Assembly: GCA_964016885.1 (NCBI GenBank)
Contig: OZ024741.1
Coordinates: forward strand, 47,926,001 to 47,990,000
Direction of reading: 5' to 3'
Length of the DNA stretch: 64,000 bases
From: Eledone cirrhosa
Taxonomy: Eukaryota
Positions 1-64,000 of the stretch are shown here, in pieces; the first letter of the stretch is position 1; the number at the start of each line of letters is the position of its first letter. Under the pieces are notes generated by a model. It saw nothing but the letters and a program-made list of their open reading frames with translations. It was not told where the DNA came from and did not search any database. Both the position numbers and the translations under genes were made by a program.

Positions 1-270
1 CCCATCTCTCCCTCTCATCTCCTCCCCCTTTTTCATCCCCCCCCCTCTCTAAATATAATATTTTTCCCAATATCACACATCAATCTAAAACCACTTTTCA
101 TATGTAGATTTAAAACTGCACTATCCACAAGTGTTTTTTAGCCTTCATATCATGTTCTCCTGTTTTATCTGATGAAAACACAAATATTATTGCATGATGA
201 TGTTTGTTTTTGAAATGCGCATAATAAAATACATGGAACTCCTTTAACCATCTTTTGATCTTATATTATA
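1..270 (+). mobile_element. 3' part of AT-rich Penelope-like remnant with hammerhead
   Basis: Near-identical to 16068-16335 and 25456-25725. Ends in a (TA)n array. Confidence 0.65.
163..229 (+). ncRNA. Minimal type I hammerhead ribozyme (family H1)
   Basis: TTTTAT-CTGATGA-(AAACA...TGTTTT stem II)-GAAA-TGCGCA(palindromic stem III)-TA-ATAAAA. Confidence 0.78.
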
Positions 271-290
271 TATATACATATATATATATG

Positions 291-321
<31 letters not shown>

Positions 322-471
322 CTATGCGAGCAAGACAACCACTCTTGCCTCAAGTGGGAAAACCCCCGTCCAAACCCATGCAAGCGTGGAACACGGACGC
401 TAAACCTGATGATGATGATGATGATGATATATGTATATATATATATGTATATATATGTATATATATATATG

Positions 472-540
<69 letters not shown>

Positions 541-571
541 GTATATATGTATGTATATATATATGTATATA

Positions 572-618
<47 letters not shown>

Positions 619-1295
619 GTATCTATATATATGTATGTATATGTATATGTATCTATATATATGTATGTATATGTATATGTATCTATATATATGTATGTAT
701 ATGTATATATATATGTATCTATATATGTATGTATATATATATGTATCTATATATGTATATATATATGTATCTATATATGTATCTATATATGTATCTATAT
801 ATATATGTATATATATATGTATCTATATATGTATCTATATATATATGTATATATATGTATATATATATGTATCTATATATGTATATATATATGTATATGT
901 ATATATATATATGTATATGTATATGTATATGTATATATATATATGTATATGTATATGTGTATGTATATGTATATATATATATGTATATGTATATATATAT
1001 ATGTATATATATATGTGTATATATATATATGTATATATATATGTGTATGTATATATATGTATATGTATATGTATATATATATATGTATATGTATATGTAT
1101 ATATGTATATGTATATATGTATATATGTATATATGTATATATGTATATGTATATATGTATATATGTATATGTATATATGTATATGTATATATGTATATGT
1201 ATATATGTATATATGTATATATGTATATGTATATATGTATATGTATATATGTATATATGTATATATGTATATGTATATATGTATATGTATATATG

Positions 1296-1328
<33 letters not shown>

Positions 1329-1349
1329 GTATATATATGTATGTATATG

Positions 1350-1386
<37 letters not shown>

Positions 1387-1513
1387 GTATATATATATAT
1401 GTATATATATATATGTATATATATATATGTATATATATATATGTATATATATATATGTATATATATATATGTATATATATATATGTATATATATATATGT
1501 ATATATATATATG

Positions 1514-1558
<45 letters not shown>

Positions 1559-1652
1559 GTGTATATATATATATGTATATATATATATGTATATATATAT
1601 ATGTATATATATATGTATATATATATATGTATATATATATGTATAAATATTA

Positions 1653-1686
<34 letters not shown>

Positions 1687-1706
1687 GTATATATATATAT
1701 ATATGT
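270..1706. repeat. Degenerate (TA)n/(TATG) microsatellite array containing an RTE 3' tip at 322-428
   Basis: Direct inspection. 322-428 matches the RTE 3' UTR end and has a (GAT)n tail. Confidence 0.95.
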
Positions 1707-1707
1707 A

Positions 1708-2048
1708 TTTCATTTCTCATTTCTTTTTACGTCCACTTTTCCCTGCTTGCAAGGGTGGGACGGAAACTGATGCTGGCATGATTTCTACAGCTGGATGCCC
1801 TTCCTAACACCAACCTCATTTACAGTGAGTGCTGGGTGCTTTTTTGCCGTGGCACCTCCACGACCACTTTGCAGTGGAATGATAGGGGATCCCAGTCCCT
1901 ATCATCTCATTTCTACAGCTGAGTAAACTGGAGCAATGTGAAATAAAGTGTCTTGCTCAAGGAAACAACACATCACCCGGTCTGAGAATTGAACTCACAA
2001 CCTTTCGATTGCAAGGCAATGCTCTAACCACTAAGCCATGTGCCTCCA
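1708..2048 (-). mobile_element. tRNA-derived SINE with RTE-like 3' tail
   Basis: Reverse complement of 45267-45607. Head has A-box TGGCTTAGTGG and B-box GAGTTCAATTC, and the tail shares the taggaagggcatccagctgtagaaa block with the RTE. Confidence 0.8.
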
Positions 2049-2078
2049 TATATATATGTATATATGTATATGTATATA

Positions 2079-3474
2079 TGGAGAAGTGTGTACTTAATGA
2101 TGACGGCGTACTTGCCATCACCGACGCTGATAAGAAGGTAGCTTGGAAGTGCCACTATGAAAGGCTACTAAATGAGGAGAATAAATGGGAGAAAGACAGT
2201 CCTCCCCCACATCGACCCAATAGAGGGACCAGCAGTGTTAGTCAAGGGTAGTATAATAAGTAAGGCAATCAAGGATATGAAGACGGGTAAGGCGGCTGGG
2301 CCTTCGGAAATGGCCATGCTCAGTGTGTAGGAAAGGCGTAGGTAGAAACTCCATTTTATGTCCCAAATGCAAAGTATGGGTGCATAAAAGATGTAGTGGG
2401 ATCACAGGTAAGCTAACTAAGAACTTAGATTTTACATGTGGGCGGTGCTCTGGTGCAATAAGTAGCAGCGAGTGCCCACAAAATACTAACTCTTTCAATT
2501 GCGCAGAGGGCTCTATAGAAATAGTGGACAGCTTCCGTTACCTGGGTGACAAAATCAGCAGTGGGGGAGGGTGCTCCGAAAGTACAGTAGCTAGAGTCAG
2601 AACTGGATGGAAAAAGTTCAGAGAGCTTATACCACTATTAGCCGCTAAAGGCTTCTCCCTAAAAATGAAAGGCAGGTTGTATGATGCCTGCATACGAACA
2701 GCAATGTTGCATGGCAGTGAAACCTGGGCATTGTGCGCAGAGGATATACGCAGACTAGAGAGGAACGAAGCTTGCATGCTCCGCTGGATGTGTAATAGTA
2801 ATATACGTGAACAGCAAAGCATAAACAAACTAAGGAAAAAATTAGAAATAAGAGGGATCAGATGTTGTTTACTCGAGAGAAGGCTACGTTGGTACGGACA
2901 CGTGATGCGCATGAAAGTCGATAGCTGTATAACAAAGTGCAGGGCAATAAAGATAGACGGTAGCCATGGAATAGGCAGACCTAGAAAATCCTGGGACGAG
3001 CTGATAAACTCCGACCTCACACACTTACACCTCTCCAAGACAATGTCACTGGACCGAGACCTTTGGCGGTACTCAGTAATAGAGAAGACCCGCCTTACCT
3101 AAATACATAGTAAAACTTACTACAGCCAGTAGGCATCTCTAACAAAATAACCCCCCCCCCCCCACCCCACCCCCTCCTATGTAAAGATATGTTGGTGCCA
3201 CAACATCCAGGCCGAAACAAATGAGATCGTGTAGGTGTCACGATGAAAAAACACACAGTCCACGCTGTAATGTGGCCGTGTAGGCAACACGGTAAAAACC
3301 TCCCAGTCCCACACTGTAAATGTGGTTGGTGTTAGGAAGGGCATCCAACTGTAGAAAACTTGCCAGACAGTCCTATGCGAGCAAGACAATCACTCTTGCC
3401 TCAAGTAGGAATACCCCCGTCCAAACCCATGCAAGCGTGGAACACGGACGTTAAACGTTGATGATGATGATGAT
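2079..3474 (+). mobile_element. RTE-clade LINE, 5'-truncated, RT core deleted
   Basis: Matches the full copies, but jumps from GPSE directly to WPCSVC at ~2310. 3' UTR and (GAT)n tail present. Confidence 0.93.
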
Positions 3475-3942
<468 letters not shown>

Positions 3943-4081
3943 TAGTATACTAGGGAAAGGATCAGGGGTGTATAACACTCCACTTATCCAGCAGGCAGTA
4001 TAAGGTTAGCTCAATGTCAGAGGACAGAGCCGTAATATAATAAATAACAAAGAACGCTTATAGCATATGCATATCTTTACT

Positions 4082-4127
4082 TGCTAACATTGTTTCATCC
4101 GCACTATAAGTGGGACTCATCAGAGCA
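4082..4127 (-). ncRNA. Minimal type I hammerhead ribozyme (family H2)
   Basis: Minus strand: TGCT-CTGATGA-GTCCCACTTATAGTGCGGAT-GAAA-CAATG-TT-AGCA. Confidence 0.68.
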
Positions 4128-4768
4128 TAAAGGTTAATTACATACCATACAAGCAATAACAAATCCAAGACATTGAAGAATGAAAGGTAATAATAGACGA
4201 TAAAGGATATTAAGGAAGTAAAAGTAAAAATAAAAATAAAGATAAGAATACTAAGCAATGAAAAATAAGGGATGAAAAATAAGGGATGAAAAATAAGGGG
4301 TGCTATCAGTCACAGTTGGGCGGGGTGCTGTCAACATAGTTACATACAAGCATACACATGGATAAGAGAACAGACAAGAGTAGACACATGGATAAGAGAA
4401 CAGACAAGAGTAGATAAGATAGATGGGATGAGGTAAGAGTAGGTAAAAAATAGGTAAAAAATAGGTGAAAAAACAGACTTATAATATATATAAAAATAAG
4501 AAAATATAAAGAAATACAAAGAAATACATAACAAACTTACATATAAAATATAAAATATACAGATAATAGTGATACAGGGTAAGGAATGAGATAAAATAAT
4601 ATAAAATAATATAAAATTAAAATTAAAAATTATATACATAGAACATAATATAATATAATCGTACAATAAGATAAAATAAGGTAAACTAAAATCAAATAAC
4701 ATAGACTAAATTAAAATAATATAATGTAAGATATAATTAAATGTATAATTAAATGTAATTAAATGTAA

Positions 4769-4804
<36 letters not shown>

Positions 4805-6376
4805 AATTAAAATTTTAATTTTAAATTTTAAATTTAAAATTTAAATAAATAAATAAATAAATAAATAAATGAATAAATGGAGTCAAGTAAGTAAATAAAT
4901 AGAATTAGATAACATGAAATGAAATAAAATAAAATAAAATGAAGTAAAGTAAATTGAGATAAGATATATATTTTTTTAGAATATATCTCTTGAATATATC
5001 AGGGGCCCACGAAGGCACTAAGTGTCACAGTTATGTGTATCACTTGACCATTTTTTTAAAATATATTTCTTGAAAACATCAGGGGCCCACGAAGGCACTA
5101 AGTGTCACAGTCACCAGTATCACTTGACCATTGCAAGGCAATGGAGGCGTCCCAGGTTGGGCAGTCTCAAAAGTTCACTCGAAAGTCATGGGTGTGCATT
5201 CACACAGCTGAGCGGTGGGGTAATCACAAACCGGTTCACACCCGGGCAGGAGTCCAATGGTCAGAGAGAGGTGCATCGAAGGAGGTAGAAGAATTCACGT
5301 GCATTAGCAAGCGAGGTGCAGGCGGGTTAAAGCAAGCAGACACAGTTGTAGCGCATACAAAAGATATATAAAAAGACAGAAGATATATAAAAAATAGCTT
5401 CAAGAGCCATTAAGTCACCGCATTGGGACATCACAAGATTGTACACATCAATATGTTCAGCACGTATATGCACGTATACACACCACATGCACATGCAGAG
5501 ACGGTATACATATATATATATATATTTTTTTTTATATACATACAGACACATACAACCACCTACACCCATACACATATAAATGTATACACGGACACACACG
5601 CACACACACACAGCGTAGGACACACGGGTCAAAGCTGATATTAAACACCGAAATACCACATTAGACCAGACCCACCACCACAGGTAATACATTCAAAATA
5701 AATACATACATACGATGAGATGTAGTAAAATAAAGTTGAAATCCTACGGAGATATTCATGTCCGCACGTGCCATTGACCGATTCGAGTGTACACAGACCG
5801 TTAGTAACTACGGAGGGCTATCGGGGCCAAAACGTTACTTTCGGGATCATAACAACGACCGTCAATATATGGAAGGCCGATCGTGCTAGAAAGACTACAA
5901 CCCCGGGCAAGAGCTCCCAGAGGTCAGCCTGTAGATCTTAAACCACAGAATATGAGGGCAACACGTACATGCGCCACGTATCCACTGCTTACGGCGGGAT
6001 GGCACGGGTCCGCCCACAGTTACAGGCTAAATTTCTACTAGTGCAGCCTAAATCGCAGTACACGCTTTACATAAATACATTACATCACAACTCATGCGCA
6101 TACAGAGGTACAGATCAACAAGATATACGTCAGGATAGATCCACCAATGCACCAATGGTGGGTAGGCCAGCGTGGATGGGTTACATCCACTGTGCCAAAC
6201 AGGGGTGCTTATTAACATACACTCCCCTGCACACCCCAATATCCAGATCAATATCCTCCCACAGGCATACGTATACATTCACCGACTCGTATACATAGAC
6301 GACCAACAATAGGAGACAGTTACACACAGTCAGAGACAGTTACACAAGACAGCCCAACTGGAGGAATAAGGAAGTG

Positions 6377-7945
6377 CTAGCTAACAGGTTTAAAGTAGAA
6401 GAAAGGGCTTAATATTCGGTGGGGGCAAGAGGAAAATATTTCAGACTTTCTATTTAGTAGAGGGCATTTAGCAAATATAATAGAGTGGGATTCGGCAAGG
6501 CACAGGTTACATACTCTACTATGAGGAGTATATGGATGGGATTTAGCAACCTGCCGCCAAGTAAGTGTGTAACGTGTTCGTGCATTTTTTAAATTATGGA
6601 CGTACGCTGCCAAGGAGGTGGAGTTCCTCAGTTTATTATGTCTAAAAGTGCATTGATGAGAGTTAAACCTGGTCTTAAAGGGGGTGGAGGTTGATCCTAT
6701 ATAGGTCTTAGTGGACGCCGTAGTTACCACACCACACGCATAAACTATGTTTCTAACAAGGCAGAAACCATTCAGGGGGCAGCCTGAAGCCCTTCTACAG
6801 TTACAACCTCTGGTGATGCTATTCTCAGAATGATCACCACCAGTGTTTCTGCCCACTCTGTCCACTACCAAGTTTTCACCTAGGCTTAGGTTGTCCAGGC
6901 CTTCCTTTATTTTCTTATTATTAGTGATGGCCAGATGAGAGGCCAGATTTTGGGTTGTAGAATACGAAAGTTTAACAACATTCTTATTGAGGATAGAGTG
7001 GTACCTATTACCAGGAGGGAAGTTCCGTTCCAGCACAGAGAAGAAGGCCCTAGGAATATTTATAGCCACTTCAGAATTAAAAGGGGGGTTGAAGTATGTA
7101 TTCAATCTTCTTCTATTCTTTTTATTCTTACTATTTCCATCAGTATTATTAGCATTATTATTTCTACGGTTCCTATGCTCGCCTAGTCCATGCGGGGAGC
7201 TACGAGGCCTACCATTGCTATTACTTAGACTAATGGTGCCCTGCTGGTTCATTCCACCGGCATCTAGAAACCTCCCGTTCACGACACCTCTATTGCTATT
7301 ACTTAGACTAATGGTGTCCTGCTGTTTCATTCCACCGGCATTTAGAACCCTCCCATTCGCGACACCTCGATTACCAATGGACATATTATGTGTTATAACA
7401 ACACTGGTAGAGCTACTATTAGGACCATTATTTCCCTGGGTGTAATACAATTTGTCCCTAAAGCCGGATCTAGCTAAGGCGTCGTTATAGTAATCAGCCT
7501 GCGAGTCAAACGCCTCCTCACTATGTGAGAGTGAACTTATTCTGTTAGATACGCCCTTCAGTATACCGCTGATGACAGACCTAGGGTGGTTGGAGTTGGT
7601 ATTCACGTAAGTCAGCAATTCATTGGGCTTATGGTACGGTGTGTACGTATGGTTATCCAAGTCCAGTGTAACATCTAGGAAGTTCACAGTTCTATCATTT
7701 ACATCCATAGTAATGGATAGGTTAAATGTTTTCAAAAAGCTATGCAGCTTTTTCCTAATGCGCACTATATTATACTTACTAGTATCTATGGAGAGTAGGG
7801 CGTCATCCCGGTACAACCCGCCCCTAAGGAAAGGGAAGTTACTATGCAGTTCATTGAGGAGGTATAGTCCAACTAAGTCGGTGACTTGAGCAGAGTCACT
7901 CGACCCCATAGTAATGTCAAAATTATCAGGTGTGTTTTTTACAAA
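6377..7945 (-). CDS. Partial PLE polyprotein: C-terminal RT + linker + GIY-YIG endonuclease
   Basis: [33 protein letters not shown]; [15 protein letters not shown] (CxCx5C); VYAC...TYIGST...FKTRFNSH; CNLCLAE; LNRKSE...CPH. No internal stops. Confidence 0.9.
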
Positions 7946-7952
7946 ATACAAG

Positions 7953-9438
<1,486 letters not shown>

Positions 9439-9912
9439 ATCTTGTATTTTTGTTATCGCTTGTTAAATACGACGACCTTATTCAAACCTTACCTTCTCGC
9501 TAACCCAACCTTAATTCCTTAATTCTATCGTATTATCAAAACAAAACAAAATCCTTCTTCTCTTATAAATTCTTTTAAATATATTTGTTATTTCGAAAAC
9601 TCTAAATTCCCGCTCCTACTATCTGCTCCCCCTCCCCTACTTCATAAGGGTTCGCGGTCAGCCACCCCACTATACATCATGCGGCCAAACCTACCCCCCC
9701 CCCCCATCTCTCTCTCTCTATCTATATATATAAGATAAGCCCTTCAAGTAAATCACATTCGCCAAATTCATCGCTGCTTTCTTCACGGTATATCATCTAA
9801 ACGTAATGTACACATTTTTCTACCATTTCCACACTCCACTCGTATCCATAGTCCATCCCTCCGACAATTCTATAGCATTTTCTCTTCCCCGAACCCAATC
9901 TTGCCTAATCCT

Positions 9913-12900
9913 CCTGTAGTTTTGTCGTATTTTCCAAAACAAATCTGTATTTTTTGTTATTGTTTGTTAAATACGAGGTTTATGTCGTATTATACAAAAC
10001 AAATCTTGTATTTTTGTTATCGCTTGTTAAATACGAGGACCTTATTCAAACCTTACCTTCTCGTTAACAACTCAACACCCCTCCCTCCCGCCCCCACGCA
10101 CCACCATTATTATTACGTGGACCAATCATAAGCCAGAGGCCTATACTATTGCTTACCTGGTTGCCTTTCGATATGATGGATGGATGGACTACGGAATTCT
10201 GGAGAGTGGAAGAGAGAAAAATCTGGACGCTCAGCGACAATGACAAAGATAAAGACAAATTCACCTCGTGGACAAGAATGCGAGCACTCCTCTTTGTTTC
10301 GGCCGCGGATGGCTAACATAACCCCATCTCCCCCCGCTCACCACCGCTCCCACCCTCCAAACGCAATCCAAAATTTCAGAGTTGGTACCATGAATGTAGG
10401 CACCTTAAAGGGTCGCTCTAACGAGGTTGTAGAAATGCTCGAACGTAAGGAGGTCGATGTTTGTTGTATTCAAGAGACCAGGTGGAGGGGTGGGTCTGCT
10501 AGATTCATTGAGGGTAAAAAACGATGCTATAAGCTTTTCTGGGTGGGAAATGACGATGGGCAGGGTGGAGTAGGAATCATGGTAGCAGAAAAGTGGGCAG
10601 ATAAGATAATAGACGTAAATAGAGTGAACGACAGAATAATTAAAATAAGACTTGTCCTCAATAGAACTACGGTGACAGTAATATTTGCGTACACACCCCA
10701 ATCCGGACTGCCCGGCACTATAAAAGACAGATTCTATGAGACACTGATGCTCACTACCTCCCAAATAACCGACAGTGACTATATAATTATTGCAGGCGAC
10801 CTAAATGGTCACGTTGGACAACATTGTGACGGCTATGACGAAATCCATGGAGGCTATGGGTTTGGTACTAGAAATGAGGAAGGCTCCAGAATCCTGGAAT
10901 TCTGTGACGCAAATAACCTAACTATCTGTAACACTAACTTCAAAAAACGTGACAATCACCTGATCACTTATAGATCGGGGGAACACACAAGCCAGGTAGA
11001 TTATATCCTTACCAGAAGACGTGACAGAGTGTCTGTTGTAAACACTAAATCCCTCCCCCATGAAGAATGCACCTCCTAACATAGACTGATAATTAGCGAC
11101 CTAATAGTCAGGACGAGACGCACTAGACAACAGAAGAGTACTATCCTCAGGAGAAAAATATGGAAGCTAAAGGACCCCACAGCCAGAAATAAATTTCAAA
11201 GCATACTACTTGATGCTTTCGACAGTAAGGAAGAGCAATTAGAGTCGTACAATATAGAGGAGCAGTGGGAATTCCTGAAAGCAAACCTGCTGATGGCGGC
11301 AGACGAAGTCTGTGGGTGGAGCAGGCCTGTAGGCAGGAGGAGAGTAACATGGTGGTGGAACAGTAAGGTGGAGGAGTCAATTAAGGCCAAAAAGCAGGCT
11401 TGGAAAGTATGGCGGGATGGGGGAAGTAGAGAAGACTATCAAGTGGCCAGGCGGGAAGCTAGGAGACAAGTGTACTTCGCAAGAAGGGAAGCAGAGGAAA
11501 GAAAGTTCAAGCATGTTCTACAACGCGAGGACCAAAAACGTGAGGTGTTCAGGATTGCTAGGCAATGTGTCAAGGAAAAGCGTGATATTGTCGGGGAGAA
11601 GTGTGTACTTAATGATGACGGCGTACTTGCCATCACCGACGCTGATAAGAAGGTAGCTTGGAAGTGTCACTATGAAAGGCTACTAAATGAGGAGAATAAA
11701 TGGGAGAAAGACAGTCTCCCCCACATCGACCCAATAGAGGGACCAGCAGTGTTAGTCGAGGGTAGTATAATAAGTAAGGCAATCAAGGATATGAAGACAG
11801 GTAAGGCGGCTGGGCCTTCGGAAATAGTTGCCGAGATGCTGAAGGCATCTGGTACGGTGGGACACACCATGGTCACCCGGATAGTCAACCAAGTCATACA
11901 GAATGGGTTTGTTCCGAAGGACTGGCATAGCAGCATCATCGTTAACTGTTATAAGGGTAAAGGAGATGCCCTAGATAGGAGTAACTATAGAGGCATTAAA
12001 TTAATCGACCAGGAAATGAAGGTCACGGAAAAAGTAATAGCGCAACTAATCGGAGAGCGAATTGATCTAGATGAAATGCAGTTCGGGTTTGTGTCAGGAA
12101 AAAGTACCACAGACGCTCTTTTCATTGTACGACAACTACAGGAGAAGTACCTAGCTAAAAGTAAACCCCTATACTTAGCTTTTGTTGACTTGGCGAAAGC
12201 CTTTGACAGAGTCCCCCACTCCATTATCTGGTGGGCTCTTAGAAAACTAGGTGTTGATGAATGGCTTGTGAGAGCTATACAAGCCATGTATAAAGAAACA
12301 GTCAGCAAGGTTAGAATTAACAACGAATATAGTGAAGAGTTTAGTGTAAAAGTTGGTGTTCATCAGGGCTCTGTTCTTAGCCCCCTACTATTTATTATTG
12401 CCCTCCAGGCTATAACAGTGGCGTTCAAGACCGGCTGCCCATGGGAACTCCTATACGCAGATGATCTAACGCTCATAGCTGAATCAATGGCCGAGCTAGA
12501 GAAGAAATTCCAAACATGGAAGCACGGCCTAGAATCAAAAGGCCTTAAAATTAACCTGGCTAAGACTAAAGTTCTAGTTTGTAAGAAAGAAAATAAGGCG
12601 GCGGTCCCCTCCGGGAAGTGACCATGCTCGGTGTGTAGGAAAGGCGTAAGTAGAAACTCCATTTTGTGTCCGAAATGCAAAGTATGGGTGCATAAAAGAT
12701 GTAGTGGGATCACAGGTAAGCTAACTAAGAACATCGATTTTACATGTGGCCGGTGTTCTGGGGCAATAAGTAGCAGCAAGTACCCCAAAAATACTAGCTC
12801 TTTCAACTGCGCAGAGGGTTCTATAGAAATACTGGACAGCTTCCGTTACCTGGGTGACAAAATCAGCAGTGGGGGAGGGTGCTCTGAAAGTACAGTAGCT

Positions 12901-13799
12901 AGAGTCAGAACTGGGTGGAAAAAGTTCAGAGAGCTTATACCTCTACTAGCCGCTAAAGGGTTCTCCCTAAAAATGAAAGGCAGGCTGTATGATGCCTGCA
13001 TACGAACAGCAATGTTGCATGGCAGTGAGACCTGGGCATTGTGTGCAGAGGATATACGCAAACTAGAGAGAAACAAAGCTTGCATGCTCCGCTGGATGTG
13101 TAATAGTAATATACGTGAACGGCAAAGCATAAACGAACTAAGGAAAAAATTAGAAATAAGAGGGATCAGATGTTGTTTACTCGAGAGAAGGCTACGTTGG
13201 TATGGTCACGTGATGCGCATGAAGGACGATAGCTGTATAACAAATTGCAGGGCAATAAAGATAGACGGTAGCCACGGAATAGGCAGACCCAGAAAAACCT
13301 GGGACGAGCTGATAAATTCCGACCTCACACACTTACACCTCTCCAAGACAATGTCACTGGACCAAGATCTCTGGCGGTACTCAGTAATAGAGAAGACCCG
13401 CCTTACCTAAATACAAAGTAAAACCTACTACAGTCAGTAGGCACCTCTAACAAAATACACCCCCGTCCCACTACCCCCACCCCCACCCCATCCACACCAC
13501 CTCTTTCAATGTAAAGTTATGTTGGTGCCACAACATCCAGGCCGAAACAAATGAGATCGTGTAGGTGTCACGTCAAAAAAACTCACAGTTCACGCTGTAA
13601 TGTGGCTGTGTAGGCAACACGGTAAAAATCTCCCAGCCCCACACTGTAAATGTGGTTGGTGTTAGGAAGGGCATCCAGCTGTAGAAAACCCGCCAGATAG
13701 TCCTATGCGAGCAAGATAATCACTCTTGCCTCAAGTGGGAAACCCCCGTCCAAACCCATGCAAGCGTGGAACACGGACGTTAAACGTTGATGATGATGA

Positions 13800-13803
<4 letters not shown>
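9913..13803 (+). mobile_element. Full-length RTE LINE, subfamily A copy 1 (inactivated)
   Basis: APE endonuclease (TMNVGTL, CIQETRW, GDLNGH, QVDYIL), RT (FVDLAKAFD, HQGSVLSP, YADD), PHD finger, (GAT)n tail. Premature TAA at 11077-11079 and TGA at 12619-12621. 5' boundary approximate. Confidence 0.95.
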
Positions 13804-13872
<69 letters not shown>

Positions 13873-13949
13873 TACATATATATATACATACATATATATA
13901 TATATACACATATATACATATACATATATATATATATACACATATATAC

Positions 13950-14028
<79 letters not shown>

Positions 14029-14051
14029 CATATATATACATATATATATAC

Positions 14052-14086
<35 letters not shown>

Positions 14087-14091
14087 CACAC

Positions 14092-14139
<48 letters not shown>

Positions 14140-14156
14140 ATATATATATACATATA

Positions 14157-14800
14157 TTGTTTAGGTGTATGATATTGTCAATACTCTGATATGCCCAGTT
14201 CCTTGTTGGGTTGTTAATTCAAAGGTACTGAACAATAGCAGGCATAAACACTACAGGGAGCCTCACCCCAGAAAGAATTCTATAGACTTCTGACTGAGGA
14301 ATGCTCTCAGAACTGAACAATGGGAAGTTTGACACATTTTTTGATATTTTGTTCCTTCAACACCTTGTCCCTTCTACCATTTTATCAATTTTTAAGCTAA
14401 CTCCAACAATGACAACACTAATAACTGACCAATGAGAGGAGAAGGGGACCTGTGACACTAAAATTCGTTTGTTTGAATTCATATGACTCCAGTTCCCCAG
14501 TGAATTAACAACCCAACAAGGAACTGGGCATATCAGAGTATTGACAATATCATACACCTAAACAACATATGTACTTGTCTATACCATACTAATTCAAACT
14601 GCCTGAAGAGGTCACAGCCAAAGATGGCTGTCACTGAAATATATATAGCAGTAATAAACGAAGCTAAATTTTAATCATTTGACTTTTATTTAACTTTATT
14701 TTACACTACTCCGGAGTAACCAAACCAACCTGCGCACTTCGTCGAGTGCTCCAGCCTGCATACTGAGGTGTTGGTATACAACCAACATAAACTCAAAATC
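14157..14800 (+). mobile_element. Penelope-like 3' remnant with inverted 5' segment and hammerhead
   Basis: 14157-14221 is the reverse complement of ~14502-14566. Hammerhead at 14598-14652. TA arrays on both sides. Confidence 0.72.
14598..14652 (+). ncRNA. Minimal type I hammerhead ribozyme (family H3)
   Basis: ACTGC-CTGAAGA-(GGT.ACAGCCA aaga TGGCTGT.ACT)-GAAA-TATATA-TA-GCAGT. Perfect stem I and palindromic stem III. Confidence 0.82.
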
Positions 14801-14831
14801 TATATATACATATATATATATATATACACAC

Positions 14832-14866
<35 letters not shown>

Positions 14867-15151
14867 CATATATACATATATATACATATATACATATATA
14901 TATATATATACATATATACATATATATACATATATACATATATACATATATACATATATATATATACATATATACATATATACATATATACATATATATA
15001 TATATATACATATATATATACATATATACATATATACATATATACATATATATACATATATACATATATATACATATATACATATATATACATATATACA
15101 CATATATATACACATATATATACATATATACATATATACATATATATATAC

Positions 15152-15232
<81 letters not shown>

Positions 15233-15274
15233 CATATATATATATACATATATATATACATATATATATATACA

Positions 15275-16333
15275 TACACCTCTTTAAAATATACCCATCT
15301 ACCTTACTTTAAAGGGCATTATACACTCTATAATACTTGTTTACTCATTACCCTCATTCTATCTTCACCTTGTAAAATCATAACATTTACATTTGTTGTT
15401 TTGACGTTAGAATATTCATCCGCAATCATTATTATTTTTTCTCTCTATCATAAATCTTTTTAATCTCAATTTCATCCTTAATTTATTATTTTTTTCTCCC
15501 CATCAACGAACTCATTATTAATACATATTAACTCTTTATTCGCATATATTATCAATTCCTTCAATATACAAACTTTAACTTCACATTATTTTTCTCAAAT
15601 CCTTCTACACACAAACCTTAATAATTTTTCTCTTCGTTAATTTTGAAATTGCCACAATACATCCATTTTTTTTTTGACGTTAGAATATTCATCCACAATT
15701 ATTATTTTTTTCTCTCTATCTTCATACATAAATTCCCTTCGTTAATTTTCAAATTCCTTTAATTTATACATTATCTTCCAACGGTTCCCAACCTCTCTAT
15801 GTTAAAACAATATATCTTTTTCTCAGTTATAAAAACTATCTCTTTCTCTCTATCACCCATCTCTCCCTCTCCACCTTCACTCTCATCTCCTCCCCCTTTT
15901 TTTCATCCCCCCCTCCCTAAATAAAATATTTTTTCCTCGCACATATCCTCCCTTCGTTAATTTTCAAAATTTTTAATTTATACATTATCTTCCAACGGTT
16001 TTCAACCTCTCTATGTAAAACAATATATCTCCTCTCAGTTATAAAAACTATCTCTTTCTCTCTATCACCCATCTCTCCCTCTCATCTCCTTCCCTTTTCA
16101 TCCTCCCCCCCCCCTCTAAATAAAATATTTTTCCCAATATCACACATCAATCTAAAACCACTTTTCATATGTTGATTTAAAACTGCACTATCCACAAGTG
16201 TTTTTTAGCTTTCATATCATGTTCACCTGTTTTATCTGATGAAAACACAAATATTATTGCATGATGATGTTTGTTTTTGAAATGCGCATAATAAAATACA
16301 TGGAACTCCTTTAACCATCTTTTGATCTTATAT

Positions 16334-16335
<2 letters not shown>
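15275..16335 (+). mobile_element. AT/pyrimidine-rich Penelope-like remnant ending in hammerhead
   Basis: Internal ~200 bp duplication (about 15735-15935 vs 15947-16135). Hammerhead lies near the 3' end. Flanked by TA arrays. Confidence 0.6.
16230..16296 (+). ncRNA. Hammerhead ribozyme (family H1)
   Basis: Same motif as 163-229. Confidence 0.78.
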
Positions 16336-16381
<46 letters not shown>

Positions 16382-16406
16382 CATATATATATATAAACAT
16401 ATATAC

Positions 16407-16531
<125 letters not shown>

Positions 16532-16538
16532 TATATAA

Positions 16539-16633
<95 letters not shown>

Positions 16634-16660
16634 CATATGTATATATATATGTATATACAA

Positions 16661-16777
<117 letters not shown>

Positions 16778-16797
16778 CATATGTATATATATATGTA

Positions 16798-16857
<60 letters not shown>

Positions 16858-16882
16858 CATATGTATATATATATGTATATAC

Positions 16883-16920
<38 letters not shown>

Positions 16921-16944
16921 ATATGTATATATATATGTATATAC

Positions 16945-16996
<52 letters not shown>

Positions 16997-17004
16997 GTAT
17001 ATAC

Positions 17005-17107
<103 letters not shown>

Positions 17108-17108
17108 T

Positions 17109-17302
17109 AACGAAGGAAATGTGGTAAGGAACCAGGTGGACCATAATGCACCAAAGTACTCAATACTTGAGGTAGTAGAGTGGGTAATAGGAACCAGTAA
17201 GACCCCGACAGCTGAGCTCAAGCCGTTTCGACGGCTAATTCAGTCCAGAATTAGCCGTCGAAACGGCTTGAGCTCAGCTGTCGGGGTCTTACTGGTTCCT
17301 AT
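17109..17302 (-). mobile_element. Fold-back mini-element (half-hammerhead, PLE-derived)
   Basis: Perfect 55-bp arms (17187-17241 / 17248-17302) around a 6-nt loop. Each arm carries GAAA-CGGCT-tgagctc-AGCTG-TC-GGGGTC. Tail contains GTATTGAGTAC. Confidence 0.7.
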
Positions 17303-17339
17303 ATACATATATATATATATATACATTATATACATATAT

Positions 17340-17406
<67 letters not shown>

Positions 17407-17480
17407 TATAAATATATACATATATATATATATATATATACATATATATAAATATATACATATATATATATATATATATA

Positions 17481-17543
<63 letters not shown>

Positions 17544-17570
17544 CATATATATATATACATATATACATAT

Positions 17571-17605
<35 letters not shown>

Positions 17606-17650
17606 CATATATACATATATACATATATATATATATATGTACATATATAC

Positions 17651-17682
<32 letters not shown>

Positions 17683-17710
17683 GTACATATATACATATAT
17701 ATATATACAT

Positions 17711-17745
<35 letters not shown>

Positions 17746-17750
17746 CATAT

Positions 17751-17853
<103 letters not shown>

Positions 17854-17880
17854 CATATATATATACATATATACATATAT

Positions 17881-17913
<33 letters not shown>

Positions 17914-18011
17914 TATATACATATATATATATATATGTACATATATACATATATACATATATACATATATATATATATATATGTACATATACATATGTAC
18001 ATATATACATA

Positions 18012-18065
<54 letters not shown>

Positions 18066-18124
18066 TACATATATACATATATATATATACATATATACAT
18101 ATATATATATATATACATATATAC

Positions 18125-18183
<59 letters not shown>

Positions 18184-18187
18184 AATA

Positions 18188-18219
<32 letters not shown>

Positions 18220-18220
18220 C

Positions 18221-18251
<31 letters not shown>

Positions 18252-18252
18252 C

Positions 18253-18309
<57 letters not shown>

Positions 18310-18326
18310 CATATATATATATATAC

Positions 18327-18377
<51 letters not shown>

Positions 18378-18420
18378 CATATATATATATACATATATAT
18401 ATATATACATATATATATAC

Positions 18421-18453
<33 letters not shown>

Positions 18454-18454
18454 C

Positions 18455-18485
<31 letters not shown>

Positions 18486-18524
18486 AATACATATATATAT
18501 ATACATATATATATATATAAATAC

Positions 18525-18736
<212 letters not shown>

Positions 18737-18988
18737 TGTTATACTTTGGGAGGGTCATGTTGCCAATAAGAAACACACGCACTAGTTGCTTTCACTTCAA
18801 TTTATTATAATAAATGTATAATAAATATATAAATTTATAAATTTCTGGTTGGTTGGTTGGTTCCACAACCAGATAGTTGTTTATATATTGTCATAGTTCT
18901 TTCGTCACACACTCTGTCACCTCTTCAGTGACTGGGGATTCCTTTCTTTGTTTCTGTGCCTCTCCTTTGTTCTGTCCTACGCCATACA
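18737..18988 (-). mobile_element. Probable solo LTR
   Basis: ~250 bp island in the TA array with TGT...ACA termini and AATAAA on the minus strand. No internal coding sequence. Confidence 0.5.
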
Positions 18989-19009
18989 TATATATATACA
19001 TATATATAT

Positions 19010-19171
19010 ATCATCATCATCATCATCAGGTTTAGCGTCCGTGTTCCACGCTTGCATGGGTTTGGACGGGGGTTTTCCCACTTGAGGCAAGAGTGGTTGT
19101 CTTGCTCGCATAGGACTGTCTGGCGGGTTTTCTACAGTTGGATGCCCTTCCTAACACCAACCACATTTACA

Positions 19172-19175
<4 letters not shown>
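19010..19175 (-). mobile_element. RTE 3' tip
   Basis: Reverse complement of the RTE 3' UTR end, starting with (ATC)n. Confidence 0.88.
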
Positions 19176-19210
<35 letters not shown>

Positions 19211-19289
19211 CATATATACATATATATACATATATATACATATACATATATATACATATATATACATATACATATATATACATATATTT

Positions 19290-22200
19290 TTTGTTATTTA
19301 TTTATGTTAAATACGGTTGTTTTTGTCGTATTGAACAGAACAAATCTGTATTTTTTGTTATTGTTTGTTAAATACGAGGTTTATGTCGTATTATACAAAA
19401 CAAATCTTGTATTTTTGTTATCGCTTGTTAAATACGAGGACCTTATTCAAACCTTACCTTCTCGTTAACAACTCAACACCCCTCCCTCCCGCCCCCACGC
19501 ACCACCATTATTATTACGTGGACCAATCATAAGCCAGAGGCCTATACTATTGCTTACCTGGTTGCCTTTCGATATGATGGATGGATGGACTACGGAATTC
19601 TGGAGAGTGGAAGAGAGAAAAATCTGGACGCTCAGCGACAATGACAAAGATAAAGACAAATTCACCTCGTGGACAAGAATGCGAGCACTCCTCTTTGTTT
19701 CGGCCGCGGATGGCTAACATAACCCCATCTCCCCCCGCTCACCACCGCTCCCACCCTCCAAACGCAATCCAAAATTTCAGAGTTGGTACCATGAATGTAG
19801 GCACCTTAAAGGGTCGCTCTAACGAGGTTGTAGAAATGCTCGAACGTAAGGAGGTCGATGTTTGTTGTATTCAAGAGACCAGGTGGAGGGGTGGGTCTGC
19901 TAGATTCATTGAGGGTAAAAAACGATGCTATAAGCTTTTCTGGGTGGGAAATGACGATGGGCAGGGTGGAGTAGGAATCATGGTAGCAGAAAAGTGGGCA
20001 GATAAGATAATAGACGTAAATAGAGTGAACGACAGAATAATTAAAATAAGACTTGTCCTCAATAGAACTACGGTGACAGTAATATCTGCGTACACACCCC
20101 AATCCGGACTGCCCGGCACTATAAAAGACAGATTCTATGAGACACTGATGCTCACTACCTCCCAAATAACCGACAGTGACTATATAATTATTGCAGGCGA
20201 CCTAAATGGTCACGTTGGACAACATTGTGACGGCTATGACGAAATCCATGGAGGCTATGGGTTTGGTACTAGAAATGAGGAAGGCTCCAGAATCCTGGAA
20301 TTCTGTGACGCAAATAACCTAACTATCTGTAACACTAACTTCAAAAAACGTGACAATCACCTGATCACTTATAGATCGGGGGAACACACAAGCCAGGTAG
20401 ATTATATCCTTACCAGAAGACGTGACAGAGTGTCTGTTGTAAACACTAAATCCCTCCCCCATGAAGAATGCACCTCCTAACATAGACTGATAATTAGCGA
20501 TCTAATAGTCAGGACGAGACGCACTAGACAACAGAAGAGTACTATCCTCAGGAGAAAAATATGGAAGCTAAAGGACCCCACAGCCAGAAATAAATTTCAA
20601 AGCATACTACTTGATGCTTTCGACAGTAAGGAAGAGCAATTAGAGTCGTACAATATAGAGGAGCAGTGGGAATTCCTGAAAGCAAACCTGCTGATGGCGG
20701 CAGACGAAGTCTGTGGGTGGAGCAGGCCTGTAGGCAGGAGGAGAGTAACATGGTGGTGGAACAGTAAGGTGGAGGAGTCAATTAAGGCCAAAAAGCAGGC
20801 TTGGAAAGTATGGCGGGATGGGGGAAGTAGAGAAGACTATCAAGTGGCCAGGCGGGAAGCTAGGAGACAAGTGTACTTCGCAAGAAGGGAAGCAGAGGAA
20901 AGAAAGTTCAAGCATGTTCTACAACGCGAGGACCAAAAACGTGAGGTGTTCAGGATTGCTAGGCAATGTGTCAAGGAAAAGCGTGATATTGTCGGGGAGA
21001 AGTGTGTACTTAATGATGACGGCGTACTTGCCATCACCGACGCTGATAAGAAGGTAGCTTGGAAGTGTCACTATGAAAGGCTACTAAATGAGGAGAATAA
21101 ATGGGAGAAAGACAGTCTCCCCCACATCGACCCAATAGAGGGACCAGCAGTGTTAGTCGAGGGTAGTATAATAAGTAAGGCAATCAAGGATCTGAAGACG
21201 GGTAAGGCGGCTGGGCCTTCGGAAATAGTTGCCGAGATGCTGAAGGCATCTGGTACGGTGGGACACACCATGGTCACCCGGATAGTCAACCAAGTCATAC
21301 AGAATGGGTTTGTTCCGAAGGACTGGCATAGCAGCATCATCGTTAACTGTTATAAGGGTAAAGGAGATGCCCTAGATAGGAGTAACTATAGAGGCATTAA
21401 ATTAATCGACCAGGAAATGAAGGTCACGGAAAAAGTAATAGCGCAACTAATCGGAGAGCGAATTGATCTAGATGAAATGCAGTTCGGGTTTGTGTCAGGA
21501 AAAAGTACCACAGACGCTCTTTTCATTGTACGACAACTACAGGAGAAGTACCTAGCTAAAAGTAAACCCCTATACTTAGCTTTTGTTGACTTGGCGAAAG
21601 CCTTTGACAGAGTCCCCCACTCCATTATCTGGTGGGCTCTTAGAAAACTAGGTGTTGATGAATGGCTTGTGAGAGCTATACAAGCCATGTATAAAGAAAC
21701 AGTCAGCAAGGTTAGAATTAACAACGAATATAGTGAAGAGTTTAGTGTAAAAGTTGGTGTTCATCAGGGCTCTGTTCTTAGCCCCCTACTATTTATTATT
21801 GCCCTCCAGGCTATAACAGTGGCGTTCAAGACCGGCTGCCCATGGGAACTCCTATACGCAGATGATCTAACGCTCATAGCTGAGTCAATGGCCGAGCTAG
21901 AGAAGAAATTCCAAACATGGAAGCACGGCCTAGAATCAAAAGGCCTTAAAATTAACCTGGCTAAGACTAAAGTTCTAGTTTGTAAGAAAGAAAATAAGGC
22001 GGCGGTCCCCTCCGGGAAGTGGCCATGCTCGGTGTGTAGGAAAGGCGTAGGTAGAAACTCCATTTTGTGTCCGAAATGCAAAGTATGGGTGCATAAAAGA
22101 TGTAGTGGGATCACAGGTAAGCTAACTAAGAACATCGATTTTACATGTGGCCGGTGTTCTGGGGCAATAAGTAGCAGCAAGTGCCCCAAAAATACTAGCT

Positions 22201-23200
22201 CTTTCAACTGCACAGAGGGTTCTATAGAAATACTGGACAGCTTCCGTTACCTGGGTGACAAAATCAGCAGTGGGGGAGGATGCTCTGAAAGTACAGTAGC
22301 TAGAGTCAGAACTGGGTGGAAAAAGTTCAGAGAGCTTATACCTCTACTAGCCGCTAAAGGGTTCTCCCTAAAAATGAAAGGCAGGCTGTATGATGCCTGC
22401 ATACGAACAGCAATGTTGCATGGCAGTGAGACCTGGGCATTGTGTGCAGAGGATATACGCAAACTAGAGAGAAACAAAGCTTGCATGCTCCGCTGGATGT
22501 GTAATAGTAATATACGTGAACGGCAAAGCATAAACGAACTAAGGAAAAAATTAGAAATAAGAGGGATCAGATGTTGTTTACTCGAGAGAAGGCTACGTTG
22601 GTATGGTCACGTGATGCGCATGAAGGACGATAGCTGTATAACAAATTGCAGGGCAATAAAGATAGACGGTAGCCACGGAATAGGCAGACCCAGAAAAACC
22701 TGGGACGAGCTGATAAATTCCGACCTCACACACTTACACCTCTCCAAGACAATGTCACTGGACCAAGATCTCTGGCGGTACTCAGTAATAGAGAAGACCC
22801 GCCTTACCTAAATACAAAGTAAAACCTACTACAGTCAGTAGGCACCTCTAACAAAATACACCCCCGTCCCACTACCCCCACCCCCACCCCATCCACACCA
22901 CCTCTTTCAATGTAAAGTTATGTTGGTGCCACAACATCCAGGCCGAAACAAATGAGATCGTGTAGGTGTCACGTCAAAAAAACTCACAGTTCACGCTGTA
23001 ATGTGGCTGTGTAGGCAACACGGTAAAAATCTCCCAGCCCCACACTGTAAATGTGGTTGGTGTTAGGAAGGGCATCCAGCTGTAGAAAACCCGCCAGATA
23101 GTCCTATGCGAGCAAGATAATCACTCTTGCCTCAAGTGGGAAACCCCCGTCCAAACCCATGCAAGCGTGGAACACGGACGTTAAACGTTGATGATGATGA

Positions 23201-23203
<3 letters not shown>
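19290..23203 (+). mobile_element. Full-length RTE LINE, subfamily A copy 2 (one premature stop)
   Basis: Near-identical to copy 1 at an offset of 9401 bp. Shares the TAA stop (20478-20480). Downstream 705-aa RT/PHD frame is open. Confidence 0.95.
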
Positions 23204-23293
<90 letters not shown>

Positions 23294-23370
23294 TACATAT
23301 ATATATACATACATATATATATATATACACATATATACATATACATATATATATATATACACATATATAC

Positions 23371-23451
<81 letters not shown>

Positions 23452-23474
23452 CATATATATACATATATATATAC

Positions 23475-23509
<35 letters not shown>

Positions 23510-23514
23510 CACAC

Positions 23515-23562
<48 letters not shown>

Positions 23563-23579
23563 ATATATATATACATATA

Positions 23580-24222
23580 TTGTTTAGGTGTATGATATTG
23601 TCAATACTCTGATATGCCCAGTTCCTTGTTGGGTTGTTAATTCAAAGGTACTGAACAATAGCAGGCATAAACACTACAGGGAGCCTCACCCCAGAAAGAA
23701 TTCTATAGACTTCTGACTGAGGAATGCTCTCAGAACTGAACAATGGGAAGTTTGACACATTTTTTGATATTTTGTTCCTTCAACACCTTGTCCCTTCTAC
23801 CATTTTATCAATTTTTAAGCTAACTCCAACAATGACAACACTAATAACTGACCAATGAGAGGAGAAGGGGACCTGTGACACTAAAATTCGTTTGTTTGAA
23901 TTCATATGACTCCAGTTCCCCAGTGAATTAACAACCCAACAAGGAACTGGGCATATCAGAGTATTGACAATATCATACACCTAAACAACATATGTACTTG
24001 TCTATACCATACTAATTCAAACTGCCTGAAGAGGTCACAGCCAAAGATGGCTGTCACTGAAATATATATAGCAGTAATAAACGAAGCTAAATTTTAATCA
24101 TTTGACTTTTATTTAACTTTATTTTACACTACTCCGGAGTAACCAAACCAACCTGCGCACTTCGTCGAGTGCTCCAGCCTGCATACTGAGGTGTTGGTAT
24201 ACAACCAACATAAACTCAAAAT
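23580..24222 (+). mobile_element. Duplicate of Penelope-like remnant 14157-14800
   Basis: Near-identical sequence. Confidence 0.72.
24021..24075 (+). ncRNA. Hammerhead ribozyme (family H3)
   Basis: Same motif as 14598-14652. Confidence 0.82.
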
Positions 24223-24516
24223 CTATATATACATATATATATATATACACACATATATATATATATATACATATATATACATATATACATATATATACAT
24301 ATATACATATATACATATATACATATATATATATACATATATACATATATACATATATACATATATATATATATACATATATATATACATATATACATAT
24401 ATACATATATACATATATATACATATATACATATATATACATATATACATATATACATATATATACATATATACACATATATATACACATATATATATAC
24501 ATATATACATATATAC

Positions 24517-24578
<62 letters not shown>

Positions 24579-24579
24579 T

Positions 24580-24629
<50 letters not shown>

Positions 24630-24661
24630 CATATATATATACATATATATATATATATACA

Positions 24662-25721
24662 TACACCTCTTTAAAATATACCCATCTACCTTACTTTAAA
24701 GGGCATTATAAACTCTATAATACTTGTTTACTCATTACCCTCATTCTATCTTCACCTTGTAAAATCATAACATTTACATTTGTTGTTTTGACGTTAGAAT
24801 ATTCATCCGCAATCATTATTATTTTTTCTCTCTATCATAAATCTTTTTAATCTCAATTTCATCCTTAATTTATTATTTTTTTCTCCCCATCAACGAACTC
24901 ATTATTAATACATATTAACTCTTTATTCGCATATATTATCAATTCCTTCAATATACAAACTTTAACTTCACATTATTTTTCTCAAATCCTTCTACACACA
25001 AACCTTAATAATTTTTCTCTTCGTTAATTTTGAAATTGCCACAATACATACATTTTTTTTTTTGACGTTAGAATATTCATCCACAATTATTATTTTTTTC
25101 TCTCTATCTTCATACATAAATTCCCTTCGTTAATTTTCAAATTCCTTTAATTTATACATTATCTTCCAACGGTTCCCAACCTCTCTATGTTAAAACAATA
25201 TATCTTTTTCTCAGTTATAAAAACTATCTCTTTCTCTCTATCACCCATCTCTCCCACTCCACCTTCACTCTCATCTCCTCCCCCTTTTTTTCATCCCCCC
25301 CTCCCTAAATAAAATATTTTTTCCTCGCACATATCCTCCCTTCGTTAATTTTCAAAATTTTTAATTTATACATTATCTTCCAACGGTTTTCAACCTCTCT
25401 ATGTAAAACAATATATCTCCTCTCAGTTATAAAAACTATCTCTTTCTCTCTATCACCCATCTCTCCCTCTCATCTCCTTCCCTTTTCATCCCCCCCCTCT
25501 CTCTAAAATAAAATATTTTTCCCAATATCACACATCAATCTAAAACCACTTTTCATATGTTGATTTAAAACTGCACTATCCACAAGTGTTTTTTAGCTTT
25601 CATATCATGTTCTCCTGTTTTATCTGATGAAAACACAAATATTATTGCATGATGATGTTTGTTTTTGAAATGCGCATAATAAAATACATGGAACTCCTTT
25701 AACCATCTTTTGATCTTATAT

Positions 25722-25725
<4 letters not shown>
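24662..25725 (+). mobile_element. Duplicate of remnant 15275-16335
   Basis: Near-identical sequence. Confidence 0.6.
25618..25684 (+). ncRNA. Hammerhead ribozyme (family H1)
   Basis: Same motif as 163-229. Confidence 0.78.
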
Positions 25726-25770
<45 letters not shown>

Positions 25771-25792
25771 ATATATATATAAACATATATAC

Positions 25793-25839
<47 letters not shown>

Positions 25840-25899
25840 CATATATGTATGTATATATATATATATGTATATATTATATTATGTATATATATATATATG

Positions 25900-25968
<69 letters not shown>

Positions 25969-26037
25969 CATATGTATATATATAATATGTATATATATAT
26001 TATATACATATATATATATATATATATATACATATAA

Positions 26038-26079
<42 letters not shown>

Positions 26080-26080
26080 C

Positions 26081-26146
<66 letters not shown>

Positions 26147-26147
26147 T

Positions 26148-26338
26148 AACGAAGGAAATGTGGTAAGGAACCAGGTGGACCATAATGCACCAAAGTACTC
26201 AATACTTGAGGTAGTAGAGTGGGTAATAGGAACCAGTAAGACCCCGACAGCTGAGCTCAAGCCGTTTCGACGGCTAATTCAGTCCAGAATTAGCCGTCGA
26301 AACGGCTTGAGCTCAGCTGTCGGGGTCTTACTGGTTCC

Positions 26339-26341
<3 letters not shown>
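26148..26341 (-). mobile_element. Duplicate of fold-back mini-element 17109-17302
   Basis: Same palindrome and tail. Confidence 0.7.
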
Positions 26342-26406
<65 letters not shown>

Positions 26407-26446
26407 CATTATATATATATATATACATACATACATATATATATAT

Positions 26447-26499
<53 letters not shown>

Positions 26500-26500
26500 T

Positions 26501-26605
<105 letters not shown>

Positions 26606-26728
26606 TACATATATACATATATGTACATATATACATATATATATATATACATATATACATATATGTACATATATACATATATATATATATACATATATAT
26701 ATATATGTACATATATATATATATATAT

Positions 26729-26783
<55 letters not shown>

Positions 26784-26859
26784 ATATATATATACATATA
26801 TATATACATATATACATATATATATATATACATATATACATATATATATACATATATAC

Positions 26860-26892
<33 letters not shown>

Positions 26893-27047
26893 CATATATA
26901 CATATATATATATACATATATACATATATATATATATACATATATACATATATATATATTATATACATATATATATGTATATATATACATATATATATAT
27001 ACATATATATATAATATACATATATATATACATCTATATATATATAC

Positions 27048-27102
<55 letters not shown>

Positions 27103-27127
27103 CATATATATATACATATATATATAC

Positions 27128-27174
<47 letters not shown>

Positions 27175-27229
27175 AATACATATATATATATACATATATA
27201 TTTATATATATATATATACATATATATAC

Positions 27230-27276
<47 letters not shown>

Positions 27277-27278
27277 CC

Positions 27279-27331
<53 letters not shown>

Positions 27332-27349
27332 CATATATAATATATATAC

Positions 27350-27416
<67 letters not shown>

Positions 27417-27417
27417 C

Positions 27418-27465
<48 letters not shown>

Positions 27466-27717
27466 TGTTATACTTTGGGAGGGTCATGTTGCCAATAAGA
27501 AACACACGCACTAGTTGCTTTCACTTCAATTTATTATAATAAATTTATAATAAATATATAAATTTATAAATTTCTGGTTGTTTGGTGGTTCCACAACCAG
27601 ATAGTTGTTTATATATTGTCATAGTTCTTTTGTCACACACTCTTGTGACCTCTTCAGTGACTGGGGATTCCTTTCTTTGTTTCTGTACCTCTCCTTTGTT
27701 CTGTCCTACGCCATACA
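27466..27717 (-). mobile_element. Duplicate probable solo LTR
   Basis: Copy of 18737-18988. Confidence 0.5.
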
Positions 27718-27739
27718 TATATATATACATATATATATA

Positions 27740-27903
27740 TCATCATCATCTCATCAGGTTTAGCGTCCGTGTTCCACGCTTGCATGGGTTTGGACGGGGG
27801 TTTTCCCACTTGAGGCAAGAGTGGTTGTCTTGCTCGCATAGGACTGTCTGGCGGGTTTTCTACAGTTGGATGCCCTTCCTAACACCAACCACATTTACAG
27901 TGT
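27740..27903 (-). mobile_element. RTE 3' tip (duplicate of 19010-19175)
   Basis: Sequence match. Confidence 0.85.
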
Positions 27904-27994
27904 AATATATATATATACATATATACATATATATACATATATATACATATACATAATATAACATATATATACATATACATATATATATACATAT

Positions 27995-30773
27995 ATTTTT
28001 TGTTATTTATTTATGTTAAATACGGTTGTATTTTTTGTTATTTATTTATGTTAAATACGGTTGTTTTTGTCATATTGAACAGAACAAAATCTTGCATTTT
28101 TGCTTTTTGTTAATCGCTTAAACATTCATAACCTTCCAGCTATCCACGCGACACCCCTCCCACCCGCCCCCACACACACCATCCCATCCGCCCCCACACA
28201 CCACCATCCCTTAATACGTGGGACCAATCATAAGCCAGAGCCCCCCCCCCCCGCGCATCACCATTATTATTATTACGCGGACCAATCATAAGCCAGAGGC
28301 CCTATACTATCGCTTGCCCGGTTGCCTTCGATATATGATGATGGATGGATGGACTACGGAACCCTGGAGAGTGGAAAAGAGAGAAAAATCTGGACGCTCA
28401 GCGACAATGCCAAAGATAAAGACAAATTCACCTCGTGGACGAGAATGCGAGCACTCCTCTTTGTTTCGTCCGCGGATGAAAAATATGGAAGCTAAAGACC
28501 CCACAGCCAGAAATAATTTTCAAAGCATATTACTTGATGCTTTCGACAGTAAGGAAGAACATTTAGAGTCGGACAATATAGAGGGACAGTGGAATTTCTG
28601 AAAGCAAACCTGCTGTTGGCGACAGACGAAGTCTGTGGCTGGAGCAGGCCTGTAGGCAGGAGGAGAGTAACGTGGTGGTGGAACAGTAAGGTGGAGGAGT
28701 CAATTAAGGCCAAAAGCAGGCTTGGAAAGTATGGCGGGATGGGGGAAGTAGAGAAGACTATCAAGTGGCCAGGCGGGAAGCTAGGAGACAAGTGTACTTA
28801 GCAAGAAGGGAAGCAGAGGAAAGAAAGTTCAAGCATGTTCTACAACGCGATGACCAAAAACGTGAGGTGTTCAGGATTGCTAGGCAATGCCGTCAAGGAA
28901 AACGTGATATTGTCGGGGAGAAGTGTGTACTTAACGATGATGGCATACTTGCCATCACCGACGCTGATAGAAGGTAGCTTGGGAGTGTCACTATGAAAGG
29001 CTACTAAATGAGGAGAATAAATGGGAGAAAGGACAGTCTCCCCCATATCGACCCAATAGAGGGACCAGCAGTGTTAGTCGAGGGGAGTATAACAAGTAAG
29101 GCAATCAAGGATATGAAGACGGTAAGGCGGCTGGGCCTTCGGAAATAGTTGCTGAGATGCTGAAGGCATCTGGCACGGTGGGACACACCATGGTCACCCG
29201 CATAGTTAACCAAGTCGTACAGAATGGGGTTGTTCCGAAGGACTGGCATAGCAGCATCATCGTTAACTGTTTTATAAGGGTAAAGGAGACGCCCTAGATA
29301 GAGTAACTATAGAGGCATTAAATTATCGACCAGGTCATGAAGGTCACGGAAAAAGTAATAGCGCAACTAATCAGAGAGAGAATTGACCTAGATGAATGCA
29401 GTTCGGGTTTGTGTCAGGCAAAAGTACCACAGACGCTCTTTTCATAGTACGACAACTACAGGAGAAGTACCTAGCTAAAGGTAAACCCCTCTACTTAGCT
29501 TTTGTCGACTTGGAGAAAGCCTTCGACAGAGTCCCCCGCTCCATTATCTGGTGGGCTCTTAGAAAACTAGGCGTTGACGAATGGCTTGTGAGGGCTATAC
29601 AAGCCATGTATAAAGAAACAGTCAGCAAGGTTAGAATTAACAACGAATATAGTGAAGAGTTTTAGCGTAAAAGTTGGTGTCCATCAGGGCTCTGTTCTCA
29701 GCCCCCTACTATTTATTATTGCCCTTCTGGCTATAACAGAGGAGTTCAAGACCGGCTGCCCATGGAACTCCTATACGCAGACGACCTGACACTCATAGCG
29801 GAATCAATGGCCGAGCTAGAGAAGAAATTCCAAACATGGAAGCACGGCCTACAGTTAAAAGGACTTAAAATTACCTGGCTAAGACTAAAGTTCTAGTTTG
29901 TAGGAAAGAAAACAAGCGGCGTCCCTTCTGGGAAATGGTCGTGCTCGGTGTGTAGGAAAGGCGTAGGTAGAAACTCCATTTTATGTCCTAAATGCAAAGT
30001 ATGGGTGCATAAAAGATGTAGTGGGATCACAGGTAATCTAACTAAGAACATAGATTTTACATGTGGCCGGTGCTCTGGTGCAATAAGTAGCAGCAAGTGC
30101 CCACAAAATACTAGCTCTTTCAATTGCGCAGAGGGTTCTATAGAAATAGTGGACAGCTTCCGTTACCTGGGCGATAAAATCAGCAGTGGGGGAGGGTGCT
30201 CTGAAAGTACAGTAGCTAGAGTCAGAACTGGTTGGAAAAAGTTCAGAGAGCTTATACCACTAGTAGCTGCTAAAGGTTCTCCCTAAAAATGAAAGGCAGT
30301 TTGTACGATGCTGCATACGAACAGCAATGTTGCATGGCAGTGAGACCTGGGCATTGTGTGCAGAGGATATACGCAGACTAGAGAGAAACGAAGCTTGCAT
30401 GCTCCGCTGGATGTGTAACAGTAATATACGTGAACGGCAAAGCATAAACGAACTAGGAAAAAATTAGAAATAAGAGGGATCAGATGTTGTTTACTCGAGA
30501 GAAGGCTACGTTGGTATGGACACGTGATGCGCATGAAAGTCGATAGCTGTATAACAAAGTGCAGGGCAATAAAGATAGACGGTAGCCACGGAATAGGCAG
30601 ACCTAGAAAAACCTGGGACGAGCTGATAAACTCCGACCTCACACACTTACACCTCACCAAGACAATGTCACTGGACCGAGACCTTTGGCGGTACTCAGTA
30701 ACAGAGAAGACCCGCCTTACCTAAATACATAGTAGAAACCTACTACAGCCAGTAGGCATCTCTAACAAAATAC
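27995..30773 (+). mobile_element. RTE LINE copy 3: endonuclease deleted, many frameshifts, 3' UTR truncated
   Basis: Junction ccgcggatg|aaaaatatgg at ~28478 removes the APE domain. RT and PHD motifs are split across frames. Confidence 0.92.
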
Positions 30774-31789
<1,016 letters not shown>

Positions 31790-32605
31790 CATCATCATCA
31801 TCATCATCAGGTTTAGCGTCCGTGTTCCACGCTTGCATGGGTTTGGACGGGAGTTTTCCCACTTGAGGCAAGAGTGGTTGTCTTGCTCGCATAGGACTGT
31901 CTGGCGGGTTTTCTACAGTTGGATGCCCTTCCTAACACCAACCACATTTACAGTGTGGGGCTGGGAGGTTTTTACCGTGTTGCCTACACGGCCACATTAC
32001 AGCGTGGACTGTCTGGCGGGTTTTCTACAGCTGGATGCCCTTCCTAACACCAACCACATTTACAGTGTGGGGCTGGGAGGTTTTTACCGTGTTGCCTACA
32101 CGGCCACATTTACAGCGTGGACTGTGTGTTTTTGTTGTGACACCTACACAATCTCATTTGTTTCGGCCTGGATGTTGTGGGACCAACATAACTTTACATT
32201 GAAAGGGGCGGTGTGGGTGGGGTGGAGGTGGTGGGACGGGGGTGTGTTTTGATAGAGATGACTACTGACTGTAGTAGGTTTTTACTTTGTATTTAGGTAA
32301 GGCGGGTCTTCTCTATTACTGAGTACCGCCAAAGGTCTCGGTCCAGTGACATTGTCTTGGAGAGGTGTAAGCGTGTGAGGTCGGAATTTATCAGCTCGTC
32401 CCATGTTTTTCTGGGTCTGCCTACTCCGTGGCTACCGTCTATCTTTATTGCCCTGCACTTTGTTATACAGCTGTCGTCTTTCATGCGCATCACGTGACCA
32501 TACCAACGTAGCCTTCTCTCGAGTAAACAACATCTGATCCCTCTTATTTCTAATTTTTTCCTTAGTTCGTTTATGCTTTGCCGTTCACGTATATTACTAT
32601 TGCAC
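31790..32605 (-). mobile_element. RTE 3' fragment with ~112-bp internal duplication in the 3' UTR
   Basis: Encodes ...[11 protein letters not shown]...KTRLT. The ggactgtctgg block occurs at 31894 and 32006. Confidence 0.9.
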
Positions 32606-32791
32606 ATATATATATACATATATATATACATATATATATATATACATATATACATACACATATATATATATGTACATATATATATACATACATATATATA
32701 TACATATATATATATACACTTATATATATATATACATATATATATACATATATATATATATACATATATATATACATATATATATATTTAC

Positions 32792-32845
<54 letters not shown>

Positions 32846-32847
32846 AC

Positions 32848-32926
<79 letters not shown>

Positions 32927-32971
32927 CATATATATATACATATATATATATATACACATATATATATATAC

Positions 32972-33018
<47 letters not shown>

Positions 33019-33057
33019 CATATATATATACATATATATATATATATACATATATAC

Positions 33058-33182
<125 letters not shown>

Positions 33183-33193
33183 CATATATATAC

Positions 33194-33256
<63 letters not shown>

Positions 33257-33275
33257 TATACATATATATATATAC

Positions 33276-33308
<33 letters not shown>

Positions 33309-33309
33309 C

Positions 33310-33352
<43 letters not shown>

Positions 33353-33369
33353 TATACATATATATATAC

Positions 33370-33422
<53 letters not shown>

Positions 33423-33423
33423 C

Positions 33424-33456
<33 letters not shown>

Positions 33457-33467
33457 CATATATATAC

Positions 33468-33516
<49 letters not shown>

Positions 33517-33640
33517 TATACATATACATATATATATATATATATATACATATATATACATATACATATATATATATATATATACATATATATACATATA
33601 CATATATATATATATACATATATATATATACATATATATT

Positions 33641-33717
<77 letters not shown>

Positions 33718-33722
33718 ACATA

Positions 33723-35780
<2,058 letters not shown>

Positions 35781-35785
35781 TATAC

Positions 35786-36022
<237 letters not shown>

Positions 36023-36078
36023 CCTATATATATACCTATATATATATATATACCTATATATATATATATATATATATA

Positions 36079-36135
<57 letters not shown>

Positions 36136-36307
36136 ATATATATATATATACCTATATATATATATATACCTATATATATATATACCTATATATATATATA
36201 CCTATACATATATATATATATATACCTATATATATATATACCTATACATATATATATATACCTATACATATATATATATATATACAAATATATATATATA
36301 CCTATAC

Positions 36308-36513
<206 letters not shown>

Positions 36514-36514
36514 G

Positions 36515-36569
<55 letters not shown>

Positions 36570-36570
36570 C

Positions 36571-36633
<63 letters not shown>

Positions 36634-36643
36634 ATATAGATGA

Positions 36644-36692
36644 GATTCTACAGGACTAGATCTGTTTCATTCATTTGAAATCATCAGGAATC
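36644..36692 (-). ncRNA. Hammerhead ribozyme (family H4, inverted copy)
   Basis: Reverse complement of 36699-36747 with one loop change. Confidence 0.64.
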
Positions 36693-36698
36693 ATCAGG

Positions 36699-36747
36699 GA
36701 TTCCTGATGATTTCAAATGAATGAAACAGTTCTAGTCCTGTAGAATC
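36699..36747 (+). ncRNA. Hammerhead ribozyme (family H4)
   Basis: GATTC-CTGATGA-TTTCAAATGAAT-GAAA-CAG ttctagtc CTG-TA-GAATC. Stem II is weak. Confidence 0.66.
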
Positions 36748-36831
36748 TCATCTATATTAAAACTGTTATACTCTGCTATGTATTGAGTACCTTACTTACT
36801 GTGGTTACCTCCGATTCAACCCGGAATAACG

Positions 36832-36863
<32 letters not shown>

Positions 36864-36879
36864 CCTATATATATATATA

Positions 36880-36944
<65 letters not shown>

Positions 36945-37008
36945 ATATATATATATACATATATATACATATATATATACCTATATATATATATATACAT
37001 ATATATAC

Positions 37009-37054
<46 letters not shown>

Positions 37055-37062
37055 TTATATAT

Positions 37063-37658
37063 ATCATCATCATCATCATCATCAACGTTTAACGTCCGTG
37101 TTCCACGCTTGCATGGGTTTGGACGGGGGTAGTCCCACTTGAGGCAAGAGTGATTGTCTTGCTCGCATAGGACTGTCTGGCAGGTTTTCTACAGTTGGAT
37201 GCCCTTCCTAACACCAACCACATTTACAGTGTGGGGTCTGGGAGGTTTTTACCGTGTTGCCTACACGGCCACATTACAGCGTGGACTGTGTGTTTTTTTG
37301 TCGTGACACCTACACGATCTCATTTGTTTCGGCCTGGATGGCGCGGCACCAACATAACTTTACATAGAACGGGGTGGTGTGGATGGGGTGGGGGTGGCGG
37401 CGGGAGGGGTGTATTTTGTTAGAGATGCCTACTGGCAAGGCGGGTCTTCTCTGTTACTGAGTACCGCCAAAGGTCACGGTCCAGTGACATTGTCTTGGAG
37501 AGGTGTAAGTGTGTGAGGTCGGAGTTTATCAGCTCATCCCATGTTTTTCTAGGTCTGCCTATTCCGTGGCTACCGTCTATCTTTATTGCCCTGCACTTTG
37601 TAATACAGCTATCGACTTTCATGCGCATCACGTGTCCATACCAACGCAGCCTTCTCTC
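37063..37658 (-). mobile_element. RTE 3' fragment
   Basis: (ATC)n start, 3' UTR and C-terminal ERRLRWYGH coding. ~30 bp deletion across the stop codon near 37436. Confidence 0.9.
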
Positions 37659-37666
37659 ATATATAC

Positions 37667-37738
<72 letters not shown>

Positions 37739-37799
37739 GTATATATGAGAGAAGGCTATATACATATACATATATATTGAGGAGGCTATATACATATAC

Positions 37800-38760
<961 letters not shown>

Positions 38761-38816
38761 CACATATATATATACACATATATATATACATATATATACA
38801 TATATATACATATGTA

Positions 38817-39706
38817 CAGAGTGAGGACGATATTTATTCGCAATTTTCAACTGCTAATTGTTTGCAAATTTTTTTTACTTCCGTTGTCACTCTTGTCTTC
38901 ATAAAAACAGTGACTATATTTCCATTATTTATTTTCAGAATAATTGATTATGAATAATTTTGAACCTCCAAATTTGTGGAAGAGACACGGAGTTCTTCTT
39001 CAAATCCGCGGCGGGAGGATAAATAAGGACCAGAAGATCAACTCCCAGAACAATAGGTGGCTCGCTGTCTCATCCAAAGACGTGCCCAGAGTCATGCAGA
39101 CAAAGTTTCCAGCGACAACATTGGTCTTACGTGTCGTCAGCACTCAAGGTGACGTCATGCCACCTCACTTCTTTCCTGAGGGCCTCAAGCTGAACACCGA
39201 TGGCTACATCCGCGTTCTGAGCGAGGTAGTAAAACCCTGGATCGACCAGGTAGCTGCTGGTAGGCCGTACATGTGGCAGCAAGACTCAGCGCCCTGCCAT
39301 ACCCGCCGAAAGACCCAAGCCTGGCTGTCAGAGAACTTCGTCGACCACACTTGACTTGACATCTGGCCTCCCAGATCGCCTGACTGCAACCTCAACTCCT
39401 TTGTGTGAGGTGCAGTGGAATGAGACACCAACAGATCTAGCTGCAATACGAAAGATGATCTGAAGGCCAGGATCACAAGTGCCTTTAGGGGCCTAAGTCG
39501 GGGGACAGTGACGAAGGCTTGTAGCCGGTTCCGAGGCCGCCTTGAGGCCGTCATCAAAGCCAATGGCGGGTTTATCAAGTGAGATCGAAAGAACAAGTCA
39601 TGAAGCCAAACTGACTCAAGTTTGATAAATATATCTTAAAAAATAAAACTACTGTGTTACTTTTTCCTAGACAGTAATCTTGCCAACAAATATCATCCAC
39701 ACCCTG
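38817..39706 (+). mobile_element. Tc1/mariner DD37D (maT-like) DNA transposon, internally deleted
   Basis: TA target site. Imperfect ~27-bp TIRs CAGAGTGAGGACGATATT / AATATCATCCACACCCTG. Transposase remnant WQQDSAPCH...WPPRSPDCN with stops; spacing restores to D37D. Confidence 0.88.
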
Positions 39707-39989
39707 TATATATTGCGTCATATATATATTTATATTTATGAAATAGTCTAGTTTAGACAAGTTGATAACACAACCATATAAGGCAAAGAATAATTCGAAG
39801 CTCAAATGTGATTTTATTAGTCTACAGCAGATAGGTAAATGACAGTTCAGAGTGGAATCCAATCAGTTAATTTCCAATTATAGTAGTTTTACAATATTGC
39901 AGAGCAAATATAAAAGAATAAAATAACCAGAATTAAATTTAATATATATATGTATGGAAGGAAAGAAAGGAGTTAAAGAATTTCCTTGG

Positions 39990-40810
39990 AGGACTCTGGT
40001 ATTAATGAATAAGTTTCATTTGGGTGTTATTACAAGTGCTGAAGTATTCTCATACATGACTTTAATTGGATTCACAAACTGATGAGGTATCCTGCATGCA
40101 AGAAGAACTTAGACCATCTTCTTTTGGTCAATCAAATCAAAAGCCTTCTTGAAATCTATGAATGCAATTGCTGTCTCTTTGTTGTGTTTTCGTACCTCCT
40201 CAACAATACTTCTTTGAACCAAGATGTGTGAAATGGCTGAAATCTATTTTGGGTGGAATGTAGAGTGTTGTCAATACATGGTCTGATCCTATTCAATATC
40301 ATCCTACTGTAAGTCTTAGCTACAATTTGTGCAAGGCTGATACCTCTATAGTTGTACAGATGGTAAGGTCACATTTCTTGGGTAGTGGCACTATTCCTGA
40401 AATTCCCCATTCCTCAAGTCTGACCTTTAAAAGTTTCAATGCAGAAATCTTTTAGAAATTTGCAAGCTTTGGTTAGTTTCCATATGTCTAAAGTAAGGCC
40501 ATCAAGCCAAGGAGCTTTGCCTGGTTGTATTGCCTTTAGAGCAATGTCCACTTTTACAGAGAATTAAGTGATGCTTATCTCTGGATGAACTTTAAAAAAT
40601 GGGTCACTCTCTACATCTGGGGCACAATGATTGTCATCAACTGATAGAGGAAGTACTTCCACAAACTCCTAAGTCACAAGGAGATCTTCCCCTTGGATTT
40701 ATAACATATTTTCCCTCTTCTTTTAACCAGAAAGTTCTTTTATCAGTTTCTAAGCTTCTCTGGGTGTGTTGTTGTTACTATTCTCAAATTCAGCTAGGGT
40801 TTGGTTGATT
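39990..40810 (-). mobile_element. Old degraded LINE RT fragment (RTE-like)
   Basis: Minus-strand KAPGLDG, YRGISL, IAFIDFKKAFD with stops. Confidence 0.7.
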
Positions 40811-41005
40811 CTTTCATCCTTCAGATAGCAGTGAATCTTTTGGTAATGCTGTACATCTGAAACAGTAGGTTTGAGGGTGTTACTTCTAACTGTAACCATT
40901 GTTGTACTTTCAACATATATATATATGTGTGTGTTTATCTATATCTATCTATCTATCTATCCATCTATCTCTCTCTCTCTCTATATATATATTCATATAT
41001 TTTAT

Positions 41006-41130
41006 ATGAATGAAACAGTTCTAGTCCTGTAAAAGTAATTTTTATATATATAATAAAGACACCTATACTCTACCAACGTATTGAGTACCTTTTTTAACTG
41101 TGGTTAACCCCCGACACAACTCGGGTATCA
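41006..41130 (+). mobile_element. Half-hammerhead PLE remnant of family H4
   Basis: atgaatgaaacagttctagtcctgta and gtattgagtacct...actgtggtta both match 36717-36830. Confidence 0.62.
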
Positions 41131-42015
41131 ACAGGAACTTGTCTGATGATCCTGAGTAACAAGACTCATCACTTAGCCCTAATAAAGAATATTTAAACTC
41201 TACTTTGATATTCTCACGTCTGTCAATACCTCACAGTTATATATATATATATTTGAAAAGGGAGAAAGGTTCTATGCCAAACAGGTTATAGAGAAAAAGT
41301 AGAATTGGAAAAAGCTCGGAAAATATATTTAAAGAATCTGTTTTTCGTTTTTTCTTCTTTGGTCCGTTATAGGGACATTATTGAAAAAGATGAGAGGAAC
41401 AATTTAAAAAAAAAAAGGAGTTTTATATTATATATAAAATATTACTGGTTTCGATGTAATCCATCTTATCAAATGTTGAATATTACAATTAAAAAGAATT
41501 AAAAATTTAAAATTTAAAATTAAGTGTGTTCATCTTGTTGAGAAGAAGATATGAACAGACCTGCTTCAAAACTTAATTTTAAATTTTGCAAGCCCAATGT
41601 TCTAACCACTAAGCCATGCACAACTTCTTTTTAGCAAATATCAGTTATTTATACTCCTTAATACTACAGTCACTGTAATAACCATGTTGTGTGTAAAAAA
41701 ACTCCATAGTGGACTACTTCCATATATTCAGTTAAAGGTCACATAAAAAAGGCATCTTTCAAATTAGGTTTTCTGATGAGGCTAGAGTGAAAGCAGATAA
41801 CATTTGGACGACAAAGCCATACACAGTTTATTTCCTAACCCATTTTAAAAGTTGCAGTGGAAGTTAGTGACTAGGTCAGAAATAAAAATTTAGACACCCA
41901 GAAATATATTTTGTGTTTTTGAATTCCCCAAAAATTTACTATCTGTAATTGCTTTAGCTTCAACATATTGTCTCATATCCAGTTACTTGCTAGTCAAGTG
42001 CACCTCAAATATATA

Positions 42016-42093
42016 CAGGGTGTCCCCAAACATGTATACTCACTTTTATTAGAATACCATTGAAGAGTGTGTACATATTTATTGCCCACCCTG
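42016..42093. mobile_element. Small Tc1-like MITE; right end included in a 71-bp tandem duplication to ~42205
   Basis: TA-CAGGGTG...CACCCTG-TA. Confidence 0.6.
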
Positions 42094-42284
42094 TATATAT
42101 ACTGGTGCTAGGAAGGGCACCCAGTATATATACTAAGTGTGTACATATTTATTGCCCACCCTGTATATATACTGGTGTTAGGAAGGGCACCCAGTATATA
42201 TACTACTGCCAAAAACTAGTCCCACCCTTTCAAGTAGGGAAAAGCGGACGTAAAATGATGATGATGATGATGATAATTGTCGTC

Positions 42285-42562
42285 GTCATCATCATTTAAT
42301 GTCCATTTTCCATGCTAGCATGGGTTAGACAGGTTGTCCTGTTTGAGGCAAGTTGGGTCAGGTGACCATATCTTGCTCACATAGAACTGTTTCTGGCTTG
42401 GTTTCTATGGCTGGATGCCCTTTCTAATGCCAACCATATTTACAGTGTGTGCTGGGTGCTTTTTGTCGTGACACTTACACGACCACTTTACAGTGTGGGC
42501 TGTATATATCTATATATAGCCGTCGAAACGGCTTGAGGTCTGCCGTCGGGGTTAAACATTTT

Positions 42563-42620
<58 letters not shown>

Positions 42621-44642
42621 TATATATGTATGTATATTGGATTATTGTCCCAAATTCTGTTTTGAATATATTTTTATCTGACAACACCTGATTATGGATG
42701 CCTAGCTGACCCTTCTGGTCCTCACACACCAATACCTACACACTCACGCACATACATATATAAACATCCCCAATTGAATACACAGGCATAAACATGTACA
42801 TACATATATGCAAAAATATATATGTATACACAGACAAGAAGGCCTGCCTATGCACATAAACAAATTACATACCCGATGCGTATGAAGGATGACAGCTGCA
42901 TAAAAAGGTGCAGAGCACTAGAAGTTGATGGAAACCGCGGAGTGGGGAGACCCAAGATGACCTGGGATGAGGTGATAAAAGCCGACCTTACCCAATTACA
43001 CCTCTCAAAGGCAATGACACATGACCGTGACCTCTGGCGTCACGCAGTAATACAGAGTACCCGACCTCCCATGGGTACAAGCTGAAGCATATAGACAATA
43101 TGCCACCACCGCAAGGTGGTCGTGGAGGTGCCACGGCAAAAAAGCACCCAGCCCACACTGTAAATTGGACGTGTAGGCGCCACGAAAAAGCACCCAGCAC
43201 TCACTATAAATGAGGTTGGTGTTAGGAAGGGCATCCAGCTGTAGAAATCAAGCCAAATCAGTTCCTGTATGAGCAAGGCATGGTCAGCCGACCAGACACT
43301 GCCCACAACAGGACAACCCGTCTAACCCATGCTAGCCTGGAAGAACGGACGTAAAACGGTGATGATGATACATCCACTCAAAGAAATAGGGCAGAAGTTT
43401 ATATCATCCTCATCATATAACCAACATTTCACCAATCACTACAAACATCATATATTTTGTTGAATCACCAATTTGATGAGCAGATCGATACTTGAGTTGG
43501 GTCTGTAACTCCCATAGGTGACTTTGAGCGAATCATCTGTGAAACATGTGTAACAGGTCGATACACAATAAAAACATAAATACATGTAAATGAAACTTAA
43601 TTTTTCTTAATAAATACACTCTGCCTGTGCATCGAGTGTTTGTATTGATACCACCACCAGATATTCACTGAATCACATACATTATATATATATATATATA
43701 TATATATACTGTAAACGTGGTTGGTGTTAGGAAGGGCATCCAGTCATAGAAAACCCGCCAGACAGTCCTATACGAGCAAGACAACCAATCTTGCCTCAAG
43801 TGGGAAAATTCCCGTCCAAACCCATGCTAGCGTGGAAGATGGACGTTAAACGATGATGATGATGATGATGATGATAAGCCATGCTAGCGTAGAACATCGA
43901 TGTTAAATAATGATGATTATGATAGCAGGGTAGACTACAAAGAGGTCAGGCAGAAAGCTAGTCGACAAGTATTCTTAGCAAAGAAGGAAGCAGAGGAACA
44001 AACATTCAAATATGTTTTGCAGCGTGAGGACCAGAAATGGGAGGTGTTCAGGATTGCATGGCAGTGGGTTAGAGAAAAAGTACACAGTACTCACTATAAA
44101 TGAGGTTGGCGCTAGGAAGGGCATCCAGCTGTAGAAACCAAGCCAAAATCGGTTCTGTACGAGCAAGACATGGTCACCTGACTTGGCATTGTTCATAACA
44201 GGATAACTCATCGAACTCATGCCAGCGTGGAAAAATGGATGTTAAACGGAGATGATGATGATGATGTAATATGTATGTATATGTGTGTTTATATATATAC
44301 ATATATACATATATATATCATCATTACGTTTTACGTCCGTACTTCCATACTAGCATGGGTTAGACGGGTCGTCCTGTTGTGGGCAGTGTCCAGTTGGCTG
44401 ACCTTGTCTTGCTCATACGGGAACTGATTCTGGCTTGATTTCTACAGCTGGATGCCCTTCCTAGCGCCAACCTCATTTACAGTGAGTGCTGTGTACTTTT
44501 TTTCCATGGCGCCTACACGTTCACTTTACAGTGGGAGGGGTGGGGGCATATTTCTATATGCTTCGGCTTGTACCTGTGGGAAGTCGGGTCTTCTGTATTA
44601 CTGCGTGATGCCAGAGATCACGGTCCTGTGTCATCGCCTTTG
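42285..44642. mobile_element. Cluster of 3' fragments of older RTE subfamilies in both orientations
   Basis: Examples: 42876-43368 (+, [12 protein letters not shown]...), 43709-43875 (+), 43925-44265 (+), 42285-42500 (-), 44318-44642 (-). All have the aggaagggcatccagc core and (GAT)n tails. Confidence 0.8.
43473..43557 (+). ncRNA. Degenerate hammerhead in an old PLE remnant
   Basis: tTGATGA-GCAGAT...ATCTGT-GAAA-CATGTG-TA-ACAGG. C3 is mutated and the 5' arm of stem I is lost. Confidence 0.45.
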
Positions 44643-44711
44643 AAAACAAAATTTGTTTTGGTTCTTAACATGGTGGATACCAAAATGTATTCGTGAGTGA
44701 ATAATAATAAT

Positions 44712-45235
44712 TGTTTCGACATTTGGCGCAAGGTCAGCAATTACCCAGTGCATTACTGGTACTTTATTTTATTGACCCTGTAAGGATGAAAGACAAAGTT
44801 AACCTCGGCAGGATTTGAACTCAGAATGGCAAGGGCCGTAACTCTATCCGTCAAAGCATGGCGTCCGACCCTCTACCGATACTGCCAATCCACCAATAAT
44901 AATAATAATAATATAATATCATAATATTACGGACTGAGTTCAAATCCCGCCGAGGTTAACTTTGCCTTTCATCCTTACGGGGTCGATAAAATAAAGTACC
45001 AGTAATACACTGGGATAATTGCTGGCCTTGTGCCAAAAGTAGAAACAATAATTAATATTCGGTTTGTTTGCAAGCAAACATACGCCATGCTTTTCAGCAC
45101 AGTTATGTCCCTTTACAGACTGAGTTCAAATCCCGCCAAGGTTAACTTTGCCTTTCATCCTTACCAGGTCGATAAAATAAAAGTACCAGTAATACACTGG
45201 GATAATTGTTGGCCTTGTGCCAAAAGTAGAAACAA
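44712..45235. mobile_element. Cluster of second SINE family (one minus copy, two plus partial copies)
   Basis: B-box GAGTTCAAATC plus core gcctttcatccttacggggtcgataaaataaagtaccag. Other copies near 46425, 46545, 52600, 58355, 62980 and 63166. Confidence 0.78.
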
Positions 45236-45266
45236 TTATTATTATTATTATTATTCACGCACCTCT

Positions 45267-45607
45267 ATGGAGGCACATGGCTTAGTGGTTAGAGCATTGG
45301 CCTTGCAATCGAAAGGTGAGTTCAATTCTCAGACCGGGTGATGTGTTGTTTCCTTGAGCAAGACACCTTATTTCACATTGCTCCAGTTTACTCAGCCGTT
45401 GAAATGAGATGATAGGGACTGGGGTCCCTATCATTCCACTGCAAAGTGGTCGTGGAAGTGCCACGGCAAAAAAGCACCCAGCACTCACTGTAAATGAGGT
45501 TGGTGTTAGGAAGGGCATCCAGCTGTAGAAATCAAGTCAGAATCAGTTCCCGTCCCACCCTTGCAAGCAGGGAAAAGCAGACGTAAAATGATGAAAATGA
45601 TGATGAT
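45267..45607 (+). mobile_element. tRNA-derived SINE with RTE-like tail
   Basis: A/B boxes in the head. Tail ends acgtaaaatgatgaaaatgatgatg. Confidence 0.82.
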
Positions 45608-46247
45608 TCACAAATACATTTAGGTATCCACCATGTTAAGAGCAAAAACAAATTTTGTAAGTAAACGGCCACATAAACACCATGTTTTAGATGAGCAACA
45701 TCATCCTTTTCTACCAGCGGTAGCTGAGAGAAAATAATCAACAATTGTTTTGTAATTTTTGCTCCTTATTGAGACTGTGTATTATGTTCACTGCTACCCA
45801 CTGGAACTGCTGAGAATACATAGTATTCTTAAATGTATACATCAGCTGATTAGTCTCATTTGCATACCGAGTGATTTTTATGGCCAGCTTTGCCGAAAAT
45901 TAAAAAGGCTGATGTTGGTCATCTAGCACATGGTGTTTATGAGGCTGTTTACTTGTAAAGAAACTGAATATTAATAATATTCTTGGTTGTCCATCGTAAA
46001 CGATGATGACATCTTCATTGTTGTTCCCATCTGCCGTGGGTGCGAAGGTGGCAAAAGCAAATTTTGTTTTTTAATTTTTGGCAAAGTCTTGCTTTTCTTA
46101 ACCAGATTAATTTTGTAGCTAATGGTTTGTTTTTATTTGTTTTTCTCCTCACTATGGGCTCACTACATTCTGTGTGCCAACACCTCTTAACTATTTCAAA
46201 AGAACTTTTTATTATTTGTATTGATTATAGATTTTATTTCTTTCCAG

Positions 46248-46389
46248 AATCCCTTCTAGAATTGCAGGCAGCTAACAACAGAATTTATTCCTTACCAAAC
46301 TCTAAACATTGGAGCTGTCTTTACCTAAAAATCCTAAACCTTGGAAATAATTTTTTGGGACAAACTGCTGAAAGACCAATAGAAAAAAG
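46248..46389 (+). CDS. Exon of host LRR-ROC (ROCO/LRRK-like) gene, LRR region
   Basis: Acceptor ttttatttctttccag and donor ag|gtatt. Translates SLLELQAANNRIYSLPNSKHWSCLYLKILNLGNNFLGQTAERPIEK (LxxLxLxxNxL). Ends in phase 2, compatible with the next exon. Confidence 0.85.
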
Positions 46390-46655
46390 GTATTATTTTT
46401 CAACATAGAGTTGCAGACATTTATGTTCTGAGTTTAGCTTTGCCTTTTATCCTTATGGGGTCGATAAAATAAAGCGCTAGTAACGCACTGGAGTAATTGC
46501 TGGCCTTGTGCCAAAAGTAGAAAGAACTATTATGAAACATTAGGGTGGTGGATTGGCAGAATTACTAGAGTCTTAGACAAAATGTTTTGCAGTATGCAGG
46601 ATTTGTTCTGTCTCTTTAAATTCTGAGTTCAAATCCTGCCAAAGTCAATTTTGCC

Positions 46656-47252
46656 AGATCGTCAGCATAGAAAAGTTCCCATGGGCAGCCAGTCTTGGAG
46701 AACTATAATGAACAAGAGTTGGCTGAGGACCAAACCCTGATGAACTCCTACTTGTATCTGGAATTCCTTACTAAACTCCATTCCTACTCTCACTTTACTG
46801 ACAGCTCCTCTGTACATAGCTTGCACTGTCCTTAGAAGCCATTCCTCTACACCTAGTTTCCTTAGGGATCACCAGATGACATCGGAGTACTGTATCAAAG
46901 GTCTTCCCTAGGTCAACAAAACCTCTCTTGTAATTGTCTCACTAAGAAGAGGACATCTATTGTACCTTTCCCAGACACAAAACCAAACTGCAGCTCATCT
47001 AATTTGACTCTTTCTCTAATTAGTTGTGCTAGCACTCTTTCTGCTACTTTCATAACCATCAGTTTTATGCCCCTATAATTGCTCCGCTCCAGAGCATCCC
47101 CATTACCTTTGTAGGAATTTACAAGAATACTGCTACACCAGTCTTTGGGTATGATTCCGCCATATATAACTTGATTGACTATGCATGCAACCAGTTTAGT
47201 TCCTACTTCTCCTGATGCCTTCAGCATCTCAGCAACTATTCCTGACAGTCCA
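46656..47252 (-). mobile_element. Diverged RTE RT fragment
   Basis: SGIVAEMLKASG, NYRGIKL, QFGFVSGKGT, HQG, ELFYADDL. Confidence 0.85.
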
Positions 47253-47559
47253 TTTTGGAGGTTTTTCGCTATGAATTTTAATGTGACAATTGTCACAAAG
47301 TTAAAATTCATAGTAAATAGCTTTCAAAATGTTTTTTATAAACATCCTGTATATTATTAAGTATACATTACTCCCTTATTAAGTATATATTGCTCCCACT
47401 CTCTCTAACATATACGTCCCTCTCGCTCTCTCACTCCCTAATATAAATAAGAATATTACGAAGGGCAAAACCTCAGAATTTGTCAACTCTTATTAAATGG
47501 TCAGTCGATTCTACGAAAATGTAATGTATTATAGAACATTTTCTTCTTGTCTCCTTAAA

Positions 47560-50500
47560 ACCTGGTTCATTCATCCATATATATCTACAATCGTTGCTAT
47601 CCTTGCCCTAAATTAATCTTCTCCACGCTTGTTCTAAATAATCTCTCTCTTTGTAATCTTCTCCACGCTTGTTCTAAATAATCTCTCTCTTTGCTAACTA
47701 CCCTGTATCCCTCCCTTCCGCCCCCACTCTCCACCTTTACTATTTGGACCAATCACAAGTCAACGGCCTATGCTATCACTACTGGCTGCTTTTCGATATG
47801 ATGGATGGACTAAGGAATCTCTGGAGAGTCTGAAGAATCTGGACACTCGATGACAATGCCAAAGATAACGACAAATTCACCTCATGCTGCCGGACGAAAG
47901 GGCAAGGCCCCCCCCCTCTTTGTTTCGACCGCGGATGGCCAACATAACCCCAAACTCATTCCCCTCACCCCATCCTCCAAACACAATCCAAAACTTCAGA
48001 GTTGGTACCATGAACGTAGGCACCTTAAAAGGCCGCTCTAACGAGGTTGTAGAATTGCTTGAACGTAAGGAGGTTGATGTTTGCTGTATCCAAGAGACCA
48101 GGTGGAGGGGCGGGTCTGCTAGATTCATTGTGGGTAAAAAACGTTGCTATAAGCTTTTCTGGGTGGGGAATGACAATGGGATAGGTGGGGTAGGAATCAT
48201 GTTAGCAGAAAAATGGGTGGATAAGATAATAGATGTAAATAGAGTGAATGACAGAATAATTAAAATAAGACTTGTTCTAAACAGAACTACTGTGACAGTA
48301 ATATCTGCATACGCGCCCCAATCCGGACTGCCTGGAGCTATAAAAGACAGATTCTATGAGACACTGATGCTCACTACCTCCCAAATAACCGACAGTGACT
48401 ATATAATTATTGCTGACGACCTAAATGGTCACGTTGGACAACATTGTGACGGCTATGACGGAATCCACGGAGGCTATGGGTTTGGTACTAGAAACAAGGA
48501 AGGCTCCAGAATCCTGGAATTCTGTGATGCAAACAACCTAACTATCTGTAACACCAACTTCAAAAAACGAGACAATCACTTGATCACCTACAGATCAGGA
48601 GAACATACCAGCCAGGTAGATTATATCCTTACCAGAAGACGTGACAGAGTGTCTGTTGTAAACACTAAATCCCTTCCCCATGAAGAATGCACCTCCCAAC
48701 ATAGACTGATAATTAGCGACCTCATAGTCAGGACGAGACGTACTAGACAGCAGAAGAGGACTATCCTCAGGAGAAAAATATGGAAGCTAAAGGATCCCAC
48801 AGCCAGAAATAAATTTCAAAGCATATTACTTGATGCTTTCGACAGTAAGGAAGAGCAATTAGAGTCGTACAAGGAAGAGGAACAGTGGGAATTCCTGAAA
48901 GCAAACCTGCTGATGGCGGCAGACGAAGTCTGTGGCTTGAGCAGGCCTGTAGGCAGGAGGAGAGTAACATGGTGGTGGAACAGTAAGGTGGAGGGGTCAA
49001 TCAAGGCCAAAAAGCAGGCTTGGAAAGCATGGCGGGATGGGGGAAGTAGAGAAGACTATCAAGTGGCCAGGAGGGAAGCTAGGAGACAAGTGTACTTCGC
49101 AAGAAGGGAAGCAGAGGAAAGAAAGTTCAAGCATGTTCTACAACGCGAGGACCAAAAACGCGAGGGGTTCAGGATTGCTAGGCAATGTGTCAAGGAAAAG
49201 CGTGATATTGTCGGGGAGAAGTGTGTACTTAACGATGATGGTGTACTTGCCATCACTGACGCTGATAAGAAGGTAGCTTGGAAGTGTCACTACGAAAGGC
49301 TACTAAATGAGGAGAATAAATGGGAGAAAGACAGTCTCCCCCACATCGACCCAATAGAGGGACCAGCAGTGTTAGTCGAAGGTAGTATAATAAGTAAGGC
49401 AATCAAAGATATGAAGACGGGTAAGGCGGCTGGGCCTTCGGAAATAGTTGCCGAGATGCTGAAAGCCTCTGGTACGGTGGGACACACCATGGTCACCCGG
49501 ATAGTAAACCAAGTCATACAGAATGGGGTTGTTCCGAAGGACTGGCGTAGCAGCATCATCGTTAACTGTTACAAGGGTAAAGGAGACACCCTAGATAGGA
49601 GTAACTATAGAGGCATTAAATTAATCGACCAGGTCATGAAGGTCACGGAAAAAGTAATAGCGCAACTAATCAGAGAGAGAATTGATCTAGATGAAATGCA
49701 GTTCGGGTTTGTGTCAGGCAAAAGTACCACAGACGCTCTTTTCATTGTACGACAACTACAGGAGAAGTACCTAGCTAAAAGTAAACCCCTATACTTAGCT
49801 TTTGTCGACTTGAAGAAAGCCTTCGACAGAGTCCCCCGTTCCATTATCTGGTGGGCTCTTAGAAAACTAGGTGTTGTCGAATGGCTTGTGAGAGCTATAC
49901 AAGCCATGTATAAAGAAACAGTCAGCAAGGTTAGAATTAACAACGAATATAGTGAAGAGTTTAGCGTAAAAGTTGGTGTCCATCAGGGCTCTGTTCTCAG
50001 CCCCCTACTATTTATTATTGCCCTTCAGGCTATAACAGAGGAGTTCAAGACCGGCTGCCCATGGGAACTCCTATACGCAGATGATCTAACGCACATAGCT
50101 GAATCAATGGCTGAAACATGGAAGCACGGCCTAGAATCAAAAGGCCTTAAAATTAACCTGGCTAAGACCAAAGTTCTAGTTTGTAGGAAAGAAAATAAGG
50201 CGCCGGTCCCTTCCGGGAAATGGCCATGCTCAGTGTGTAGGAAAGGCGTAGGTAGAAATTCCATTTTATGTCCCAAATGCAAAGTATGGGTGCATAAAAG
50301 ATGTAGTGGGATCACAGGTAAGCTAACTAAGAACACAGATTTTACATGTGGCCGGTGCTCTGGTGCAATAAGTAGCAGCAAGTGCCCACAAAATACTAGC
50401 TCTTTCAATTGCGCAGAGGGTTCTATAGAAATAGTGGACAGCTTCCGTTACCTGGGTGACAAAATCAGCAGTGGGGGAGGGTGCTCTGAAAGTACAGTAG

Positions 50501-51408
50501 CTAGAGTCAGAACTGGATGGAAAAAGTTCAGAGAGCTTATACCACTATTAGCTGCTAAAGGGTTCTCCCTAAAAATGAAAGGCAGGTTGTATGATGCCTG
50601 CATACGAACAGCAATGTTGCATGGCAGTGAGACCTGGGCATTGTGTGCAGAGGATATACACAGACTAGAGAGGAACGAAGCTTGCATGCTCCGCTGGATG
50701 TGTAATAGTAATATACGTGAACGGCAAAGCATAAACGAACTAAGGAAAAAATTAGAAATAAGAGGGATCAGATGTTGTTTACTCGAGAGAAGGCTACGTT
50801 GGTATGGTCACATGATGCGTATGAAAGACGACAGCTGTATAACAAAGTGCAGGGCAATAAAGATAGATGGTAGCCACGGAGTAGGCAGACCCAGAAAAAC
50901 CTGGGACGAGCTGATAAATTCCGACCTCACACACTTACACCTCTCCAAGACAATGTCACTGGACCGAGACCTTTGCCGGTACTCAGTAACAGAGAAGACC
51001 CGCCTTACCTAAATACAAAGTAAAACCTACTACAGTCAGTAGGCATCTCTATCAAAACACACCCCCGTCCCACCACCTCCACCCCATCCACACCGCCCCT
51101 TTCAATGTAAAGTTATGTTGGTCCCACAACATCCAGGCCGAAACAAATGAGATCGTGTAGGTGTCACGACAAAAAACACACAGTCCACGCTGTAATGTGG
51201 CCGTGTAGGCAACACGGTAAAAACCTCCCAGCCCCACACTGTAAATGTGGTTGGTGTTAGGAAGGGCATCCAGCTGTAGAAAACCCGCCAGACAGTCCTA
51301 TACGAGCAAGACAACCACTCTTGCCTCAAGTGGGAAAACCCCCGTCCAAACCCATGCAAGCGTGGAACATGGACGTTAAACGATGATGATGATGATGATG
51401 ATGATGAC
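47560..51408 (+). mobile_element. Full-length RTE LINE, subfamily B
   Basis: 5' UTR distinct from subfamily A, single open ORF, 3' UTR and (GAT)n tail. Confidence 0.95.
47884..51012 (+). CDS. RTE polyprotein APE-RT(PHD), 1042 aa, uninterrupted
   Basis: All EN and RT motifs in one frame. Has GDLN->DDLN and a 6-aa deletion (LEKKFQ) after YADD relative to other copies. Confidence 0.92.
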   Translation: MLPDERARPPPSLFRPRMANITPNSFPSPHPPNTIQNFRVGTMNVGTLKGRSNEVVELLERKEVDVCCIQETRWRGGSARFIVGKKRCYKLFWVGNDNGIGGVGIMLAEKWVDKIIDVNRVNDRIIKIRLVLNRTTVTVISAYAPQSGLPGAIKDRFYETLMLTTSQITDSDYIIIADDLNGHVGQHCDGYDGIHGGYGFGTRNKEGSRILEFCDANNLTICNTNFKKRDNHLITYRSGEHTSQVDYILTRRRDRVSVVNTKSLPHEECTSQHRLIISDLIVRTRRTRQQKRTILRRKIWKLKDPTARNKFQSILLDAFDSKEEQLESYKEEEQWEFLKANLLMAADEVCGLSRPVGRRRVTWWWNSKVEGSIKAKKQAWKAWRDGGSREDYQVARREARRQVYFARREAEERKFKHVLQREDQKREGFRIARQCVKEKRDIVGEKCVLNDDGVLAITDADKKVAWKCHYERLLNEENKWEKDSLPHIDPIEGPAVLVEGSIISKAIKDMKTGKAAGPSEIVAEMLKASGTVGHTMVTRIVNQVIQNGVVPKDWRSSIIVNCYKGKGDTLDRSNYRGIKLIDQVMKVTEKVIAQLIRERIDLDEMQFGFVSGKSTTDALFIVRQLQEKYLAKSKPLYLAFVDLKKAFDRVPRSIIWWALRKLGVVEWLVRAIQAMYKETVSKVRINNEYSEEFSVKVGVHQGSVLSPLLFIIALQAITEEFKTGCPWELLYADDLTHIAESMAETWKHGLESKGLKINLAKTKVLVCRKENKAPVPSGKWPCSVCRKGVGRNSILCPKCKVWVHKRCSGITGKLTKNTDFTCGRCSGAISSSKCPQNTSSFNCAEGSIEIVDSFRYLGDKISSGGGCSESTVARVRTGWKKFRELIPLLAAKGFSLKMKGRLYDACIRTAMLHGSETWALCAEDIHRLERNEACMLRWMCNSNIRERQSINELRKKLEIRGIRCCLLERRLRWYGHMMRMKDDSCITKCRAIKIDGSHGVGRPRKTWDELINSDLTHLHLSKTMSLDRDLCRYSVTEKTRLT

Positions 51409-51897
51409 ATTACATACATTCATATATATATAATAACTAACAAATAGTTTTATCGCTCTACATGGCTGAATACAAGAAATATAAATCTGAGTTTTTCAAA
51501 TATTAATAATAATATTTGATTCATTTGCAATTATGCAAGCAGCCTCTTAAGCAATGTGAGTAGAATGACCCCATCATTCTTGGTCTTATGTTGGCATATA
51601 AACAGAACTGCAGACACTAATGTTTCTCGGTTATTACCCTTCATCAGTATTGTATACTGTTTACCTGCCAACTGTCAGAGCTTGTGAAAAGATATATTTT
51701 CTGGAATATACAGTGACTGATCGTCCTGATTTGCAGACCCACTGATCACCCAGATAGGCTAGTTAGTTTTATGTATGCGAGCGATTAATGGCCGGCTTTG
51801 CCATAGTCAAATAACTAACAAATATAGTGCTCAATATAGGTTAAGGTGATATATATATATAATCATAAACTTTCATTGAAACTTTTATCTTGTTTAG

Positions 51898-52074
51898 CAA
51901 TCTATCAGTGTTCAAAAGGAGAATGTTAAGACCTTCAGCCATGCCTGAAGAAATTGAATTTCCTATGTTCCTGTCAGATTGTCTGATAGAACTTGATCTA
52001 GAGAACAACCACCTAGATGCTATTCCACCAAGTGTTTGTTACCTGACAGCGTTGAAGATATTGAACCTCAGTGG
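51898..52074 (+). CDS. Exon of host LRR-ROC gene (177 nt, phase 2-2)
   Basis: Acceptor ttttatcttgtttag and donor gg|gtaagt. Translates NLSVFKRRMLRPSAMPEEIEFPMFLSDCLIELDLENNHLDAIPPSVCYLTALKILNLSG, with typical LRRs. Confidence 0.9.
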
Positions 52075-52980
52075 GTAAGTAGCCAAATGCAATTTTTCTT
52101 GGTTTCTTTTTTTTTCTTCTTTTACTTGTTTCAGTCAGACTGTGGCCATGCTGGAGCACCACCTTTATTTAGTTGATCATATTGTCTCCAGTACTTGCAG
52201 TCCCCTAAACTTCTTCCACCATGTTCTTATTCTAGCTACTATACCATCTAACCCATGCTAGCATGTAAAATGGATGTAAAATGATGATGATGATGTTGAT
52301 ATGCTCTCTGAACACCTCCTCTGCTGCTAATTATATCACCTAAGTAGCAGAAACTAACAACCACAGGGACAGACACTGAGATACTGGATATATCCAATGA
52401 AGTAAGGTTTGAGTTTGTCACTCACATAGTCAACCAGGTAGTACAGCGAGCTGTCATACCCAGTGACTGGGGTAACAATATCATCAACTGTGACAAGGGC
52501 AAATGTGATGCTCTAGAAGGGATTAACTATAGCGATATCAAAATGATAGATGTAAATTGATAATTAACAATCGCACATATGCACATATTATTTTTAGCAA
52601 GGGTGGTGTATTGGCAGAATCGATAGAGCATCGGACAACATGGTTTTTGACATATGATTACGTCACTTTATGTTCTGAGTTCAAATCTTGTTGAGTTTAG
52701 CTTTGCCTTTAATCCTTACGGGGACAATAAAAGCACCTGTAATGCACTGGGGTCAATTTCATTGACTTTCCCTTCTTCCAAAATGATTGGCCTTGTGCTT
52801 AAATCATTATTTTTAGCATAAATGACTGCATCTCATTAAAAAAGATTCTCTTTCCTGTTATGTTGCAAATTTTAACAGCTTTCCAGTATAAAGGAAGATA
52901 TGAGGTTTGAGTCCTTCTTCTTCACCCACTTATTCCTGAGAAGGTTGTGGGGGAGCTGAGTCCTCAAAAACTCCCTCCAG

Positions 52981-55960
52981 AGCACCAGAGCACCGGCCAC
53001 ATGTAAAATCTACGTTCTTAGTTAGCTTACCTCTGATCCCACTACATCTTTTATGCACCCATACTTTGCATTTGGGACATAAAATGGAGTTTCTACCTAC
53101 GCCTTTACTACACACTGAGCATGGCCATTTCCCAGAAGGGACTGGCGCTTTATTTTCTTTCCTACAAACTAGAACTTTAGTCTTAGCCAGGTTAATTTTA
53201 AGGCCTTTGGATTCTAGGCCGTGCTTCCATGTTTGGAATTTCTTCTCTAGCTCGGCCATTGATTCAGCTATGAGCGTTAGATCATCTGCGTATAGGAGTT
53301 CCCATGGGCAGCCGGTCTTGAACTCCACTGTTATAGCCTGGAGGGCAATAATAAATAGTAGGGGGCTAAGAACAGAGCCCTGATGAACACCAACTTTTAC
53401 GCTAAACTCTTCACTATATTCGTTGTTAATTCTAACCTTGCTGACTGTTTCTTTATACATGGCTTGTATAGCTCTCACAAGTCATTCATCAACACCTAGT
53501 TTTCTAAGAGCCCACCAGATAATGGAACGGGGGACTCTGTCGAAGGCTTTCTCCAAGTCGACAAAAGCTAAGTATAGGGGTTTACTTTTAGCTAGGTACT
53601 TCTCCTGTAGTTGTCGTACAATGAAAAGAGCGTCTGTGGTACTTTTGCCTGACACAAACCCGAACTGCATTTCATCTAGATCAATTCTCTCTCTGATTAG
53701 TTGCGCTATTACTTTTTCCGTGACCTTCATGACCTGGTCGATTAATTTAATGCCTCTATAGTTAATCCTATCTAGGGCATCTCCTTTACCCTTGTAGCAG
53801 TTAATGATGATGCTGCTACGTCAGTCCTTCGGAACAACCCCATTCTGTATGACTTGGTTTACTATCCGGGTGACCATGGTGTGTCCCACCGTACCAGAGG
53901 CTTTCAGCATCTCAGCAACTATTTCCGAAGGCCCAGCCGCCTTACCCGTCTTCATATCTTTGATTGCCTTACTTATTATACTACCTTCGACTAACACTGC
54001 TGGTCCCTCTATTGGGTCGATGTGGGGGAGACTGTCTTTCTCCCATTTATTCTCCTCATTTAGTAGCCTTTCGTAGTGACACTTCCAAGCTACCTTCTTA
54101 TCAGCGTCAGTGATGGCAAGTACGCCATCATCATTAAGTACACACTTCTCCCCAACAATATCACGGTTTTCCTTGACACATTGCCTAGCAATCCTGAACA
54201 CCTCACGTTTTTGGTCCTCGCGTTGTAGAACATGCTTGAACTTTCTTTCCTCTGCTTCCCTTCTTGCGAAGTACACTTGTCTCCTAGCTTCCCTCCTGGC
54301 CACTTGATAGTCTTCTCTACTTCCCCCATCCCGCCATGCTTTCCAAGCTTGCTTTTTGGCCTTAATTGACTCCTCCACCTTACTGTTCCACCACCATGTT
54401 ACTCTCCTCCTGCCTACAGGCCTGCTCCACCCACAGACTTCATCTGCCGCCATCAGCAGGTTTGCTTTCAGGAATTCCCACTGTTCCTCTTCCTTGTACG
54501 ACTCTAATTGCTCTTCCTTACTGTCGAAAGCATCAAGTAATATGCTTTTAAATTTATTTCTGGCTGTGGGGATCCATATTTTTCTCCTGAGGATAGTCCT
54601 TTTCTGCTGTCGAGTACGTCTCGTCCTGACTATGAGGTCGCTAATTATCAGTCTATGTTGGGAGGTGCATTCTTCATGGGTGAGGGATTTAGTGTTTACA
54701 ACAGACACTCTGTCACGTCTTCTGGTAAGGATATAATCTACCTGGCTGGTATGTTCCCCTGATCTGTAGGTGACCAAGTGATTGTCTCATTTTTTGAAGT
54801 TAGTGTTACAGATAGTTAGGTTATTTGCATCACAGAATTCCAGGATTCTGGAGCCTTCCTCATTTCTAGTACCAAACCCATAGCCTCCGTGGATTCCATC
54901 ATAGCCGTCACAGTGTTGACCAACGTGGCCATTTAGGTCGTCAGCAATAATTATATAGTCACTGTCGGTTATTTGGGAGGTAGTGAGCATCAGTGTCTCA
55001 TAGAATCTGTCTTTTATAGCTCCAGGCAGTCTGGATTGGGGCGTGTATGCCGATATTACTGTCACAGTAGTTCTATTTAGAACAAGTCTTATTTTAATTA
55101 TTCTGTCATTTACTCTATTTACATCTATTATCTTATCCACCCATTTTTCTGCTAACATTATTCCTACCCCACCTATCCCATTGTCATTTCCCACCCAGAA
55201 AATCTTATAGCAACGTTTTTTACCCACAATGAATCTAGCAGACCCGCCCCTCCACCTGGTCTCTTGGATACAGCAAACATCAACCTCCTTACGTTCAAGC
55301 ATTTCTACAACCTCGTTAAAGCGGCCTTTTAAGGTGCCTACATTTATGGTACCAACTCTGAAGTTTTGGATTGTGTTTGGAGGATGGGGCGCAGGGATGG
55401 ATGTTGGCCATCCACGGCCGAAACAAAGAGGAGGGGGCCTTGCCCTTTCGTCCAGCAGCATGAGGTGTATTTGTCGTTATCTTTGGCATTGTCATCAAGT
55501 GTCCAGATTCTTCAGACTCTCCAGAAATTCCTTAGTCCATCCATCATATCGAAAAGCAGCCAGAAGTGATAGCATAGGCCGTTGACTTGTGATTGGTCCA
55601 AATAATAAGGTGGAGAGTGGGAGCGAGGGGTATGGGGGGGTAGTTAGCAAAGAGAACATTATTTAGAACAAATGGGGTAGTTAGCGGGAGGTTTTAAATT
55701 AAATCTTCGAATTTTTTTTTGGGGGGTGGGTGGAGGGGTGGCATAATTGGAGAAGCATATAACAGTAATAATAAGCGAATAATGGGGTTTTAAAATACAA
55801 GAAGATTATTTAGAAACAACCAGACAGAATTATAGAATAGCATTGAGAGAGAGCAACGATTGGATTTTGGGCGATATACGGATATATGAATGAATGGACC
55901 GATAGCAAAGAGAAGATTATTTAGAACAATATGAATGAATGAACCGATAGGCTGGAGAGA
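52981..55960 (-). mobile_element. RTE LINE subfamily B, 3'-truncated at the end of the PHD finger, with premature stops
   Basis: Minus-strand ORF pieces for APE and RT. Ends at CGRCSGA. Confidence 0.93.
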
Positions 55961-56669
55961 GATATATTGTATTTGTATTATGAGTGTGTGTATTGTGTAT
56001 GTGTATATCATATATTATATATATATATTATATGCTCCAAAATATGGTTCCACTATGAGCAGGGTATGGTGCGGCCAACTGGCCTGACCCTCCTCATAAT
56101 GGGACCACCTAGTCCCACACTGTAAACACGGTTGCTGTTAGGAAGGGCATCCAGCAGACGTAAAAACCCAGCCAAAACATGGTCCCACTATGAGCAAGGT
56201 ACAATGTAGGCAACTATAACGGTGCCAACCAGTCCCATCTGGTTGGTGTAGAAAAGGCACCCAACTATAAAAAATCCAGCCAAAATACGGAACAACGTGG
56301 CCAGACATGCTTCATACGGGACCAACCAGTCCCACACTGTAAATGTGGTTGATGTTAGGAAGGGCATCCAGTAGTTGCATAAACCCAGCCTAAATGCGGT
56401 CCCCCTTATGAGCAAAGTATGGTGTGGTCAACTGACCAGGCTTATCTCATGTGAACAACCCGTCCAACCCATGAAAATGTGGAAAAATAGATGTTAAACA
56501 GTGATGATGATATATAGATCAGGATTAAATCAGTTTTAATAATAATAATGAAATTATTGTGTACAGTGCTCAGGTGCACTACAACTCATCAAAGGTGTAT
56601 GTATAGTACATAGAATAATATACAAATATCAGGGAAGTGAATAGAAGTGAATATGAGTCATGATATACT

Positions 56670-56812
56670 AGTAAGAGTACTCAATACTTGGGATAGTATA
56701 GTGTAAATATTGTAGAGTCAGAGCCTGCTGTTTCAACAGCAAATTCCAGACTCTTGAATTTGCTGTTGAAATAGCAAGAATTCAGCCACTGGGCTCTGAC
56801 TCGCTACAATAT
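56670..56812 (-). mobile_element. Older fold-back half-hammerhead mini-element
   Basis: Imperfect palindrome centred on ttcaacagcaaattc-cagactctt-gaatttgctgttgaaa. GTATTGAGTAC on the minus strand at 56677-56687. Confidence 0.55.
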
Positions 56813-57139
56813 ATATCATCATCATCATCATCATCATTATTTAACATCTATTTTACACACTACAATGGGTTATATATATAAATGTAGGCATACACAACGG
56901 AAAAAACAGCTGAAACACAGGACAGTCCTCTCTCATCAGTTGACTGCTGGAGGTATGTTGTTTCAGTACTTTAATAAACAACGCACCTCCACCAGTTGTC
57001 TCATGAGAGGGGATTATTCTGTGTTTTATCCATTTTTCCATTTTTTCACCCACCTTTTATTATTTATTTTATATAATTTTAGCTGCAAGGGATACTTTTT
57101 CAAATATATGTGTGTGTGTGTGTGATTATACTTCTTTAA

Positions 57140-57356
57140 CCCTTTAGCATTTAAACTGGCTGTATGCAGCCAGAATTCTCTCACCTCTTTCTGTTCAAAT
57201 CAGCTGTAACTGGCCACTCATACTTATGTTTAGGTATAGTTCTCAAAATAATATTAAAATCTCATAGATTTGATATTATGTGAGATAATTAAGTAAGGTA
57301 AAGCTTTTACCATGAAAATACAATAGTAAATATAGTGTTATGTAAATACTAAAGGG
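57140..57356. mobile_element. piggyBac-type MITE
   Basis: TTAA-CCCTTTAG...CTAAAGGG-TTAA. A related copy starts at 62562. Confidence 0.8.
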
Positions 57357-58029
57357 TTAAAAAACATTTTCCCTGCTACCAAGGGTTCTACAGATTGTAA
57401 CAAATCAAGTCAGTACTTAGTCATAGCCACTGAACTCTCAGATGGGCTGAGGGGTACATCATGCTTACATACATTCTCATACTCTACAGTTACTGGGTGT
57501 AATTTTATTGTGACACTAGCACTGAGAAGATTGTCATGTCTTTGACACAACTGGATGCCCTTCTTGTCACCAACTTTACAGTGTGTACTGGGTACAATTT
57601 TTGTGTCACCAGCACTAGCAAGGTTGTTATGCTGTGACTGAAGGGCCATCTCAACCCCCTTTTAGCATGGTTTCTACAGCTGGAAGCCATTCTTAACACC
57701 AACAATTTTACAGAATGTACTAGGTGCATTTTACATGTCTTCAGGTTCAGTCCCAGTGTGTGACAGCATGCTCAAGTGTCTTCTATTGTCTTGGATTGCT
57801 GAATGTCTTGTGAGTGTCTTTGAAGTGTTTTTTGTGCTGCCTATGAGACAAGGGTTATACAATTCACCAAGTTTTTAATAAAGGAGAGGGTGAGCATATC
57901 AGCGGGGTTTGTATAGGTGTGGTAAATAAGATATTAGTTCTGTGGGGCAGGAACTGGTATTGTAAGAGTTAATGAGGTAGATGGAAAAAGAGGGTAGAAC
58001 AGAAAGAGAGAGAGAGAGAGAGATGTAAC

Positions 58030-58203
58030 CATCATTACTGACATCATCATCATTTGTATTGTCATTGTTATTTCATTATCCTTGTCCTTTTTTATAGTAG
58101 TCATCATCATTGTAATCATAATCATAATTCTCATCATCATTATCATCATTCTCATCATCATCACCACCACCACCACCATCATCATCATCATAATAATAAT
58201 AAC
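58030..58203. repeat. Degenerate (ATC)n microsatellite
   Basis: Direct inspection. Confidence 0.85.
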
Positions 58204-58229
58204 AATCTTCTGTTTATTATTTGAACCAG

Positions 58230-58339
58230 GAATACAAATATCACCAAGCTACCTCTTGAACTAGCCAACTTACAAGCATGTCGATCACTAAATTTGGATA
58301 AACTTGAAATTACTAATCTGCCAAAAGATTTTCCAAGAG
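58230..58339 (+). CDS. Exon of host LRR-ROC gene
   Basis: Acceptor ttattatttgaaccag and donor ag|gtaaga. GG+G completes Gly, then NTNITKLPLELANLQACRSLNLDKLEITNLPKDFPR. Not in the ORF track. Confidence 0.85.
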
Positions 58340-60080
58340 GTAAGATTTAAATAATGGTTTCTGATTTAGGCACAAGGCGATTAAATTGACTCTAGTGCAT
58401 TACTGGTACTTTATTTAAATAATATTATAAAAAAAAGACAAAAAATCCCAGTGACTTCTTAATTGTGATCAGACTAATTTCGGGTGATAGGCTTAATCCC
58501 TCACTCAGTTTAATTCTTTTGATACCAAATTGCCTGAAAGACACGATATGTCCTTGAGAAAGACACTTTATTTCATGTTGCTCCTTTAACCAGGAGTTGC
58601 GACCGGTAGATTGTATCAGCAAAGGAAAGACCAATAGAAACATTGTTTCCTTGGGCCGATTTGAGAAGTTCCACTCCACTCGATAATTAAATGAGGTCTA
58701 GAAACTAGTCAATCATTTTTGGTTGGATTGAGCATATACATCAGTGGTGCTGAAAATGGTTGATATTGACCTCTCGGAAGCTGATCAAACTTTTGGGCCA
58801 AAATCTAACATATGTATAAGAAATTATACTATATAAAATGATACAATAAAATACAACTTGCTTACACAGATTTCTAATGTATATATTATTAGTCTTTATT
58901 ATCTATTTATAGTCTAATTACTCATTTATTTTTGTACATGGCTGAGGTTGATGAGGAGTCAAGTATTCCATTAAAGTGTCAGCATGCTTGAGCTGGGCAG
59001 TGGGTTGAGCTCCTGCTGGCCTACGAAGTGGCTCAAATAGGTTATGTTTATCACATCTGCCGGCCAAATTCCCTCCCATGCATCCTAGTCGTGGAACTGG
59101 GTGCCCCAAATGGGTTGGGTATGAAAGCAAGTGTTCGTTGTTATAACCGATGCAATGCTTACATTGCACTATCCTATAGTGCATATACTTATAGCTAGGC
59201 ACCGCTTGTGAAACCAATCACTCAAAGAAATACCATTGAAATGAACTTACCATGAATTCCTTTGATGGAACCAGCTCAACCTACCGTGGGTGAACGCCAC
59301 CACAAATACAAGTAAAAGAGGTCGATGGCCTGGTAGCAAACTACTTTTCTTTGGCGCATTGATAGGCTATTTGTGCGTGATTTGCCTAAGTCAGGCCAAT
59401 CGTGAGCTGCGCACGGGTATGTATTTTCAACTTCCGCCCAAACTGAGATTTTCCCGCTACTTTTAATAAATTCTATCTCTTGTTGCTTCAACTGTGGAAA
59501 GGTAAACAACCATTTTTCTTTTGCCGTGAAACCATTAGCCAATATGTAACACCACAGCATAACTGCGGCCCTGGCCAACACCTTAGCCAGTGAACCGTGC
59601 CTTCTGAAATCTTAATTTGTTTGTTTCATTTGTTTGGCATGCCAGCTCAACCTTTGTAAATAAATTATGTAAAAATGTTGTAAAGTCTTGTGGTGCTGTT
59701 TACCACAGCCATGCCTTTAAATGTGATATGGAGAGATTCCTTCCAGAGTTATTATCACAGCAGCAACAGAACCTGAGACTTACAGCCGAACCTCAATTCA
59801 GCTTACATTTATTGATATAACAAACTATACCTTTCCTGTTACAACAAACTACATATTGTCGTTGATATTATTATTACATGGCATAATATTATTTAACAGC
59901 TAAACTGGTTACTATTAAATGTCTGCTTTATTTTGTGACCTGTTGATACAAATATACAAAATACAAATATAAATGACTTTATTATTTTATAACATATTGC
60001 TAGAGCCGAAACATTTTAGAGATTCTTAATTTACCTTAATGAAAACATTTGACCATTTTCTCATTTACTTTTGTTTACAG

Positions 60081-60175
60081 AGACAAATAACCGAAATATT
60101 ATTGATAATTTTCATGAAAAGGTTCGCCAGAGTGTACCATATAGACACATGAAGATAGCAGTTATGGGTAGTGAG
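60081..60175 (+). CDS. Exon of host gene, LRR-to-ROC GTPase junction
   Basis: Acceptor ttttgtttacag and donor gag|gtatt. G+AG gives Glu, then TNNRNIIDNFHEKVRQSVPYRHMKIAVMGSE. This resembles LRRK2 '[24 protein letters not shown]' just before the P-loop. Confidence 0.82.
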
Positions 60176-60305
60176 GTATTTCTGACACTCTTTCACATAT
60201 AATCATATTGTAGTTGATTAACCCTTTTGGTACCAAAATATCTGAAACCGTCCCTGGTTCTACAATAGAAAACAGTATATTTTAAAATGTTTGTATTTGT
60301 CTAGT

Positions 60306-61045
60306 GGAGGTGCTTTAGTGGTTAGAGATTTGGATGGCTCCATGCCCTGCCATCCTTCTCCACTGGCACGGAGCTAGACAACCATAGCCTGCGAATCGGC
60401 GTTTCATTGAGGCTCGGCCTCCGGATCTGCCAGCCACACCAATGTCGCTGCGGTTCCACCGTGGACTCTTTCGGCCTCCACCCGCTTTCCTGTCGCCACA
60501 GTGCCGGCCGCATTCCACGCCATGCTGCCCTCAACAAGGTCATTAAGCATGGCTTGGACGCTGCAGGCTTCCCTTCCCAGCTTGAACTGGTGGGGCTGGA
60601 TCGAGGAGACGGCAAAAGGCCAGATGGCATGACCATCTTCCCGTTCCGCGGTGGCAAACCCCTCGTCTGGGATGCCTCTTGCACCGACACTTTCTGCAGC
60701 CGCAACCTGGTGCAGTCTGCGACTGACCCAGGTTCTGCTGCACGTCGGGCTGAGGGGGCCAAACTCCTCAAATACCGGTCGCTCTCCGACAGATTTGCGG
60801 TCGTACCCCTGGTAGTGGAGACTTCTGGTGTCCTCGGCCCCAGGGCTACCTCCTTACTCACCACCATAGGCGCTGAGCTGGCCAGCTGCAGATGTGATCC
60901 CTGCGAGTTGGAGTGGCTTTTCCAGCGTGTCTCCCTTGCTGTTCTCCGGGGAAACGCCTTCTCCATTCTGTCTGTCGGGGCTGTGGGTGGGCCCCTTCGC
61001 GTCCCAATACATTAGTTAAATACCATTCTTTCATCTGACACTGTA
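60306..61045 (+). mobile_element. 3' fragment of restriction-like-endonuclease non-LTR retrotransposon (CRE-like)
   Basis: GC-rich island encoding CRCG..D..GLH.LSC (CCHC), RH..LN, KRPDG...VWD, K..KY, ET.G, FQRVSLAVLRGNA. Ends at a short (TA)n. Confidence 0.82.
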
Positions 61046-61569
61046 TATATATATATCGCGCAACGTGGTTTTAACACTTATAATTCTATCGTGAGGTTGC
61101 AAATTCGATTCCCAGACTGAGAGATGCATTGTATCCTTGAGCAACACACTTTATTTCGCATTGCTTTTTCTGTCATTGTGACTGGCAGATAAAATCAGCA
61201 ATGGAAAGATTGTTTCCTTGGTCTGATTTGACGAGTTCCAACCCACTTGGTATGCAAATGATGTCCAAGATCTTGTCAATCGATAAAAAGAAAAAAGAAA
61301 TATTTTTCTAAAAACCTTCCATCATAATTTAATGCAAGGGCTTCTATTAAGTTATGTTCCAATCAACAGATTAATATTGTGAAGGTTAGTTGTATTACTA
61401 AGTTCCTTTTGATACCAAACCACCTGAAACAGCCTGGTTCTATGATATTAAGCTGTTTATTTTAAAGTGCTTATATTTGTCTACAAAGCTTCCATTATAT
61501 TTTTTATGTAAGAATCTTTTTTAAGTTATGTTACAAAGACCAGATATGACCAAAAATCTTCTTCGCAGC

Positions 61570-62350
61570 TGTAGGTCCTGGCAAAAGCAACCATCTCCAA
61601 TTAATCTAGTTGACTCTCCAAGCAAGACCAGCTGAGCTCAGGGATATTATCCAACCAGCTTGCTCAGGGTCTGCTGGTTGGTTTTGCCCATAAAATATAT
61701 CCAGTGATTTTTTCCCCGAGACATTCTAACCACATGCCCATAGTATTGAAGCTGTGATATCTCAATTTGGGGAAGTAGTAGCTCTACCTGGAGTGACCTC
61801 CTAATCTTTGAGCTATGCATTCTATCGAGTAATGTTACTCCAGAGGCCATTCAGAGGAACCCCATTTCGGCCGCTTGTATTCAAGATCATATTTTTTTGG
61901 TCATTACCCAAGATTCATGACCATAGGTAAGGGTTTGCACAAATGCAAAATTGAAGATAGTGAGTTTGGCTTTTACACCTACCTCCCTTCTTCTGATGAC
62001 TAAATGCTGAAGCTGGCACATTACTGCACCAGCTCCTGCAATTCTTGCAGATAAATTAACTTTCAGCCCTCTATCACTCATGAACACGATCTCAAGATAC
62101 TTGAATTTTTCCACTTGCTTCAATGGAACTCTATTCACATGTAGAATGCACTGCACAGACTTCCTTGGGAGAATGAGTGTCTCAGGCTTTGCAGAACTGA
62201 TTCTCATTCCAACTGTGCAGTCCTTGGCATCTAATCTATCAAGTACAATGTTAGAGATCACCTTCTGATGAGTTAAGTAATACCATGTCATCCGCAAATT
62301 CCAGCCAATTGATCCTATACCTGCCAGTCATAATATCATTTCCAACCTGG
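61570..62350 (-). mobile_element. Degraded RTE-type LINE C-terminal fragment (different family)
   Basis: LEFADDMV, LKQVEKFKYL, LTYGHESW, YYGHVVRM. Confidence 0.75.
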
Positions 62351-62561
62351 CTACACTTGTCAATCCTTGTAGTGGATTATGAGGTTATGTCTAAACCCCA
62401 GCTTAATAATGAGTTGGTAATTGACAGAAATTGTTGTTTGAATGAATGTATATATTCCCACATACTTTAGTTTGTATATGTATGTATTGTTACCACTGTA
62501 TACCACAGGAAGTGTTTTTCATTAGAAATATGGTAATGAAAGGGTTAATTGTAAATGTTAA

Positions 62562-62775
62562 CCCTTTAGCATTTAAACCGGCCATACCCAGCCAGTATTC
62601 TCTCACCCCTTTCTGTTCAAACCAACTGTAACTGGCTGCTCATACTTATTTTAAGGTATTGTTCTCAAAATAAATAATATCAAAATAAATAATATTAAAA
62701 GATTCAATATTATGTAAGATAGTGTTTACCATGAAAATAATAGTAAATATAGAGTAATGTAAATGGTAAAGTTTT
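62562..62775. mobile_element. piggyBac-type MITE copy (right end degenerate)
   Basis: Similar to 57140-57356. Confidence 0.65.
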
Positions 62776-63165
62776 GATCTGAAGTCAAAATAAAAGTGAA
62801 TAAATGAAAGTTAGCTTCAAAGACGAGGCCTAAAAGGTAGATGAGTTCAGTATACAGATAATAAATTGTAGTTATACATGTGACTTCTTTACAGAAATAA
62901 TTTAAATAATATTTATTGTTAATTGATGTTATAGAACTTTGTAATGCAATGATGACATGCAATAAAATTAAGACTAATAATGGTTTCTACTTTAGGCACA
63001 AGGCGATCAATTTTTGGGTAGGGGAAAATCCATAAAATCGGCTCCAGTGTGTGACTGGTACTTTATTTTACCGACCCTGTAAGGACAAAAGCCAAAGCTA
63101 GCCTTAGTGGGATTTGAACTCAGAATCTCCACTTCAAAATAACATCTATCATTATTTTATCAAGT

Positions 63166-63360
63166 GTATGGTGGTGGATTGGCCGTATCGGTAGAGGGTC
63201 GGATGCCATGCTTTGACGCATAGAGTTACGGCCCTTGCTATTCTGAGTTCAAATCCCGCCGAGGTTAACTTTGCCTTTCATCCTTACGGGGTCGATAAAA
63301 TAAAGTACCAGTAATGCACTGGGTAATTGCTGGCCTTGTGCTAAAAGTAGAAACTATTAT
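63166..63360 (+). mobile_element. SINE (second family), near full length
   Basis: Reverse complement of 44712-44895. Confidence 0.78.
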
Positions 63361-63379
63361 TTTATCAAGTGTATGTGTG

Positions 63380-63809
63380 TGTTGATGTTTTCTCTCTTTC
63401 ACTCACTGTCTCCGTCTATCTCGCTCTCCCCCTCTCTCTCACTCTCTCACTATTATATGGTTGATGTCCTCTCTCTTTCACTCACTGCCTCTGTCTATCT
63501 CACTCCACCTCCTCTCTCTCACTCTCCCCTCATTATTATATGGTTGATGTCCTCTCTCTTTCACTCACTGCTTCCATCTCTCTCACTCTCCCTCTCTCTC
63601 ACTATTATATGGTTGATGTTCTCCCCCCCTCTCTCACTACCTCCCTCTCTCTCACTCTCCCCTCTCTCACTATTATATGGTTGATGTTCTCTCTCTTTCA
63701 CTCACTGCTTTCATCTCTCTCACTCTCCCCCTATTATATGGTTGATGTTCTCTCTCTTTCACTCACTGCTTCCATCTCTCTCACTCTCCCCCTCTCTCAC
63801 TATTATATG
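63380..63809. repeat. ~65-80 bp CT-rich minisatellite (~6 units)
   Basis: Recurring tattatatggttgatgt...ctctctttcactcactg. Confidence 0.88.
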
Positions 63810-63879
63810 CAAATGGGAACCCATGCACTGGCCACTCCGTGGTCATGGCCGACAGAATAGAGACGTTTGTGTCTTTACC

Positions 63880-64000
63880 AGTGTTTGTGTGTCTACCACT
63901 GTATATGTGTGTCTACCACTATATATGTGTCTACCAGTGTCTGTGTGTCTACCACTGTATATATGTGTCTGCCACTGTATATGTGTGCCTACCACTGTAT
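63880..64000. repeat. ~20 bp minisatellite gtgtgtctaccactgtatat
   Basis: Direct inspection. Confidence 0.85.

What the first reader, a model, noticed from the sequence alone, without database searches (positions are those of the whole stretch)
47560..55960. Two long inverted RTE copies bracket a frame-symmetric host exon
Seen: a + strand full RTE (47560-51408) and a - strand copy of the same subfamily (55960-52981) face tail-to-tail around the 177-nt phase 2-2 exon 51898-52074. They share ~2.7 kb of high similarity. In the pre-mRNA they could form a multi-kb duplex looping out the exon. Known: flanking inverted repeats promote back-splicing and exon skipping and are ADAR substrates, and coleoids edit RNA extensively. 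Skipping would preserve the frame (AG+G) and remove roughly two LRRs.
Basis: partly seen in the sequence, partly recalled or inferred. Interest (0 to 1): 0.72.

Follow-up and report, generated by a model that had tools for sequence, protein, structure and literature searches.

The report
Inverted retrotransposon pair around LRRK1 exon
Two recent copies of a very common jumping gene sit in opposite orientations on either side of one exon of an octopod LRRK1 kinase gene, so the unspliced RNA would likely fold into a 2.7-kb double helix that is likely edited, but the one RNA assembly examined keeps the exon, so this is likely an ordinary by-product of repeat crowding and not a splicing switch.

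Summary
Observation confirmed. RTE-A (+) and RTE-B (-) share 2,716 columns at 95.1% identity and bracket a 177-nt phase 2-2 exon with a 2,615-nt loop. The host is an octopod LRRK1 orthologue; skipping would be in frame and drop two LRR motifs. Corrections: B is 3'-truncated with three stops, and A has an in-frame deletion in its RT. The copies differ mostly at synonymous sites (dN/dS 0.20-0.28), so they are likely separate retrotranspositions, with no sign of selection for pairing. One run, X4, behaves as RNA: a single 4,926-nt contig splices E1-E2-E3-E4, exon included. No skip or back-splice joint was listed, but contigs drop minor forms, and X4's tissue and genotype are unknown. Editing could not be tested. 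Best reading: a chance inverted pair in a window that is 31% RTE, likely an ADAR substrate, with the exon mostly kept. A minor TBXT-like skip isoform is not excluded. The scan noted this kind of arrangement before in two other genomes, not at this place.

The parts
46248..46389 (+). LRRK1-like exon E1 (142 nt, phase 1-2), LRR
   Evidence: tblastn with P0016 and P0151, 68-69% identity; X4 contig positions 486-625
46656..47240 (-). Old RTE fragment, 64% identical to A; weak same-intron competitor for pairing
47563..51408 (+). RTE-A: near full-length RTE LINE, sense to host. ORF 47869-51012 (endonuclease, RT, PHD-like finger), 18-nt in-frame deletion near 50114, (GAT)n tail. 5' end approximate
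47669..50366 (+). Left arm of the inverted pair (part of RTE-A)
51898..52074 (+). LRRK1-like exon E2 (177 nt, phase 2-2): a loop, one LRR and the beta-strand motif of the next; included in the X4 contig
52982..55671 (-). Right arm of the inverted pair (RTE-B body): 3'-truncated, three TGA stops, 9-nt deletion
55672..55960 (-). Repetitive 5' leader of RTE-B; only short motifs shared with A's 5' end; boundary approximate
58230..58339 (+). LRRK1-like exon E3 (110 nt, phase 2-1), last LRR
60081..60175 (+). LRRK1-like exon E4 (95 nt, phase 1-0), LRR-ROC linker and start of ROC

Best explanation
Two young copies of one abundant RTE LINE subfamily lie in opposite orientation in the introns on either side of a conserved LRRK1 exon; they likely inserted independently and by chance, are predicted to pair into a 2.7-kb duplex in the unspliced RNA that is likely edited and unwound by ADAR and helicases, and the exon is kept in the one mRNA assembly examined. 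Shown: the geometry, the host gene, the pattern of substitutions, and exon inclusion in one run. Inferred: independent insertion, duplex formation in the cell, editing, and that any skipped or circular product is minor and unselected. The exon likely survives because the helix ends are far from it (1,531 and 907 nt) and its donor site is close to consensus.
For: Run X4 gives one 4,926-nt contig (depth 15.8, 0 mismatches in the exon pieces) joining E1-E2 (table 8), and E2-E3 and E3-E4 at GT..AG. A and B differ at 41 synonymous and 30 non-synonymous positions over 799 codons; dN/dS 0.20, or 0.28 with transition weighting, p about 1e-7 against neutrality. That fits descent through separate active source elements. 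No excess of pair-preserving changes: 25 G-U against 38 A-C, p = 0.13. RTE fills 31% of the window; E1 is bracketed by 22 inverted pairs and E2 by 11. A rough chance figure at local density is 0.6-1.3% per such exon. E2's donor matches 7 of 9 consensus positions (consensus recalled). All 12 near-full cephalopod-type LRRK1 proteins checked keep the segment. Young repeats are the main A-to-I targets across animals (PMC9989829, passages); octopus editing is mostly intronic or 3' UTR and circRNAs are low (PMC9699675, passages; 296 in total in its supplement).
Against: This is the closest and best long inverted pair in the window. It is far longer and more complementary than the TBXT Alu pair (228/297 identical, 1,448 bp apart), which does cause skipping from more than 500 bp away (PMC10901737, passages and section 6). 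The inclusion evidence is one run of one study, assembled contigs only, of unknown tissue, from a sample not shown to carry both insertions. The other species probably lack these insertions, so their proteins do not test the duplex. The chance figure is rough and rests on two to four copies. Editing is expected from the literature, not seen here.
Confidence: 0.65

Rival explanations
1. TBXT-like splice switch: the duplex loops out E2 often enough (10% or more in some tissue) to make an in-frame LRRK1 that is 59 residues and two LRRs shorter next to the ROC domain, with editing level tuning the ratio.
For: Geometry, frame and duplex strength fit. Any inverted pair, not only Alu, can cause such skipping (PMC10901737, passages). 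LRR position is proposed to control access to the human LRRK1 kinase (PMC10412621, passages).
Against: The X4 contig includes E2 and is unbroken at E1 and E3. From recalled knowledge of graph assemblers, a common skip form would usually break it. No skipped form among 12 cephalopod-type proteins. No sign of selection for pairing.
Confidence: 0.15
2. circRNA source: the duplex drives back-splicing of E2 into a 177-nt circle whose coding frame has no stop and three ATGs, so it could be translated round and round.
For: Flanking complementary repeats drive back-splicing in flies and humans (PMC4617980, PMC11263572; passages). The circle's coding frame is open.
Against: Only exons of 300 nt or more circularised efficiently in PMC4617980. 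Octopus circRNAs are few and low (PMC9699675). An open circle follows automatically for any symmetric coding exon.
Confidence: 0.07
3. The pair is not fixed or not on one molecule: one insertion is polymorphic or heterozygous, or the assembly joins haplotypes, so most transcripts (perhaps those in X4) never hold both arms.
For: Both copies are young: 9 and 14 private non-synonymous codon changes in 799 codons. An RTE family is insertion-polymorphic in O. bimaculoides (PMC9115989, passages). The window holds a 9.4-kb duplicate at 99-100% identity that may be an assembly fault.
Against: Each copy has 41 private substitutions and B has decayed further (stops, truncation), so neither is brand new. 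A's and B's flanks are unrelated, so the pair is not an assembly fold-back.
Confidence: 0.08
4. Hairpin-RNA trap: read-through from either LINE's own promoter makes a long self-complementary RNA that is cut into small RNAs against the RTE family.
For: Both copies keep 5' regions and point at each other; B lacks its 3' end, so its transcript would run on across E2 into A. Inference only.
Against: No positive evidence of any kind. Promoter activity of either copy is untested.
Confidence: 0.05

Closest known systems
TBXT AluSx1-AluY pair flanking exon 6 in apes (PMC10901737; passages and section 6 read)
   Same: Two independently inserted retroelements in opposite orientation in the two introns around one frame-symmetric coding exon, each more than about 500 nt from it.
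   Different: Here the arms are LINE bodies of 2.7 kb at 95% (against about 300 nt at 77%) with a 2.6-kb loop (against 1.4 kb). No skipped isoform has been seen and dependence on the repeats is untested; in TBXT both were shown.
Repeat-driven circRNAs: inverted Alu pairs (PMC11263572, passages) and Drosophila laccase2 DNAREP1 pair (PMC4617980, passages)
   Same: Complementary transposon copies in the flanking introns, young and likely lineage-specific.
   Different: The enclosed exon is 177 nt, under the 300 nt that circularised efficiently; the repeats are not close to the splice sites; no back-splice seen.
ADAR editing of dsRNA from young repeats in animals and coleoids (PMC9989829, PMC9068888, PMC9699675; passages)
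   Same: A long, nearly perfect intramolecular duplex of young repeats in intronic RNA of an octopod, with 38 A-C mismatches.
   Different: Editing at this locus is not observed; the duplex spans an exon instead of lying within one intron or UTR.
Octopus RTE-clade LINEs such as RTE-2_OV (PMC9115989, passages)
   Same: Single long ORF with endonuclease, RT and a zinc-finger-like domain; recently active family in octopods.
   Different: Identity to RTE-2_OV was not tested. Both copies here carry lesions. The clade label rests on architecture, the microsatellite tail and recall, not on a tree.
Young antisense L1 repressing nearby exons through MATR3/PTBP1 (PMC6108849, passages)
   Same: RTE-B is a young LINE antisense to the host, 907 nt from the exon.
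   Different: Acts through protein binding, not pairing; shown for mammalian L1 and strongest within 500 nt; untested for RTE.

Membership tests
Exon-flanking inverted transposon pair (structural class) | Complementary repeats in opposite orientation in both flanking introns of a real exon | tested here: met
Exon-flanking inverted transposon pair (structural class) | Arms can form a stable duplex, nearest and best among competitors | tested here: met
   Prediction only: perfect runs of 211, 209 and 143 bp, 14 runs of 50 or more; only long pair with a loop under 5 kb
TBXT-type repeat-induced exon skipping | Enclosed exon is frame-symmetric, so the skip is in frame | tested here: met
   177 nt, phase 2-2, no stop after skipping
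TBXT-type repeat-induced exon skipping | A skipped mRNA exists | tested here: inconclusive
   The X4 contig shows inclusion. No stretch holding both E1 and E3 was laid, only 6 of 44 loose ends were shown, and contigs drop minor forms
TBXT-type repeat-induced exon skipping | Skipping depends on both repeats | not testable with these tools
   Needs deletion, a minigene, or individuals lacking one copy
Repeat-driven circRNA | Back-splice junction 52074->51898 | tested here: inconclusive
   0 of 5 joints listed go back (2 more were dropped at repeats); library type unknown, contigs only
Repeat-driven circRNA | Exon long enough for efficient circularisation (about 300 nt or more; a tendency, not a rule) | tested here: not met
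   177 nt against PMC4617980
ADAR hyper-edited repeat duplex | Locus-specific A-to-G clusters in RNA against DNA of the same animal | not testable with these tools
   Contigs from other family copies swamp the locus (98,939 laid in X1, 6,184 in X4); no raw RNA reads offered
LRRK1 (ROCO kinase) host gene | Collinear homology to an ANK-LRR-ROC-COR-kinase-WD40 protein closer to LRRK1 than LRRK2 | tested here: met
   Four exons map in order to P0016 residues 473-644. P0016 has these domains and scores E 2e-183 to human LRRK1 against 1e-89 to LRRK2. E2's best PDB hit is LRRK1
RTE-clade non-LTR retrotransposon | One ORF with APE endonuclease and RT, short tandem-repeat tail | tested here: met
   (copy A)
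RTE-clade non-LTR retrotransposon | RT phylogeny within the RTE clade | not tested

The most novel reading that the evidence does not exclude
A recent LINE-LINE clamp of kilobase scale, the octopod counterpart of the TBXT Alu pair, makes an in-frame LRRK1 isoform with two fewer LRRs in some tissues, and ADAR editing of the 2.7-kb stem sets how much. If one insertion still segregates, carriers and non-carriers give a natural test of whether heavy coleoid editing shields exons from long LINE duplexes.
Probability: 0.12. Interest if true: 0.68.

Novelty: new member of a known kind. Interest (0 to 1): 0.3.

Why it matters
As it stands this is an unusually long, clean example of a known arrangement. 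Its main use is as a test case: a 2.7-kb, 95% duplex across a conserved exon appears to be tolerated, which bears on whether coleoid ADAR activity protects splicing from repeat-made dsRNA. If skipping is real, it would show full LINE bodies, not only SINEs, creating a new protein isoform in a kinase whose LRR arm is thought to gate substrate access. Searches found no paper on it: 'inverted LINE' + circRNA + flanking gave 0 papers; octopus + LRRK1 gave 3 (2 listed, on other subjects by title and abstract start); one search gave 3 (2 listed). The library lacks most subscription papers.

Tried and rejected
No whole genome is held, so the genome-wide frequency of such pairs could not be counted. 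No RNA holder was listed for 51410-52980; X4, of unrecorded kind, was judged to be RNA only from its spliced joints. Laying X1-X3 on 46150-52400 listed no piece that bridges RTE-A's junctions and no empty-site joint among 15 of 654 joints shown: no information on polymorphism. The change spectrum of X4 resembled that of X1-X3 (A>G 39 against 41-43 places), but it comes from many family copies and is no test of editing; the single A>G row (53386, contig depth 297) is likely another copy. Local inverted DNA duplication: rejected, because dN/dS is well under 1 and each copy lacks sequence the other has. Selection for pairing: no G-U excess. ADAR-type A-to-G clusters fixed in the DNA, a lead from earlier notes: not found, 3 of 41 private changes in A and 2 of 41 in B. 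Local structure round E2 is no stronger than shuffles (z 0.25). Target-site duplications: none convincing. A word-index protein search with E2 alone found nothing, and E4 alone had no Pfam or PDB hit. Upstream and downstream LRRK1 exons were not found in the window.
Full report
1. Observation. A local BLAST of the window gives one long inverted match, 47669-50366 against 55671-52982, with 2582 of 2716 columns identical. Between the arms lie 2,615 nt that include the exon 51898-52074 (177 nt, phase 2-2). The paired part of A ends 1,531 nt before the exon's acceptor, A's true 3' end is 490 nt before it, and B begins 907 nt after its donor. Copy A has a single 1047-aa frame with endonuclease, RT and PHD-like Pfam hits and a (GAT)n tail. 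It lacks 18 nt right after the YADD motif that B and copy C2 carry; loose ends at 50114 in runs X1-X3 show the same extra letters in other family copies. A is therefore likely damaged. Copy B stops at 52982, about 1 kb short of the element's end, and has three TGA stops and a 9-nt deletion. No convincing target-site duplication was found for either.

2. Host gene. The exon's best match among solved structures is human LRRK1. The broad protein search returned P0016 at 70% identity over residues 3-58, named LRRK1-like of Argonauta hians, with ANK, LRR, ROC, COR, kinase and WD40-like domains and much closer to LRRK1 than LRRK2. It maps in order to four exons: 46248-46389, 51898-52074, 58230-58339 and 60081-60175. 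The O. vulgaris protein is 68-84% identical to them and cuttlefish-type proteins 36-51%, so the organism is likely an octopod other than O. vulgaris. No exon for residues 1-472 was found in 1-46247, so that whole stretch is likely one intron. Skipping E2 gives an AGG junction codon, no stop, 59 fewer residues, and two of four LRR strand motifs lost.

3. Duplex. Read as RNA, the alignment has 2582 Watson-Crick pairs, 25 G-U, 38 A-C, 27 other mismatches and 44 gaps. Perfect runs reach 211, 209 and 143 bp. A rough piecewise sum is about -3,800 kcal/mol after subtracting local folds. Of 71 inverted pairs of 100 nt or more in the masked window, this is the only one of at least 500 nt and 85% identity with a loop under 5 kb. 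Competitors exist but are distant: B against three upstream + copies (92-94%, loops 23-40 kb), and A's 3' end against upstream - fragments that bracket E1 (97.6% over 591 nt, loop 18 kb). So pairing in the nascent RNA is likely. This is a prediction, not an observation.

4. Origin. Over 1,574 shared columns A and B are 97.4% identical and 94.4-96.2% to copies C1 and D, with 15 changes private to each and 15 shared: one young sublineage. Over 799 codons they differ at 41 synonymous and 30 non-synonymous positions, dN/dS 0.20 (0.28 with transition weighting, p about 1e-7). Decay after a DNA-level duplication of a dead copy would give about 1, so the two likely came from different active source elements by separate retrotranspositions. 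Transition differences give fewer G-U than A-C pairs (25 against 38, p = 0.13), so nothing suggests selection to keep the helix. Neither copy shows genome-fixed A-to-G clusters. RTE sequence makes up 31% of the window. At the local density of long copies, an exon with introns of these original sizes has about a 0.6-1.3% chance of this arrangement. That figure is rough and partly circular, but it makes a few cases per genome unsurprising.

5. RNA evidence. The run search listed no holder on record as RNA. Run X4 (kind unrecorded, 88 million letters) nonetheless gave a 4,926-nt contig of depth 15.8 whose positions 486-625 match E1 and 626-805 match E2 without mismatch (table 8). The same-length, same-depth contig joins E2 to E3 (skips 6,155, GT..AG) and E3 to E4 (skips 1,741, GT..AG). 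Listed pieces of X1-X3 run unspliced across exon-intron borders, so X4 is likely RNA. The exon-included mRNA therefore exists and is the form that assembled. None of the 5 joints listed goes back; 2 more were dropped at repeats. Limits: one run, one study, contigs that drop rare forms, unknown tissue and library, and no proof that the donor carries both insertions. No stretch holding both E1 and E3 was laid, so a skip could only have shown as a loose end, and only 6 of 44 loose ends were printed; even the contig's own loose part before E2 was not among them. That an unbroken contig implies a minor skip form is recalled knowledge of graph assemblers, not a measurement. Editing could not be judged, because contigs of other family copies swamp the locus.

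6. Other species. I checked 21 of 24 cluster members (three short ENA fragments left out). All 12 near-full cephalopod-type proteins (5 named octopod, 2 named cuttlefish, 5 unnamed and cuttlefish-like) contain the E2 segment, as do 4 starfish and 4 fish proteins in its C-terminal part. One 257-aa fragment matches none of the four exons. The exon is an old part of the LRR arm and no skipped form turned up. These species probably lack the insertions, so this speaks only against a conserved isoform.

7. Mechanism. Most likely (0.65): a chance pair that forms dsRNA, is edited and unwound, and is removed with the introns, while E2, with a near-consensus donor (7 of 9) and distant helix ends, is mostly kept. 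Rivals: TBXT-like skipping at 10% or more somewhere (0.15); pair polymorphic or not in cis (0.08); circRNA of the 177-nt exon (0.07); hairpin small-RNA trap (0.05). A trace of skipping is compatible with the best reading.

8. Comparison with what is known. The closest system is the TBXT Alu pair, where a 228/297 match 1,448 bp apart causes in-frame skipping and non-Alu inverted sequences do the same (PMC10901737; passages and section 6). Against circularisation, only exons of 300 nt or more circularised efficiently between the laccase2 repeats (PMC4617980; passages), and O. vulgaris has few, low circRNAs with most editing in introns and 3' UTRs (PMC9699675; passages and supplement file 2; its data archive was held cut and was not seen). 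Editing of young repeats is general (PMC9989829; PMC9068888; passages). Competition among inverted repeats and ADAR's effect on it are reviewed in PMC11263572 (passages). Octopus RTEs are recently active and polymorphic (PMC9115989; passages). LRR dynamics may gate the LRRK1 kinase (PMC10412621; passages). Young antisense L1s repress nearby exons by protein binding (PMC6108849; passages). The locus belongs to the structural class of exon-flanking inverted transposon pairs. It is not filed as a splice switch or circRNA locus, since those features were not shown.

9. Earlier notes of this scan. None for this place or sequence. Two notes from other genomes describe the same kind of arrangement with no shown effect. 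Two notes from this genome on edited RTE copies fixed in DNA prompted the test, which was negative for these copies. They are unchecked leads, not support.

10. Verdict. Real, accurately described, unusually long, and most likely ordinary. The open question, minor skipping and editing in carriers, is cheap to settle with raw RNA reads. Interest 0.30; new member of a known kind.

Noticed in passing
window 9920-19165 vs 19321-27893: Tandem duplicate of a unit of about 9.4 kb, 99-100% identical in its matched non-microsatellite parts, including a whole RTE copy (99.7%) with the same in-frame stop; 1-325 also matches both units. Recent duplication or assembly fault.
   Followed up: partly
window 1-46247: No LRRK1 exon for residues 1-472 was found, implying an intron of more than 46 kb, packed with RTE copies; the long ones are all sense to the host.
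   Followed up: partly
window 52977-52994: RTE-B's truncated 3' end sits at an 8-nt tandem repeat, as in a microhomology-type deletion. The lost kilobase is the part that would have lain nearest the exon. Copy D is also broken at its 3' end, so this need not reflect selection.
   Followed up: partly
window 60326-61012 (-): GC-rich 229-aa open frame in the intron after E4 with no Pfam hit; from recall it resembles the zinc-knuckle and restriction-like endonuclease end of another non-LTR retrotransposon class.
   Followed up: partly
window about 6377-7900 (-): Open frame with RT-like and GIY-YIG-like motifs, resembling a Penelope-like element (recalled; seen).
   Followed up: no
window about 33730-35680 (+) and 38960-39580 (+): Fragments of a different LINE RT and of a Tc1/mariner-like transposase (labels recalled).
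   Followed up: no
window 28279-30760 (+): RTE copy D joins its 5' leader directly to about position 1214 of the element (internal deletion of about 840 nt) and breaks off at an AT microsatellite.
   Followed up: no
window 51815-51819: The only branch-point-like YTRAY motif within 100 nt of E2's acceptor lies 83 nt upstream, farther than usual (pattern recalled).
   Followed up: no
window 50227-50360: PHD-finger-like cysteine cluster in the RTE ORF just after the RT domain (Pfam PHD, E 3e-06).
   Followed up: no
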